DNA from: Pontiella sp.
GTDB taxonomy: Bacteria > Verrucomicrobiota > Kiritimatiellia > Kiritimatiellales > Pontiellaceae
Length of the DNA: 64,000 nucleotides
Assembly: GCA_050290185.1 (NCBI GenBank)
Contig: JBNKHE010000003.1
Location: 270,729 to 334,728, forward strand
Reading direction: 5' to 3'
The notes under the pieces were generated by a model. It did not search any database and had not been told where the DNA came from. It saw only the letters and a program-made list of their open reading frames with translations. This document shows, one piece after another, positions 1-64,000 of this stretch. Position 1 is the stretch's first letter, and each line of letters begins with the position of its first letter. Both the position numbers and the translations under genes were made by a program.

Positions 1-568
1 CCGCCAGCAGATCAAGGGCCTTTTGCATCTCTCCAAGTTTGAAGTATACCATGCCCAGGGGAACTTTAACCCCTTCCAGATCGGGAACGATTTCCATGGC
101 CTGCTCATAATACTGGGCGGCTTGTTTGTAGGCTTCCTGGTTGCTTTTTCCTAGCTCGATGGCCTGTTCTGCCATGATGATGTTAAACGCGGCTTTCTTC
201 AGCCATGCCGTATTGAAAGGGCGCTCTCCTTCGCCGTTCCAGGTCGGATCGGCGTAGCTTCGGTTGAGGTCTAAAACCCATTGTGCTTCGGTGGGGAGTG
301 AGTGGCGTGGTATATACTCCTGGGCAATCGGGGTTGGTGTAGTGCTTTCCTTCAGGATGCCGATGTATTCCTTGACTACAACGAAAACCAGTGCCACAAG
401 CAGTGCAAGGACGATTATCCCTAGTATGAAGCTGGTGAACTGGTGTCGCCGGATTTCACGCTTGCGCTCTTCGATGATCTCGCTCGAGACCTGCGGGGTA
501 AAATCATCCCTCTTGGTGTGGTCGGTTGCGTAAATATCCTGCAGATGTTGCCGGTTTCCTGAATCCAT
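1..568 (-). CDS. Membrane-anchored TPR protein (partial, runs off window start)
   Basis: Manual translation from ATG 568: MDSGNRQ...FILGIIVLALLVALVFVVV (TM)...AAQYYEQAMEIVPD..VPLGMVYFKLGEMQKALDLLA (TPR-like); no stop before position 1. Confidence 0.75.
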   Translation of the reverse strand, partial: MDSGNRQHLQDIYATDHTKRDDFTPQVSSEIIEERKREIRRHQFTSFILGIIVLALLVALVFVVVKEYIGILKESTTPTPIAQEYIPRHSLPTEAQWVLDLNRSYADPTWNGEGERPFNTAWLKKAAFNIIMAEQAIELGKSNQEAYKQAAQYYEQAMEIVPDLEGVKVPLGMVYFKLGEMQKALDLLA

Positions 569-800
569 ATAATCATTCCTGTTCGATTGGGCGTATAGCA
601 TCCAATTCTCCATATCAAGATATGGAATGCAATCCAAATGTGCCTGCCGCTTTGCAATCGCCTGCCCGTATACACGGCAAGTTTCCTTCAGTTTTTCGTC
701 CAAATTCGCAGCCGGTTGGTGTTATAAGCATACGCTTTAAACACGGTTGTGAATCCGGTTTTCCGCATTGTGGAATACCGATCTGAAAGAAGGAAGAAAC

Positions 801-1886
801 ATGTCGAGTACGATAGGAACACTTTTCAAGGTATCTACATTCGGGGAATCGCACGGGAAAGCCGTGGGCGCGATTGTCGATGGCTGTCCGGCCAATCTGG
901 AGCTGAGCGAGGCGGATCTTCAGCCGCAGCTGACGCGGCGTCGTCCCGGCCAGAGCGATATGACCACCCCTCGCGAAGAGGCCGACCTAGTCACTATTCT
1001 TTCCGGCGTTGAAAACGGCAAGACGCTGGGAACGCCTATCGGCTTGATGGTCAATAACAAGGATCAGCGCCCGGGCGACTATGGTGAAATGAGCGACGTT
1101 CCACGGCCGTCGCACGCCGACTACACTTATCAGATGAAATACGGAAACCGCGCATCCAGCGGTGGCGGACGCTCCAGCGCGCGCGAAACCATCGGTCGTG
1201 TGGCCGCCGGCGCCATCGCGGAAAAATGGCTTTTTGAAAAATTCGGCACCAAAATCATATCCTGGGTCAGTACTGTTGGTGATATCGATGCGCGCGATAT
1301 GAGTGCCGAAAGCCTTACACGCGAACAGATCGACGCCAATATTATCCGCTGTCCCGACGAGGCCGCCGCCGCAAAAATGATTGAGTTGGTCAAGGCAACG
1401 CGGGACCGCAAGGATTCCGTGGGCGGTATCCTGACTTGCGTAGCTGAAAATATTCCGGTCGGTCTGGGGGAACCGGTTTTCGAGCGGATGGAGGCCAAGC
1501 TTGCGCAGGCCATGCTCTCAATTCCAGCAACCAAGGGCTTTGAAATCGGCTCCGGGTTTGGCGGCGCGCGCATGTTTGGATCGCAGCACAACGATCCCTA
1601 CGAGATGAAGGCCGATGGCCGTCTGGGAACCGTGACCAATTTCAGCGGCGGGGTGCAGGGTGGCATCTCCAACGGCGAACCGATCGTTTTCCGTATCGCC
1701 TTCAAGCCGCCGGCCACGATCGGGCTCGCGCAGGAAACCTCGACGTTCCAGGGCGAGGCAACCGTGCTGGAGGCCAAGGGCCGTCACGATCCCTGTGTTG
1801 TGCCGCGCGCCGTGCCCATTGTTGAGACTATGACGGCGCTGGTACTGATGGATTTTGTATTGCGCCAGAATTACCGCAATGCCTAG
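801..1886 (+). CDS. aroC: Chorismate synthase
   Basis: [41 protein letters not shown] motifs; ATG 801 after a purine-rich RBS. Confidence 0.97.
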
Positions 1887-1888
1887 CC

Positions 1889-2218
1889 ATGATTAGCGGA
1901 GCGTTCCAACTCGCCTTCATCGGCCCGGGCGGCCCCGAAATTCTCGTGGTCATGCTTGCGTTGCTGCTCATGTTCGGCGCCAAGGATGCGCCACGCGTTT
2001 TTAGAAAACTCAACGACATCCTCAACCAGATCCGCAGCACGGCGGAAAGCTTTAAGCGCGAAGTGATGTATGGCGATTTGACTCCCGAACCACACGCCGA
2101 AAACGACATCGGCGAATACGAAGACTACGGTTTGGGGGTTGATGAGGATTCGGACGAGACCGGCCATGATGCACCCGTCGATGCGGAAGAAGAGGGGGGC
2201 GATGATAAACCCGTTTAA
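1889..2218 (+). CDS. tatB: Twin-arginine translocase TatA/TatB-family subunit (TatB-like)
   Basis: GGPEILVVMLALLLMFGAKDAP TM-hinge-amphipathic helix with acidic tail; directly upstream of tatC. Confidence 0.75.
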   Translation: MISGAFQLAFIGPGGPEILVVMLALLLMFGAKDAPRVFRKLNDILNQIRSTAESFKREVMYGDLTPEPHAENDIGEYEDYGLGVDEDSDETGHDAPVDAEEEGGDDKPV

Positions 2219-3152
2219 ATCGCTCAAGCACCGATTCAGCTACGACGATAGCGAAATGCCGTTCCTCGACCATCTCGAGGAATTCCGAAAGATGGTCATC
2301 CGCTCGTTCGTTGTGTTGTTGCTCGGTATGGTGGTTTGTCTGCCCTTTGCGGACCACTTGATCATGCTGCTGCGCGCCCCGGCTGAACCGTATATCGAAA
2401 AAAATGCGGAGGAGACTTTGGGCTCGACGGCTTTCCAACTGAAGATTCCGGCGACAGCGCTGGAAGGCGGTGCGGACAGCAACGGGTACTACCGGGTTGA
2501 CGCCGATGTCGTGGCGCCGGAAGAGCGTGCTTCCAGCCATGGGGTTATCCGCCTGCAGTTTTCCGAGCCGTCCGCCGCTTTCAAGATGTGGATGAGCGCG
2601 TCCTTCTTTGGCGGTCTGCTGCTGAGTCTGCCCTTTCTTGTTTTTATCATCGGATCGTTTGTCATGCCGGGCATCAAGAATGCCGAACGGAGGATGATGA
2701 CACGCATCTCGCTCTTTTCCGGCGTGCTGTTCGTGGTGGGCATTACGATGGGCTACCGGATCACCCTGCCGCTGGCGCTGGGGCTGATGTTAAAATTCGG
2801 CGGTGCACTCGGCGGCGAGTCGATCTGGTTCTACAGCAAGTACATTGCCTTTGCCCTCCAGCTGCTGCTGGGCTTCGGGCTTGCGTTCCAGCTTCCCGTC
2901 GTCATTCTGATCCTCGGCAAGATGGGACTCGTCAATGCCCGTCAACTGCGCGAAAAAAGGCGGCATGTGATTGTAGGGCTCCTGATTGTCGCCATGCTCC
3001 TGACTCCGCCGGATATCATGACTCAGGTGCTGATGGCGGCTCCCTTGATTTTACTCTACGAGTTCTGTATATGGTTTCTTTACTTTAGCGGAAACCGGGG
3101 CAGTGTCTCCAGTACGGGAATGTCGCACGATTCATCGGATGCGGAAGACTAA
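2202..3152 (+). CDS. tatC: Twin-arginine translocase TatC
   Basis: MPFLDHLEEFRK, FGLAFQLP, LLTPPDIMTQ, LYEFCI; multiple TM helices. Confidence 0.95.
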   Translation: MINPFKSLKHRFSYDDSEMPFLDHLEEFRKMVIRSFVVLLLGMVVCLPFADHLIMLLRAPAEPYIEKNAEETLGSTAFQLKIPATALEGGADSNGYYRVDADVVAPEERASSHGVIRLQFSEPSAAFKMWMSASFFGGLLLSLPFLVFIIGSFVMPGIKNAERRMMTRISLFSGVLFVVGITMGYRITLPLALGLMLKFGGALGGESIWFYSKYIAFALQLLLGFGLAFQLPVVILILGKMGLVNARQLREKRRHVIVGLLIVAMLLTPPDIMTQVLMAAPLILLYEFCIWFLYFSGNRGSVSSTGMSHDSSDAED

Positions 3153-3180
3153 ACGAAAGACCTAAACGAGGAATAGGGAT

Positions 3181-3411
3181 ATGTATACATTGGGGATTGG
3201 AATGCCGGGCCAGTCGGAAGTGCTGTTGATCATTTTCATCATTCTGTTGCTGTTCGGTGCCAAGAAGCTTCCCGAGCTGTCGCGCTCGCTCGGCAAGAGT
3301 CTTGGCGAATTCAAGAAGGGCCAGCAGGAAGGTGCCGAGCCCGAGAAAAAAGAAGATAACGAAGACGTCGCCGCCTCCGCTCTGGAGGAGCCGGAAAAGA
3401 AAGACGACTAA
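3181..3411 (+). CDS. tatA: Twin-arginine translocase TatA
   Basis: LLLFGAKKLPELSRSLGKSLGEFKKG. Confidence 0.93.
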   Translation: MYTLGIGMPGQSEVLLIIFIILLLFGAKKLPELSRSLGKSLGEFKKGQQEGAEPEKKEDNEDVAASALEEPEKKDD

Positions 3412-3484
3412 CCCAGTCGACGCCGATTCCTGAGATTGATTAATGTGGCGAACGGCATGTTGTCGTGGCCAACGAGAGGACCCC

Positions 3485-4321
3485 ATGAGCGACCGCATGC
3501 ATGTAGAACTTACGCCCGAAGAGGAGAAGGAAAATTCCAATGCGGTCATTGCCCATGTTCTGCCGTTCGCCATTTGGCTGACGATGATGGTGTGGGTCGA
3601 CGGCTACAACGCCCGCACGATCGGCGGGCTGGTTCTGCTGGCGATCTTCCGTCCATGGCGCTGGTATCCGAAACTGAACTTCAAGAATATTCCTGCCGCC
3701 ATCGGGGTGGGGATTTTGATTTTCTTTGTCTGGGTAGGGTTCGAAACCCCGTGGATGGCCGAGAATGCTCCCGCCGTCACCGAATGGTACGACCGCCTCT
3801 TTGTCGACCTGACCCATCCCTTCAAAACCCGCGAACTGTTCGAGATTCCGCTATCCGTGGAATTGCCGGAGGTAAAGCAGAACATCGCCATGGGCGTGGA
3901 GAACGCCCAGCGGACCAAGCTCCCGTTCGAGGTTGTCGAGAAAGGCGAACACGCCGGCCTGCACATGTACGACCCGCGCGTTACCGGGCCGTTCGCCTTC
4001 TGGATGCATATGTTCGGCACAACCGTCGTCATCGCCATTATCGAGGAATTCTTTTTCCGCGGCTTCCTCTACCGCTGGATGCAGGGCAGCCCGTTTTTTA
4101 AGATCGATGCCGGCAAGCTCCATTGGCCGATGCTTCTGCTCATCTCCGCCTTTTTTGGCGTCGAGCACTTCGAGTGGATGGCCGGAATTATCTGCGGCAT
4201 CGCCTTCGGTTTGCTCTACATCAAGACCCGCGACATCTGGGCCGCCATCATCGCCCATGCTACCACCAACTTCATACTCGGGCTCTATGTCATCAAATAC
4301 AACGCCTACCAGTTCTGGTAG
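3485..4321 (+). CDS. CPBP/Abi (CAAX prenyl protease-like) intramembrane metalloprotease
   Basis: EEFFFRG, FGVEH, AHATTN motifs; multiple TMs. Confidence 0.88.
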   Translation: MSDRMHVELTPEEEKENSNAVIAHVLPFAIWLTMMVWVDGYNARTIGGLVLLAIFRPWRWYPKLNFKNIPAAIGVGILIFFVWVGFETPWMAENAPAVTEWYDRLFVDLTHPFKTRELFEIPLSVELPEVKQNIAMGVENAQRTKLPFEVVEKGEHAGLHMYDPRVTGPFAFWMHMFGTTVVIAIIEEFFFRGFLYRWMQGSPFFKIDAGKLHWPMLLLISAFFGVEHFEWMAGIICGIAFGLLYIKTRDIWAAIIAHATTNFILGLYVIKYNAYQFW

Positions 4322-4406
4322 AATCCAGAAGCTCGCCCTGTATCTTTTCAAAACGGCTTGCCACGGCTCCAATCCCTGACCTATATTGCCGCTCCTTTCT
4401 TAAAGC

Positions 4407-4483
<77 letters not shown>

Positions 4484-4514
4484 TTTTTCACTGGTGACCC
4501 GATTGGGATAGAAC

Positions 4515-6755
4515 CTATTTTTTCCGGCTGAGGATGGGGTAGAAAACAAGCCGGGGGCAGAGGAAGACGGCCGCGAGTGTTATGGAAAGTCCGACGATTC
4601 CCTTAAGCGTTTCGGCTTGGATAAGGAATGGGATGATTATTGCTGAGCCCAGCAAAAGCCAAGTGGTTAGCAATCCCTTGAGATGGCGTCCCATGATCTG
4701 CGGTACATTGAAGAAGAGATCGAAGGCCCAGTGTTCGAGCAATGCGCCGTGTTCGCCGAAGACGGGGATGATATGAACGATACTGGTGGCGCGGCGGCTG
4801 ACAAGGAAGCGGGCCAGATGCGGATAGGTGGTGGTCATCTGCAGCGGGAAGGCGAGGTAGCCGATGTATTTTACGAACGAGAGCGGGGCGGCCACGAGAT
4901 AGTCGCGCCAGTTGCGTTCGCGGATCATCAGGAACACCACGTATAGGCCACGGCAAATGGAGCCCGGCGAAATAGGGGTGACCTGGAACAGGGCGACTAC
5001 CCCGGCAAACGCGAAAGAAGCATCACCCGTAGATCCCCCTTTGCTGATTACATAGGCCGCAACAAAAGCGCCGGTAATCACGCTGACAATCTGTGTGACG
5101 GGAATAGTACAGAAGTGAATGGCCATACTCTTGAGGTATTTGACGATGTAAGGTTCCTTGATGATGGAGACGATATGATCGTGTTCCTCCTTGGAGAGCA
5201 TGCCGTCCTTTTCACCTTCAGCGACCTGATCGAGGAACCACTTTTCACGGAATGCTTCGTCCTTGGCAAATCGGTAGATAAACTTAAAGAAGGCGACGGT
5301 GGCGTCCCAGGCGATGCGCGGCCGGATGCAGAAGCGGTGCAGCCCAATGGGCAGGATGCCGACAGTGAAGCGTTCGAGGAAGAAGAGCCCCGGATTTTCC
5401 ATCAGACGACGGGTGCGGGTTTCGTCGGTGCGACCGATGCGGTGCCATCCAATAAGTTCGTGTGCGGCGCGGGCCTTGAGTGCGGTCTTGAAGTATCCGG
5501 GTTTCGTGAAGATACTCAGGATGTGCTGGCGGAACGCTTTGCTGCCCCAGCGCTGCCGGATCATCTTGCCCAGAAGCGGAACCGCACCCAACAGGTGGAA
5601 AAACGAGAAGGTTAAGCCGCCTTTGCGAAGTTTTTCGGCGAAGGCTTCATCGACCAGATCATCAGCGAGATAGCCTTCAACGAGACCGGCTACGATGTCC
5701 ATCCGTAAGGCTTTGTCGAAGGCGGGGCGCAAGCCGTGGTGGGTGATGTCCCACAGCGAACGGCGGTAGGCACGGTCCTGGATCTTGAGTTCATCGATCA
5801 TCGGTTGCACGTCGGCAAAAACATCGGGGTGGGCGGCAACGTAGGCTTCCATTTTGGAAAGGTCGCAGCGGTCGAACTGGACAAGCGCGCCGCGTTTGAG
5901 GCCGTTGATGATCAGCTTGAAGTCGCCGGGGCTCATAGGGAGCCAGGGCAGCAGGGCGAGGCCGGCGCGGAAGTCGATGGCGCAAAGTCCGCCGTCTTCG
6001 GTGTCGGTCCGCTTCATGCAGTTGGGCTGGCTTTTCATCGTCGACCATTCATACTGGCGGGCGAATTCAGGCGCTCCCATTTCGTGCATGAGATCCACCA
6101 TGTCTGCCATAAAGCGCCGTTTTTCGACAAACTCGAGGCTTTCCGTGGACTCAATGTCGACGTTTTTCCAGTCCTTGCGAGTCGAGATGTCGCGGTCGGC
6201 TTCGAGCTTCCACATGCGGCCTTCCACCCATTCGGTGATTTCACCATAGGCATTGAGGTTGGCATCCCAGAAGGAGGCGTAGGCATCTTTGACTGCGGTT
6301 TCGCGCCCGAATTTGACGAGTCCTGCGCGGCGAACGAGTTTTTGCCAGAGGAGGCCGGCCCGGCAGGCACCATAGTTGACCTGCGAGCTGAACGGGCCTT
6401 GGAAGGCGAGCCAGTATGTAGTGTTTCGGAACCATCGTGAAAAGGCGCTGGGGGGAATAACGATCTTGATGGCGTAAAGTTTTCCAATCTCCAGCCCGGG
6501 GATGAATGTATTGTCCGGCAGATCGAGTCCCGTCAGTTTGCAACGGTAAACCTGTCCCGCAAAACCACCACCCAGAAATTTATCAATGGTCAACTCGGCT
6601 TTGCCGTGTATGGCTGGATAGACGCCGGTGATATCGATCGGCAGGACGGTGCCCGTCTCGTAGCGGGTCGGACGGTGGGGAATGTGCAGTTGTGGATCAT
6701 GGGCTTGTTGTTCAAGCTTTTTGCATAATTCGATTGAATAAATATTTTTTGCCAT
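4515..6755 (-). CDS. Uncharacterised protein with N-terminal protein-kinase-like domain and C-terminal membrane helices
   Basis: FLGGGFAGQVY (Gly loop), YAIK, EITEWVEG, AIDF; hydrophobic C-terminal third. Confidence 0.65.
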   Translation of the reverse strand: MAKNIYSIELCKKLEQQAHDPQLHIPHRPTRYETGTVLPIDITGVYPAIHGKAELTIDKFLGGGFAGQVYRCKLTGLDLPDNTFIPGLEIGKLYAIKIVIPPSAFSRWFRNTTYWLAFQGPFSSQVNYGACRAGLLWQKLVRRAGLVKFGRETAVKDAYASFWDANLNAYGEITEWVEGRMWKLEADRDISTRKDWKNVDIESTESLEFVEKRRFMADMVDLMHEMGAPEFARQYEWSTMKSQPNCMKRTDTEDGGLCAIDFRAGLALLPWLPMSPGDFKLIINGLKRGALVQFDRCDLSKMEAYVAAHPDVFADVQPMIDELKIQDRAYRRSLWDITHHGLRPAFDKALRMDIVAGLVEGYLADDLVDEAFAEKLRKGGLTFSFFHLLGAVPLLGKMIRQRWGSKAFRQHILSIFTKPGYFKTALKARAAHELIGWHRIGRTDETRTRRLMENPGLFFLERFTVGILPIGLHRFCIRPRIAWDATVAFFKFIYRFAKDEAFREKWFLDQVAEGEKDGMLSKEEHDHIVSIIKEPYIVKYLKSMAIHFCTIPVTQIVSVITGAFVAAYVISKGGSTGDASFAFAGVVALFQVTPISPGSICRGLYVVFLMIRERNWRDYLVAAPLSFVKYIGYLAFPLQMTTTYPHLARFLVSRRATSIVHIIPVFGEHGALLEHWAFDLFFNVPQIMGRHLKGLLTTWLLLGSAIIIPFLIQAETLKGIVGLSITLAAVFLCPRLVFYPILSRKK

Positions 6756-6911
6756 TGGTTCCCTGGGATCTAGCCGTTGAAAGAGCTGGGAGCTTGCCAA
6801 AACGACTATGGGAAAACAAACCCTATGAGGATCAAAAGGTTGGCTGCTGGAATGGCGGGCGATTCATTCATAAATTCACTTGCGCACCTCCATGAGTTGA
6901 AGCATATTCCA

Positions 6912-7035
6912 GCGATCTTCAGGGCAGGGTGAAATTCCCGACCGGCGGTAAAAGTCCGCGAGTTTTTCCGATTCGGAAGGACACGATGCAGTGAAATTCT
7001 GCAACCGACAGTAAAGTCTGGATGAGAGAAGATGA
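6912..7035 (+). promoter_or_regulatory. FMN riboswitch (RFN element)
   Basis: ATCTTCAGGGCAGGGTGAAATTCCCGACCGGCGGT...GTGAAATTC..CCGACAGTAAAGTCTGGATGAGAGAAGAT consensus upstream of ribBA. Confidence 0.96.
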
Positions 7036-7063
7036 CTACACGCATTGCTGTGTTCGTAAAATG

Positions 7064-7099
7064 CCCTGAAGACGTATGTTCTTTAGGGTTTTTGTTTTT
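7064..7099 (+). terminator. Riboswitch-controlled intrinsic terminator
   Basis: CCCTGAAGA-loop-TCTTTAGGG followed by TTTTTGTTTTT. Confidence 0.85.
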
Positions 7100-7110
7100 C
7101 AGGAGCAGTT

Positions 7111-8316
7111 ATGAGCGAAAAAATATTCGATCCGATCGAGGATGTGATCGAAGCATTCCGCAAGGGTGAAATCATCGTAATGACCGATGATGAACAGCGG
7201 GAAAACGAGGGTGATTTAATCTGCGCCGCGGAAAAGGCCACTCCCGAGATCATCAATTTCATGGTCACCTATGCCCGCGGGCTGGTGTGCGTCCCCATGG
7301 AGGAAGACCAGCTTAGGCACCTTGGTTTGTCGCACATGGTACCGGCTCATTCCTCGGATAAATACCATACGGCATTCATGGATTCGGTCGATGTCCGCAA
7401 GGATACGACCACGGGAATCAGTGCCGCCGACCGGGCCCATACCGTGCAGGCATTAATTTCTGATTCCAGCGAAGCGGCCGATTTCATCAAGCCCGGCCAC
7501 ATGTTCCCTCTCAAAGCGGTACCCGGTGGTGTGCTCGAACGCGCCGGCCATACCGAGGGCACGGTTGATCTGGCCCGTATTTGCGGCCTCAAGCCCGCCG
7601 GGGTGATCTGCGAAATTCTGCGCGATGACGGCGATATGATGAGACTGGAGGAACTTCGTAAGTTTGCGGATACGCATGGGCTTAAAATGACCGCTGTTTC
7701 CGAGGTTGCGAAATACCGCTACACCCACGAAAAGCTCATTCATTTGGAACGGGAAATCAGCATGCCGACGGATGCCGGCCCGTTCCGGCTGAAACTCTAC
7801 AGCTCTGCCGTGGATCAAAAAGATCATCTGGCTCTGGTCTGCGGTGATGCATCTACGGGAAAGGTTCCGCTTGTGCGCGTGCACAGCGAGTGCCTGACCG
7901 GTGATGTCTTCCATTCCATGCGGTGCGACTGTGGTGCCCAGCTGCACGCTGCCATGTTTGCTGTGCAAAAACATGGATATGGCGCGATCGTCTACATGCG
8001 GCAGGAGGGCCGTGGCATAGGGCTGGCTAAGAAGCTTCATGCCTACGAATTGCAGGAAAAGGGCATGGATACCGTCGAAGCCAACGAGCATCTGGGCTTT
8101 GGCGCCGACCTGCGCGACTATGGAATCGGCGCCCAGATTCTGGAAGATCTCGGCATGATGAAGATCAACCTGCTTACCAATAATCCTGCCAAGATAGAAG
8201 GCCTCGACAAGTATGGCATCGAAATCAACGAGCGCATGCCTCTGGTACTCCCGCCGTCTGAACACAACGAAAACTATCTGGCGACCAAGCGCGACAAGAT
8301 GGGGCATATTATTTAA
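7111..8316 (+). CDS. ribBA: Bifunctional DHBP synthase / GTP cyclohydrolase II
   Basis: [40 protein letters not shown]. Confidence 0.97.
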
Positions 8317-8363
8317 TGACAAGTGATTCGTGATAAGGCGTGCTTCACGTTTCAAGCGTCACG
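8316..8363. repeat. Heptamer tandem-repeat element (TGA-heptads followed by inverted TCA-heptads)
   Basis: ATGACAA GTGATTC GTGATAA ... TCACGTT TCAAGCG TCACG. Confidence 0.55.
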
Positions 8364-8376
8364 AACGGAGTGAATT

Positions 8377-8886
8377 ATGGGAAAAGGAATTTCCAGCGAG
8401 ATCGGAAAGATCGGGGGCATTGGGGCGCGGCAGGTTACGGGATCGCTGGACGCATCGGGGATGCGTTTCGGAATCGTGGTCAGCCGCTTCAACGATGAGT
8501 TGACCAATGTGCTTGCGATGAGTGCCTGCCAGTGCCTTGAAAAGTACGGCGCCAGTCCGGAAACCATCGATCTTGTTCGTGTTCCGGGGGCTTACGAAAT
8601 CCCCGTGGTGGCCGATAAAATGGCGGCGAGCAAACGCTATGATGCTTTGATTGTGCTAGGGGTGGTCGTCGAGGGCGAAACCCAGCATGCGCAGATGATC
8701 ATCGACACCACCGGACAGAGTATACTGGATATCGCCTGCCGCCATCAGATTCCGGTCATTAATGAAATTGTGGGGGTGCGCAGCTGGGCTCAGGCCGAGG
8801 CGCGTTGTCTGGGCGGGGAAAATACACGCGGCTGGTATGCCGCCGAGGCGGCTATTGAAACCGCACGGGTATACAAACAACTCTAA
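8377..8886 (+). CDS. ribH: 6,7-dimethyl-8-ribityllumazine synthase
   Basis: IVVSRFN, VPGAYEIP, GETQH; rib operon context. Confidence 0.92.
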   Translation: MGKGISSEIGKIGGIGARQVTGSLDASGMRFGIVVSRFNDELTNVLAMSACQCLEKYGASPETIDLVRVPGAYEIPVVADKMAASKRYDALIVLGVVVEGETQHAQMIIDTTGQSILDIACRHQIPVINEIVGVRSWAQAEARCLGGENTRGWYAAEAAIETARVYKQL

Positions 8887-8987
8887 CCATTTAGATTTTT
8901 GAATTCCGGTTTCCGGTTCTTGGGTCTGCGACAACGTTCGTATAGCGTGCAGGAATTGGATGTAGGATTTCCTCAATTGGATTATTT

Positions 8988-9446
8988 ATGCAGAAGAAAA
9001 AAGTCAACGGACGTCGCGAAACACGTGAATGGATCATGCAGTTTCTGTTTCAGCTCGATTTCAATCCCGAGCCGATCGATATCGCTCTGAAGGATTTCTG
9101 GGAAGAGAAGGATCCCAGCGATCGCGAAAAGAACTACGCCGAAGAAATTATCAAGGGCGTGGTACAGCATAAGCAAGAACTGGATGAGCGGCTCTCGGAA
9201 TATGCCAACCGCTGGAACTCCGACCGCATGGGGGCCGTTGACCGCGCCGTGATGCGCGTGGCCTTGTTTGAGATGCTCTATCGCGAGGATGTTCCGCCCG
9301 TGGTGTCGATCAACGAGGCCGTCCATTTCGCCAAGGATTTCAGCAGCTTCCAGTCCGGCCGATTCGTTAATGGTGTACTGGACCGCATCCGCAAGGAAAT
9401 CGACCGCCCGGCGCGTACTACCTACAAACCCAAGGGACAGAACTAA
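8988..9446 (+). CDS. nusB: Transcription antitermination factor NusB
   Basis: RRETRE, VDRAVMR, VSINEAV, FVNGVLD. Confidence 0.96.
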   Translation: MQKKKVNGRRETREWIMQFLFQLDFNPEPIDIALKDFWEEKDPSDREKNYAEEIIKGVVQHKQELDERLSEYANRWNSDRMGAVDRAVMRVALFEMLYREDVPPVVSINEAVHFAKDFSSFQSGRFVNGVLDRIRKEIDRPARTTYKPKGQN

Positions 9447-10348
9447 TGGCGGGTTGGTTTGGCGCTCTGTCTAAAACGCGGAGTATTCTGCAGAAGGTGT
9501 TTTCTTCTGGTGTGGGAGATGCCGGTGAACTCGATGTCGAGGAGTTGGAGGAAATCCTGCTGCGGTCGGATGTGCCGGCACGTCTGACCATGGAGATTGT
9601 CGACAAGCTGGAATCGGCATCGCGTAAAGTATCGCGCAAGGATCTTCTCCGGGATTTGCTGACGGATGCCCTGGGCGAAGCCCAACCGTTTGTTTGGCCG
9701 GCGGGCAAGGATCCCTATGTCGTCATGCTGCTGGGCGTCAACGGATCAGGGAAAACGACGACCGCGGCCAAGCTTGCCAAAAAAGCTTTAGGCGAAGGAC
9801 TCAAGCCTTTGCTCTGTGGATCCGACACCTTTCGTGCCGCCGGCTCGTCCCAGCTCAAACTGTGGAGCGAACGGGTCGGGTGCGATTTTGTCGGCGGCGA
9901 AATGGGCCACGATGCCGCGGGCGTTGCGTTCAACGCCGTCGATTCCGCCCTCGAAAAGAATTGTGGCGTGGTATTGGTCGACACCGCCGGGCGAATGCAC
10001 ACCAAAACACCGCTGATGGATGAATTGCCGAAGATGTGCCGCTCCATGAACAAGTGTTTACAGGGCGCACCACATGATGTCTGGATGGTGCTTGATGCTT
10101 CCCTCGGCCAGAATGCCATCATTCAGGCCAAGCAGTTTAATGCGGTTGTGCCGCTGACCGGAATTGTCGTTACCAAACTAGACGGTTCCTCCAAAGCCGG
10201 GTTTCTTTTTTCCGTGAGATCCGAACTCAATGTGCCGATCCTGTTCACCGGCCTCGGCGAAGGTGAAGACGACCTTGTTCCCTTCAATGCCGGTCAATTT
10301 GTCGATGCGCTTGTTGGGGATGACGCCGGGGTGGACGAAACACGCTGA
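9446..10348 (+). CDS. ftsY: SRP receptor FtsY
   Basis: GVNGSGKTTT, DTFRAA, DTAGR, TKLDG. Confidence 0.96.
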   Translation: MAGWFGALSKTRSILQKVFSSGVGDAGELDVEELEEILLRSDVPARLTMEIVDKLESASRKVSRKDLLRDLLTDALGEAQPFVWPAGKDPYVVMLLGVNGSGKTTTAAKLAKKALGEGLKPLLCGSDTFRAAGSSQLKLWSERVGCDFVGGEMGHDAAGVAFNAVDSALEKNCGVVLVDTAGRMHTKTPLMDELPKMCRSMNKCLQGAPHDVWMVLDASLGQNAIIQAKQFNAVVPLTGIVVTKLDGSSKAGFLFSVRSELNVPILFTGLGEGEDDLVPFNAGQFVDALVGDDAGVDETR

Positions 10349-10363
10349 TTCGACCTATTTAAA

Positions 10364-11374
10364 ATGACGAACGATGAACAATACATGTTGCGGGCGATTG
10401 AGCTGGCGAAGCTGGGTGAGGGCCTGACCCGTCCGAATCCGCCCGTCGGTGCTGTGCTGGTATTGGAAGATCACGTCGTAGCCGAAGGATGGCACCACAA
10501 GGCCGGAGAGGCCCATGCCGAGCGGGATTGCCTTCGCAAGCTGCCGCCTATCGCCGCTTCGCTGAAGAATGCGACACTTTATGTGACGCTGGAACCCTGT
10601 TCCACGCATGGCCGCACGCCGCCGTGCACGGATCTGATTATGGAGAAGGGTATTGGACGCGTGGTGGTCGCTGCTATGGATCTGAATCCCAAACACGCAG
10701 GCCGGGGGCTGGAGATCCTTAAGGCGGCCGGTGTTGAAGTGGTTTCCGGGGTGTGCGCAACGCAAGGACGCGAACTGATCGCCCCGTTTGAAAAGTTCGT
10801 TACGACCGGTATGCCTTATGTAACGCTGAAACTGGCGTCAACCCTGGATGGCAGAATTGCCGACAGCGAAGGCGACTCGAAATGGATAACAGGTGCCGAA
10901 TCCCGCGAGCGCGTCCAGGAAATGCGGCGCCAGGCGGATGCCATCATGGTGGGCGCGGCGACCGTGCGCGCAGATGATCCTTCATTACTGCCGCGTCCTG
11001 CCGAGGGCCGAAACCCTTGGCGCGTCGTGGTTGGAAGAAATGTTCCCGCCGAGGCGAAGGTGCTGACGGATGAAGCCGCGGACCGCACTCTTGTGCGGGA
11101 AGGCTCTCTGAAGGAAATTCTGAAAGATCTGGCCGAAAACCACGATGTGATGCACGTGCTTTGCGAGGGTGGCGGTAAAATGGCTTCCGGTTTGGTCGAA
11201 GAGGGCCTTGTTGATGAGTTTGCCTTCTTCATCGCTCCGAAGCTGATGGGGGCGGATGGCCTGCCGAACTTCGGGAAGGTCGGCGGTCTGATCGGTCATA
11301 TCACTAATTTGAAATTCGCCTCGGTCGAAACGGTCGGCGAGGATGTATTGATTAAAGCAAAACCGGAGGGATAG
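10364..11374 (+). CDS. ribD: Riboflavin biosynthesis deaminase/reductase
   Basis: PNPPVG, HAE, TLEPCSTHGRTPPC, EGGG. Confidence 0.97.
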   Translation: MTNDEQYMLRAIELAKLGEGLTRPNPPVGAVLVLEDHVVAEGWHHKAGEAHAERDCLRKLPPIAASLKNATLYVTLEPCSTHGRTPPCTDLIMEKGIGRVVVAAMDLNPKHAGRGLEILKAAGVEVVSGVCATQGRELIAPFEKFVTTGMPYVTLKLASTLDGRIADSEGDSKWITGAESRERVQEMRRQADAIMVGAATVRADDPSLLPRPAEGRNPWRVVVGRNVPAEAKVLTDEAADRTLVREGSLKEILKDLAENHDVMHVLCEGGGKMASGLVEEGLVDEFAFFIAPKLMGADGLPNFGKVGGLIGHITNLKFASVETVGEDVLIKAKPEG

Positions 11375-11376
11375 GG

Positions 11377-12003
11377 ATGTTTACAGGAATTGTTCAACGA
11401 CTCGGCCATATTGTGGATATCAAGATGGAAGGTACCGCGGGGCGCATTACAATGCTCCCGAACCGGCCGTTTGACCGACCCGTGAATCTGGGCGACAGCA
11501 TTGCAGTGAACGGAACCTGCCTTACCGTTGCGGCAACAGACGGCGACAAGCTGATGTTTGATGTGCTTGGCGAAACCTTCGATAAAACCAATCTTGGCGA
11601 CAAGACGCCCGGTGATGTGGTGAATCTCGAACAGGCGCTGGCTCTTGGCGATACGCTGGGCGGGCATATTGTGACCGGCCATGTCGACAACACCGGCACC
11701 GTTGCCAAGGTCGAACAGGTCGGCCGCGATTGGAAGTTTACCATCGAATGCTCGCGCGACATGCTGATGCTGATGGTCTACAAAGGATCCATCGCGATCG
11801 ACGGAATCTCGCTGACCGTCGCCGAGCTGGTCGATAACGGCTTCATCGTCCACATCATTCCGCACACTATCCAGGAGACCGATATGTCGGAATTCAAGGT
11901 CGGTACGAAGGTTAATCTTGAAGCCGACATTCTCGGTAAGCACGTCCAGCGCATTCTCGAATTCGGCGGTGGCCAGGACTATCGACTCAACCTGAACGGA
12001 TAG
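11377..12003 (+). CDS. ribE: Riboflavin synthase (alpha chain)
   Basis: MFTGIV, GDSIAVNGTCLT, GGHIVTGHVD. Confidence 0.97.
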   Translation: MFTGIVQRLGHIVDIKMEGTAGRITMLPNRPFDRPVNLGDSIAVNGTCLTVAATDGDKLMFDVLGETFDKTNLGDKTPGDVVNLEQALALGDTLGGHIVTGHVDNTGTVAKVEQVGRDWKFTIECSRDMLMLMVYKGSIAIDGISLTVAELVDNGFIVHIIPHTIQETDMSEFKVGTKVNLEADILGKHVQRILEFGGGQDYRLNLNG

Positions 12004-12006
12004 ACT

Positions 12007-12759
12007 ATGCGTTTTCTTTTTGTCAGTCTGTTAGCGATGTCCATGATATGCGGTTGCCGGTCGACTACACCTGTTCAACCGCCTGGGCCACGGGAGAAGC
12101 AACTCTTTCTGGTAATCGACGATGCCGGGCTGGCGCTGGAGGAAACCCGGCAGTATCTTGATATTCCGGTACCCATGACGATTGCGGTGCTACCGCATCT
12201 GAAGGACACGGTTCTGGTTTGCAAGGAAATCAATCGCCACAGGGATAAGGAAATCATTCTCCATCAACCGATGGAAGCCCAGGATCCGACTAAGAAAACA
12301 GGGGACGGCGCAATTCTGAGTTCCACGCGGCCTACCCAGGTTGCTGCCATTCTTGATTGGAACCTGTCGTCGGTTCGAGGGGCCGTTGGCATGAACAACC
12401 ATATGGGTTCCAGGATCACAGAAAATCCGGTATTGATGCGTGAAGTATTGCGTTATTGCAAAGCCAACGGCCTTCTCTTTCTGGACAGCAAAACAGCGTA
12501 CAACTCGGTTGTGCCGCTCGTCGCCCGGCAGGAGCATGTGCACCTCGAACAGCGCGACAGTTTTCTCGACATCGAACATGACCGCGAATACATCCGTCGC
12601 ATGTGGTCGCAAGCCGTGGCGAAGGCCCAAAAAAACGGATACGTGATTGTGATTGGTCATGCGTGGTCGCCGGAGACGGCCGCAGCCATTCGCGATAGCT
12701 ATGAAACACTCCTGAACCAAGGGTATACCTTTCACCGGCTTTCGGAACTGTATCCATGA
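12007..12759 (+). CDS. Divergent polysaccharide deacetylase family lipoprotein
   Basis: LVIDDAG, HQPME, NNHMGS, FLDSKT, IGH; N-terminal lipobox-like Cys. Confidence 0.88.
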   Translation: MRFLFVSLLAMSMICGCRSTTPVQPPGPREKQLFLVIDDAGLALEETRQYLDIPVPMTIAVLPHLKDTVLVCKEINRHRDKEIILHQPMEAQDPTKKTGDGAILSSTRPTQVAAILDWNLSSVRGAVGMNNHMGSRITENPVLMREVLRYCKANGLLFLDSKTAYNSVVPLVARQEHVHLEQRDSFLDIEHDREYIRRMWSQAVAKAQKNGYVIVIGHAWSPETAAAIRDSYETLLNQGYTFHRLSELYP

Positions 12760-13619
12760 AGGCGAAACCCATACTAAACCGATCCGTGCTGGTTACCGGA
12801 TGTTCGTCGGGAATCGGCCTGGCCACGGCAGAGCTGTTGCGGTCCAAAGGTTGGACGGTATTCCCGACGGCCCGCAAGGTCGAGGATCTGGATATGCTCG
12901 AAGCAAAGGGGTTCACGGCCATCCAACTGGATGTGGCCTCGAGTGTTTCGATCGAGGCGGCAGTCGACCAGGTGCTTTTTACCAACGATGGTCAGCTCGG
13001 TGCGGTAGTGAATAATGCCGGCTTCGGTATGCCGGGCGCGATTCAGGATCTGAGCCGCGACGCGATGCGGAATCAGTTTGAAATCAACCTGTTTGGATTG
13101 CAGGAGCTGACCAACCGGTTGATTCCTGTTTTCCGTAATCAAGGTTGCGGTCGTATCGTAAATATCAGTTCGGTGGTGGGCCGGATTGCGCTGCCGTTTA
13201 TGGGTATCTATTCGGCCTCCAAGTTTGCCCTCGAAGCGGTCAGCGACGCCCAGCGCATTGAGCTTTTGCCAGATTCCATCAGCGTGTCTATTGTCGAACC
13301 CGGACCTATCCGCACTCGTTTTTCAACCAACTGCGCCGGCCAAGGCGAAAAGGGGCTTGATGCGGGTAATTCGCGGTTTGGTTCAGCGTACAAGCAGTAT
13401 TTCAAGAAGCGCCGTGACGGCGGAATGTCGGAAGACCGTTTTCGCCTGCCGCCGGAAGCCGTAGCTAAAAAGATTCTGCATGCCCTGGAATCGCCACGCC
13501 CAAAGATTCGCTATTGTGTAACCATTCCGGCTTATCTTGGCAGCTGGGCCGCACATTTTGTTCCGGCAGGCCTGATCGACCGCCAGATGATCGGCCATGT
13601 GAAAAAACGCTTCGGCTGA
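12756..13619 (+). CDS. SDR-family oxidoreductase
   Basis: TGCSSGIG, NNAG, YSASK. Confidence 0.92.
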   Translation: MKAKPILNRSVLVTGCSSGIGLATAELLRSKGWTVFPTARKVEDLDMLEAKGFTAIQLDVASSVSIEAAVDQVLFTNDGQLGAVVNNAGFGMPGAIQDLSRDAMRNQFEINLFGLQELTNRLIPVFRNQGCGRIVNISSVVGRIALPFMGIYSASKFALEAVSDAQRIELLPDSISVSIVEPGPIRTRFSTNCAGQGEKGLDAGNSRFGSAYKQYFKKRRDGGMSEDRFRLPPEAVAKKILHALESPRPKIRYCVTIPAYLGSWAAHFVPAGLIDRQMIGHVKKRFG

Positions 13620-13684
13620 ACACAGGCTTGGATTTGCACGGTTTATGCTTACAATGTCTCCAGTTCAACAGGAGCTTGTATCCG

Positions 13685-14236
13685 ATGAAATACATCTGTG
13701 CGCTTATAGCATCCGTCGCCTTGCTTTCCGGTTGTTCCGTTGTATCGGTCAGCCGCGACTACGACCCTTCCGCTGATTTTTCCTCGCTGAGCACCTATGC
13801 ATGGAAATACGAAAAACAGCCTGTGACGGGCAATCCACGCATCGATAACGATCTGGTGGACCAGCGAGTCCGCGCGGCTGTCGATGCTGAGCTGGAAGCC
13901 AAGGGATTTGAGCGCGCCGAAAGGTCCAATGCTGATTGTCTGGTCGCATACTTCATCGAATACAAACGTCGGATCAGCGGTAATACCTGGGTGTTCGGTC
14001 TTGGATCAGGCATGTATGACGGCTATGGCGGCATCGGTTACAACACCGCCATATCCGACTATGACGAGGGGTTCCTGACCATTGATGTCATTGACCGACC
14101 GCTCGATAAAACCATCTGGCGCGGTGTCGGCCAGCGAGCCACGTATGAAGCAGAAGATCCCGGCAGGGTCACGGAAATCATCGGCAAGGCCGTTTCGCGG
14201 ATTCTTGCCGACTTTCCACCGAAGGGGCGGAAATAA
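13685..14236 (+). CDS. DUF4136-like lipoprotein
   Basis: LLSGC lipobox, DYDPSADFSSLSTYAW, EGFLTIDVID..IWRG. Confidence 0.75.
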   Translation: MKYICALIASVALLSGCSVVSVSRDYDPSADFSSLSTYAWKYEKQPVTGNPRIDNDLVDQRVRAAVDAELEAKGFERAERSNADCLVAYFIEYKRRISGNTWVFGLGSGMYDGYGGIGYNTAISDYDEGFLTIDVIDRPLDKTIWRGVGQRATYEAEDPGRVTEIIGKAVSRILADFPPKGRK

Positions 14237-15376
14237 TTATCTGCGGGCGTTGGCGATATGCTTGAGCATGCTGCTGCCGCGCTCCGGGTCGACCCTGGAC
14301 AGCTCTTTGGCTTCGCGCTCGGCGGAATCCCACTTCTGCTGCTGAAGGTAACTGTAGGAGAGCAGATAGCGGGCATCCGCGTAGGACGGATCAAGGGACA
14401 AGGCCTGTCTGCATGCTTCCTGTACCTTGGCATAATCAGACAAATTAAAGCTGGCCATTCCTGTGCGGTAGTAGGCGTCCTTTCGGCTTGGATCGGCCAC
14501 AACCGCTTGCTGATATTGGGCAAGTGCCGCAGCGTATTTCTTTTCCCCGTAGAGCCGGTCGCCTTCCTTCATGAATTTTACGGCGTCTTCCGGGTTGGAT
14601 GACGATGCGGCTGTTCCTGAACCATCCAGCCGGGCGATGGCGTTCCGGGCCGCTTCGGCGTGGCTGCCTGACCCTCCGGCTTTCCGGACATAGGCCTGAT
14701 AGTATTGAAGCGCTGCATCCTTGTCGTGCAACCATTGTTCGTGAATAACCCCCAGGTTGTACAGGGCGGGAGCATAGTCGGGATCGGCCAGCGTAATTTT
14801 CTTAAGACGGCTGATGACCTGTGCGCTGCCCTGGCCATGATTCAGCTCCGCGAGGGCGAGGGCATTTTGTGCTGCCGGATCATTCGGGGTGGCGGCGACT
14901 GCTTCTGCCATAATGCGCGTCGATTGGGCCCAGTCCCGTTTTTTGGCTGCAATCAGGCTTTTCAAGGCAAGGGCGGTTTTGTTCTTCGGATTTTCCCCGA
15001 GATACATGTTGATCGATTTTAAGGCCCCATCAAAATCATCCGAATGGAATTGGGCCATGGCCAGATTCAACCGTGCGTCTGTAATCGTCTCGGATAACGC
15101 GCAGGCATCGTCGAAGGCTGCCGCCGCTGCCTTCGGCTCATCCAGTTGCCAAAGCACCAGTCCGAGCTTGTTGAAGGCCATCGATTTCCGGACGTTTCCC
15201 GAGAGACGTCCCGTCGCTTTTTCGAGCAGCGCACGCGCCTGGACCAGATCGCCCTCGTCCCATGCCTGGATGGCCTTGCTGTATTCCTTCTCGCCGGAGC
15301 GGCCGCCGCAGCCCACAAACATCGCGAGTACGAGCAACAGGCCCGACCCGATAATCAAAATCCTGTTTTTCTTCAT
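14237..15376 (-). CDS. TPR-repeat lipoprotein
   Basis: FVGC lipobox; repeated TPR helices (ALYNLG, AYYRTG). Confidence 0.85.
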   Translation of the reverse strand: MKKNRILIIGSGLLLVLAMFVGCGGRSGEKEYSKAIQAWDEGDLVQARALLEKATGRLSGNVRKSMAFNKLGLVLWQLDEPKAAAAAFDDACALSETITDARLNLAMAQFHSDDFDGALKSINMYLGENPKNKTALALKSLIAAKKRDWAQSTRIMAEAVAATPNDPAAQNALALAELNHGQGSAQVISRLKKITLADPDYAPALYNLGVIHEQWLHDKDAALQYYQAYVRKAGGSGSHAEAARNAIARLDGSGTAASSSNPEDAVKFMKEGDRLYGEKKYAAALAQYQQAVVADPSRKDAYYRTGMASFNLSDYAKVQEACRQALSLDPSYADARYLLSYSYLQQQKWDSAEREAKELSRVDPERGSSMLKHIANARR

Positions 15377-15771
15377 GATGCAGAAATTCCTTTAACCCAC
15401 ACCTGTCGGCTGCGGGGTCCATCAAATTCACAAAAATAGAGGCTTTGCCATGTGCCCAGTTGCAGCTTCCCATCGGAAATAATCACCTGGGCGGACGAGC
15501 CCATCATACTGGCCTTCACATGGGCCGCCGTATTGCCCTCGAAATGGCTGTAACCCCCGTTCCAGGGAACCACCCGATCCAGGACCAGCTCCATATCCGC
15601 CGTGACGTCCGGGTCGGCGTTTTCGTTGATCGTTACGCCGGCGGTTGTATGGGGGATAAAAACTGTTACAATGCCCTCTGAAATGCCACATTCCTGAATC
15701 ATTTCGTTTACTTGCCGGTCAATTTTAACAAAGTCGGTCCGGGCTCGGGTTTGTATGCTGAAGCTCCTCAT
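15373..15771 (-). CDS. yjbQ: YjbQ/UPF0047 secondary thiamine-phosphate synthase family
   Basis: PHTTAGVTINENADPDV, LGTWQ, EFDGPR. Confidence 0.93.
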   Translation of the reverse strand: MRSFSIQTRARTDFVKIDRQVNEMIQECGISEGIVTVFIPHTTAGVTINENADPDVTADMELVLDRVVPWNGGYSHFEGNTAAHVKASMMGSSAQVIISDGKLQLGTWQSLYFCEFDGPRSRQVWVKGISAS

Positions 15772-15907
15772 GGGCAGACACCATATCCGAACCCCGCAGA
15801 TTTTGAAGCGGAAAGTTTCCGACTCGATGAAAAAAGTCGGGACAGGCTTCCATTCCTGTGGATTGAAGGCATAAAATGCAAATCGATTTTATGGAGGAAC
15901 TCTCATT

Positions 15908-17176
15908 TTGCAGTTTATTGCGAATCACATCCTAACACTTGCAACCATGGCACTCCTGCTGTGTTTGTCGGGCTTCTTTTCCGGAACGGAATCCGCCCTT
16001 TTTTCATTGAGCCGCAACCAGATCCGGAAGCTCAGAAACGACGGGCATCAGGTTGAAAAACTGCTGGCTTTGCTCGCTGACAATCCATCGGGACTGCTGG
16101 TGGCTATTCTTTTCGGGAATCTGGTGGTCAATATCCTCTTCTTCTCGATCAGTGCCGTGTTGAGTATCGAAATTGCATCGATATATGGCGATTGGTATCA
16201 GGCTGCCATCGGTGTTTCCGTACTGTTACTGGTCATTCTGGTGGGGGAAATCCTGCCCAAGGCGGTCGGCATATCATTTCCTGAACGCATCGCGAAGCTC
16301 AACTCCCGGCCGTTGCTGGGATGGTTTCATTTTATGGGGCCGGTCCGGCGGGTACTGGAAATCATTACCAACCGCATGGAGCCGGCTGACCAGCACGACC
16401 ACCGCCTCGGGGCAGACGAACTGAGGATGTTGATCGATGCCACTCACCATGACCCGACCTTTGGCAAACAGGAAAAGGCCATTATTGAAGACATTGTCAC
16501 GCTCCCCGAAATCCGCGTGCGGGAAATCATGGTTCCGCGGGTGAAACAGTTGTTTCGCCGTGTGGATGCCCCGGCGGGTGAAGCGTTGGCGGAGGCTTGT
16601 GAACAGCAGATCGAGCTGATTCCGGTTTACGAGGACGAAGAAGATAATATTGTCGGGGTGGTGGAGACGCGCAGTCTTTTTGTGGATGGCGATCCGGCCC
16701 GGCCGCTTTCCGACTTTACCCTCCCGGTAAGGTTTGTTCCGGAGACCAAGCGTGCAGATGAGATGCTTCAGGAATTTCTCGACGATGAATTGCGTCTGGT
16801 TTGCGTGGTCGACGAATATGGAGGGCTGGCGGGAACGGTATGTCTGGAAGACCTGTTGGAAGAGGTGGTCGGAGAGTTTGATGTGATGGAGGCCCCGCCG
16901 GTCGAACAGCTCGGGGAGTCCATCTACCGGTTGCAAGGCAGTCTGGGTATTCGTGAATGGCGCAGTCTTTTTGTGGGCTATCTCCCGCGCGAAATGATGC
17001 AGGATCTTGCCCTGGACACGGTGAGCGGGCTCGTGGTGTCGATCCTGAAGCGATTGCCAAAGGCCGGCGATGTTGCCGTGGTGGGAAGCCTGCGTTTTAC
17101 CGTCGAACAAGTGCGGTCAAACCGCATTGAAAGCGTTCGTTTGGAACTGGTGGACTCCAACGGGGGAGAATCGTGA
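15908..17176 (+). CDS. CNNM/hemolysin-family (DUF21-CBS-CorC) transporter
   Basis: FFSGTESA, GEILPK, IMVPR, VVDEYGG. Confidence 0.9.
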   Translation: MQFIANHILTLATMALLLCLSGFFSGTESALFSLSRNQIRKLRNDGHQVEKLLALLADNPSGLLVAILFGNLVVNILFFSISAVLSIEIASIYGDWYQAAIGVSVLLLVILVGEILPKAVGISFPERIAKLNSRPLLGWFHFMGPVRRVLEIITNRMEPADQHDHRLGADELRMLIDATHHDPTFGKQEKAIIEDIVTLPEIRVREIMVPRVKQLFRRVDAPAGEALAEACEQQIELIPVYEDEEDNIVGVVETRSLFVDGDPARPLSDFTLPVRFVPETKRADEMLQEFLDDELRLVCVVDEYGGLAGTVCLEDLLEEVVGEFDVMEAPPVEQLGESIYRLQGSLGIREWRSLFVGYLPREMMQDLALDTVSGLVVSILKRLPKAGDVAVVGSLRFTVEQVRSNRIESVRLELVDSNGGES

Positions 17177-18159
17177 ACTCGATCATGATCCTTGTTTTTG
17201 GATTCCTGTTCTGCTCGTTGTTTTCCGGTGCTGAAACCGGCAGCTACATGGTGAACCGCATCCGCCTGCGCCATCGGGAGCGGGAGCGTCACCAGTCGGC
17301 CAGGGCGCTCTCCCGGTTATTGGAATATCCCTATATTTTTGTCTATACCATGCTCATCGGCAACAATGTCGCCGTGTTTCTGGTGTCCGCCGAAGTGACC
17401 GATCTGTACCTTAAGGCCGGCTTGGGGGAGACTCGTATGCTGCTCGGTTTCATTCCGTGGACCGCCGAAGTGGCCGCCACCCTCACGTTAATGTTTCCGT
17501 TGTTTTTGTTTGCCGAGCTGTTGCCGAAAAACCTGTTTCGCAAGAAGGCCGACACCCTCATGTATCGTTTGTCCGGATTGCTGCGGGTCATTGTGCTTGC
17601 GCTGCTTCCGGTTACATGGCCCCTCAAGCAACTGTTCCGCTTTCTGACCCATGGAGCCGACAGCGCGGCCGGGCGGGATTTGCACCGTCTTTCTCCCGAC
17701 GCCCTTCGCGAGTATTTTTCGGCGGGGGAAAAGGAGGGGGTGATTTCGTCGCACCAAACCCGGATGCTGGCCAATGTCACATCCATGCACCGCGTGCCGA
17801 TACGCGAACTGATGACTCCGCTTAAGGATATTCCCCGGCTGCCGGATACGGCCACCGTAGCCGATTTCAAGCGTCTGATTGATCGCCGGGGAAGCACCTA
17901 CGCCATCATGGTTCATCGGCATGCGATCGTGGGGCTGGTTTCAATGTTCAGGCTTATTGAGCGGCGTTTGGACGACAGCGAGCCCCTAAAGAACTACGCG
18001 GAGGATTTGCTGAGACTGCCGGAAACGCGAAACCTGAAATCGGCTTTCTATCGTCTCCGCCGCAATCCGCGCCAAAGTGCCGTCGTCGTTGATGTACACA
18101 ACCATCCCGTTGGATTTATCCAGCTCGAGGACGTTGCCCGCTACATTGCGAAACAGTAG
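17173..18159 (+). CDS. CNNM (DUF21-CBS) protein, tandem paralog
   Basis: FSGAETG, LIGNN, AELLPK; CBS pair; 4-nt overlap with upstream gene. Confidence 0.85.
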   Translation: MNSIMILVFGFLFCSLFSGAETGSYMVNRIRLRHRERERHQSARALSRLLEYPYIFVYTMLIGNNVAVFLVSAEVTDLYLKAGLGETRMLLGFIPWTAEVAATLTLMFPLFLFAELLPKNLFRKKADTLMYRLSGLLRVIVLALLPVTWPLKQLFRFLTHGADSAAGRDLHRLSPDALREYFSAGEKEGVISSHQTRMLANVTSMHRVPIRELMTPLKDIPRLPDTATVADFKRLIDRRGSTYAIMVHRHAIVGLVSMFRLIERRLDDSEPLKNYAEDLLRLPETRNLKSAFYRLRRNPRQSAVVVDVHNHPVGFIQLEDVARYIAKQ

Positions 18160-18933
18160 CTATTCTTCCGGGCCGGGCAGTTTTTCAATCGGAAGCCACT
18201 CGAGTATTCGTTGGATGTAGCGGTCCGCGAAGCTCCATTCGTGACCGCCTTCGCCTTCCTCATAGGTGACGTGCAAGCCGGCATTGACGGCCGCATCGCA
18301 AAACGTGATCGAATCCTGGTACAGGTAGTCGTCTGTGCCGACGCAGACGTAGAACCGCGTTTCCGGAACAACATGAAGTTGCTCCAGCTGGGTAATGAGA
18401 TCGGTTTCGGAGCCGGCAATATGGGCAATATCGCCAAAGACGGCCTGGTAGCTTCGCATACGCGATTCACTCCAGTCGTCCTCCAGATGGGCGCAAAGAT
18501 CAAGTGCTCCGAAAATTGAGGCGGCCGCGGCATATTGACCGGGATTGCCCAGGGCCAGTTTGATTGCTCCGTATCCTCCCATCGACATGCCGGCCACGAA
18601 TGTTTTTCTCCGGTCGTCGGACACCTTGAACCAGCGCTTCACGAGCACCGGAAGTTCATCGGAAAAAAACCTCCAGTAATCAGAGCCATGAGTCATGTTG
18701 CAATAAAAACTCTTGTAGGCATCAGGCATCACCACCGCGAGGTTGTAGTCGCTGGCATAGCGCTCGATGGAGGTCCGGCGGCTCCAGATCGTATGGTCAT
18801 CAGAGAATCCGTGCAGCAGGTAAAGCACCGCCGGTGGTTCCTGCCATGCATCCGGATGCTCGGGGAGGATGATGTTCATGCCCAGCGAGAGATCGAGGAT
18901 TTGGGAATCGAATCGGGTTTCGATCAAGGCCAT
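18160..18933 (-). CDS. Alpha/beta-hydrolase esterase (tributyrin esterase-like)
   Basis: YLLHG, GMSMGG nucleophile elbow, GGHEW. Confidence 0.9.
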   Translation of the reverse strand: MALIETRFDSQILDLSLGMNIILPEHPDAWQEPPAVLYLLHGFSDDHTIWSRRTSIERYASDYNLAVVMPDAYKSFYCNMTHGSDYWRFFSDELPVLVKRWFKVSDDRRKTFVAGMSMGGYGAIKLALGNPGQYAAAASIFGALDLCAHLEDDWSESRMRSYQAVFGDIAHIAGSETDLITQLEQLHVVPETRFYVCVGTDDYLYQDSITFCDAAVNAGLHVTYEEGEGGHEWSFADRYIQRILEWLPIEKLPGPEE

Positions 18934-19046
18934 GTCGTTACTCCTGAATCAGCGCCTATCTGCTGTTTGATTAAGCCCGATTAAAACGGATTGAATAGTC
19001 TCTTTCCAAACATATTTGAATTATATACCTTGCGAAACGAGGTTAT

Positions 19047-20021
19047 ATGCATCCAATTACCAGAAAGCTGTTTCTCTACCACATCGTCTTGCTAGCAGGA
19101 TGTAGCACCACCACCAAAGTGGAGGCGTTGCCGTCACCGCGCGGGACGGTATCGTTATCGTACATCGCCCGGCTTTATACCATGCGGCTGTCAAAATCCG
19201 GCAAAAAGATGCGGCTCGAAAATAAATGGAACCACATTGAATTCGAAACGAACAGCCGGCGCGCATGGATCAACGGGGTTATGTTCTGGCTGCACCATCC
19301 CTGCCGGAGAAGCGGAAACAACTGGGCCATTCAGGAGGCCGACTTTAAAAAAGGGATCGATCCGGTATTGCGGGCCTATGCCTATGTGCCGAAGCGGATA
19401 CCAAAAGTTGTGGTCATAGATCCGGGGCATGGCGGCAAGGATACGGGAGCCATCGGCCCGAGTAAAATCTACGAGAAAAACGTCGTGCTTGATATTTCCC
19501 ATCGGGTACGGAAGCTCCTCGAAGCCCGGAAGATCGCAGTGCGGATGACACGAACCGACGACACCTATCCCACGCTGGATCAGCGTTCGGACTTTGCCTA
19601 CAAGGTTTCAGCCGACCTGTTTGTGAGCATACACGCCGATGCCGCCGATCCGAGCGCTGCCGGTGTGGAAACCTTTATCACTTCGCTCGAAGGCGGGGAG
19701 TCGAGCAACCATTACGGACAAGGTGGCGATATCTTTGCCGTCAAGAACAACCAGTACGATGCCGCCAATGCGGTGCTGGGTTTTTCCCTTCAGAGTAACC
19801 ATGTCAAGGCATCGAAACGGAGTGACCGTGGTTTGCGGCGGGCCCGTTACTCGGTTCTCCGGAATGCACCCTGTCCTGCGGCACTCGTTGAATGCGGTTT
19901 TATCACCAATCCCTCGGAAGAGACCTTGCTCAACAGCGCCAGCTACCGCGAAAATGTCGCCCGCGGGATCGCAAACGGGATTTTGGGATATATCACGCTC
20001 ATTCAGCGTTCCCGCAAATAA
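19047..20021 (+). CDS. N-acetylmuramoyl-L-alanine amidase (Amidase_3)
   Basis: IDPGHGG, EK, FVSIHAD, LVECGF. Confidence 0.93.
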   Translation: MHPITRKLFLYHIVLLAGCSTTTKVEALPSPRGTVSLSYIARLYTMRLSKSGKKMRLENKWNHIEFETNSRRAWINGVMFWLHHPCRRSGNNWAIQEADFKKGIDPVLRAYAYVPKRIPKVVVIDPGHGGKDTGAIGPSKIYEKNVVLDISHRVRKLLEARKIAVRMTRTDDTYPTLDQRSDFAYKVSADLFVSIHADAADPSAAGVETFITSLEGGESSNHYGQGGDIFAVKNNQYDAANAVLGFSLQSNHVKASKRSDRGLRRARYSVLRNAPCPAALVECGFITNPSEETLLNSASYRENVARGIANGILGYITLIQRSRK

Positions 20022-20093
20022 TCCGGACGCCTCATACGGGTTTCCGCCCGAATTGGATTGCAACCCGACCGTTTTCGGGTAGCGTGCATTTTT

Positions 20094-20177
20094 GTTCGCT
20101 GGGGGAGCGGTCCGGAAGGACGGCTGAGATGAAAACCCTTGGAACCTGAGCAGGTCATGCTGCAAAGGGAAGCGATA
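20094..20177 (+). promoter_or_regulatory. TPP riboswitch
   Basis: TCGCT-GGGG...GCTGAGA...ACCC..GAACCTGA...AGGGA-AGCGA upstream of thiC. Confidence 0.9.
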
Positions 20178-20227
20178 TGGCCTTCCTTCAAGTTTCCGTT
20201 TGGCGAACGATTAACGAATAACCATAA

Positions 20228-21853
<1,626 letters not shown>

Positions 21854-21884
21854 AAATCGATGCTAATTTCCATAAACAGAGGCA

Positions 21885-22217
21885 ATGATGAAGGGTTTTG
21901 ACGATCTCGATATAGTTTTTTCGACCGAAAGAGGCCGCATTAAGCCGGAAAAGGCAAAGCCGGAGACGCCAAAGGGGGATGGCGTGGTTCGGGTGGGACG
22001 CGAAACCAAAGGCCGCAAGGGCAAGGGAATGACCGTGATCACGGGCGTTCAGCTCCATCCTGAAGGATTGAAGGACTTGGCCCGAAAACTGAAACAAAAA
22101 TGCGGAACGGGCGGTACCATTAAGGGACAAACGATTGAGATTCAGGGCGATCATCGCGATTTGTTGGTTGCAGAACTTCAATCCATGGGGTATGCCGTAA
22201 GGAAATCGGGGGGATAA
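21885..22217 (+). CDS. yciH: SUI1-family translation factor YciH
   Basis: GRKGKGMTVI, LKQKCGTGG, IEIQGDH. Confidence 0.92.
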   Translation: MMKGFDDLDIVFSTERGRIKPEKAKPETPKGDGVVRVGRETKGRKGKGMTVITGVQLHPEGLKDLARKLKQKCGTGGTIKGQTIEIQGDHRDLLVAELQSMGYAVRKSGG

Positions 22218-22337
22218 GTGCTGGCTAATCGGGCAGTCCTTCCGTAAGTTTCTTATCCCTGAACAAAGGGCAATCGCCCTCCCGCTGAGGCGTGAAGGAA
22301 TGCACGGGAACTTTCATGTGCACATGATAAAGAACAG

Positions 22338-23027
22338 GTGAAGCCAATGAAAAAACGAGTAATCACATTGTATCTGGCTGCGTTGGTTGTTTCGGCGGGC
22401 GCAGGCAGCTTTGAAACCGAAGACCTATTTTCGATTGCCTTGCCCAAAGGCTGGGTGCGGATGCCTGATGATGTGCTGGTTAGCTATGCAGAGGCGGCGG
22501 CAGAAACAGCATCGGAAGAGCCCGCTCAGGTGTATGATTATGGATTTCAGCTTTCATCGTCGGAAGAGTGGTTTTCATATCCGTGCATCCTCGTTCAGGT
22601 GAAAAATATTGGACGGTTTTCAACCGGTGATCTGGAGCGTTTTGCCGAGAGTACGGAAGGCAGCACTTCTCAGCTGAACGATGATAAATCCCTGATTATA
22701 GAGGTTCATGAGCGAGACGGCATTGATGTTTTGGTTGGCCGGCAACTGACGGAATATGGGTATATTGAACTCAGTGGATTCGCTCCGGCCGATACGTTTT
22801 CCGAGTATGAAGGGGTGTTCCGGGAGGCATTTTCCAACCTTAAGCTTGATGATCGCATCCTGTACAAGCCTCGGATTACCGACAATGCGCCGGTTATAGG
22901 CAATATAAACCTGGGAAAGGTTTTCCTCGTCTGCCTGCAGGCAGCGGTGGTCGGTGGTGTATTATGGCTGATCTATGGCCTGCTCAAGCGACTTCTGAAA
23001 CGGAAAGACGCCGTTCAAAACGCCTAG
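22338..23027 (+). CDS. Hypothetical exported protein with C-terminal TM anchor
   Basis: N-terminal signal peptide; C-terminal hydrophobic helix followed by basic tail. Confidence 0.65.
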   Translation: MKPMKKRVITLYLAALVVSAGAGSFETEDLFSIALPKGWVRMPDDVLVSYAEAAAETASEEPAQVYDYGFQLSSSEEWFSYPCILVQVKNIGRFSTGDLERFAESTEGSTSQLNDDKSLIIEVHERDGIDVLVGRQLTEYGYIELSGFAPADTFSEYEGVFREAFSNLKLDDRILYKPRITDNAPVIGNINLGKVFLVCLQAAVVGGVLWLIYGLLKRLLKRKDAVQNA

Positions 23028-23078
23028 CCGGCTGAAGCCAATTCGTCCCATATGTCCGCCGCGCGAGGATGGGCGAAC

Positions 23079-24311
23079 CTATTGATTTAACAGATGGGCA
23101 AACCGGTATCCGACCAGGCATACGTCATCGTCGAAATTGCCTCCGTCTGCAAATACGCTGATGTCCTTCATAAGCTGAGGGAACATGTCGCGGATCTTTA
23201 ATTCACGGTATTGGTTCGTGAGCTTCAGCAGGCGTTCTTTTCCGAGTTCTTCATGATCCGGGTTCTTTACGGTATAAAGCCCGTCAGTATACATGATAAT
23301 CGCGTCATCGGGATGAAGCGTGTGCTTGATGGTTTTGTAAGTGGCCTGGGCGTCTATAGCCAGGGCCGGACCGGAGTTCTCCGGCTCATCCGTCAACCAT
23401 TCGGCGGTATTGTCCCTGGTGTTGAGCAGAATGGGTACCGGATGAGCGGCATTCGCATAGCGTACTGTGCTCTTGGAAACATCCAGGATCATGTAGCAGG
23501 CTGTGGCGGACAGGCATAGGTCGCCTTCCTGGATAATCGGTTTCAAAACCTTGTTCATATGCTCCAGAAACCGACCCGGATCCTTTTCCTTTAACGAGAT
23601 TTCTTCCACGATGGCGCGCATCAGTCCCGTGATTAATGACGAACGGACGCCGTGACCCGCAACGTCGCACAATAGAATGCCTGCTTCGGTTTCCGACAGT
23701 TTCCGCACGGAGCAGAAATCACCGCCTACCGATCCGGTGGAATGGTAGAGGTGGCAAAAGCGCGCAGCGCTTTGCTCTGGATCTATGCCGTCAGGGAACG
23801 TTGGATAGGAATTTGGAAAAAAGGTTTTCTGCAGCTCGGTTGCCATTTGGAGATCGCTCTCCATCTCGTCACACAGCCGTCGGTTTTCTTCAGCATACTT
23901 TGCGGCGAGAAGTTCAGTTTTCTTGATTTCAGTTATGTCCCGCGAAATTCCAAAGGTTCCGATAATTTCGCCGGAGTCGTTTCGTAGCGGCATCTTTGTG
24001 GTTGATACCCATGTTTCATGACCGTCCGCCCAGGTTTCTTTCTCCTCTTTTCCCACCATCGGAACACCGGATTCGATAATCAGCTGCTCGTCTTCCATGG
24101 CATCGCGGCTATGTTCATCGGTAAAGATATCAAGGTCTGTTTTGCCAATCAGTTCTTTGGGGAATTTGCACCCGGCACGTTTGGCTCCTTCCTCGTTAAT
24201 GAGGATGAAGTGACCTTCACGGTCTTTGAAATAGATGTTGTCCTTGATGTGGTGCATCAAGTGATCCATCAGAGTCGATTCATCGGGTGCTTCTGCCATT
24301 ACGTACTCCAT
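23079..24311 (-). CDS. PAS-domain PP2C/SpoIIE (RsbU-like) phosphatase
   Basis: PAS-PAC (IYFKD..., GISRDITE), VGGDF, CDVAGHG, YTDGL, DDVC. Confidence 0.9.
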   Translation of the reverse strand: MEYVMAEAPDESTLMDHLMHHIKDNIYFKDREGHFILINEEGAKRAGCKFPKELIGKTDLDIFTDEHSRDAMEDEQLIIESGVPMVGKEEKETWADGHETWVSTTKMPLRNDSGEIIGTFGISRDITEIKKTELLAAKYAEENRRLCDEMESDLQMATELQKTFFPNSYPTFPDGIDPEQSAARFCHLYHSTGSVGGDFCSVRKLSETEAGILLCDVAGHGVRSSLITGLMRAIVEEISLKEKDPGRFLEHMNKVLKPIIQEGDLCLSATACYMILDVSKSTVRYANAAHPVPILLNTRDNTAEWLTDEPENSGPALAIDAQATYKTIKHTLHPDDAIIMYTDGLYTVKNPDHEELGKERLLKLTNQYRELKIRDMFPQLMKDISVFADGGNFDDDVCLVGYRFAHLLNQ

Positions 24312-24382
24312 CCCATCTTTCGAATGCTACAAATTGTAGGGAATGAAAAGTCGCGTGGCAATAAGGGATAGGAGGAATGAAA

Positions 24383-25081
24383 CTAGTCGTCCCTGCCACC
24401 GAGCAGACCTAGGCGCATCATATAATAGAGCAGGGTGAGCAGGGCGGAGACCGCGGCGGCGATGTAGGTCAGAAAAGCGGCATCCAGCACCTTGCCGGCA
24501 TCCACAGCCTCAGATGGTGCTACGATACCGTCCGTCACCATCTGGCGCTTGGCGCGGGCGGAGGCGTCCCATTCCACCGGCAGGGTAACCAGAGCGAAGA
24601 GGAAGCCGATGCCGAACAGCCACACACCGAGCTGGGCCATCAGCATGCTGTGCATCAGGACGCCGAGTACGATGATGATATAGGCGCCATAGGAGCTGAA
24701 CTGCGTGACCGGAACCATTCCGCTGCGGATTTTCAAGGGCACATAGTCGTGGGCGTGCTGGAGTGCATGTCCCGCTTCGTGGCAGGCCACACCAATAGCC
24801 GAGAGCGACTGCGAATCGTGAACATCGGGAGACAGATTGAGGGTTCGGTTGGCTGGATTGTAGTGGTCGGAAAGGAATCCGCGTACCCGCCGTATCTCCA
24901 CGTCGTGAAGACCATTGGCATTGAGCATGCGCCGCGCGGCCTGCGCTCCGGTCAGTCGCGAGCTGGCAGCGACGCGACTATATTTATTGAAGGTCCCCTT
25001 GGTCTTTGCGGATGCAATTCCCGCCAGGATCAAGGCTGGAAGCATGATGATCAGATACATGGGATCGAAATACATAAACAT
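24383..25081 (-). CDS. Zinc metallopeptidase (YugP-like)
   Basis: LSDHYNP, HEAGHALQH, LPVEWDAS, AFLTY. Confidence 0.9.
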   Translation of the reverse strand: MFMYFDPMYLIIMLPALILAGIASAKTKGTFNKYSRVAASSRLTGAQAARRMLNANGLHDVEIRRVRGFLSDHYNPANRTLNLSPDVHDSQSLSAIGVACHEAGHALQHAHDYVPLKIRSGMVPVTQFSSYGAYIIIVLGVLMHSMLMAQLGVWLFGIGFLFALVTLPVEWDASARAKRQMVTDGIVAPSEAVDAGKVLDAAFLTYIAAAVSALLTLLYYMMRLGLLGGRDD

Positions 25082-25294
25082 GGTAAAAACTCCTGCTTAA
25101 AAAATGTTTCGGAATCAGACGTCTTCACGCGCGGAATGTTCAAAAACACAGGAAATATGCGGATCTTTTACGAACTTGGCAATGGATTTTGGCCCGCGGA
25201 ATTTAATGCTCTAGGCAGGCTTGACGGAGTCCGTGATCTAGGGCACGGTGCGTCTTTCTAACTCAACCCGAACATAACCCGAGGACGGTATGTT

Positions 25295-27190
25295 ATGAGC
25301 GATTGGATCGGCCACGAGTGCGGTATTGCTGCCATACGATTGTTAAAACCCCTGGACTACTACATCGAGAAATACGGTTCCCCGATGTATGCGGTGAACA
25401 AACTCACCCTGCTGATGGAAAAACAGCATAACCGCGGGCAAGATGGCGCCGGCGTCGCTTCCATCAAACTCGACATGCCTCCGGGAGAACCCTACATCTT
25501 CCGCACCCGCTCTGCCGACAAGGACCCCATCATGCACGTCCGGAACCGTCTGGTGCAGGCGTTTGCCGACGCCCGGGAAAAGCATCCGGCCGAATACCAG
25601 AGCGGGGAGTGGGTCAAGCAGCATGTTCTGTTTGCCGGTGAGCTCCTGCTTGGCCATTTGCGCTACGGTACCCATGGTGCTTCAGGCGAATCGTTCTGCC
25701 ATCCCTTTTTGCGCCAAAACAACTGGATGACCCGCAACCTGGTCGTAGCCGGCAATTTCAATCTCACCAACAACAATGAGCTCTTCGATATGCTCGTTGA
25801 GCTGGGACAGCATCCGCGCAACAAAACCGATACCGTCATGGTGCTCGAAAAAATCGGACACTTCCTCGACGAAGCCAACGACTTCCTGTTCCGCAAATAC
25901 CGCAAGGAAGGACTGAGCCGCGCGGAGATTACCGCAAAGATCATCAAGGAACTCGATGTCTACCGTATTCTAAAGAAGGCCACGCGATCCTTCGATGGCG
26001 GTTACGTGATGGCCGGCATGATCGGCCACGGAGACCTGTTTGTTTTGCGCGATCCCAACGGCATCCGTCCGGCATTCTACTACCAGGATGAGGAAATCGT
26101 GGCCATCGCTTCCGAGCGTCCGCAATTGCAAACCGCCTTGAATGTTCCGATCGGATCCATCCGCGAAATCGAACCCGGCCATGCGCTGGTGGTCAAACAT
26201 TCCGGTGAAGTTACGATGAATGTGGTCAATGAACCGGGACCGAAATCGCCATGCTCCTTCGAACGCATTTATTTCTCGCGCGGTACCGACAAGGATATTT
26301 ACCAGGAACGCAAAAATCTGGGCCGCTCGCTGGTTCGTCCCGTGCTCGATGCCGTCGACTATGATCTCGAAAATACCGTCTTTTCCTATATTCCCAATAC
26401 CGCCGAAACCGCCTTTTTCGGGTTGGTCGAAGGCGTGAAAGAGGTCGTGGGCGAACGCATGAAGTATCATCTGCTGCGCGAAAACCGCCTCACCGCCGAT
26501 CGTATCGACGAGTTGCTCTCTTTTCAGCCGCGTGTAGAAAAGGTGATGACCAAGGATGCAAAGTTGCGAACCTTCATTACGGCCGATACCGACCGGGAAG
26601 ATCTTGTGGCGCAAGTCTATGATACCACGTACGGTCTTGTGAAACCGAAGGATACGCTCGTGGTACTGGATGACTCCATCGTCCGCGGTACCACGCTTCG
26701 CAGCAGCATCCTGCGCATTCTCGACCGGTTAGGCATGAAGAAGGTCGTAATCGTTTCTTCCGCTCCGCAGATCCGCTTTCCGGACTGCTACGGTATTGAT
26801 ATGTCGAAAATGAAGGACTTCGTGGCCTTCGAGGCAGGCGTTGCTTTGATCCGCGAGACTGGCCGAGAAGCCATGTTGGACGACATCTATGCCGCCTGCA
26901 AGCAGGACGAAAAGAAGCCGGTTGCGGAGGCAAAAAACCAGGTGACCCGGCTCTTCGACCCGTTCTCGGACCAGCAGGTGTCGGACAAAATTGCGGAAAT
27001 CCTGACGCCGGTCGGCATGAAAGCCGAGGTACAGATCATTTATCAAAGCGTTCAGGGGCTCCACGAAGCCTGTCCCGGACACAAAGGCGACTGGTACTTT
27101 ACCGGCAACTATCCCACTCCCGGAGGCCACCGCGTGGCCAACCGCTCCTTTATCAACTTCATGGAGAAGAGCGATGCGAGAGCCTACTAG
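25295..27190 (+). CDS. purF: Amidophosphoribosyltransferase (long, class II GATase + PRT)
   Basis: HECG, QHNRGQDGAG, GHLRY, CSFERIYF, DDSIVRGTT, YGIDM. Confidence 0.88.
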   Translation: MSDWIGHECGIAAIRLLKPLDYYIEKYGSPMYAVNKLTLLMEKQHNRGQDGAGVASIKLDMPPGEPYIFRTRSADKDPIMHVRNRLVQAFADAREKHPAEYQSGEWVKQHVLFAGELLLGHLRYGTHGASGESFCHPFLRQNNWMTRNLVVAGNFNLTNNNELFDMLVELGQHPRNKTDTVMVLEKIGHFLDEANDFLFRKYRKEGLSRAEITAKIIKELDVYRILKKATRSFDGGYVMAGMIGHGDLFVLRDPNGIRPAFYYQDEEIVAIASERPQLQTALNVPIGSIREIEPGHALVVKHSGEVTMNVVNEPGPKSPCSFERIYFSRGTDKDIYQERKNLGRSLVRPVLDAVDYDLENTVFSYIPNTAETAFFGLVEGVKEVVGERMKYHLLRENRLTADRIDELLSFQPRVEKVMTKDAKLRTFITADTDREDLVAQVYDTTYGLVKPKDTLVVLDDSIVRGTTLRSSILRILDRLGMKKVVIVSSAPQIRFPDCYGIDMSKMKDFVAFEAGVALIRETGREAMLDDIYAACKQDEKKPVAEAKNQVTRLFDPFSDQQVSDKIAEILTPVGMKAEVQIIYQSVQGLHEACPGHKGDWYFTGNYPTPGGHRVANRSFINFMEKSDARAY

Positions 27191-27283
27191 GCTCTCGCAG
27201 TTATCAGTTGTTGGTAAATAATTGAAAGACCGGGGAGTTCGATGGTTCTTGCTGATAATCAATAGCAATTAACCATGAACTAT

Positions 27284-28114
27284 TTATCTCAGTTTTAGCT
27301 GCGCCAAACAGCGTTTGAAATCACCGGGCAGGGGCGCCGTTGCGCGGATGGACTCCCCGGTTTTGGGGTGGGGGAAGATCAGGCGGTAGGCGTGCAGCAT
27401 CTGCCTCGGTTGTTCCAGCGAAAGCTCATTGCCGGTTCCCGCATATTTTTTGTCGCCCAAAACAGGATGGCGCTTGTCGGCCAAGTGGCGGCGGATCTGG
27501 TGGGTGCGGCCCGTTTCGATGCGCAGTTCGAGATAGCTTGCATGTTTGTTGCTGTCGAGCAGTTTAACCAGGGTGGTGGACATGTATCCGTCGATATCCG
27601 TGCGGATTTCTTTCCAGTTGGCGGAAAACTTTCCGATGGTGACAGCACGGTAGATCTTCATGATGTCGCGTCCCTGGAACATGGGAATCATGGCGGCCTT
27701 GGCTTCGGCGCTCTTGGCGAAGATGACGCAGCCGGAGGTTTCCTTGTCGAGCCGGTGGACGGCGCAGATATGGCGGTTCTTTTCCTGTTTTTGCAGTTTG
27801 GCTTCGAGACTATCGTCCGATGCGTTGGTGAGCGTGAAGGCGGGCTTGTTGACAATCAGATAGTCGCTATCCTGCCACAGGATGGCGATTTTCTTAGGCT
27901 GGGTAGGGGCGCGCTCCTCGATCAGGATTTCAACGAGGTCGTTTTCCATCACTTCGTGTTTGCGGATCCAGACGCGTTTTCCGTTCACAAGCACATGCTT
28001 GTTATCGATAGCGGCCTGGGCCTGCTTTTTTGAGATGCCCAGCTCTTCCGCGATTACCGCAAAGAGGCGCATGCCCTCGTATCTGTATTTGACCTTGAAT
28101 GATTGTCTTTTCAT
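27284..28114 (-). CDS. RluA-family pseudouridine synthase
   Basis: VNKP, HRLDKETSG, TGRTHQIR, LHA. Confidence 0.92.
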   Translation of the reverse strand: MKRQSFKVKYRYEGMRLFAVIAEELGISKKQAQAAIDNKHVLVNGKRVWIRKHEVMENDLVEILIEERAPTQPKKIAILWQDSDYLIVNKPAFTLTNASDDSLEAKLQKQEKNRHICAVHRLDKETSGCVIFAKSAEAKAAMIPMFQGRDIMKIYRAVTIGKFSANWKEIRTDIDGYMSTTLVKLLDSNKHASYLELRIETGRTHQIRRHLADKRHPVLGDKKYAGTGNELSLEQPRQMLHAYRLIFPHPKTGESIRATAPLPGDFKRCLAQLKLR

Positions 28115-28297
28115 GAAATATCCATTTTGGGGGAAAGAGCAGAACAATAGGGCCAACGTACTCCAATGCACAACGGCATTTTTAATAAAGCTGTCCGCCT
28201 CCGGGGCTCGTTTCGTTATTTCATTGCCCACCTGCAACGAGGAGGGCATATTCAGCGCCGTTTTGAGAGAAAATGAACCTTCATCAAGGAGATCAAC

Positions 28298-29950
28298 ATG
28301 GAACAATTAAAGAAAAACGAAGCTTTCAGCGGTCCGGAAGGTCCGGTTGTGCTGGTGATCATGGACGGCGTCGGCATCGGTAAGAATCCGGCCAGCGACT
28401 ATGTGAAAATCGCGAATACTCCGAATCTGGACTGGTTGCGCGAGCACGCTGCGGTCTACTCCGAACTCAAGGCGCACGGCAAGGCGGTGGGTTTGCCGGA
28501 CGATTCCGACATGGGGAACTCCGAAGTAGGTCACAATGCCATTGGCTGTGGTCGCGTATTCGAGCAGGGTGCGGCACTGGTTGGTCAGGCCATTCGCTCC
28601 GGTTCCATGTTCGAGGACCAAGCATGGCAGGAGTTGGTAAGCAACGTGAATGCGAAGAATTCTGCGCTGCATTTCATCGGGCTCTTTTCCGACGGAAACG
28701 TCCATTCCAATATCGCTCATCTCGAAGCCATGCTCAACAGGGCCAAGGAAGAAGGCGTAAAAAAGGCCCGTATCCATGCCCTGATCGATGGCCGCGACGT
28801 GCCGCCGACCTCCTGTCTTGAGTATGTCGAGCGCTTTGAAAACTTTCTGGCCGGAATCAATGCTGATGGGGCCGTGGATTATTGCGTTGCGTCCGGCGGC
28901 GGACGCATGAACATTACGATGGACCGCTACAATGCCGACTGGAGCATGGTCGAACGCGGCTGGAACGCCCATGTGAAAGCAGAAGGACGTACGTTTGCTT
29001 CCATGAAAGAAGCGGTCGAAACCTTCCGTAAGGAAAAGCCGGGCATTCTCGATCAGGATCTGCCGGCTTTCGTGATTGAGCGTGACGGTGAAGTGGTCGG
29101 ACCCGTTGTCGATGGCGACAGCGTGATCTTTTTCAACTTCCGTGGCGACCGTTCGCTGGAAATCACCAAGGCGTTCGAAGCCGATGACCTGACCGAATTC
29201 AACCGCGGTCCGAAACCGGATGTGCTTTATGCCGGCATGATGGAATATGACGGCGACCTGAAGGTTCCGAAGCGCTATCTTGTTTCACCGCCGGCGATCG
29301 ACCGGACGATGAGCCAGTATCTTTCCATCGAAGGGGTGAAGCAGTTCGCCATTTCCGAAACGCAGAAGTTTGGTCACGTGACTTACTTCTTCAACGGCAA
29401 CAACTCCAGTAAGTTCCCGACTGAAACCTGGATGGAAATTCCATCGGATGTTTGCCCTTTCGAAGACGCGCCGGCCATGAAGGCTGTCGAAGTGACCGAT
29501 GAAGTGGTCAAGGCTATCGAAGGCGGCGAATACAAGTTTATCCGCCTGAACTACCCGAACGGCGACATGGTCGGCCACACCGGTGTGGTTGAGGCGGTTA
29601 AGCAGGCTGTGGAAGCGGTCGATGAAGGATTGGGCCGGATCATGGAAGCACTCAAAAAGGCCAACGGCATTCTGGTTTGCTCCGCCGACCACGGCAACTC
29701 GGACGATATGTGCGAACTGGACAAGAAGACCCACGAACTGAAACTTGACGATGAGGGCAAGTGCAAGCCGAAGACGGCGCACTCGCTCAATCCGGTTCCG
29801 GCGATTGTGTACGATCCGTCCGGAGCTTCCAATGCCCGCAAAGCGGACGTGGAGGGGGCGGGCATCGCAAACCTCGCGGCCACCTGCATTACGCTGCTGG
29901 GATTCGTGCCGCCTGACGACTACACGCCAAGCATCGTCGAAGTCGGCTAG
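28298..29950 (+). CDS. gpmI: 2,3-bisphosphoglycerate-independent phosphoglycerate mutase
   Basis: MGNSEVGH, DGRD, NFRGDR, DMVGHTG, ADHGN. Confidence 0.97.
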   Translation: MEQLKKNEAFSGPEGPVVLVIMDGVGIGKNPASDYVKIANTPNLDWLREHAAVYSELKAHGKAVGLPDDSDMGNSEVGHNAIGCGRVFEQGAALVGQAIRSGSMFEDQAWQELVSNVNAKNSALHFIGLFSDGNVHSNIAHLEAMLNRAKEEGVKKARIHALIDGRDVPPTSCLEYVERFENFLAGINADGAVDYCVASGGGRMNITMDRYNADWSMVERGWNAHVKAEGRTFASMKEAVETFRKEKPGILDQDLPAFVIERDGEVVGPVVDGDSVIFFNFRGDRSLEITKAFEADDLTEFNRGPKPDVLYAGMMEYDGDLKVPKRYLVSPPAIDRTMSQYLSIEGVKQFAISETQKFGHVTYFFNGNNSSKFPTETWMEIPSDVCPFEDAPAMKAVEVTDEVVKAIEGGEYKFIRLNYPNGDMVGHTGVVEAVKQAVEAVDEGLGRIMEALKKANGILVCSADHGNSDDMCELDKKTHELKLDDEGKCKPKTAHSLNPVPAIVYDPSGASNARKADVEGAGIANLAATCITLLGFVPPDDYTPSIVEVG

Positions 29951-29976
29951 ACGATTAAGCTAAATGCCCTTGGAGC

Positions 29977-30017
29977 AAAGGCCGCAAAGATCCGGGACGG
30001 ATTTCTTTGCGGTCTTT
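29977..30017 (+). terminator. Probable intrinsic terminator after gpmI
   Basis: AAAGGCCGCAAAGA ... TCTTTGCGGTCTTT inverted repeat. Confidence 0.65.
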
Positions 30018-30047
30018 GTGGTCTTCTGATAAACGTTATTCTGAAAC

Positions 30048-30548
30048 ATGAAAAGAATCATTCACTATCTTGCAGCTCTTCTACTGGTCTCCGGTTTGGG
30101 CTATGCACAAGAGAACTCTACCAACTCGCTTTCCTCTTCCTCGCTGGAAGATTATGTGGATCCCGGTGCGGAGATTCTGGGCGAGGGTGCTCACTATCAG
30201 TACTATGATGAGGACGGCGATCTCAGGGCACAGCTGTACGGCGGCCAGCTTAGAAATCTGGGTGAAGGCAAGGTAGACGTGACCGATGTCCGCATCGATG
30301 TTTACGAAAAAGGAGTTGTGGTCATGACGATCTATGCTCCGCAGTGCGTGATGCACGTAGAGGAGCACGGGAAGAAGAATGTTCTGCTGGTTGATTCGGA
30401 AGGCGATGTGTTGATTGATTCGGATCGGATGACGATTGCCGGACGCGGCTTTAGGTTTTCTTCCCATAGCAACCGGTTTGAAATCCTGTCCGAAGCAAAA
30501 GTGCTGGTGAAGGACTCGACCCGGAATTTAAAGGGACTGGAGTTATGA
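30048..30548 (+). CDS. LptC-like LPS export protein
   Basis: Signal/anchor and beta-jellyroll-like pattern; first gene before lptA/lptB. Confidence 0.6.
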   Translation: MKRIIHYLAALLLVSGLGYAQENSTNSLSSSSLEDYVDPGAEILGEGAHYQYYDEDGDLRAQLYGGQLRNLGEGKVDVTDVRIDVYEKGVVVMTIYAPQCVMHVEEHGKKNVLLVDSEGDVLIDSDRMTIAGRGFRFSSHSNRFEILSEAKVLVKDSTRNLKGLEL

Positions 30549-31627
30549 GCAGGTATCTGGCCCCAATCCTAATCACCTGTTGTATGGTGCTCGTTATTTC
30601 GTGTTCGAAGCGCGAGAAGTCCGATCCCAATGCCGAAGAGTGGATCAATATTGAAGCTATGGCCGACGATGCTGAAATCGTGCCTGCAACCCCTATCTCC
30701 AATACCCCGGTTTCCACCGTTTCCGGAAAGTCTGAACCAGTAGGGGACTTTGATGGTTTCAGGCAACGGCTGGAAGAAATGAAGTCGATTGAGCGTAAGC
30801 CGGGGCAGACCATGCTGACCGGGGAGGGCCTTGTGTTGGACTATCAGGCACGGTTGGTCCAGATGGATGGCGATGTGCTGGTCGACGACGATGAGGGCCA
30901 GCTTCGCGCCGAAACCCTGACCGGCCGCTTTTCAAGCTTGAACCAGATAGAACATATCGAGGCCGCCGGCGGCATCACGATTGTTTCCGGCAATCGGACT
31001 GCCCGCGCAGACGCGGCGGTCTACAATTATCTGGACAGTACCGTCGAGCTGAATGGGCAGGCCACCATCTCAGAGGGCGGAAACAGCCTGTCGGGTGAGA
31101 GCGTCCGGTTCTGGATCAAGGGCGACCGTAGAATGATTTGCGAACCCAATGCGGTCTTGGTGGTGTCGGGCCAGTCCGGAATCGGTATGGGTGGCATTCC
31201 GGAGGAGGTCGGGGCTACGGAAATCCGCGCCAATCAAGTGATTTACGATGAGAGCATTCATCGGGTAGATCTGGAGGGAAACGTTCGGTTGCGCAACGCC
31301 CGGATCGCCATGAATTGCGGCGCGACCCATCTGTACCTGAAAGATGACAATAAAATAGATTGGATCGAAGCCATTGACGGGGTAATAATCCAATCAGACG
31401 ACAGGAAGGCGCTGGCAGATAGAGCAGTATATGAGGCGGATGAAGGGAAGTTTACACTGGAAGGACGCCCGATGGTGAAGCAGGGACGAAGTGTGATGAC
31501 CGGCGACCGGATACGATTCTGGCATGAAACAGGGGCTGTTCTTTGCGAGCCCAACGGTCACATTCTTTATTATTATGACTTGGATGAGGAAACACAGGCC
31601 CGGTTTCCCAAAGATTTGAATGATTGA
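30545..31627 (+). CDS. lptA: LptA/OstA-family protein (two OstA repeats)
   Basis: Repeated 'A.AD.AVY....LEG.P.V.QG...M.G..I.FW' units; upstream of lptB. Confidence 0.75.
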   Translation: MSRYLAPILITCCMVLVISCSKREKSDPNAEEWINIEAMADDAEIVPATPISNTPVSTVSGKSEPVGDFDGFRQRLEEMKSIERKPGQTMLTGEGLVLDYQARLVQMDGDVLVDDDEGQLRAETLTGRFSSLNQIEHIEAAGGITIVSGNRTARADAAVYNYLDSTVELNGQATISEGGNSLSGESVRFWIKGDRRMICEPNAVLVVSGQSGIGMGGIPEEVGATEIRANQVIYDESIHRVDLEGNVRLRNARIAMNCGATHLYLKDDNKIDWIEAIDGVIIQSDDRKALADRAVYEADEGKFTLEGRPMVKQGRSVMTGDRIRFWHETGAVLCEPNGHILYYYDLDEETQARFPKDLND

Positions 31628-32366
31628 AATGGAAGCAGAACAATCCTACCTGATCCGAACGGAAAAACTGGTTAAGGCATACAAGGGCCGGAAAGTCGTT
31701 CGCGAGGTTGAAATTAATGTAAAGGCTGGCGAAATCGTGGGTCTGCTCGGGCCGAATGGTGCGGGCAAGACCACCAGTTTCTACATGATCGTCGGTTTGA
31801 TTCGGCCCTCGAACGGCAAGGTGTTTTTCAACGGGAAGAATGTAACCAATGTCCCCATGTACAAGCGTGCCCGAATGGGTATGGGCTACCTCTCGCAGGA
31901 GCCTTCCATATTCAGAAAACTGACGGTGCAGGAAAACGTAATGGCGATACTCGAAACCCTCCCCATTTCCGGCAAGGAGCGCAAGCGGCGCCTGCACCAG
32001 CTGTTGGAGGAATTGAATATCGGTCATCTGGCGAAGCAACGCGCGTATACGCTGAGTGGCGGCGAACGTCGCCGGTTGGAAATTACGCGGGCATTGGTGA
32101 CCAATCCCTCGATTATTCTTCTGGATGAACCCTTTAGCGGCGTGGATCCATTGGCGGTTCACGATGTGCAGGATATCGTACGGGAATTGCGCGACAAGGG
32201 GTTGGGTGTACTGATTACAGACCACAACGTTCGCGAGACCCTGGCAGTAGTGGATCGCGCCTATCTGCTCTGCGAAGGACAGGTGCTGCGTGAGGGGAAC
32301 AGCGATTTCTTAGTCAACGACGAGGTGAGCCGTGAACTCTATCTGGGTCCGCGGTTCAGTATGTAA
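31620..32366 (+). CDS. lptB: LPS export ABC transporter ATPase
   Basis: GPNGAGKTT, QEPSIFRKL, LSGGERRR, DEPF, TDHNVRETL. Confidence 0.97.
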   Translation: MIEMEAEQSYLIRTEKLVKAYKGRKVVREVEINVKAGEIVGLLGPNGAGKTTSFYMIVGLIRPSNGKVFFNGKNVTNVPMYKRARMGMGYLSQEPSIFRKLTVQENVMAILETLPISGKERKRRLHQLLEELNIGHLAKQRAYTLSGGERRRLEITRALVTNPSIILLDEPFSGVDPLAVHDVQDIVRELRDKGLGVLITDHNVRETLAVVDRAYLLCEGQVLREGNSDFLVNDEVSRELYLGPRFSM

Positions 32367-32386
32367 CATAACCGAAAGGAGCAGCC

Positions 32387-32683
32387 ATGCAGATTAGTAT
32401 TACAGGACGGCATGTCACGGTAACCGACAACGTCAAGGCTCATGTCAACGAGAAGCTTGAGCGAAGTCTGGGTTTGTTCCCTCGCATAGAATCCATCCAC
32501 GTCATACTGGATGAGGAAAAGATTAACAAAGTGGCTGAAGTGGTGATTCAGGCCGCGAATCATATTCGGATCTCTTCAACCGAAAAATCCGAAAACCTCT
32601 ACGATGCAATCGACCGCTCCATAGAACATGCCGAACGGCAGATGCGCAAGCAGCGGGATAAAATTCAGGAACATCACAAGTAG
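32387..32683 (+). CDS. raiA: Ribosome hibernation factor HPF/RaiA
   Basis: MQISITGRH, LYDAID, RQMRK. Confidence 0.9.
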   Translation: MQISITGRHVTVTDNVKAHVNEKLERSLGLFPRIESIHVILDEEKINKVAEVVIQAANHIRISSTEKSENLYDAIDRSIEHAERQMRKQRDKIQEHHK

Positions 32684-32714
32684 GATCTAAACAAGACGTA
32701 TCAGGAGGTGAGCG

Positions 32715-33653
32715 GTGGCGATAACCGTAAGAGCATTGTTGGACGAAGGCGCTGAGCAACTGGAAATCACTGTGGTGGCGGGCGAGAACTATCTTGACCG
32801 TAAACTGCAGGAAACCGCTATGAACCGACCGGGGTTGGCGCTGACCGGATTTTTCCAGTACTTCGCAAACCAACGTCTGCAGATTTTCGGGCTGGCCGAA
32901 TTCACCTACCTGAAAAGCCTGAGTCAGTCTGACAAGCTGGAACGGTTGGAGGGCCTGTTCAAACAGCAGATCCCCGGGATTGTTGTGACGCGCAACCGCA
33001 AGCCGCCCAAGGAAATCCTCTCCCTGGCCGAGCAGTACAATGTGCCGGTTTTGCGCAGTGGCATGGTCACCATGAATTTTGTGAACGAATGCACGGTATT
33101 GCTGGAAAAGCTTACGGCGCCGCGCAAACGCATCCAGGGCACCACCATGGAAATTATGGGGATTGGTGTATTGCTGCGGGGAGATCCCGGCATCGGGAAA
33201 AGCGAAACGGCTTTGTCGCTGATTGAACGAGGCTACAGCCTGGTATCGGACGATGTTACGGAAACACGAAAGACCAGCCGGGGCCGGATTCTATGCTGGG
33301 CAAATGAAGTTACGCGCTATCACATGGAAATCAGAGGATTGGGAATTATCCATGTCCCCAGCCTCTTCGGGGTGTCATCGATCCGCCGGCATACGGAGCT
33401 GGATCTGGTTGTTGATCTGAAGCAGCCTACGGGCGATGAAGACCGAACCGGAGTGCACCCGAGTACCGTCGAGATCCTGGGATGCGCAATCCCCTGCATA
33501 ACGCTTCCGGTACGGTCTGGACGTGACATGGCCAATATTGTTGAGGTGGCGGCCCTTAACCAAAAGCTTAAGGAACTCGGACACGATGCGGCCAAGGAGC
33601 TCGACGACAAGGTTATAAACCGGCTGACCAGAGGGCGGGTGCAGCATGGCTGA
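32715..33653 (+). CDS. hprK: HPr kinase/phosphorylase
   Basis: NRPGLALTG, GDPGIGKSETAL, LVSDD, MEIRGLGII. Confidence 0.96.
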   Translation: MAITVRALLDEGAEQLEITVVAGENYLDRKLQETAMNRPGLALTGFFQYFANQRLQIFGLAEFTYLKSLSQSDKLERLEGLFKQQIPGIVVTRNRKPPKEILSLAEQYNVPVLRSGMVTMNFVNECTVLLEKLTAPRKRIQGTTMEIMGIGVLLRGDPGIGKSETALSLIERGYSLVSDDVTETRKTSRGRILCWANEVTRYHMEIRGLGIIHVPSLFGVSSIRRHTELDLVVDLKQPTGDEDRTGVHPSTVEILGCAIPCITLPVRSGRDMANIVEVAALNQKLKELGHDAAKELDDKVINRLTRGRVQHG

Positions 33654-33924
33654 GAATACTATCGTTAAGAGTTTCAAGGTTGAAAACCAATATGGAATTC
33701 ATGCTCGGCCTGCCGCATTGCTGGTGAAGGCGGCCGGTAAATATGAGTGCGACATATTCATTGAAAAGGATGGAAACAGCGTCTCATGTAAAAGTATAAT
33801 GGGCTTGATGACGATTGAAGGGTATCCGGGCAGCATGATGAAGGTTACAGCATCTGGGAATGATGCCCGCGATGCCATGGCCGAAATCGAGGAGCTGTTC
33901 GTTAATAAATTCTACGAGGACTAG
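33646..33924 (+). CDS. ptsH: Phosphocarrier HPr
   Basis: GIHARPA (His15), KSIMGLM (Ser46). Confidence 0.95.
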   Translation: MAENTIVKSFKVENQYGIHARPAALLVKAAGKYECDIFIEKDGNSVSCKSIMGLMTIEGYPGSMMKVTASGNDARDAMAEIEELFVNKFYED

Positions 33925-33929
33925 GGTGG

Positions 33930-35705
33930 GTGTCGGTTAGGAATCACAATGCTGAAATATGCCTTAAGGGTATCGGGGTTTCTCCGGGAATCGCTGTATG
34001 CCGGGCCCAGTTGCTTTCCTTTCAGAAAGATAGCGCCGTTTCGCGGTCAATAAGTAAGGATGAAGTCCCCTGCGAAATTGCCCGCTTTGAAGAAGCGCTT
34101 ATCGCAACCCACGAACAGATCAAGCACATTCAAAAGCAAGTGGCGGAAGTCCTGGGGGAGGAGCATGCCAGTATCTTCGATGCGCACCTCCTTGTGGTGG
34201 ACGACCGCACTTTTATCGAAGATGTAATTCGCGGGCTTAAGCGCGACTTGTTGAATGTTGAGCCGGTCTTGCTGTCGGTATCCAACCGATATGCCGACAT
34301 GCTTTCCAAAGTGGATGATTCCTATCTTTCCGAGCGTGCTGTAGATATCAGGGATGTAACCAAGCGCATTCTTGCCAATCTGGCCGGAGAATCGTTGGGT
34401 CAGATCGCAAATATCAAGGAGCCGTGTATCGTGGTATCTCACGATCTGTCTCCTTCGGATACGGCCAGTATTGACAAAACGGTGATCAAGGCGTTTGTGA
34501 CCGACCTCGGGAGTTCCACGTCCCATACCGCCATCATGGCCAAGGCTTTACAAGTTCCTGCCGTGGTCGGCCTGCATAATATTACGGCTGTGGTGGCCAG
34601 TGGCTGTACAGTTTTAATCGATGGGGCAAAGGGGCTGGTCTTTGTCAATCCTACGGAATCCAGACTGAAAGAATACCAGCGGAAGTCTGCTGAGCAGGAG
34701 CAGATTTTACTGGGCCTGGATGCATTGCGCGACAAACCGCCGGAAACGCTGGATGGATATCTGGTGCCCATTACGGCGAACATCGAGTTGATTGAAGAGC
34801 TGGACGCTGTTGGAGCAGGCGGAGCCCGAGGCATAGGGTTGTACCGGACGGAATTCTTGTTTCTTGGCCGGGAAACCCTCCCAGGAGAAGATGAACAGGC
34901 CGATGCATACATTCAGGCTGCAACGAGCCAGTATCCTTCCCCGGTGGTTATTCGCACCCTCGATATCGGTGCGGATAAACTGCCGGAATCGATTGAGTGC
35001 TTCGATGAGCTGAATCCCTTTCTTGGCGACCGTGCCATACGGCTTTGTCTTTCGCGTCCTGAGCTGTTCAAAACACAGTTGCGTGCGATTCTGCGGGCGA
35101 GTACCCATGAGAATATTCGCATGATGTATCCGATGATTTCGTGTGCGCAGGAGGTTCTTGACGCCAATGCGCTGTTAAGGGAGTGCATGGATGAGCTCAA
35201 GCATGCCGGGATTCCATTCAATGAAAACATTCAGGTTGGAACGATGATCGAAGTGCCTTCGGCTGCTTTGATCGCCGACCTGATCGCCCCGCATGTGAGT
35301 TTTTTCAGTCTGGGCACGAATGACTTGATCCAGTACACGATGGCCGTTGACCGGGGGAACGAAAACGTTGCCCATCTATACCGGCCAACGCACATGGCGA
35401 TCATTCGGCTTATCGATCATGTGGTGAAAGTCAGTCATGAGTATGGGTTGTGGACCTGTGTCTGCGGGCAAATGGCAGCCAGCCCATACTATGTGCCCTT
35501 GCTGATTGGGCTGGGTATTGACGAACTGAGCGTAAGCCCGTCCCAGGCGCCGATGATCAAAGATGTTATTCGCAAGCTCTACTATTCAAGCGCAATTGAT
35601 TTAGCGAACAAGGCATTGGCTTCGGAGTCTGCGGGACATGTTGAAACGCTCTGCCGCGACTTGATTGCTGAAATCGCTCCCGAGGTGATTGATTTCTCGG
35701 GCTAG
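33930..35705 (+). CDS. ptsI: PTS enzyme I
   Basis: TSHTAIMA, GLYRTEF, RTLDIG, NPFLG.R, SLGTNDL, CVCG. Confidence 0.96.
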   Translation: MSVRNHNAEICLKGIGVSPGIAVCRAQLLSFQKDSAVSRSISKDEVPCEIARFEEALIATHEQIKHIQKQVAEVLGEEHASIFDAHLLVVDDRTFIEDVIRGLKRDLLNVEPVLLSVSNRYADMLSKVDDSYLSERAVDIRDVTKRILANLAGESLGQIANIKEPCIVVSHDLSPSDTASIDKTVIKAFVTDLGSSTSHTAIMAKALQVPAVVGLHNITAVVASGCTVLIDGAKGLVFVNPTESRLKEYQRKSAEQEQILLGLDALRDKPPETLDGYLVPITANIELIEELDAVGAGGARGIGLYRTEFLFLGRETLPGEDEQADAYIQAATSQYPSPVVIRTLDIGADKLPESIECFDELNPFLGDRAIRLCLSRPELFKTQLRAILRASTHENIRMMYPMISCAQEVLDANALLRECMDELKHAGIPFNENIQVGTMIEVPSAALIADLIAPHVSFFSLGTNDLIQYTMAVDRGNENVAHLYRPTHMAIIRLIDHVVKVSHEYGLWTCVCGQMAASPYYVPLLIGLGIDELSVSPSQAPMIKDVIRKLYYSSAIDLANKALASESAGHVETLCRDLIAEIAPEVIDFSG

Positions 35706-35710
35706 CGTTT

Positions 35711-36418
35711 TCACTTGAGCCTTTCAATAAGCGTTGTGCAGTAGAACCAGACCTTTCCTAATTGATGGGCTGTGAATTTGTAAGCCAGCGCGGTTTCGTG
35801 TCCCAGCAGATCTCCAAATGTCAACAGGCGGGATTCCCCGAGCAGAACAAGCAGGAGTGCAATCACCAGCACATTCATGATGTAGATAACGGTATACGAA
35901 AAAACGCGACCGTGTTCCTGGACATCGGGTTGGTATTGGGAAAGCATATGGATGGTGAAGGTGATATGGAATGACCATGTAAGCCCCACCAATGCAAGCC
36001 ACCATAGCTGCTGACCTTGAACATCCAGCCAGATGCGAGCCACATAGTATGTGGCAATGGTCAGGGCGGTATAAAAAGGAAAGAAGTATGGGGCCAGCGT
36101 AATAATGAAATTGGTTTTCGACAATTCCACATGGCCGCCCTTGCTGCCCACTTTGATTTTTCCCACCCGGCTACCCATCATCAGGGCCCAGAGTGCATGC
36201 GTAAGTTCGTGTCCCAGGACATAGGTGCGAAAGGGTTTGGGGAGCAGGAAGAAAATGACAACCCAAACCATGAAACCGAGTGGAAGTGCCCATGCCGTCC
36301 ATCCCGTCTCCAGCGTGGCGTCCACCGAGGATTGATAGAGCGCAAACGTGGAAATCGAAACTGCCCAGACGAGAGGCCACATGCAGACGCCCATCAATAT
36401 TTTCAATAATTTCAACAC
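35711..36418 (-). CDS. Membrane metalloprotease-like protein (M50-like HExxH)
   Basis: HELTHAL, GGHV, LAPY; several TMs. Confidence 0.7.
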   Translation of the reverse strand: MLKLLKILMGVCMWPLVWAVSISTFALYQSSVDATLETGWTAWALPLGFMVWVVIFFLLPKPFRTYVLGHELTHALWALMMGSRVGKIKVGSKGGHVELSKTNFIITLAPYFFPFYTALTIATYYVARIWLDVQGQQLWWLALVGLTWSFHITFTIHMLSQYQPDVQEHGRVFSYTVIYIMNVLVIALLLVLLGESRLLTFGDLLGHETALAYKFTAHQLGKVWFYCTTLIERLK

Positions 36419-36532
36419 CGACCATGATGTACCCGATTTGGAGCGATGAAATCAAATGCATACATTGCTCATCAGAGGGTTTGTGTTTGGATCGGGTGGG
36501 AGCGGGGCTTGAGAATAACACCGTTGAGGGAG

Positions 36533-36561
36533 TTGACATTGCGGTCTAATCAGCCTAAAAA
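36533..36561 (+). promoter_or_regulatory. Possible sigma70 promoter for coaE-rho
   Basis: TTGACA, 17-nt spacer, TAAAAA (imperfect -10). Confidence 0.4.
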
Positions 36562-36633
36562 CATATCGTTTCTAGGAAAGACAACCCTCTGTTTTTCCCG
36601 TAATTCCAAGCCGGCTTTCCATTCCATTTATAT

Positions 36634-37251
36634 ATGTCTGACATTGAGCGCAGTGCCGTCGTTATAGCCATCACCGGTGGCATAGCCTGCGGCAAATCCG
36701 AAGTAGGTCGAATTCTGGGACACATGGGTTATTCCGTTTGTGATACAGACCGGGTTGCGCATGAATTAATGACGAAGGGGATGCCGGTTTATCAAAAGGT
36801 CGTTGAGTTTTTTGGAACGCGTATATTGACGGAAGACAGGGAGATATCGCGTCCGAAACTCGGAGAGATCGTATTCGAAACGCCGGCAAAATTAATGGAG
36901 TTAAACCGTTTGATCCACCCTGCTGTGCGCTCGGTTATTGAAGAATGGATTTCGCAGCGAAGGCGCAATCAAGAGAACGCAGCCGCTCAAATCCCATTGC
37001 TTTTTGAAAGCGGAATGCAGAACCTTGGCTGGGATGCCGTCGTATGTGTGTCGAGCAGCGAGGAACAGGTATATGAGCGACTGGAAAAACGGGGGGTCAG
37101 CCGGCAGAAAGCCCTCCGGCGGATCGCAGCTCAAATGCCGTTGGCAGAAAAAGAAAATTTATCGGATCGCGTGATTCGAAACTTTGGAACATTGCAAGAA
37201 TTGGAAGAGGCGACGCGGAAGACCATGGCAAGCCTCATTGTGGAAAGGTAG
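36634..37251 (+). CDS. coaE: Dephospho-CoA kinase
   Basis: [24 protein letters not shown]. Confidence 0.95.
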
Positions 37252-37253
37252 AT

Positions 37254-38840
37254 ATGAGCGACGAAAAAAATGTAGTTGAAGACGTGGTGGAATCCTCCGT
37301 GAAAGCAACAGAAGAAAACACGCCGGCAAAGAAAAAGACCCCTAGGAAAAAGGCCCCTGCAAAAAAGGCGGCCAAATCCGATGTGGAAGAAACTGCTAAA
37401 GCTCCCACTGAAATACCGACCGAAGATGGTCCGGTAGGCAGTGCCGACGCCCCGGCTAAACAAGATCAAGCCGAACGCCCCCAGCGCGACCGTAATCAAG
37501 GCAAACACGGAAAGAAGAATCGTAACGGGAAAAACAACAATCGTCGGGATCGCGACCAGCCCGTTCAAAATGTAGATAACCTTCCTCCGCTTTCGCTGCA
37601 TGAAATGCAGGTTACGCCGATCAATGATATCAAGGGCATGGCCGAAGAATACGGCATGCAGGAATACGATGGATTCGGCAAGCACCAGCTCATTTTCGAG
37701 CTACTCAAGCTCCATGGTCGGCGGGGAGGCCCCTTGCTGGGTCGCGGTGTGCTGGAAACCCTGCCGGATGGCTTTGGATTCCTTCGCTCGCCCTTGAACA
37801 GCTATCAGCCGGCGCCCGACGATATCTATGTTTCCCCCTCGCAGATTCGCCGATTCGGATTGCGAACCGGCGACTATGTGACCGGCAGCATCCGCTCGCC
37901 CAAGGAAAAGGAGCGCTTTTTTGCGCTGCTGCGTATTGATAAAATCAACAATGATGATCCCGATGCAGCCCGTAGACGGGTTCCTTTTGAAAACCTGACC
38001 CCGTTGTTCCCGAATGAACGGTTGGTCATGGAAACCGATCCCAAGGAAATTTCCATGCGGGTCATGGATATTGTTACTCCGATCGGCAAAGGGCAACGCG
38101 GCTTGATTGTTGCTCCTCCCCGAACCGGTAAGACGGTGCTGATGCAGAAGATCGCGAACAGCATTTCAAAGAACAACCCCGAAGCAAAGCTGATCATTCT
38201 GTTGATCGATGAACGTCCGGAAGAAGTCACCGACATGCGACGCACTACGCAGGCCGAAGTTCTGGCGTCAACTTTCGACGAGCCGCCGGAACGCCATACG
38301 CAAGTGGCTGAAATCGTAATCGAAATGTCAAAGCGTCTGGTGGAGAAGGGGCAGGATGTAATCATCTTGCTGGATTCCATTACCCGTCTGGCTCGCGCCT
38401 ACAACACGACTTCACCACATAGTGGTAAGATTCTTTCGGGCGGGGTCGACTCCAATGCGTTGCATAAACCGAAACGGTTTTTTGGTGCCGCCCGAAATAT
38501 CGAAGGGGGCGGAAGTCTCAGTATTATTGCCACCGCGCTGGTGGATACCGGAAGCCGGATGGATGAAGTGATCTTTGAGGAATTCAAAGGTACCGGCAAC
38601 ATGGAGCTGGGACTGGACCGGGAACTGGTGAATAAGCGCATCTATCCCGCCATCAACATTGAAAAATCCGGAACGCGTAAGGAAGAGCTGTTGCTGCATC
38701 CTGACGAGTTGCAGCGGATCTGGACGTTACGCAAGGCGCTCAAGGATGTGCCACAGGTTGAGGCCATGGAGTTGTTGATCAACCGCTTGAAGAAGACGAA
38801 CAACAATCTGGAATTCCTGATGACGTTGCAAGGGGCGTAG
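37254..38840 (+). CDS. rho: Transcription termination factor Rho (N-terminally extended)
   Basis: [44 protein letters not shown]. Confidence 0.98.
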
Positions 38841-38860
38841 TACCGCCGGGCAACTGCTGC

Positions 38861-38890
38861 AAGGGCGACCGTACCGGTCGCCCTTTTTTT
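38861..38890 (+). terminator. Intrinsic terminator after rho
   Basis: AAGGGCGACCG-TAC-CGGTCGCCCTT followed by T-run. Confidence 0.9.
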
Positions 38891-38950
38891 ATGATTTTGA
38901 CACATGGAATGAGGGGGCCTAGAATTACTTTCTACTAAGGGGGCATTGAC

Positions 38951-39901
38951 GTGAAAGCGACATCAAAGATGAACGCGGTAATCCTGGCAGGGGATCGCCG
39001 GGCTAGTATTCAGGTCCGGAGCGAAAACAAAGCCTTTCTTCCGCTTAAGGGGAAACCTCTGTTCATTCATGTCGTATGCACCTTGCAGGATGCTGAGCTT
39101 CTGGGGGAAATTGTTGTCGTAGGGCCCGGCGATAGGCTTCGGGAGGAGCTGGATAAGTACGGTATCGATGGGGTTCGCGTGGTGGAGCAGCGTGACAACA
39201 TGATTGAAAATTTCAAGGCGGGCTATGTTGCTGCTTTGGGATTGGGAGACGATGTCGATTTTTGGAGTTTAAAGGGGACTGGGCACGAGATGGTTCCTGT
39301 ACTTGTTTCGCCTTGCGACATCCCGTTGTTGATCGCAGATGAAGTCGACGAGTTTATCCGTCGCAGCAACATGCATGAATACGACTATTCCATTGGGGTC
39401 AGTTCAGAAAAAGTGCTGTCTCATTATTATCCGGAAGGAGGGAAACCCGGCATCCGGATGATCTATTTTCACGTAAAGGAAGATCTGCTTCGGCATAACA
39501 ACCTGCACATTGGCAAGCCCCTTACTTTCAAGCATCTCGATTACATTGAAAAGATGTACGAATGGCGCTACCAGACGCGGTTTGCGAATATCGTACGGAT
39601 GTTCTTCTCGTTGCTGTTCGCGGGGTGGCGCATGGTGAAAGGGTTGAGAGTGTTTATCTTGATGCAGCTATCGCTCTATTACGACCGCCACGGCCACCCA
39701 AAGCTTTCCGACCGGCTACGCTCGCTCGTCTGTTTCAACCGTTTGGCGGAAGGGATCGGAAACGCACTGGGCGCGCGTGTTCAGGTGGTGTACACCCACT
39801 TCGGAGGTGCCGTTCTTGATGCCGACAATGAAAAGGATCTTATGGCCATTGAAGAACGGTACGATGAGTGGATTGAATACCAGAAAAACCTCTTTGCCTA
39901 G
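38951..39901 (+). CDS. MobA-like NTP-transferase family protein
   Basis: AVILAG, NKAFLPLKGKP, PCDIPL, DAD..D. Confidence 0.75.
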   Translation: MKATSKMNAVILAGDRRASIQVRSENKAFLPLKGKPLFIHVVCTLQDAELLGEIVVVGPGDRLREELDKYGIDGVRVVEQRDNMIENFKAGYVAALGLGDDVDFWSLKGTGHEMVPVLVSPCDIPLLIADEVDEFIRRSNMHEYDYSIGVSSEKVLSHYYPEGGKPGIRMIYFHVKEDLLRHNNLHIGKPLTFKHLDYIEKMYEWRYQTRFANIVRMFFSLLFAGWRMVKGLRVFILMQLSLYYDRHGHPKLSDRLRSLVCFNRLAEGIGNALGARVQVVYTHFGGAVLDADNEKDLMAIEERYDEWIEYQKNLFA

Positions 39902-41292
39902 CTGGCGGATATTTGCTCCACGACAATACGGTTGCCGTGCACTTCGGTAATGCGGACCGGACTCTGATTGGGAATATAGTCTCCATACGTAACGACATCG
40001 AGTTTGCGTCCATCAAAGTAGGCAGTGCCGCTGGGACGTAAATCCGAGTGTGCAATGCCCTTCATGCCGACGAGTGTTTCCTCCTGCACCGGTACGGGTG
40101 AAACTGCCCCCAATGTGAGCGTGTTGAATAACCGGGTCTTGGGCAGGAATTTTCCAGCAACCATTGCGAGAGCAAAGGTGCCAATGAGGGCCAGCACGAT
40201 GTCTAGCATGGGCGTCGCGAAGGCATCAGCGGAAAACTCCAGCGGTCGCCATTTTCCCGGTACGTGCTCTACCATCATACTGACCAGAGAGATCAGAATG
40301 AGAAGAATTCCACTGATGCCGGCAACGCCGAATCCCGGAATCACAAAAACCTCCAATGCGATCAGACTGATGCCGGTCAGCAGAATAATGATGTCTTCCC
40401 AGCCTGCGAGCCCGGCAATGTGGTGTCCGAAATATAGCAGCAGCAGGCAGGAAATACCGGTAATGCCAAAAACGCCGAATCCCGGAACCTTGAATTCAAG
40501 CCAAAGGCCTCCAAACCCGCAGATCATCAGCAAAATGGCTATCCCCGGGGTTTTCACGAACCGGGCAATTTTTTCTGCTGAGGTGATCCGCAGTGTGTGC
40601 TTCTCGGCATTTTTCAGTCCTATGGTGACCAAAAGCTCATCCACGTTCTCGACCGTTCCTTCCGATAAAAGAGGTCGCTGATCGGTGCCGACCTGTTGGG
40701 AGGCTTCTTCGTTGGTCAGCGTTAGCAGGCGGCCGTTTTCGCTGATGACTTCGCCGTCTATGCTGTATTCCATATCCGCGCGCACCATGGCTTCCGCCAG
40801 CTCGGGATCGTGGCCTCCCTGTTCCGCCGCGGCGCGTACCATGGCCGCAACGGCGGAGGTCATTTTTTCCTGGACCTCGTCGGGCATATCCTGAACACCA
40901 CCCATCGGCGAAAGCATCAACGGGGTGGCGGCGCCGATCACGCTGCCGGAAGCCATGTAGATATGCGGGGTGGCCAAAGCGATGATTGCGCCGGCGGAAT
41001 AGGCGTCCTTTTCCACGAAGGTATAGATGGGAATGTCCGTGTGGGTGATGATTGAAATGATGTCTTCGGCTGCGCTGACCAGGCCGCCGGGGGTATCCAT
41101 CTCGAATATGATCGCGTCGGCATGGTTGCGAACGGCTTCATCCACGCCGCGCCGGATGACGTAAACAAGTGCCTGTTCTATCGTTTTCTTGATCGGGATA
41201 ATGTAGACCACGGACGAAGGCTGGACGTCCTGGGCGTGCGCGGAACATAGCATGAGGCTCGCGAGTAGAGTGAAAAGGCCGTTTCGAATCAT
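39898..41292 (-). CDS. nfeD: NfeD-family membrane-bound serine protease (long form)
   Basis: MDTPGG, AYSAGA, IGAATP, TM bundle (PGFGV.G), C-terminal OB (SDLRPSG). Confidence 0.88.
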   Translation of the reverse strand: MIRNGLFTLLASLMLCSAHAQDVQPSSVVYIIPIKKTIEQALVYVIRRGVDEAVRNHADAIIFEMDTPGGLVSAAEDIISIITHTDIPIYTFVEKDAYSAGAIIALATPHIYMASGSVIGAATPLMLSPMGGVQDMPDEVQEKMTSAVAAMVRAAAEQGGHDPELAEAMVRADMEYSIDGEVISENGRLLTLTNEEASQQVGTDQRPLLSEGTVENVDELLVTIGLKNAEKHTLRITSAEKIARFVKTPGIAILLMICGFGGLWLEFKVPGFGVFGITGISCLLLLYFGHHIAGLAGWEDIIILLTGISLIALEVFVIPGFGVAGISGILLILISLVSMMVEHVPGKWRPLEFSADAFATPMLDIVLALIGTFALAMVAGKFLPKTRLFNTLTLGAVSPVPVQEETLVGMKGIAHSDLRPSGTAYFDGRKLDVVTYGDYIPNQSPVRITEVHGNRIVVEQISAS

Positions 41293-41391
41293 CGAATGTC
41301 TCCCGTAGTTACGTCGCCATTTTTTTCCAGTCCTTGGAAAAAGGAAAGCGAAAACTTTCAATGTATGGAGAATGTGCGTATTAACAAATGC

Positions 41392-42087
41392 ATGAATCTA
41401 TCGGGTAAAAGGGCTTTGGTGACCGGCGGTGCTGTACGGATCGGAAGGGCGATCGTTAAGGCGTTGCAGTCGGAAGGTGTCGATGTGGTGGTGCATTACA
41501 ACCATTCCAGGGCCGATGCCGAGGATCTGTCCCCCTATACCGTACAAGCGGATTTAGAATGTCCGGAGGAGTCTTCCGCGCTGGTTGACCGGGTGGGTCC
41601 GCTGGATATATTGATCAACAACGCATCGATCTTTACCAAGGATAGCCTGGCATCATCGACGCCGGAAAAGACCTTGCGGGAATTCCAGATCAACCTGTTT
41701 TCGCCGATGGAGCTTACCAGAACGTTTGCCGCGCAGGGGAAGCATGGAGCCGTAGTCAATCTGCTGGACCGTCGGATTCATTGCCACGATACAACCTGTG
41801 CGCCCTATTCGATTTCAAAAAACGGGTTGGCTGAGCTGACCCGTTTGGCGGCATTGGAGTTTGCTCCGCATGTCCGGGTAAACGCCGTGGCTCCCGGGCC
41901 GGTGCTGCCTCCGCCTGGAAGCTCGGCCAGCAGTGCTCGCGAGCTGGCCGGAAACATTCCGCTCGACGAGTTGCCGACGCCGGATGAGATCGCTCAAGCA
42001 GTGATTTTTTTGCTTAAAGCCGAAGCCGTTACCGGCCAAATCATCTTCGTTGATGGCGGGCAGAATTTGTTAGGAAATGGAGTATAA
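41392..42087 (+). CDS. Pteridine reductase/FolM-like SDR
   Basis: TGGAVRIG, VHYN, NNASIF, YSISK, VNAVAPG; adjacent folB. Confidence 0.85.
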   Translation: MNLSGKRALVTGGAVRIGRAIVKALQSEGVDVVVHYNHSRADAEDLSPYTVQADLECPEESSALVDRVGPLDILINNASIFTKDSLASSTPEKTLREFQINLFSPMELTRTFAAQGKHGAVVNLLDRRIHCHDTTCAPYSISKNGLAELTRLAALEFAPHVRVNAVAPGPVLPPPGSSASSARELAGNIPLDELPTPDEIAQAVIFLLKAEAVTGQIIFVDGGQNLLGNGV

Positions 42088-42090
42088 AAC

Positions 42091-42441
42091 ATGGATCGTA
42101 TTTTTATTCGTGATCTTGCCCTGCGCTGTATTATCGGAATCTATCCCGAAGAGCGCCGGGAAAAGCAGGATGTGGTTATCAATGTGGAGATGCTCTGCGA
42201 CTTGCGCCGGGCAGGGACGTCCGATGACCTGAACGACACGGTGGACTACAAGTCGATCAAGAAAGCGATCCTTAAACTGGTTGAAGGAAGCCGCTTCCAG
42301 CTCATCGAAACCCTGGCGGAAAAAATTTCCGGGATTGCGCTGGATGACGAGAAGGTACAACAGGTCGTGGTCACTGTTGATAAGCCCGGAGCCCTCCGTT
42401 TTGCGAAGAGTTCCGCAGTGGAAATTACGCGGAAGAGGTAG
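42091..42441 (+). CDS. folB: Dihydroneopterin aldolase
   Basis: IGIYPEER, TVDY, LIETLAE, KPGA. Confidence 0.94.
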   Translation: MDRIFIRDLALRCIIGIYPEERREKQDVVINVEMLCDLRRAGTSDDLNDTVDYKSIKKAILKLVEGSRFQLIETLAEKISGIALDDEKVQQVVVTVDKPGALRFAKSSAVEITRKR

Positions 42442-42456
42442 GGGATTTCGTTCTGC

Positions 42457-42490
42457 CTTCAGGCGGTTTCCTGAACCGGACCGCCTGAAG
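42457..42490. terminator. Hairpin between convergent folB and accA
   Basis: CTTCAGGCGGT ... ACCGCCTGAAG. Confidence 0.6.
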
Positions 42491-42511
42491 AACGGCGAAC
42501 GGAATACTGTC

Positions 42512-43480
42512 TTAGGCTACCGTGCCTTCGAAGATGCCCATGGACCGGAACTTGTCGTACCGTTCCGACATAATCTCCTCGGGCGATTTTTTCAATAGCT
42601 CGGTGAGGTTCTGGATAAGCGCGGCTTTAAGATTCTCAGCCATGGCGGAGAGGTCAACATGTGCGCCGCCCTTGGGTTCGGGGACGATTTCGTCGGCCAG
42701 TTTGAGTTTAAGAAGATCCTTGCCGGTGATCTTGAGGGCCTCGGCGGCTTTGTCGGAAAAGGCCCGGTCCTTCCACAAAATGGCTGCACAACCTTCCGGA
42801 GAGATGACGGAATAGTAGGCATGTTCAAGAATGAGCATGCGGTTGCCTATGCCGATCCCCAGCGCACCGCCGCTTCCGCCTTCTCCAATGATCACACAGA
42901 TGATCGGAACGCTGATATTGAACATTTCACGCAGGTTGACGGCGATTGCCTCTGCAATATGGCGTTCTTCCGATTCCAGGCCGGCATAGGCACCCTTGGT
43001 GTCGATCAGTGTAATGACCGGCACACCGAACTTGTCGGCCAGTTTCATCAGGCGCAAAGCCTTGCGGTAGCCCTCCGGGTGGGCGCATCCAAAATTACAT
43101 TCGACATTGCTTTTGGTGTCGCGGCCTTTCTGCGAGCCGAGGATCATCACCTTTTGTCCATCGATTCTGGCAAAGCCCCCGACGATTGCACGATCGTCGC
43201 GATGGATGCGGTCGCCGTGGATTTCCACAAAATCCGTCGTCATGGCCTTGATGTAGTCCATAGTATAGGGGCGGTCAGGATGGCGGGCAACCTGTACTTT
43301 CTGCCATGCACTCAGGTTCGCGTAGATCTCGTTGCGGGTGTTTTCGATCTTTTCCTTCATCCGTTCGATTTCATGGGAAACATCAATATCCTGTTCCTGA
43401 CTGAACGATTCAAGTTCGCTTAATTTGGTTTCAAGTTCTGCAATGGGACTTTCAAAAGGCAGGCTGTATTTTGCGCTCAT
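42512..43480 (-). CDS. accA: Acetyl-CoA carboxylase carboxyltransferase alpha
   Basis: ARHPDRP, PEGYRKALR, GEGGSGGA, SVISPEG. Confidence 0.98.
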   Translation of the reverse strand: MSAKYSLPFESPIAELETKLSELESFSQEQDIDVSHEIERMKEKIENTRNEIYANLSAWQKVQVARHPDRPYTMDYIKAMTTDFVEIHGDRIHRDDRAIVGGFARIDGQKVMILGSQKGRDTKSNVECNFGCAHPEGYRKALRLMKLADKFGVPVITLIDTKGAYAGLESEERHIAEAIAVNLREMFNISVPIICVIIGEGGSGGALGIGIGNRMLILEHAYYSVISPEGCAAILWKDRAFSDKAAEALKITGKDLLKLKLADEIVPEPKGGAHVDLSAMAENLKAALIQNLTELLKKSPEEIMSERYDKFRSMGIFEGTVA

Positions 43481-43503
43481 TCAGGGCTCCTTCCAAGGTG
43501 CAA

Positions 43504-44466
43504 TTAATCGGAGATTATAACGGTTGTTTTTCGGGGAACCAGATCAAACAGCTCCTCGACATTCTCGTTAAGCATGCGGATGCAACCCGCGCTGGACTGT
43601 TTTCCAATGCTGTCGCGTTCCCATGTTCCATGAATGCCGAAGCCAGTCAGTTCGGGGTGGTCTTCCGCTTTCAGGGCCATCCAACGGGTTCCCAATACAT
43701 TTTCCGGATCTCCGTATTCGATCTGCCGGTTGTCGGACGGTCGGGTCCATGGGGGCTCGGCAATCTTATCCACGATGAAGAATTCAACGGCGGGGGTTTT
43801 TCCAAACTTGCCTGTTCCAACTGAATAGCGCTTGAACAACTTTCCGTCCATGAGCAAGTCGAGGCGGTTGTGGGTTTTTGAGACGCGAATTGTAAAGTTG
43901 CTGTTATAGACCAGCAGACGGGCTCCTGCCCGTATGTTATCGGTTTTCAGTCCGTTCATTGCCTTGATCAGTGCGACCGTTGTATTGAACTTTTTCGCGA
44001 TCTTCTGCAGGTAGTCTCCGGGCTGAATAACATAGTATTCCTTACCCGGCATCATCAGGGCGGATTTCAAAAGCTTCATATTCACTTCGCCCAGTAACTT
44101 GATCGCCTGCGGATCGGATGATGTGGCAACGACCTTGTCGAGAATGGCCTTGGCGCCGACCAGTTGGCCGCCGGCGATGGCCGCCTGGGCATCGGAGATG
44201 GCCGCTTGGGATTCCGGTGTTGAAATGGTGGGCTCCAGGACGGGCGCAGCGGGTTCATTAGGAGCCGTTGGCAAAGCCAGGTCGGAGGAAGCTGATCCTG
44301 AGGGTGATGCCGGTCTTTCCGGAGCCACCTCTTCCTTGCGGTCTTTATGCATGTAAAGATAAACGCCTACCAAAGCAATCTGGAGGAGTATGACGATAAT
44401 GAACACCTTTTTCCAGCGACCTCGTCCCCGGGTGTTGTAGGATCCTGCGTAAATTGGTTTTGCCAT
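43504..44466 (-). CDS. LysM-containing L,D-transpeptidase (YkuD)
   Basis: TM anchor, LysM (YVIQPGDYLQKIAKKF), GIHGT...SSAGCIRM. Confidence 0.92.
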   Translation of the reverse strand: MAKPIYAGSYNTRGRGRWKKVFIIVILLQIALVGVYLYMHKDRKEEVAPERPASPSGSASSDLALPTAPNEPAAPVLEPTISTPESQAAISDAQAAIAGGQLVGAKAILDKVVATSSDPQAIKLLGEVNMKLLKSALMMPGKEYYVIQPGDYLQKIAKKFNTTVALIKAMNGLKTDNIRAGARLLVYNSNFTIRVSKTHNRLDLLMDGKLFKRYSVGTGKFGKTPAVEFFIVDKIAEPPWTRPSDNRQIEYGDPENVLGTRWMALKAEDHPELTGFGIHGTWERDSIGKQSSAGCIRMLNENVEELFDLVPRKTTVIISD

Positions 44467-44754
44467 GGTTCTATACCTTTGTTTGCTACGAGTCCGCCAT
44501 TTATGCCGAATAGCCGATTTTGGTGCAATAATAATACGGTTTGAGATCAGATATCCCTGCCTTTGATTACACTATTTCAGCTGGTGATGACTGACAATGG
44601 CGTAAAATACATCCTTTTTTCCGGGTCTGCAATCGGCCAACCTGTCAGAGCGCGAGTGTTTTGAGCTTAGCGAATCAGCAATAACGGGCTCATCAGGATT
44701 ATTTTATAGTACAATCCTTAATTTCATGTTATTTCCTTACGTCCAAGAGGCAAT

Positions 44755-45195
44755 ATGCGGAGGCATATTAAAATGCGGGCTGGGTGCCGGGATGGAATCA
44801 GGATGTTGTTGCTAATGATAGTATTAGCGGGAATGTCGGTTTCTGCCATGGACCCATATACCAATGCTATTGACCCGATGCTGGAGATGGAACCTACCGC
44901 AGAGCAGTCTGCCGAACTGCCCAAGGTGACTGCGGTTTACGGGGTTGGCGCCGACGACTACCTGCCTATGAAGGAAGTGGCGCGACAGCAGCTGCGGCCC
45001 AACCTCAGGAAAAGTAGTTCCCGGGTTGCCTTCGATTTGCCCGATGCGTTCTATTTTATCGGAGGCCCGATTTTTCTGCTGATTTTTTTGCGCGTCCTTG
45101 TGTTTTTTCTAAATGACTTCGAGGAAAAACGGAAAGAGGAAATGCGCGTAGCCGCAAGTGAACATGCCCCGGGCGAGCACAGGTTCGACGAATAG
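44755..45195 (+). CDS. Hypothetical membrane protein
   Basis: Signal-like N-terminus and one C-terminal TM; start codon uncertain. Confidence 0.55.
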   Translation: MRRHIKMRAGCRDGIRMLLLMIVLAGMSVSAMDPYTNAIDPMLEMEPTAEQSAELPKVTAVYGVGADDYLPMKEVARQQLRPNLRKSSSRVAFDLPDAFYFIGGPIFLLIFLRVLVFFLNDFEEKRKEEMRVAASEHAPGEHRFDE

Positions 45196-45254
45196 TGCGG
45201 TTTCCGTCTCTACGGACTTGCCCGTAAGCGGCCTTCGTTGGATACTCCCGATCC

Positions 45255-46916
45255 ATGCTCAGAACCCTAAAGATCAAGAATCTCGCACTGGTAGACGATG
45301 TTCAGGTCGGCTTTAACGACGGATTGAACGTCATTACCGGAGAAACCGGCGCCGGCAAATCGTTGCTGATGGGGGCCCTTCGCCTTTTACTTGGTGAACG
45401 TGCCGACAAATCGATGATTCGCACCGGTGAAGCCTCCTGCTCTGTCCATGCCGAATTCGGGCTGTCCGATTCCACACTCGTCGATGCGGTGTTGGCGGAT
45501 GTCGGACTCGAACCCTGCGATGGCGGGCTTCTTATCATTCGCCGCATCATCACGGAAACGTCGAATAAAACCCTGGTGAATGATGAAGCGGTGACCTTGC
45601 AGGTACTTAAACGCCTCGGGGAAGTCCTTGTGGATATGCACGGCCCCTACGATCATCAGTCGCTTCTTGACCAGGGGGTTCAACGCGACATCCTCGATGC
45701 CTTTGGGCAACTTGATGCGGCAAAAGTTTCCTATCGATCGGAATATTCACAATACCGTGATCTTCAGAAAAAAATCGACGCACTTAACGCGGACAATGAA
45801 GAGGATCTTGAACGGCAAATTGAATTCCTTGATTACCGCGTGAATGAGATTGAAAAGGCGCAGCTGAGCATCGAGGAAGAGGATGAGGTGGCTGAGGAGC
45901 ACGGAATGATTGCCAATTCCCAGCAGGTGCTTGAATTGGCCAATGGCGTGGTGAATGCGCTGACCGAAGCCGAAGGATGCGCATTCGACGGATTGGTAGC
46001 CGCCCAGCAGTGCCTCAACCGGCTCATTAAAATGATGCCCGAAGCACAGGAGTGGCACGATGAACTCGAAAGCGCCGTCACCTCCGTGCAGGACATTGTG
46101 CGCTCCATCGAGAATTCAGCGGAAGGAATCGATGCCAGTGCGGAACGGATGCAGTGGCTGGATGACCGGCTTACCACGTACCAGACGCTCAAGCGCAAAT
46201 ACGGCGCAACCATCGAAGAAGTTTTAGATAACTGCGTGAAATGGAAAGAGCAACTGGATGAACTTCGTGGCCGCGACAAAAAGCGGGACGCCTTGCGGAT
46301 CGAGCAGGATGAGTTGCGCAAGACCATGGAAAAAGCCGGCATGGAACTGCGGAAACAGCGCGAAAACGTGGCTGACCATCTGTCGGAATGCATCACCCGT
46401 GAGCTGGTGGATATTGGTTTCGAACACGGATTTTTCGATGTACAGATCCGGCCCACCGAACCCGGACCCTCCGGCATGGACGAAATCGAGTTTGGCTTTG
46501 CCCCGAACGCCGGCGAGGATATGCGCCCGTTGCGGATGATCGCCTCCAGCGGGGAAATCTCACGCGTCATGCTCGCCACGAAATCCGTACTCGCAAAACA
46601 GGACCGGATTCCCGTCCTGGTGTTCGACGAAATCGATGCCAATGTGGGTGGCGAAATCGGAGGCGCTGTCGGCCGGAAGCTAGCGCAGGTCGCCCAAAAC
46701 CATCAGCTCATCTGCATCACCCATCTTCCCCAGGTCGCTGCCTGCGGCACCACCCACCTGGCGGTGTCTAAAAAGGTCGAGGATGGTCGCACCTACACCG
46801 AAGTTGAATTGCTCGATTTCGAGTCCCGTCCAGACGAAATTGCCCGCATGCTGGGTGGCAAGGACAGTACCGGTGTCACCCTCCAGCACGCCCGCGAAAT
46901 GCTGGGTTCGGTTTAG
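45255..46916 (+). CDS. recN: DNA repair protein RecN
   Basis: TGETGAGKS, SSGEISR, FDEID, ITHLPQVAA. Confidence 0.96.
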   Translation: MLRTLKIKNLALVDDVQVGFNDGLNVITGETGAGKSLLMGALRLLLGERADKSMIRTGEASCSVHAEFGLSDSTLVDAVLADVGLEPCDGGLLIIRRIITETSNKTLVNDEAVTLQVLKRLGEVLVDMHGPYDHQSLLDQGVQRDILDAFGQLDAAKVSYRSEYSQYRDLQKKIDALNADNEEDLERQIEFLDYRVNEIEKAQLSIEEEDEVAEEHGMIANSQQVLELANGVVNALTEAEGCAFDGLVAAQQCLNRLIKMMPEAQEWHDELESAVTSVQDIVRSIENSAEGIDASAERMQWLDDRLTTYQTLKRKYGATIEEVLDNCVKWKEQLDELRGRDKKRDALRIEQDELRKTMEKAGMELRKQRENVADHLSECITRELVDIGFEHGFFDVQIRPTEPGPSGMDEIEFGFAPNAGEDMRPLRMIASSGEISRVMLATKSVLAKQDRIPVLVFDEIDANVGGEIGGAVGRKLAQVAQNHQLICITHLPQVAACGTTHLAVSKKVEDGRTYTEVELLDFESRPDEIARMLGGKDSTGVTLQHAREMLGSV

Positions 46917-47371
46917 GGTTGTGCTACGGCAGGACGGCAATCTTGTTCCTGCACGGGGGCTTCAAACAGCGTCTCCACAGCGTTCCATTGGTTTTCCTCA
47001 GCACTTTGAACGGTTTCGATGAGCTGGATCTGAACGTGGGACAGGGGCGTGTTGGCGAGCAGGGCCAGTGGTCTTGGATCGGTGTGGATTTCCGTTTTTT
47101 CCTCGCCGTTCTGAAGGTAGACCATCCGATAGGCGGACTCAGTATCCGGATCCAGTTTCCGAAGGCGTAGTACCGGCGGTTTTTTGGCCGCTGCCGTTTT
47201 TTTCCGTTTCGCCTTTTTTCGTTTTTGTTGCGACGGAAGATCCGCCGGCGCTTCCAGCGGATAGGAAGCGCCGCCCAGAACGATGCCGATTTGGCGTTCA
47301 AGCTCGAAGATTTCCACGAGGTGGTCTTCGCGCTCCATCAGCAGCTGGTTGATCTGGATCGTTTTTTGCAT
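46913..47371 (-). CDS. Hypothetical protein (N-terminal coiled coil, Lys-rich linker)
   Basis: INQLLMEREDHLVEIFELERQIGIVLG; KRKKAKRKKTAAAKK; last gene of ftsK operon; alternative start 47407. Confidence 0.7.
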   Translation of the reverse strand: MQKTIQINQLLMEREDHLVEIFELERQIGIVLGGASYPLEAPADLPSQQKRKKAKRKKTAAAKKPPVLRLRKLDPDTESAYRMVYLQNGEEKTEIHTDPRPLALLANTPLSHVQIQLIETVQSAEENQWNAVETLFEAPVQEQDCRPAVAQP

Positions 47372-47407
47372 CGTATTCCGGGACGAGGGCAGGCGGTTGG
47401 TCGGCAA

Positions 47408-47815
47408 TTACTCTGCAGCGCCGCTTGTTGCGGTTTTCGATTCTGTCGGTTCAACTTTTTCCGATTCCTTGGAAGCGGTTTCGTTGGGCTCTTCCTGCTC
47501 GGTCGGTGCGGGCTTTTCGCTGGCCGGATCCTTTTCGGGCTTGGGTTTGACGATCTTCGGTTTTGGGCGGGAGACCGGAGACGGGTTGCTGAATCCTGCG
47601 ACAGCCACCGGTGGTCCGGGATAGACGAATTCGCCTTCCTTGCCGACCAATTCCTCCACCTGCAGTTCGATTGCTTCGATCTGGCGGTAGGCTTCTTCGC
47701 GCTTGACCAGCAAGTCATCGATCTTGACGCGGGATTCATACGCTTCGCGGATGGTGTCCGCGTCCGCCTGCAGGATGATGTCGAGTGATGTCAGTTTAAC
47801 GAGTTTCTTTGCCAT
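47408..47815 (-). CDS. Hypothetical protein (coiled coil, Pro/Lys-rich tail), paralogous to downstream gene
   Basis: IDDLLVKREEAYRQIEAIELQVEELVG; AGAGGA RBS upstream. Confidence 0.75.
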   Translation of the reverse strand: MAKKLVKLTSLDIILQADADTIREAYESRVKIDDLLVKREEAYRQIEAIELQVEELVGKEGEFVYPGPPVAVAGFSNPSPVSRPKPKIVKPKPEKDPASEKPAPTEQEEPNETASKESEKVEPTESKTATSGAAE

Positions 47816-47837
47816 GGGATAATCCTCTGGTTATTCA

Positions 47838-49295
47838 CTATTTAAAAAAGTCCACGATGCGGGAGACCAATCCGCGTTCCCCTTCGGGAGAATTCTCCGG
47901 TCCGTCTTCTTGTTCGTCTTCGTTCCCGTGCATGGTTTCAAGCCGTTTTTCAGCAGTCTGGGCGACCGTTTCATTCCAGTCCCTGGAAAGTTCTTCGATG
48001 GCGGCGCGTGTCAGGACCGGGTTGTCGCACAGCGCAAGCCGTACCTGGGCGGAATCATCGCGCAGGAGTTTGCGCACATGCGTGTCGGTCAGTTGCTCCG
48101 CCGCCGCGGCAAAGGCATGCAGCGAAGGGCGCTTGTGCGCGAGCAACCGATCGATAAGATCGGGTTTCGTTCCCGCAAAGCGGATTCCGCGCAATGCCAG
48201 ATGTCCGATCACGTTCATGCTTTCGCGTTTGTTCACAAGAATGTTCAGCTGTTCATCGGTCAGGTCGTCCCGGTAGGCCATGCACAACCGCACTTCTTCC
48301 TGCTCGTGGTGGCACAGTTCGATTTTGACCGTGTTCGTCAGTGCGGGGTTTCCGGCGAGTGATTCGCAACTGCCACGATCGTTAGAGGCGGCAAACCACA
48401 GGGCGACCTCCTCGTCGATCGTCGGATTGGCCGCGAGCGCGATTCGCACTTCGGCATTGGGGTCGTTGGCCAGTACGTGCTGGATTTCAACGGGCAAGCC
48501 TTCGAACCGTGCGGCTTCAATGCGTTGGGAAACCAGTTCGGATTCCGCCTTGGCCAGCCATTCGCTTGCGCTCGGTGTATGCTGTGCACCCGCAGATTCC
48601 TGAACCTCGGCATCCGGGCTGAGGCAGAGCGCCTGAATGATGTTGTCCTTCAACTTGGCTCGGGACAGGAGTAGACGTTGTGCTTCGGGATCGTCGGAGC
48701 GCGCCCAACCCAGCAGCATGCCTTCATCAACCTTGCCGAAGCCGAAGAGGTTGGCCCGGACCACGGCGCTTTCATCCGCTGACAACGCGTGAACCAGTTC
48801 GTCCGGCAGCTTTCCTGTCGATCCCAGGGCAGCGCGGACGCACGGTTCGGGATCAAGTGCCAGCGCGTATTTGAAATTGGTTCCGATGGCACTGTTTCCC
48901 GCGAGCGCGGCACGGACAAGCAGGTTCGGATCGTTCAGCAGGGTGGCGGTAATCTTGGTGTTCTGCTGTTTATTGGCGGCCAGCGCGGCCCGGACCTGCG
49001 AACCGCCTCTGCTGGCCATGCGCACCAGCAGGAGGTGGGTGCAGCGCGGATTCACTGCAGCGGCGGCCAGGATTTCCGGCTCGGGATAGGCCTCGGTCAG
49101 GTCTTCAAGCACCTGGCTGGGAACCGTGGGGTAGAGTGCCAGAAACAGCAGGACATCCTTCTCCGGATTATCGCCGTAAAGCTCGATCAGGACGCGGCTG
49201 GGCAGCAGGTTGTGGCGATATTGCTGCACAACCTTGCGCGGGCCGTCCTTGCGGATGGCTTCGAGCAATTCTGATTTTTCAATTTGGGCTGGCAT
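47838..49295 (-). CDS. HEAT/leucine-rich-variant (LRV) repeat protein
   Basis: Many 'LA.D....VR.ALA.NP' repeats; start probably MPAQ at 49295 (the ORF-track extension to 49340 overlaps a heptamer repeat). Confidence 0.8.
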   Translation of the reverse strand: MPAQIEKSELLEAIRKDGPRKVVQQYRHNLLPSRVLIELYGDNPEKDVLLFLALYPTVPSQVLEDLTEAYPEPEILAAAAVNPRCTHLLLVRMASRGGSQVRAALAANKQQNTKITATLLNDPNLLVRAALAGNSAIGTNFKYALALDPEPCVRAALGSTGKLPDELVHALSADESAVVRANLFGFGKVDEGMLLGWARSDDPEAQRLLLSRAKLKDNIIQALCLSPDAEVQESAGAQHTPSASEWLAKAESELVSQRIEAARFEGLPVEIQHVLANDPNAEVRIALAANPTIDEEVALWFAASNDRGSCESLAGNPALTNTVKIELCHHEQEEVRLCMAYRDDLTDEQLNILVNKRESMNVIGHLALRGIRFAGTKPDLIDRLLAHKRPSLHAFAAAAEQLTDTHVRKLLRDDSAQVRLALCDNPVLTRAAIEELSRDWNETVAQTAEKRLETMHGNEDEQEDGPENSPEGERGLVSRIVDFFK

Positions 49296-49302
49296 GGGCT
49301 GG

Positions 49303-49364
49303 GTGATGAGTGACGGTTGAGGCGTGAGCATTTCCTTCACGGTTCACGGATCAATCGTCACGAT
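49303..49364. repeat. Heptamer tandem-repeat inverted element
   Basis: GTGATGA GTGACGG TTGAGGC GTGAGCA ... TCACGGT TCACGGA TCAATCG TCACGAT. Confidence 0.6.
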
Positions 49365-49379
49365 CCTCTCGTTTAAAGT

Positions 49380-51272
49380 TTAATAGGCATCAATCAATAT
49401 CTCTCTTGGTGTGCTGCCAATCTGCGGGCCGACAATGCCTTTGGCCTCCAGCTCCTCGATCAGGTTGGCGGCGCGGTTGTAGCCAACCCGCAGGCATCGT
49501 TGCAGATACGAGGTTGTGGCGCGCTGGTCGCGAAGAATGATTTCAATGGCCTGGTCGAGCAGGGGATCCGCCGCCTCGGCATCGCGCAGGGCAAAGCTTT
49601 CGTCGCCTTCGCAGGGCGCGAGATCGGTAATGGAGGTCTTGAAGCGCTGCTCGCGCTGTCCGGCGCAGTGTTCAACGACCCGGGCGATTTCCGCATCGGC
49701 CACCCACGGTCCCTGGACGCGCTGGAGTACGCCGATGCCCGGCGGGCTGAAGAGCATGTCGCCCTTGCCGCGCAGCGCTTCCGCCCCGCGTCCATCGATG
49801 ATGGTGCGCGAATCGATCTGCGACGAAACCTTGAAGGCGATGCGGGTGGGATAGTTGGCCTTGATCATCCCCGTCAGCACGTTCACGCTCGGGCGCTGGG
49901 TGGCGATAATGGTGTGGATGCCGACGGCGCGTGACAACTGTGCGATGCGGGCCAGGGCGGTTTCCACATCGGCGCCGGTCGTGAGCATGATGTCCGCCAA
50001 TTCGTCGATGACCACCACCAGAAACGGCATGCGCTTCATGCCCATTTCATCCATCTTTTCGTTGTAGCCGGCAATATTCCGTGCGCCGACGGTAGCCAGC
50101 GTTTTATAGCGCTCCTCCATCTCCCGGACGGCCCATTGCAGGGCGGGGACCACCAGCTTGGCTTCGGTAATGACCGGGCGCACCAGATGCGGCAGTTTTT
50201 CGTAGGCCCCGAACTCCACGCGCTTGGGGTCGATCAGGATCAGTTCGAGTTCGTCCGGCGTGAAGTGGCTGGCCAGGCACATCAAAATGGTATTCATGCA
50301 GACCGATTTCCCGCTGCCGGTGGCGCCCGCAATCAGCATGTGCGGTGCGGCGGCCAGATCGGTAATGCACAGCCCGCCGCCCAGTTCCATGCCGAGCATC
50401 AGCGGAATGCTGGCCGTGGTCGTTTTCCATGCTTCGGAACGGAGCATCAGGCCCAGGTTGAGCGGTGCGGCGTTGCCGTTGGGGATTTCGATGCCGACGT
50501 AGGGTTTTCCGGGGATTGGCGCCTGGATGCGGAGGCTTTCCGCCGACAGGGACAAGGCCAGGTTGTTGCTGAGCGAGGTGATGGCTTCCACACGGACGCC
50601 CAGACCGGGCTTGATGCGCAACTGGGTGACGCGCGGTCCAACCACGGCATCCCAAACGGTGGCGTCGACGGCAAAGTTGTCGAGGGTATCCTGAACGGCT
50701 TTTTTCTGGTGCTCCAGTTCCTCCGGCTCGATGAAGGCAAACTGGACCGACTCCGGCTGGTCGAACAGGGTGGGGGCTGGCCGTTCATAGCCATCGTCGG
50801 ATAATGGAACGGGTTGGTGCGTTTCGTGTTCAACGGGCTCGGCCAGCTGAACGGGTTCCGGTTCGACCACCGGTTCCGGGGCAATCGGGTCGTTGTTTGC
50901 GCGATCCAGCTGCTGCTGGATACTTTCGGCTCCGGCGCGCACTTTTTCAATGGCCGCGGTCCGTTCCGCAACAAAGCGCTCCTGCTGTTGCTGGCGGCGT
51001 TGCTGGGTTTGGTCAAGCTCTTCGCGCCAGACGGTCAGTTGGTTCTCTCTCCTCAGTCGTTCCGCTTCAGCGGCTTCTTCGGCCGGGTCGCTTTCGATTT
51101 CCGGTTCGTCCTCGCCTTCATCGACCCATTCGTAACCCGCCACGGAAAGCAGTCCGGTGCCGATCTTGGTCATGAAGGAACGCATCGCCCGGGCAGAAAA
51201 CCGGTCGTTCCGGCTGACGTCTTGAGGCGTGGTTGCTTCGTTTTCGGATGGTATTGCGACTTCTGGGGCCAT
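49380..51272 (-). CDS. ftsK: FtsK/SpoIIIE DNA translocase lacking the N-terminal TM domain
   Basis: RIQAPIPG, HMLIAGATGSGKS, IDPK, VVIDELAD, ATQRPS, GAEAL.G.GDML, gamma domain LQR.LRVGYNRAA. Confidence 0.88.
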   Translation of the reverse strand: MAPEVAIPSENEATTPQDVSRNDRFSARAMRSFMTKIGTGLLSVAGYEWVDEGEDEPEIESDPAEEAAEAERLRRENQLTVWREELDQTQQRRQQQQERFVAERTAAIEKVRAGAESIQQQLDRANNDPIAPEPVVEPEPVQLAEPVEHETHQPVPLSDDGYERPAPTLFDQPESVQFAFIEPEELEHQKKAVQDTLDNFAVDATVWDAVVGPRVTQLRIKPGLGVRVEAITSLSNNLALSLSAESLRIQAPIPGKPYVGIEIPNGNAAPLNLGLMLRSEAWKTTTASIPLMLGMELGGGLCITDLAAAPHMLIAGATGSGKSVCMNTILMCLASHFTPDELELILIDPKRVEFGAYEKLPHLVRPVITEAKLVVPALQWAVREMEERYKTLATVGARNIAGYNEKMDEMGMKRMPFLVVVIDELADIMLTTGADVETALARIAQLSRAVGIHTIIATQRPSVNVLTGMIKANYPTRIAFKVSSQIDSRTIIDGRGAEALRGKGDMLFSPPGIGVLQRVQGPWVADAEIARVVEHCAGQREQRFKTSITDLAPCEGDESFALRDAEAADPLLDQAIEIILRDQRATTSYLQRCLRVGYNRAANLIEELEAKGIVGPQIGSTPREILIDAY

Positions 51273-51415
51273 GGTATTCTTGCTTGATCAAAAGCCCGGA
51301 TTTCTATCGGAACGACCGCGTTTCGGCGAGTAAAACCTCTCGGTTTTCTGGAGGTATTTTCGGGGTGTTTTTCCAAGTCACGGCAGGGCAATGGGTAGTA
51401 GGGCAAGGGAATATT

Positions 51416-51522
51416 CTGGAGTGCGGTGGCTACCAACGGGCGACACCGCTTTTCGGATGCACCGCACCGTAGACTCTGCGTGCGGAAAGCGGCGTCGCCT
51501 TGCAGTTGCCACCGCACTCCAG
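51416..51522. repeat. Long palindromic REP-like element
   Basis: CTGGAGTGCGGTGGC...GGCGACACCGCTTT // AAAGCGGCGTCGCC...GCCACCGCACTCCAG. Confidence 0.8.
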
Positions 51523-51820
51523 GACATCTTCTACTGCGAAGCCGCACTGCTTCATTCCAAGCCACAAACCAATAGCCACATACCAATCCTTTACTTAAAC
51601 CTGAACTAATTTTAACTGTGCGAATGTTATTGGTGCGCTTATGGGGCGTCACGTTGAGAGGGCGAATGATGACGAAAGCGTTCTAATTCATCATATTAAA
51701 TATAGTATATGACTTGAGTTTATATTATCCATGCTGGGTTAATTTAAAATTGGCTTTCGTAAGATCAAAGATATTTTTTTTAAGGGAAAGTCGATTCGAA
51801 TCGAAATGTTGGAGTGTACG

Positions 51821-54800
51821 ATGAAAAAGATAGCATGGTTGTTTCTCGCGGTTTTTTGGTGCAGTCGCCTGTGGGCGGCAACGCTGTATGTGGATCTGAA
51901 CAGCGCAGCAGCAACTCCGCCGTACACCAACTGGGTGAGCGCGGCCACCAATATCCAGGATGCCGTGGATGCATCAGTTGCTGGCGACACGATTATGGTT
52001 GCTGACGGGCACTATCTCCTTTCGACCAGAATCTTGGTCAACAAAGCACTACTCCTTCAGAGTGTTAACGGCTCCGATGCAACCATCGTCGATGGTCTGG
52101 GAACTGTGCGTTGCTTCAACCTTCAAAACTGGGCCAGCACGGTTGATGGATTCACGATTACCAACGGTTACACTTCGGGAGATGGTGGCGGAGTTTATTG
52201 TTCAGGAGGCATCCCTGTGATAACCAACTGCATAATCACTGGGAACACTGCAAACTACGGTGGCGGTGGTGGAATGTACAAAGGTAAGGCCTACAACTGT
52301 GAGATAAGGGGGAACACGGCATTAGCTGGAGGTGGGATGTTCAGTGGCAAGGCATACAATTGCACGGTCAGTGGTAATTTCGGACTCCATGGTGGAGGTA
52401 TATACAGGGGTTCGGCAACTGACTGTACGATTGTCGGGAACTCGGCAACCAACACGGGCGGCGGGATGTTTGATGGGAATCTTATCAACTGTCTGGTGTG
52501 CAGCAATTCGGCCTACTATGGAGGAGGCTTGGCTTCCGGCACCGCAGACTTGTGCGTCTTTACGGATAACATTGCATTCTGGGGTGGTGCGGTGCTCGAT
52601 GGAACCGCGAATAATTGCATGATTACCGAAAATGTCGCCTATTACGGTGGCGGGATGCATAGCTACTGGAGCGAAGAGTGTACGGCTGCTAACTGCACGA
52701 TTGTTGGCAACACCGCCATCTTCCAGGCCGGTGGGATAGGAAGAGGCACAGTGCACAACTGCATCGTCTATTACAATACCTCGCCGAATGGAGCGAACCT
52801 AAGCGAAATCGATGCATCCTACACGTGTTCTCCCGATGTAACGAATGGCGTGGCTGGCAACATCACGAATGCTCCGATGCTGCTTTGGACCTCCCACATC
52901 GCTTCAAATTCTCCCTGCCGAGGTGCCGGAAGCGCTACTTACGTTACGGGAGCCGACATTGATGGCGAGGCTTGGGCTAATCCACCTTCCATGGGATGCG
53001 ACGAGCCGATGGGTGCAGCAACGGGTGCGCTGCAGGTGGCCATCAGTGTAGATGCGGACGCGGCATTGACCGGCTATCCGGTCTGGTTCCACGCCGATAT
53101 TGAAGGCATTCCCTCTCGATTGGTCTGGGACTTTGGCGCTGGGTCTATGGTTACCAATGTCCTGTCACCGGAACATGCCTGGGGAGTAGCAGGCAGTCAG
53201 GATATCGTTCTTACCGTGTACAATGACACCTGGCCGGGCGGCGTTTCGGCTACACAGACAGTATCCATTGTCGCCGAGACCAATCCGACCAATTCCGCTA
53301 TCTATGTGGCTTCGAGCGGGAATGATACAAACAATGGATCCAGCTGGGTGACCGCCAAGGCGACGATTCAGGCGGCCATCGATGAGCAATATGCCGGTGG
53401 TTTGGTGCTGGTGGGCCCCGGAACCTATGCCGGCGGTATCGAGCTGGGCAAAGGGATCTCGGTTCTGGGGGTTGATGGGCCGGCGGCAACGATGGTTGAC
53501 GGGCTTGGCAGCGGACGTTGTTTTGAAGTCGACGATACGGTATGCACCATCAGCGGATTGACCATCATGAATGGATCTACGGATTTTAATGGTGGGGGCA
53601 TATTCTGCAAAGGAGGCAACGCCACGGTTACCAATTGTATCGTGACGCAAAGCCATGCCAAATGGAATGGCGGAGGGATTGCGGGATGTGGTGCCGTGAG
53701 CCACTGTACGATTGTCAGCAATACTGTTGGTTCTGTGAGCTTTGATCATAGTTACGGTGGCGGGGTGGCTGGCGGCTTGGTGGATTACTGTACTGTTTCT
53801 GGAAACCGGGCGCAATACGGTGGTGGTGGGATGGTCGATACCGAAGCAGAGCAATGTCTAATCACTGATAATACAGCAGCAACTCTTGGGGGAGGGATTG
53901 CTTTTGGGATCATGGCAAATGACTGCATCATCAGCAGCAATACCGCGCTCTATGGGGGTGGGCTGTATCTCTGCCCGGCAAATAGCTGTACGATCATCAG
54001 CAATAGTGCAACACATGCCGGTGGGATGTACTTGGGTGAGGCGAACTACTGCACGATAAGCGGAAACACGGCGACAGATTACGGCGGCGGCATGCGACAT
54101 GCGACGGCGAATCACTGCGTGATCACTGGTAATACATCAGACAAGTGGGGTGGAGGGGCGGTTGAGTGTACGGTGAACAACTCGATGATCAGTGGAAACT
54201 GGGCGAGCTATTTCGCTGGGGGTATGTATTACGGTACGGCGAACAACTGCACAATCAGCGGGAACTCGGCGGCCAACAATGCTGGAGGGGCATATGGTAC
54301 TAAAGCTTACAACTGCATTGTGTGGTATAATGAATCGTTGAATAAAAGCAATTTTTCGAGCGGTGGATCAGCCAGGTATTCCTGTTCACCGGATTTGCCT
54401 CAGGGCGTGCGACACAATACCACCAATGCGCCGGGTTTCGTGGATTACGCAAACGGGGACTACCGCCTCATGTCCAATTCGCCCTGCATCAACTGGGGCG
54501 ATAATTCATATGTTTCCAATGCAGTGGATTTCGCCGGGAATCCGCGCGTTGCCGGCGGCTATGTTGACATGGGCGCCTACGAGTTCCAGGGAACGCCGGC
54601 GCCGGACCGGGATGGAGATGGCATGGACGACGCCTGGGAGCGGGACACGTTCGGATATAATGCCGATCCAGCTGACAACGCCGATGGCGATGTGTATAAC
54701 AATGGCGATGAATTCACCGCCGGCACCGATCCGACCAATGCGGCCTCCTTCTTTGCAGTAAGCAATGCGTTTCCTTCCGTCGGATTTGTCGTGGAATGGA

Positions 54801-54964
54801 ATGCTGTCACTGGCCGCTGGTACAAGGTGCTGTGGACGGACAATCTGACCAACAGCTATCAGTCTATAGCTGACAATCTGGAATATCCGCAAAGCAGTTA
54901 CACGGATACGGTGCATAGTGCCGAGTCCGTCGGATACTACCGGGTCGAAGTCCGCATGAAGTAG
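51821..54964 (+). CDS. Secreted right-handed beta-helix repeat protein with PKD domain, choice-of-anchor-Q-like region and C-terminal Asp-rich/sorting module
   Basis: Signal peptide; two 'YV....W..A...IQ.A.D' modules; many GGG..NC.I.GN repeats; WDFG PKD; SPCIN.G..D..GNPRV..VDMGAYE; DRDGDG..DAWE..EF.AGTDP; terminal YYRV. Confidence 0.82.
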   Translation: MKKIAWLFLAVFWCSRLWAATLYVDLNSAAATPPYTNWVSAATNIQDAVDASVAGDTIMVADGHYLLSTRILVNKALLLQSVNGSDATIVDGLGTVRCFNLQNWASTVDGFTITNGYTSGDGGGVYCSGGIPVITNCIITGNTANYGGGGGMYKGKAYNCEIRGNTALAGGGMFSGKAYNCTVSGNFGLHGGGIYRGSATDCTIVGNSATNTGGGMFDGNLINCLVCSNSAYYGGGLASGTADLCVFTDNIAFWGGAVLDGTANNCMITENVAYYGGGMHSYWSEECTAANCTIVGNTAIFQAGGIGRGTVHNCIVYYNTSPNGANLSEIDASYTCSPDVTNGVAGNITNAPMLLWTSHIASNSPCRGAGSATYVTGADIDGEAWANPPSMGCDEPMGAATGALQVAISVDADAALTGYPVWFHADIEGIPSRLVWDFGAGSMVTNVLSPEHAWGVAGSQDIVLTVYNDTWPGGVSATQTVSIVAETNPTNSAIYVASSGNDTNNGSSWVTAKATIQAAIDEQYAGGLVLVGPGTYAGGIELGKGISVLGVDGPAATMVDGLGSGRCFEVDDTVCTISGLTIMNGSTDFNGGGIFCKGGNATVTNCIVTQSHAKWNGGGIAGCGAVSHCTIVSNTVGSVSFDHSYGGGVAGGLVDYCTVSGNRAQYGGGGMVDTEAEQCLITDNTAATLGGGIAFGIMANDCIISSNTALYGGGLYLCPANSCTIISNSATHAGGMYLGEANYCTISGNTATDYGGGMRHATANHCVITGNTSDKWGGGAVECTVNNSMISGNWASYFAGGMYYGTANNCTISGNSAANNAGGAYGTKAYNCIVWYNESLNKSNFSSGGSARYSCSPDLPQGVRHNTTNAPGFVDYANGDYRLMSNSPCINWGDNSYVSNAVDFAGNPRVAGGYVDMGAYEFQGTPAPDRDGDGMDDAWERDTFGYNADPADNADGDVYNNGDEFTAGTDPTNAASFFAVSNAFPSVGFVVEWNAVTGRWYKVLWTDNLTNSYQSIADNLEYPQSSYTDTVHSAESVGYYRVEVRMK

Positions 54965-54976
54965 CAAGGTAGGGCA

Positions 54977-55167
54977 TGCTCGCCTGTCCAGAGTTTATCG
55001 ACGGGCCGAGCGCGCCGTCCGGGGGCACACCGCACAGGGATAGTGATTTCACACAGAGACAGCAGAGATCACAGAGGTAGAGTTTTTTCTCCGCTCGCAC
55101 CGTTATCCCTGCGTGAGATCATTTTCGGCAGGGGGTGCTCGCCCGTCCTGAGTTTATCGAAGGGCCG
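54977..55167. repeat. Pair of 32-bp direct repeats (REP-like)
   Basis: TGCTCGCCTGTCCAGAGTTTATCGACGGGCCG (54977-55008) vs TGCTCGCCCGTCCTGAGTTTATCGAAGGGCCG (55136-55167), 29/32 identical. Confidence 0.75.
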
Positions 55168-55469
55168 CCCGCCCATGCGCCCATTCCTAAAACCTAACAC
55201 CGGATCATTTCTTCCGGCTGTTCGCTACGTTGCTATCAGCTATTAGCTAAAGGCTTTTCATCACTCTTCTTTTGTCGAAGCAAGAACTGGTAACACCCAA
55301 GTGTACCGGATACAATGTGCGTGTATTTTGAAGCATGTGGTTTTAGGGAACGGTATCGGTAAAATGAAGAACACCAAGATCAAAGGACCGATCCTTTTTC
55401 TAGATAAAATACGCTTCCAGTTTCCAAACCTCGGGGAAATACTGTACAAAATTTCCATTCTATAAAGCT

Positions 55470-56774
55470 ATGAACTCTTTTTCTACATATACCGCTGAGT
55501 TGGGAAGATATGCTGGTGAAGTATTGGGTGCTCCCGCTGGAGATTTCAATGCTGTGGATATTCAAAAATCCATATTCAGCACGCGGCACGTCGAGCAATA
55601 CCTTCGCACTTTAATTCCAATTGAAGAGCTACGAGATGCTGGGTCTTTTTTTACAGGTGACCGTATGGCTGATACTGCCTCCGAATATTTTGGCGATAGT
55701 GTTACTTTGAAATCATTTATTGTTGATCCAGCCTGTGGTGCCGGGAACTTGCTAATTGCCTGCTCAAAAAAATTACCAATTAAGAAGACTAGTCTTAAAA
55801 AAACTCTGGGTATTTGGGGGCAGTGCCTAGCGGGGTTTGATCTGTTTGATGAGTTTGTAGAGACGACAAAGCTTCGTTTGATACTTGAGGCCGTTTCTCG
55901 TGGCGCTAGCCCAGATATCTTGAATATTGACGAAGCGAAAGATTTATTTCCTTACATCCATAAAGGAAATGCATTTGATTATGCGGCTACGCTTAAAGTT
56001 GCGACGCATATCATAATAAATCCTCCTTACTATAAAATGCAGGCGTCTTTAGATTGCGAATGGGCTGATGGAAAAATAAACGCGGCAGCCAAGTTTATGG
56101 AGCTGGTTGCTCAATGTGCTGCTGATGGAACACGTGTTAGTGCAATCCTTCCTGATGTTTTGCGCTCTGGTACTCGTTATGACAAATGGAGAACCTTAAT
56201 ATCGGCCAAGTTGAATTGTTCTATTATGTCGACAGGAAGGTTTGATTCAAAAACCGATGTCGATGTTTTTCTGCTAAGCGGACAGGTCGGCTCTGAGATT
56301 AACGATCCGGATTGGTTAGGCGTGCAGTATAGTGAAAAAACAATTGATGATTTTTTTGATGTTTCGATCGGCCCTGTGGTTCCCTATCGCGACAAGAAAG
56401 ATGGTGACGATGCCCCCTATATCTTTCCCAAACAACTCCCCTTGTGGGGCAAGGTTCGAAGTCAGGATATAAAAGAAACTTGGGCATTCTCGGGGACGCT
56501 CAAAAAGCCACCCTTTGTTGCTATACGCCGGACGTCCAGTCCTTCTGACACATATCGAGCCGGCGGAACATTGATCAACGGGACGCAGGATGTTGCCGTA
56601 GAAAATCATTTGATTGTTGTGCGCCCTAAATCCGGGCGGGTGAGAGATTGTGAGAAATTACTCAAAGTTCTCCAAGATGAGAGCACCAATTCTTTTTTGA
56701 ACCAGCGCATTCGTTGCCGTCATTTAACGGTTTCCGCCGCTAAAGAAATTCCATGGATTGGAGATTTGGTATGA
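55470..56774 (+). CDS. Amino (N6-adenine) DNA methyltransferase, gamma-type motif order
   Basis: GSFFT, motif I IVDPACGAGN, motif IV INPPY, AILP; C-terminal TRD-like region. Confidence 0.88.
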   Translation: MNSFSTYTAELGRYAGEVLGAPAGDFNAVDIQKSIFSTRHVEQYLRTLIPIEELRDAGSFFTGDRMADTASEYFGDSVTLKSFIVDPACGAGNLLIACSKKLPIKKTSLKKTLGIWGQCLAGFDLFDEFVETTKLRLILEAVSRGASPDILNIDEAKDLFPYIHKGNAFDYAATLKVATHIIINPPYYKMQASLDCEWADGKINAAAKFMELVAQCAADGTRVSAILPDVLRSGTRYDKWRTLISAKLNCSIMSTGRFDSKTDVDVFLLSGQVGSEINDPDWLGVQYSEKTIDDFFDVSIGPVVPYRDKKDGDDAPYIFPKQLPLWGKVRSQDIKETWAFSGTLKKPPFVAIRRTSSPSDTYRAGGTLINGTQDVAVENHLIVVRPKSGRVRDCEKLLKVLQDESTNSFLNQRIRCRHLTVSAAKEIPWIGDLV

Positions 56775-58825
56775 GTAAGACAAGTATCCGTTTTTCATCT
56801 GACATATTACGCAGGCTAGGTGAAGAACTTAATCCGAGTATGGATAAAGGGATTTTGGAGTTGGTAAAGAATTCCCATGATGCAGATGCAACTGAATGTA
56901 AAGTGGAACTACTCGATGCATCTAAGGGCGGTACTATTAGGATTTCAGACAATGGATTTGGGATGTCTGAGCGTGATGTGGACAATGGTTGGTTGGTTTT
57001 AGGATCTTCAAGAAAGACGAAAAAACTCACTCCAAAAGGGCGAATTCCAGCGGGCAGCAAAGGGCTGGGAAGATTGGCTGCCTTGCGTATGGGGCATGTT
57101 GCGAAGCTAAGAACGCGTCCTCAAGAAGATTTTTTGTCTGAATATCATGTCGAAATCGACTGGGACAAGTATGAGGGGAAACGTCTGGTTGAAGATGTAT
57201 CTTTGAATATTGAAAAAGTTGCTAGTGACGTGGGGTTCGGAGGAACGGAAATCACTGTGGAGAAGTTGAGATATCGCATAACTAAAAGTGATGTGAAGCG
57301 ACTTGCGAGGGAATTAATATTGCTAGCGGATCCTTTTGCTGACTCTAAATATGGATTCGACCCTATTCTTGTTGCTCCGGAATTTAAGGATTTAGAAGCT
57401 CAGGTTAAAAGAAGATATTTTCAAGATGCGAATTACCACTTAATTGCTGAAGTCAAGGGCGACGGGAGTGTGCTTGCGACCGTTTATGACTGGAAAGGGA
57501 GTGTTTTATTTGAAACAGCGGAGTCGGAATTGAAGCCTCCTTATAAGGCTCCACAAATGAAATTCGAATTGTGGGTGTTCATCCTTGATTCAAAATCATT
57601 TGCCAGTCGATCCGTTTCGCTAGGAGAAGTTCGTGATTGGCTCAATGCATTCGGTGGAGTGCACTTATATCAAAATGGACTGAGGGTCTCTCCGTATGGG
57701 GACAAGGGAAATGATTGGCTGGACATTAATCTTCAGCGCGCAAAAAGTCCGGAGGAGAGACCAAGTACGAATACCATTATTGGTCGAGTTACGATCGATG
57801 ATAAAGAAGAGCTTTTGGTTCAGAAAACAGATCGTTCAGGATTTATAGAAACGGATGCCTTTAGAGATGTTAAACGTTTCAGTCAAGATGTACTGAAGTG
57901 GATGGCTAAGCGCCGGATGGAGGTCGCGGATAAACGCCGCCGAAAAAATCGTGTTGAAGCGCCTAAGGAAAGCTCAGATGGCAAGGTCGCTTTAGAAAAG
58001 GCTATTGAAAGCGCTCCGGCTGAGGTCAAAACAAGTATCACCGAGGCGTTGAAGAAATATGATAAAGCCAAAGAAAAGGAGATCGTAACGTTAAAGAAAG
58101 ATGTTCAGCTGTATCGCACATTAAGCACTGCGGGGATCACTTCAGCAACGTTCGCACATGATTCGCATGGTAACCCAATAAAGTTGGCATATCAGGCTTT
58201 TGCTTTGCTAAAAGTTCGAGTTAAAAAGCTCCTGATGGGGGATAATTCTGTAGATTTAGATGCTCCATTTGAGAAGCTGACGCGTTCCCTTAAGAGCTTG
58301 AGTGCCCTGGGTAAGACAACTCTCAAGTTGGTAGATCACGAAAAAAGGCGGACGGGAAGTGTCCCCGTAAACGGAACGATCCAGACGGCGATTGATGACT
58401 TTGAAGATTACTTTAAGGGGCGAGATATTAAGGTGACAGTTATGTTGTCTGGAACTGCCCCTGAAATTTATGCGAATGAGGCAGCGCTAGAATCAATAAT
58501 TTTCAATTTACTTAATAATTCATCAACAGCATTAGAGGAAATATCTGATAGATCGCGAAAAGTAGAGGTTGTTTCCGAAGTCGTTTCTTCGGAGGCTGGC
58601 CGTGAGGTGAAGATTACAGTTCGTGATAATGGAGATGGTATTAAGGGGATTAAACTGAGTGATTTATGGTTGCCAGGGCAAACGACTCGTAAGAATGGAA
58701 CTGGGCTTGGACTCACTATCGTACGGGATACAGTCGAGGATCTAGGCGGCCATATTGATGTGGTGCCACGCGGTGTTTTAGGAGGGGCGGAATTTAACGT
58801 GTATTTGCCGCTACTGGAGAAATAA
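56771..58825 (+). CDS. MORC/GHKL ATPase fused to histidine kinase
   Basis: N-term ELVKNSHDA, DNGFGM, GSKGLGR, GTEI; S5-like GGVHLYQNGLRV.PYG...DWL; coiled coil; H-box FAHD; second GHKL NLLNNS, DNGDGI, GTGLGL, GAEF. Confidence 0.88.
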   Translation: MSKTSIRFSSDILRRLGEELNPSMDKGILELVKNSHDADATECKVELLDASKGGTIRISDNGFGMSERDVDNGWLVLGSSRKTKKLTPKGRIPAGSKGLGRLAALRMGHVAKLRTRPQEDFLSEYHVEIDWDKYEGKRLVEDVSLNIEKVASDVGFGGTEITVEKLRYRITKSDVKRLARELILLADPFADSKYGFDPILVAPEFKDLEAQVKRRYFQDANYHLIAEVKGDGSVLATVYDWKGSVLFETAESELKPPYKAPQMKFELWVFILDSKSFASRSVSLGEVRDWLNAFGGVHLYQNGLRVSPYGDKGNDWLDINLQRAKSPEERPSTNTIIGRVTIDDKEELLVQKTDRSGFIETDAFRDVKRFSQDVLKWMAKRRMEVADKRRRKNRVEAPKESSDGKVALEKAIESAPAEVKTSITEALKKYDKAKEKEIVTLKKDVQLYRTLSTAGITSATFAHDSHGNPIKLAYQAFALLKVRVKKLLMGDNSVDLDAPFEKLTRSLKSLSALGKTTLKLVDHEKRRTGSVPVNGTIQTAIDDFEDYFKGRDIKVTVMLSGTAPEIYANEAALESIIFNLLNNSSTALEEISDRSRKVEVVSEVVSSEAGREVKITVRDNGDGIKGIKLSDLWLPGQTTRKNGTGLGLTIVRDTVEDLGGHIDVVPRGVLGGAEFNVYLPLLEK

Positions 58826-58826
58826 G

Positions 58827-59480
58827 ATGGATGGTTTTCGGGATATAAAGCAGATCTTTGTTTTTGATGATGATGAGCAAACCAGAAACGGCTCTCTTGA
58901 GTTGATTTTGGAAATAGGTGTTGATGGAATACCTATAAACAAACCAGAAAAGAATATTACTGAACTAATAAAGCAAGTAGATAGCAACACGGGATTATTT
59001 TGTGATTATCACCTTCGAAAACATCAATACGCATGTTTCAACGGAGACAAAATTGTGGCCGCAGCATACAACGCAAGCAAGCCAGCTCTCTTGTGTACTT
59101 CATGTACGGATTTTGATTCTAGCCTATCCCGAATGATTAGGAGGTATATTCCAGTAATTTTAGCTCCCGAGGAGCAGGATACGGAGTGTATTATCAATGG
59201 ATTTGTGGTTTGCATTAATGAGCTCAAAGGTAATTTTATTAGCGAGCGAAAACCATGGAGAGCTCTAGTTCGTGTTGCAGAGGTTGATCCTGAAAACAAA
59301 GCATCATATGTAGTGGTTCCCTCATGGCATGCTGAGGCTAAGATCAAGGTCTTTTGGGATGACTTTCCCCGTGAGTTAATACCGCTAGCTAAACAAGAAG
59401 AGCATCGTTTCCACGCTATGGTGAATTTAGGAAGTGAACATATTCAATCGTTATATTTATATGACTGGGAAGCATCCTAA
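58827..59480 (+). CDS. Receiver (REC)-domain protein with C-terminal beta-rich domain
   Basis: IFVFDDD acidic pocket, LFCDYHL phospho-acceptor Asp, LLCTS; follows the kinase by 1 nt. Confidence 0.72.
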   Translation: MDGFRDIKQIFVFDDDEQTRNGSLELILEIGVDGIPINKPEKNITELIKQVDSNTGLFCDYHLRKHQYACFNGDKIVAAAYNASKPALLCTSCTDFDSSLSRMIRRYIPVILAPEEQDTECIINGFVVCINELKGNFISERKPWRALVRVAEVDPENKASYVVVPSWHAEAKIKVFWDDFPRELIPLAKQEEHRFHAMVNLGSEHIQSLYLYDWEAS

Positions 59481-60442
59481 TGTTTTCGCTCCCCGAAAAT
59501 TTCGTGGCAATATTGGATGTAGGGCACGGGAGTTCTGCAATTCTTAGATCTGAAGGTGAGGTTGCTGTATTCGATACAGGTGAGAACACAAGGTTGTTGG
59601 AGTTCCTTCAGCTTTATGGCATCTGCGAAATTAAATACATCTTCATTTCTCATGCCGATAAGGATCATATTGGTGGTTTGCTTGGCGTGTTGACGCAGCA
59701 TGAAATCGTAACGAACAATATCTTTCTTAATAGCGATGCATTAAAGGATACTTTCGCTTGGAAAGACCTTGTGTATCAACTGCAGGAGCTAGCGAGGATG
59801 GGAGAGGTTAACTGGGAGTCTTCTCTCCGGGAAGGTAATGTTTTTAGCGTTGGAAATAGCACCTGTAATGTGCTTTCACCTTCATTAGCCTTGGCGGCAA
59901 CTGGTCCCGGAGCAACAACATCTTCTGGAAAGAAAGTCACATCGAACTCTGCGAGTGCTGTGATCAAGGTTGAGTCGTCCAGTAACTCATTCCTTTTTCC
60001 TGGAGATATTGATTCGGTCGGCCTTGAAGAGGCTTGGGTTGAATCAGATTTTTCCGTTAATACATTAATCTACCCGCACCATGGAGGAAAGTCTGGGGCT
60101 GGCGAAGATGAATTCACGCGAGACCTAATTAATCGAGCAAATCCAAAGTGTGTAATTTTCTCAAATGGCAGGAATAAGCATAGTAATCCTCGACCAGAAA
60201 TTATTGATAAAATTCATAGCCATAACGGCGATATTCAAATCCTGTGTACCCAGCTTTCGAAGGGTTGTGCAGAGCAATATCCAGACGAAGGTGCGCTAAA
60301 GGAAATTGATTCCGAGCACCGGTGTGCAGGATCAATAATCATGGACTTGGATTCAGGAGATTTTGTGTCTCCGGAGAAAGAAGCTTTCGCCTCATTCATT
60401 AAGGCTCATGTAGCCACTCCTATGTGTTGTTGCCAGGGGTAG
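59480..60442 (+). CDS. ComEC/Rec2-type metallo-beta-lactamase-fold hydrolase (soluble, probable nuclease)
   Basis: LDVGHG, DTG, SHADKDHIGG, N.AS, PGD, PHHG, SNG.N; no TM or signal peptide. Confidence 0.85.
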   Translation: MFSLPENFVAILDVGHGSSAILRSEGEVAVFDTGENTRLLEFLQLYGICEIKYIFISHADKDHIGGLLGVLTQHEIVTNNIFLNSDALKDTFAWKDLVYQLQELARMGEVNWESSLREGNVFSVGNSTCNVLSPSLALAATGPGATTSSGKKVTSNSASAVIKVESSSNSFLFPGDIDSVGLEEAWVESDFSVNTLIYPHHGGKSGAGEDEFTRDLINRANPKCVIFSNGRNKHSNPRPEIIDKIHSHNGDIQILCTQLSKGCAEQYPDEGALKEIDSEHRCAGSIIMDLDSGDFVSPEKEAFASFIKAHVATPMCCCQG

Positions 60443-60510
60443 GTGCTAGAAAAACGGGGCAGTCCTCGGATATAAGTATCGACGAGGGCGTACGGCCAGG
60501 ATAATCGGGG

Positions 60511-60642
60511 CTATCAGTCGTCGCTTTGAACGAGCGCAATCAATTCCTTGAGTCTGGGCGTGGTTTTGTCTTCATACAGGCGCGGGTGGCGGCCGCCGAA
60601 GGTGGGGTGTTCCTTTTCCGTGGATAGCATCACCTGCTGATC
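60511..60642 (-). pseudogene. Duplicated remnant of the mfd 3' end
   Basis: 132 bp ungapped match to 61549-61680, 118/132 identical; encodes DQQVMLSTEKEHPTFGGRHPRLYEDKTTPRLKELIALVQSDD*. Confidence 0.9.
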
Positions 60643-60702
60643 CAGCACCTTCCGTCCTTCTCCATCATTGAACGGGTTTCATACATCGGATATAAATGTT
60701 AA

Positions 60703-61509
60703 ATGAATCTGTTGCTTACCGATCTGAAGGGGCTTGATGAGAGTCCGCTGGCGGAAATTGACGAAACCGTTAAAGCGATCTATCGGCTGATTACATTCAG
60801 CAAGAGCCACAAGGAGTCGGATCTGCTGAATCGTTACCTTGAAGCGATGCAGCATCTTCGCGATGTGCTGAGTATGAAGAATGCGCAGCAGGAAGCGCAG
60901 ACCGAGAACGAGGCACGGGAATACCTCGCCAATCTGAAGCTTGGCGTAAACCTCATTGTCGAAGAAATCGGAGCGGGCCACGGGCTTGAAACCCCGATGG
61001 ATCTCTTTCGGCTTTTCCGGCTTATCGCACCGGAGGCCGCGGCAAGGCATCCGAATCAGTTTCGTTCAACAACCGTTCAGTTCGGACCTTGCCTGGGTGC
61101 AAATCCGGCGCAGGTTTCTAACCTGATTGAGCAGTTGTTCCATGCGGTGCGCGAGATAAAACATCCCGTTACGCGGGCGGTCTATATGCACCATGAACTG
61201 GTGCGGATCCATCCGTTTGTCGATGGCAATGGCCGGCTTAGCCGAATGGCGAAAAACTGGATGCTCATGTACGAACTTTACCCGCCCATGTTTATAAAAA
61301 ACATATCGGATAAGAAGCGCTACATTGCCCGGTTGCAAAAAAGCTTTCTGGCTATCGAAAATGAACCAAACGCATTTCATCCGGCGACTCAGGAGTTCTT
61401 TCAGGATGAGTTCCGCAGGCTCAGAGCCAGTGCAACCTTTATTCTCAACCGCATGCTTAAAAATCCGAACCTTGAATTTTCGGGCGAATCCGAGAACCTG
61501 TTGGGTTAG
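60703..61509 (+). CDS. Fic-domain protein
   Basis: Canonical HPFVDGNGRLSR motif. Confidence 0.92.
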   Translation: MNLLLTDLKGLDESPLAEIDETVKAIYRLITFSKSHKESDLLNRYLEAMQHLRDVLSMKNAQQEAQTENEAREYLANLKLGVNLIVEEIGAGHGLETPMDLFRLFRLIAPEAAARHPNQFRSTTVQFGPCLGANPAQVSNLIEQLFHAVREIKHPVTRAVYMHHELVRIHPFVDGNGRLSRMAKNWMLMYELYPPMFIKNISDKKRYIARLQKSFLAIENEPNAFHPATQEFFQDEFRRLRASATFILNRMLKNPNLEFSGESENLLG

Positions 61510-61548
61510 CACCCCATGGGAAAAGGGGCCCGTGAATAACGGAATCCA

Positions 61549-64000
61549 CTACCAATCGTCGCTTTGAACGAGCGCAATCAATTCCTTGAGCATGGGCGTG
61601 GTTTTGTCTTCATACAGCCGCGGGTGGCGACCGCGGAAGGTGCGGTATTCCTTCTCTTTGGAAAGCATTACCTGCTGATCCCGGACAATGACGGATTTTA
61701 GTCCCTGATCCGCGGCGACGATGCGCAGCTGGGCGATGAGCATCAGGCGCTGCATCTCCGCGGGAAGCTTGCCGAAGCGATCCTTGATCTCGCGTTTGAT
61801 CAGCGTGATTTCTTGTTTGGTGGCCAGGGCGGAGATGCGTTGGTAGAGGCGCAGGCGCAGGTTTTCGTCCTCGATGTATTCATAGGGGATGTAGGCTCCG
61901 CTTGCGGAGGTTCCGGTGGCGGGCGAGAGGTCGAGGAAGTCGAGCTTGACGGCGACGTCCATGAGCGGCGGCGGCTTTTTGCCCTGCATGATGGCGATGG
62001 TGCGTTTGAGCAGCTGGCAGTAGAGGTCGAAGCCGACGGCGGAGATTTGGCCGCTTTGTTTGGCGCCGAGCAGGTTGCCCGCGCCGCGCAGTTCGAGGTC
62101 GCGCAGGGCGAGCCGGAAGCCGGAGCCGAGGCCGGTGTGGCGCTGGATGGCGTTCATGCGGTCGCGCGCGGCGTCGATCATGTCGCCGCCGGGCGAGAGC
62201 ATCAGGTAGGCGAAGGCCTTGTGGTTGGAGCGGCCGACGCGGCCGCGCAGCTGATATAGATCCGAAAGGCCGAAGCGCTCGGCGTTTTCGATAATCATGG
62301 TATTGCAGTTTGGAATATCGACGCCGCTTTCGATGATGGTGGTGCAGAGCAGAACGTCGAACCGCCCCTGCACGAAGGCGTGCATGATTTCGGAGAGTTC
62401 CTTTTCGCCCATTTGTCCGTGCGCGACGGCGATGCGTGCTTCGGGGACGAGCGCGCGCAGGCGGTTGTCGACGTGGTGGATGGTTTTGACGCGGTTGTGC
62501 AGATAGAAGACCTGTCCGCCGCGGTGCAACTCCATGCGGATGGCTTCGGCGATGATTTGCTCGTCGTAGGGAATGACGTTGGTATCGACCGGTTGGCGTT
62601 CCTGCGGCGCGGTCTTGATGGTGCTGAGATCGCGAACGCCGGTGAGGCTCATGTAGAGGGTGCGCGGAATCGGCGTGGCGGACATGGTGATGACGTCGAC
62701 CTGTTTGCGCAGTTCCTTCAAGTGCTCCTTGGCCGTGACGCCAAAGCGCTGTTCCTCGTCGATGATGACTAGCCCGAGGTCCTTGAACTGGACGTCGCCG
62801 GAAAGCAGGCGGTGCGTGCCGATCAGGATGTCGACCTCGCCTTCGGCGGTGCTGAAAATCGTTTTGTTCTGCTGGGCGCGGGTGCGGAAGCGGCTGACCA
62901 TATCGACCCGGATGGGGAAGGCGGCCATGCGTTCGGTGAAGGTGTCGTAGTGCTGCTGTGCGAGAACCGTGGTCGGGACGAGCACGGCGACCTGTGTTCC
63001 GTCCATGACCGCCTTGAACGCGGCGCGCATGGCTACTTCCGTTTTGCCGAACCCGACGTCGCCGCAGAGCAGGCGGTCCATGGGGCGGATCTTTTCCATG
63101 TCGCGCTTGAGTTCATCGGTGGCGGTGAGCTGGTCGGCGGTTTCGGTGTAGGGGAAGGCGGACTCGAACTCGGCCTGCATGGCGGTGTCCTTGGAGAATT
63201 GATAGCCGCGCTTGGCCTGCCGTTCGGCCTGGGTTTGCAGCAACTTGGCGGCGATATCCTGGACGGCGTCCTGGGCGCTCTCCTTGTCGTTGCGCCACTT
63301 GCGTCCGCCGAGCGTGTGCGGCTTCGGGGTCTGCTTGCCCATGCCTTTGTAGCGGGTCAGCAGGTGTGCCTGCGTGACGGGCAGGTAGACCTTTTCGCCT
63401 TTGGCGTATTCGATCGACAGCACTTCCATGCTTTTTCCGCTGAAGGAGGTTTCGACGATGCCGAGGTATTTCCCGACGCCGTGCTCGACATGCACGACGA
63501 AGTCGCCCGGCTGGATGTCGGCGGCTTCGGACACGCGTTCCTGCTGCTTATGGAAACGCCTGGCGGTGCGGGCATGGGCGCTGCGGTTGGTGTGGTAGGC
63601 GTAGAAATCGCTTTCCGTGACGATCAGGATCTTGCGGGCATGGTCGATCGCGCTTTCGTGGAGGACACCGTGGTGGAGCTGAAGGGCATCGAAGCCGTCG
63701 ATGTCTTCGTAGAGTTCCCTGAAGCGCGTCAGTGTTCCCTTGGTTTCGAAGAATAGGTGTATGTTCCAGCCTTGGGACAGGTCGGCGCAACGTTGCTCTA
63801 CAAACCGGCGGCGGGCCTGTTCCGCCGCCTTGGGATGAAGGTCGAACGAGACGGCCTGGAGGTTGGTGTCGTAAAACTCAAAACCCGAAGTGAGGCGTGA
63901 CGATTGAGGCGTGATTGGAGGAGTTTCTGCCTCCGAGCTCCATGCGCTATGCTCCATGCCCACTATTAGGGTGTTTCCGGGGAGGAGGTCGAGGAGGTTG
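61549..64000 (-). CDS. mfd: Transcription-repair coupling factor Mfd (partial, 5' part beyond window end)
   Basis: VVHVEHGVGKY, GDVGFGKTEVA, DEEQRFG, SATPIPRT, QLRGRVGR, DLELRGAGNLLG; frame stays open to 64000. Confidence 0.97.
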   Translation of the reverse strand, partial: NLLDLLPGNTLIVGMEHSAWSSEAETPPITPQSSRLTSGFEFYDTNLQAVSFDLHPKAAEQARRRFVEQRCADLSQGWNIHLFFETKGTLTRFRELYEDIDGFDALQLHHGVLHESAIDHARKILIVTESDFYAYHTNRSAHARTARRFHKQQERVSEAADIQPGDFVVHVEHGVGKYLGIVETSFSGKSMEVLSIEYAKGEKVYLPVTQAHLLTRYKGMGKQTPKPHTLGGRKWRNDKESAQDAVQDIAAKLLQTQAERQAKRGYQFSKDTAMQAEFESAFPYTETADQLTATDELKRDMEKIRPMDRLLCGDVGFGKTEVAMRAAFKAVMDGTQVAVLVPTTVLAQQHYDTFTERMAAFPIRVDMVSRFRTRAQQNKTIFSTAEGEVDILIGTHRLLSGDVQFKDLGLVIIDEEQRFGVTAKEHLKELRKQVDVITMSATPIPRTLYMSLTGVRDLSTIKTAPQERQPVDTNVIPYDEQIIAEAIRMELHRGGQVFYLHNRVKTIHHVDNRLRALVPEARIAVAHGQMGEKELSEIMHAFVQGRFDVLLCTTIIESGVDIPNCNTMIIENAERFGLSDLYQLRGRVGRSNHKAFAYLMLSPGGDMIDAARDRMNAIQRHTGLGSGFRLALRDLELRGAGNLLGAKQSGQISAVGFDLYCQLLKRTIAIMQGKKPPPLMDVAVKLDFLDLSPATGTSASGAYIPYEYIEDENLRLRLYQRISALATKQEITLIKREIKDRFGKLPAEMQRLMLIAQLRIVAADQGLKSVIVRDQQVMLSKEKEYRTFRGRHPRLYEDKTTPMLKELIALVQSDDW

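Follow-up and report, generated by a model that had tools for sequence, protein, structure and literature searches.

Four tightly coupled genes in the window (the whole stretch of DNA analyzed, 64,000 nucleotides) encode a DNA methyltransferase (MTase), a histidine kinase, a receiver and an MBL protein. On sequence grounds this cassette is a sister variant of the anti-phage system Ambrosia and not a member of it, being devoid of the XRE, HNH and wHTH components. With a probability of about 0.5, it is a mobile Ambrosia-like anti-phage or anti-plasmid module whose putative nuclease would be under post-translational control. At the center of this reading is a structural model in which the barrel of the receiver is predicted to dock on the MBL protein through an invariant face.

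Results

The features of the region are as follows.

55470-56774, + strand, gamma-class amino-methyltransferase gene (probably N6-adenine), 434 aa
56771-58825, + strand, paraMORC-histidine kinase gene, 684 aa
58827-59480, + strand, receiver (response regulator) gene, 217 aa
59480-60442, + strand, putative ComEC-like MBL hydrolase gene, 320 aa
60518-60643, - strand, degenerate copy of the mfd 3′-end, 114 of 126 bases identical to 61556-61681
60703-61509, + strand, neighboring Fic-domain gene (PF02661, E 3.8e-14)

The four co-oriented reading frames and their junctions (an ATGA overlap at 56771-56774, one spacer base at 58826, a TAATG overlap at 59478-59482) read as an earlier note had described them, and so do the motifs NPPY (MTase residues 184-187), ELVKN (kinase residues 30-34), H463, CDY (receiver D60) and HxDxDH (MBL residues 58-63). 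The note had also called the cassette AT-rich. Its genes have 44, 44, 40 and 44% GC in their order, against 54% for the genome, but the 75% quoted for mfd came from one 60-mer and the whole gene has 61%. Single contigs from sequence runs cover 55599-60547 and 55733-60466 with 0 base differences (four runs from one study, possibly the window's own source), and the cassette is, as far as tested, not a product of mis-assembly. Promoter and terminator scans gave no signal above chance level.

The fic gene and the mfd duplicate pointed out beside the cassette are both real, but the two mfd copies bracket fic. The duplicate was therefore rejected as the insertion scar of the cassette. The adjacency of fic to the cassette is not conserved at other loci, and neither a conserved fifth gene (ORFs of at least 90 aa, 50 loci) nor a conserved small gene among the small upstream ORFs was found. 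The cassette itself contains no restriction endonuclease gene, as the note had remarked, and the PADLOC REase_II matches span only the GHKL domain of the kinase.

Among 50 genome loci collected with the receiver as seed, 34 have all four genes in order and 25 are fully intact; ten phyla are represented. The same order recurs so often that the arrangement is not due to chance, and the co-occurrence of the set elsewhere, on which the earlier proposal depended, is established. Partial, decayed copies make up 13 of the 50. Complete cassettes were found on two plasmids (L051, L052) and in five prophage contigs (L154-L156, L158, L159), and of 54 host-family genomes a single one has the kinase subfamily. 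This carriage, the sporadic occurrence and the low GC content indicate that the cassette is horizontally mobile. Carriers available in culture include plasmids of Hymenobacter volaticus and of Burkholderia sp. IDO3. A metagenome scan with the kinase as seed brought up ordinary kinases for the most part, with full-length relatives at 2 of 79 loci. The tree was a quick one, in place of a careful 55-row tree.

The domain assignments of the earlier note were borne out by profiles and by conserved catalytic residues. The MTase matches PF02384 (E 3.6e-5) and, in the PDB, profiles of M.BseCI and type I M subunits. Its motifs I (DPACGAG, 86-92) and IV (NPPY) are kept in 26/26 alignment rows and its C-terminal domain (290-430) is conserved. 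It is a gamma-class amino DNA methyltransferase, probably of the N6-adenine type. The kinase consists of a paraMORC/MutL-type GHKL ATPase (PF13589, residues 24-146), an S5-like region, a linker and a histidine kinase core (PF02518, residues 569-681). Invariant in all 26 rows are the GHKL residues E30, N34, D60, G62, G64 and K97-G98-x-G100-R101 (KGLGR), K352 of the S5-like region, and H463, N579/N583, D619-G621-G623 and GTGLG (643-647) of the core. The S5-like region is presumed to be an S5 domain from its position and motif, with no domain model. Residues 296-306 fit the motif of MORC proper, GhXhhpXXRhl, apart from one additional residue before R305, and the protein is therefore labeled paraMORC-type.

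The fourth protein belongs to PF00753 (E 3.5e-11). It also matches the ComEC model TIGR00361 (E 5.6e-17, below the model cut-off), and its best PDB matches are ComEC (E 9e-21). The ligands H58, D60, D62, H63, D176, H200 and H201 are invariant (26/26), and a C-terminal extension carries the cysteines C256, C263, C282 and C316. These features point to a soluble ComEC-like hydrolase as the putative nuclease effector. It shares with the ComEC nuclease domain the HxDxDH, Asp and HH ligands and an OB fold as partner. It differs in being a stand-alone protein with a Cys-containing tail and no competence channel; in addition, the OB-like partner, an acidic domain on a separate receiver protein, is predicted to contact the MBL via a conserved face. 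On its own, the ComEC domain is a weak nuclease, and tethering to a DNA-binding domain raises its rate about 7-fold (PMC12455585).

None of PADLOC, NCBIfam and Pfam assigns the four proteins to a named system, in agreement with the earlier note. Its statement that the combination resembles no named system did not hold, since the MTase-kinase-receiver-nuclease design is that of Ambrosia. This validated anti-phage system of Pseudomonas aeruginosa (AbrR-AbrA-AbrB-AbrC-AbrD) is ordered as N6-MTase, HATPase histidine kinase, receiver and HNH nuclease, and phage restriction requires every domain as well as receiver D60 (10.1101/2025.09.30.679545). The cassette likewise has the MTase first, as AbrA (PF02384, NPPY; a family shared with HNH-type loci), followed by an ATPase/histidine kinase comparable to AbrB (PF13589, H463 and PF02518; 27% identity to the kinase of the HNH-type locus L184) and a receiver with D60 as the presumed phospho-acceptor in both. 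However, the output domain of AbrC is a wHTH and that of the cassette receiver an OB-like barrel; AbrD is an HNH endonuclease and the fourth cassette protein a ComEC-like MBL; and the HipB-like XRE regulator AbrR has no counterpart. XRE (HTH_3) matches numbered 0 in three upstream ORFs of the window and 0 in 104 small upstream ORFs at 33 loci, where only two MerR-type proteins were seen; the scan took at most 4 ORFs per locus, and the HNH-type loci scanned showed no XRE either. The range of Ambrosia is Gammaproteobacteria, whereas the MBL-type cassette spans ten phyla.

Ten loci have the HNH layout (L054, L184, L188-L193, L201, L209), with a shared MTase family and homologous kinase and receiver domains; they are called Ambrosia-like by gene order, plus the D60 numbering in L054. 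The P. aeruginosa Ambrosia locus was absent from our Gammaproteobacteria sample (3/300 genomes matched) and from a search of plasmids seeded with a receiver of the HNH type, which returned one record.

Other systems are more distant. The HEF_HK (PF19191)/Response_reg_2 (PF19192) loci (PMC8011034) also combine a HATPase_c_3, His-box and HATPase_c kinase with a DNA methylase and a receiver of atypical kind, but their methylases are mostly C5 enzymes, accompanied by Vsr and a roughly 600-aa receiver protein. Membership was rejected, as neither PF19191 (E 0.1) nor PF19192 has a match in the cassette; as an in-genome positive control, they match only G000:C11:16013-16213 and G000:C11:14995-15525, respectively, on another contig. 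The MORC/paraMORC ATPases of R-M-like operons (PMC2292703) share the N-terminal GHKL and S5-like module next to a methylase and a nuclease; in the part of that source available, the operons differ from the cassette, which has no SF2 helicase and a fused kinase core, and neither a kinase fusion nor an MBL partner is described. Unlike type II R-M systems, the cassette has no sequence-specific endonuclease matching the MTase target. A Mza-like system was set aside as not relevant, as far as the available part of PMC9523054 goes.

The MTase family is common to MBL-type and HNH-type cassettes, and members up to 74% identical stand before different nucleases. The window MTase shares 74% identity with the one in L184, an HNH-type cassette of the same genus, while the kinases are only 27% identical over about 750 columns, which indicates that the trio of kinase, receiver and nuclease was exchanged behind a single MTase. 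Within MBL-type loci, kinase identity is 43-53%; compared with the 27% to the HNH type, this marks a distinct subfamily.

The earlier note had assumed that the MTase simply marks self DNA. In a gated version of classical R-M, the MORC-kinase would sense unmethylated sites and license the MBL, and a methylated phage would escape. The intact MTase motifs are consistent with this scheme, a sequence-blind nuclease would suit a methylation-reading sensor, and paraMORCs are typical of R-M-like operons (PMC2292703). We regard it as rather unlikely. Diversifying specificity is expected of classical R-M systems, and here conservation over 55 MTases is higher in the C-terminal target domain (46%) than in the catalytic domain (39%). 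In Ambrosia, phage grown on AbrA-expressing cells remained sensitive, so that methylation gave no protection (10.1101/2025.09.30.679545). In addition, the MBL metal sites are intact at five loci with an absent or broken MTase (L017, L019, L020, L036, L157; incomplete MAGs or possibly sequencing frameshifts), all of which retain the receiver or its barrel. No second-site MTase was found with query P0001 in the genomes of L019, L020, L025, L022 and L003, which are incomplete and offered no positive control. Because Ambrosia methylation is unprotective and MBLs persist without an intact MTase, self-marking is doubtful.

The receiver domain (residues 5-137) has invariant D14, D15 and D60, and T/S91 in 26/26 rows. 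Its predicted structure (AlphaFold pLDDT 93.6) resembles FixJ (Z 12.6, rmsd 2.8, 120 aligned). Position 113, that of the beta-5 Lys, is variable (R 9, K 6, D 4 and A 2 of 26) and Ala in the window; without a canonical Lys, phosphorylation in the usual way may fail. The C-terminal domain (138-217) is not a wHTH but a predicted five-stranded OB-like beta-barrel with an invariant R-x-P-W-R-x-L-x-R motif. Its fold matches are S1, cold-shock and EF-P OB folds (best Z 6.8, rmsd 3.3, 67 aligned); the OB fold of ComEC is absent from the matches listed. Homology to HNH-type receivers is limited to the N-terminal 92 columns (HHalign 95.8%, E 7e-9). A BFVD search gave 0 matches at E 0.001 and an ESM Atlas search unnamed clusters only. 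A search of 8000 longer candidates for receiver-MBL or kinase-receiver fusions found none, a negative of little weight.

The receiver-MBL complex was predicted with a score of 0.85, the best of three controls scoring 0.00; of 157 solved complexes, 116 attain the mark applied, as do 2 of 215 mismatched pairs. Contacts agreed between runs by at least 92%, with a partner pLDDT of at least 87. In ComEC, an OB fold and the MBL are neighbors within a single chain, and this likeness may have contributed to the high score. The predicted interface is the most conserved face of the barrel (0.74 versus 0.50, p 0.001, scored on the same alignments that fed the complex model) and includes the conserved barrel arginines and E41 and D96 of the MBL. 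The MBL side shows no excess of conservation (0.57 versus 0.57 in the rest of the protein), and mirror-tree correlations among the four proteins were all 0.72-0.84, with no pair standing out. The model thus suggests that the barrel docks on the MBL through its invariant face, and binding of this kind would favor control by direct protein contact over control of transcription. The earlier idea of a phosphorelay gating the MBL is partly sustained: H463 and D60 are invariant and the complex is predicted, but the beta-5 Lys is not conserved.

The model proposed for Ambrosia would instead have infection lead the relay to induce operon transcription, the barrel bind nucleic acid and the nuclease act on DNA, possibly modified by the MTase. 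Reporters of Ambrosia do rise upon infection and its authors propose transcriptional control (10.1101/2025.09.30.679545); the nearest folds of the barrel, S1 and cold-shock, bind single-stranded nucleic acid. Yet the cassette has no wHTH and no upstream XRE, the barrel has a net negative charge (on average -2.5 in 26 rows) and its conserved arginines fall in the predicted MBL interface. This explanation seems unlikely for the cassette.

A selfish addiction or stress-response module, or an MBL acting on a non-DNA substrate (RNA, cyclic nucleotide, phosphoester), would have no direct anti-phage role. MBL folds are promiscuous, and RNase Z and phosphorylcholine esterase are among the weaker matches. 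Most genome loci lack a recognizable defense neighbor, and decayed copies are common. Defense-type neighbors, a check that the note had called for, were sparse: 8 of 113 flanking ORFs, at 6 of 24 loci, match PADLOC defense models (E 1e-15; some generic, no control set). Against such a role, ComEC is by far the best MBL match, an HNH nuclease fills the same slot in sister loci, and the cassette is prophage cargo and adjoins Ppl/PifA, BrxL, DrmD or a type I R subunit at some loci. No MBL without a receiver was seen in four plasmid and three family-level viral matches (B. aenigmatica record left out), a sample too small for testing an antitoxin role, and receiver-seeded loci cannot reveal such cases. 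Overall, these alternatives appear improbable, and a nuclease under post-translational control is the preferred reading.

Discussion

In the preferred mechanism, the MTase would bind a fixed DNA target as a recognition or bait subunit rather than a simple self-marker. The paraMORC ATPase may sense which state the MTase or the DNA is in and cause autophosphorylation of H463, for which the residues are conserved. The phosphate would then pass to receiver D60, the equivalent of which is essential in Ambrosia. The receiver, predicted to hold the MBL through its OB-like barrel, would keep it silent until phosphorylation activates it, by relief of inhibition or by recruitment to the MTase-kinase complex on DNA; release of inhibition is slightly preferred. 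By analogy with ComEC, the MBL would degrade invading DNA with no sequence specificity of its own.

A broader proposal is more tentative, and we give it less than even odds: the phosphorelay toggles the nuclease by direct contact through the OB-like receiver output, and one MTase family serves as a plug-in recognition or bait component driving at least three exchangeable arms, namely kinase-receiver-MBL, kinase-receiver-HNH and a DUF262/NsnA-like pair. The presence of one MTase (74% identity) before two different trios in the same genus implies that specificity sits with the methylase and not with the nuclease, and this natural swap marks the module boundary between the MTase and the kinase-receiver-nuclease trio.

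The overall design is already known from Ambrosia; the OB-like receiver output predicted on the MBL and the trio swap behind the MTase are new. The more than 500 candidate clusters of the Ambrosia preprint may include the MBL variant. Ambrosia poses a puzzle in that its methylase is required yet does not protect phage DNA, and a role for the relay has only been proposed. The sister cassette gives testable handles on it, in particular a predicted receiver-nuclease interface with named residues that bears on direct versus transcriptional control. If the proposal is true, the transcriptional reading of Ambrosia-like systems would be overturned and a class of methylase-sensed, two-component-gated immunity defined. 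Gating of a nuclease through binding by a receiver would then be a new two-component output mode in immunity, and the MBL a possible phospho-switchable nuclease.

Results

The cassette and its surroundings

All four ORFs of the cassette, their junctions and the motifs that the earlier note had named were confirmed in place:

55470-56774, + strand: MTase (P0001)
56771-58825, + strand: paraMORC-histidine kinase (P0002)
58827-59480, + strand: receiver protein (P0003)
59480-60442, + strand: MBL protein (P0004)
60518-60643 and 61556-61681: duplicate of the mfd 3′ end, 114 of 126 bases identical, counted from the alignment

Each cassette gene has 40-44% GC, versus 54% for the whole genome and 61% for mfd. 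Since contigs from public runs span the operon (55599-60547 and 55733-60466) with zero differing bases, the gene order is, as far as tested, not an assembly artefact; the four runs belong to one study and are possibly the assembly's source. The mfd-duplication scar that had been described next to the cassette is a real duplicate, but it brackets the fic gene and not the cassette. At 60518-61681, fic is flanked by the 126-nt, 90% identical copies, which are probably an integration scar; in two relatives, fic homologues occur at other places, on three contigs. The region upstream of the cassette (51398-55058) differs among strains: the contig of run X1 connects 51398 to 54968, omitting the gene for a 1052-aa NosD-like/beta-helix surface protein, and a second public-run contig diverges at 55058. 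A 46-nt imperfect direct repeat is located at 54968 and 55127.

The four proteins

The sequence of P0001 identifies it as a gamma-class amino-methyltransferase. It matches PF02384 in a domain search (E 3.6e-5), its profile matches include M.BseCI and type I M subunits, and motifs I and IV are kept across 26 aligned homologues. Judged from NPPY and the profile matches, the target is likely N6-adenine; it may alternatively be N4-cytosine. Because the C-terminal domain is more conserved than the catalytic domain among 55 MTases (46% versus 39%), the comparison suggests either one unchanging target or conservation of a surface for a partner. P0002 matches PF13589 at 24-146 and PF02518 at 569-681; all 26 aligned homologues share its K352, its H463 and the residues with which its two GHKL folds bind ATP.

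P0003 had no match in the domain and defence-model libraries searched. Its AlphaFold model (pLDDT 93.6) has a receiver domain at residues 5-137 (versus FixJ, Z 12.6, rmsd 2.8, 120 aligned), in which D14, D15 and D60 are invariant and residue 91 is T/S; the canonical beta-5 Lys is variable among homologues and is Ala in the window. Residues 138-217, modelled alone (pLDDT 90.7), form a five-stranded barrel that is net acidic (mean charge -2.5); nearly all of its structural matches are OB folds. Foldseek found RNase E S1 and CspA (E 0.007-0.015, none at 0.001), and VIA-align found EF-P and cold-shock domains (best Z 6.8, rmsd 3.3, 67 aligned). The barrel is termed OB-like because these scores are middling.

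P0004 is an MBL-fold protein whose nearest PDB entry is ComEC (E 9e-21), and H58, D60, D62, H63, D176, H200 and H201 are invariant. Unlike the ComEC matches, it carries a C-terminal extension (residues 256-316, window positions 60245-60442) with four conserved cysteines, C256, C263, C282 and C316, a possible zinc site. These cysteines are lost in two comparison loci (L019 and L020) and partly in a third (L028).

A predicted complex of receiver and MBL

The P0004-P0003 complex was predicted at 0.85 in three runs, while the best of three controls reached 0.00. Of 157 solved complexes 116 reached that mark, as did 2 of 215 mismatched pairs; with the alignments used, these counts are only approximate. 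The runs share at least 92% of contacts, with partner pLDDT of at least 87, and the model supports a predicted binding of the MBL protein by the receiver protein. On the receiver side the interface lies in the barrel (139-149, 163-170 and 194-202, including the invariant W144, R145, L147 and R149), and on the MBL side at 36-41, 61, 65-74 and 91-100, beside HxDxDH. Barrel interface positions are more conserved than other barrel positions (0.74 versus 0.50, p 0.001), as scored on the same alignments that fed the complex model. Those of the MBL are as conserved as its remainder (0.57 versus 0.57), and single residues among them are conserved (E41 in 23 of 26, D96 in 25 of 26). ComEC has an OB fold beside its MBL, and this likeness may have raised the complex score; the OB of ComEC was not among the listed fold matches of the barrel.

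In the ComEC study, the isolated MBL is described as a weak nuclease whose DNA affinity was not measurable (PMC12455585). Fusion to any DNA-binding domain sped it up about seven-fold, and free OB gave it no help. Since the barrel is acidic and its conserved arginines are used in the interface, the model makes protein docking likelier than delivery of DNA by the barrel itself.

Distribution and mobility

A survey of GTDB genomes with the receiver profile yielded 50 loci out of 96 pattern matches. The four genes, taken as one unit in the earlier note, do recur: the set was complete and in order in 34 of the 50 loci by tblastn, and 25 loci, from ten phyla by record title, had four ORFs, each covering at least 80% of its query. 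Three of the remaining 16 were cut by the contig start and 13 were partial or decayed. No conserved fifth gene was found across the 50 loci. The receiver family comprises 339 clusters at 50% identity (E up to 1e-30).

Hymenobacter volaticus and Burkholderia sp. IDO3 have plasmids with complete copies. Of 30 viral loci returned, 23 were ordinary kinases, and five prophage contigs (L154-L156, L158 and L159) have the whole cassette. Within the host family, the kinase subfamily of the cassette was found only in the window's genome (1 of 54), and the DNA of 40 relatives did not match the cassette to any substantial extent. On the H. volaticus plasmid (L051, 2837-5255), the cassette is immediately preceded by genes for a second MBL protein (PDC-M48B/LmuA-like) and a patatin, and a further MBL-like gene and ThiF are on the opposite strand.

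Around 24 intact loci, 8 of 113 flanking ORFs, in 6 loci (7 counting all), matched PADLOC defence models at E 1e-15, two sigma-54 ATPase matches being excluded. The neighbours include BrxL and DrmD in L034, DrmD in L039 and a type I R in L026; matches in L007, L010, L021 and L040 were weaker or generic. By this raw count, defence-type neighbours are present but sparse. A non-defence or non-DNA role would sit with this sparseness; set beside the prophage copies and the BrxL and DrmD neighbours, we regard it as the least probable of the readings considered.

Relation to known systems

ParaMORCs are located in R-M-like operons (Iyer et al., PMC2292703), and HEF_HK/Response_reg_2 elements join a paraMORC-kinase and a receiver to mostly C5 methylases (PMC8011034). 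Membership of the cassette in the latter was rejected, as PF19191 and PF19192 miss it, yet match contig C11 of the same genome. There, at about 3940-10324 on the minus strand of L229 (C11, 10000-24000), a separate canonical paraMORC locus encodes Vsr-like and C5-type methylase proteins (both by sequence look), a 983-aa HEF_HK kinase and a 615-aa Response_reg_2 protein.

The closest known layout is that of Ambrosia, an anti-phage system of XRE, N6 MTase, HATPase kinase, receiver-wHTH and HNH proteins. In the preprint, each domain and D60 were required, expression increased upon infection, AbrA methylation did not protect phage and no host toxicity was seen (10.1101/2025.09.30.679545). The cassette shares the layout and the MTase, whereas HNH, wHTH and XRE are missing, and full membership was therefore rejected. 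Among 3 ORFs of the window and 104 small ones from 33 loci, no upstream XRE gene was found; two matches were of MerR type. Transcriptional control, as proposed for Ambrosia, would agree with induction upon infection; with an OB-like barrel in the place of the wHTH, we consider it improbable for the cassette. A literature search, with most subscription papers beyond its reach, found no publication of an MBL version or of a defence receiver with an OB output; the candidate clusters of the Ambrosia preprint may include the variant.

A Klebsiella variicola plasmid carries the order MTase-kinase-receiver-HNH (L054, with the kinase in fragments, the receiver Asp at residue 60, and Ppl and PifA adjoining). 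Among 29 viral loci seeded with the MTase, 8 have this order, and so does a genome of the window's own genus (G362, locus L184); these loci are called Ambrosia-like by layout and not by comparison with AbrA-D. Over 433 residues, P0001 shares 74% identity with the L184 MTase, versus 35-41% with MBL-type MTases, whereas P0002 shares 27% with the L184 kinase, versus 43-53% with MBL-type kinases. DNA similarity between the window and L184 (71%) stops at the MTase stop codon. Because the MTases are close, the kinases are distant and the DNA similarity ends there, the sequences indicate that the kinase-receiver-nuclease trio downstream of the MTase was swapped at the ATGA junction.

In quick trees, the window MTase clusters with two same-genus HNH-type sequences (SH-aLRT 98-99%). 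The AU test (p 7e-84) rejected a single MBL-type clade. It covered 23 of 55 sequences, a subset picked after the tree from which DUF262-type sequences, three long branches and some further sequences were dropped; the grouping by effector preceded the tree. The nesting in this unrooted tree suggests that, in the genus, it was the MBL trio that came later. Homology between MBL-type and HNH-type receivers is limited to the N-terminal 92 columns (HHalign 95.8%, E 7e-9); HNH-type receivers retain the Lys and end in helices.

Two Ambrosia-like cassettes lie directly behind hisB in same-genus genomes (L184, G362:C322:1-4693; L185, G356:C265:1-2999), both without an XRE gene. MTase, kinase, receiver and HNH were seen in L184; in L185 only the MTase and kinase type are visible, as the contig ends before the effector. 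If they are Ambrosia, they fall outside its reported Gammaproteobacteria range. The MTase family has a third context, a convergent gene pair opposite the MTase in 11 of 12 prophage loci inspected out of 18 remaining (L194-L198, L202-L204, L211, L214 and L215; for example, L198:6908-9944). The larger member matched Menshen NsnA/DUF262 in both loci scanned (E 4e-64 in L198; 1e-56), and the smaller, of 215-290 aa, had no PADLOC match; the pair and MTase are a candidate third defence system on this family. In L206 (6595-8293) and L208, contigs that we take to be from filamentous (Pf-like) phages and that are cut off at the MTase stop, a small repressor-like gene lies directly upstream of a family MTase. 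It is a speculation that the XRE gene of Ambrosia may itself be such a phage repressor.

Discussion

We propose, at roughly even odds (about 0.5), that the products of the cassette act against invaders. The MTase would be a recognition or bait subunit, the paraMORC-kinase would translate the state of the MTase into a phosphorylated D60, and the receiver would use its barrel to gate the MBL bound to it, either lifting an inhibition or recruiting the enzyme to DNA. The anatomy, conservation, mobility and module exchange are seen in the sequences, and the receiver-MBL contact is predicted; sensing, phosphotransfer, DNase activity and the defence role are what we infer.

All MBL metal ligands are kept in five loci where the MTase is absent (L019, L020 and L157) or split (L017 and L036), each retaining the receiver or its barrel; these MTase-less loci are MAGs or prophage contigs in which frameshifts may be errors, and the genome-wide MTase search had no positive control. 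Conversely, six loci have a receiver without a downstream MBL (L003, L012, L013, L025, L044 and L047), and MBL-seeded searches (seven family hits) returned no MBL without a receiver. The earlier note had proposed gated self/non-self methylation, in which the MTase marks self DNA. The conserved MTase motifs would suit it; given the loci that keep an MBL without an intact MTase, we think it unlikely, if still the foremost of the alternatives.

The pattern of loci fits instead a putative MBL nuclease that would be silent until licensed, sparing the host without need of methylation. By analogy of layout and through the shared MTase, the cassette is a real, widespread variant that would work like Ambrosia.
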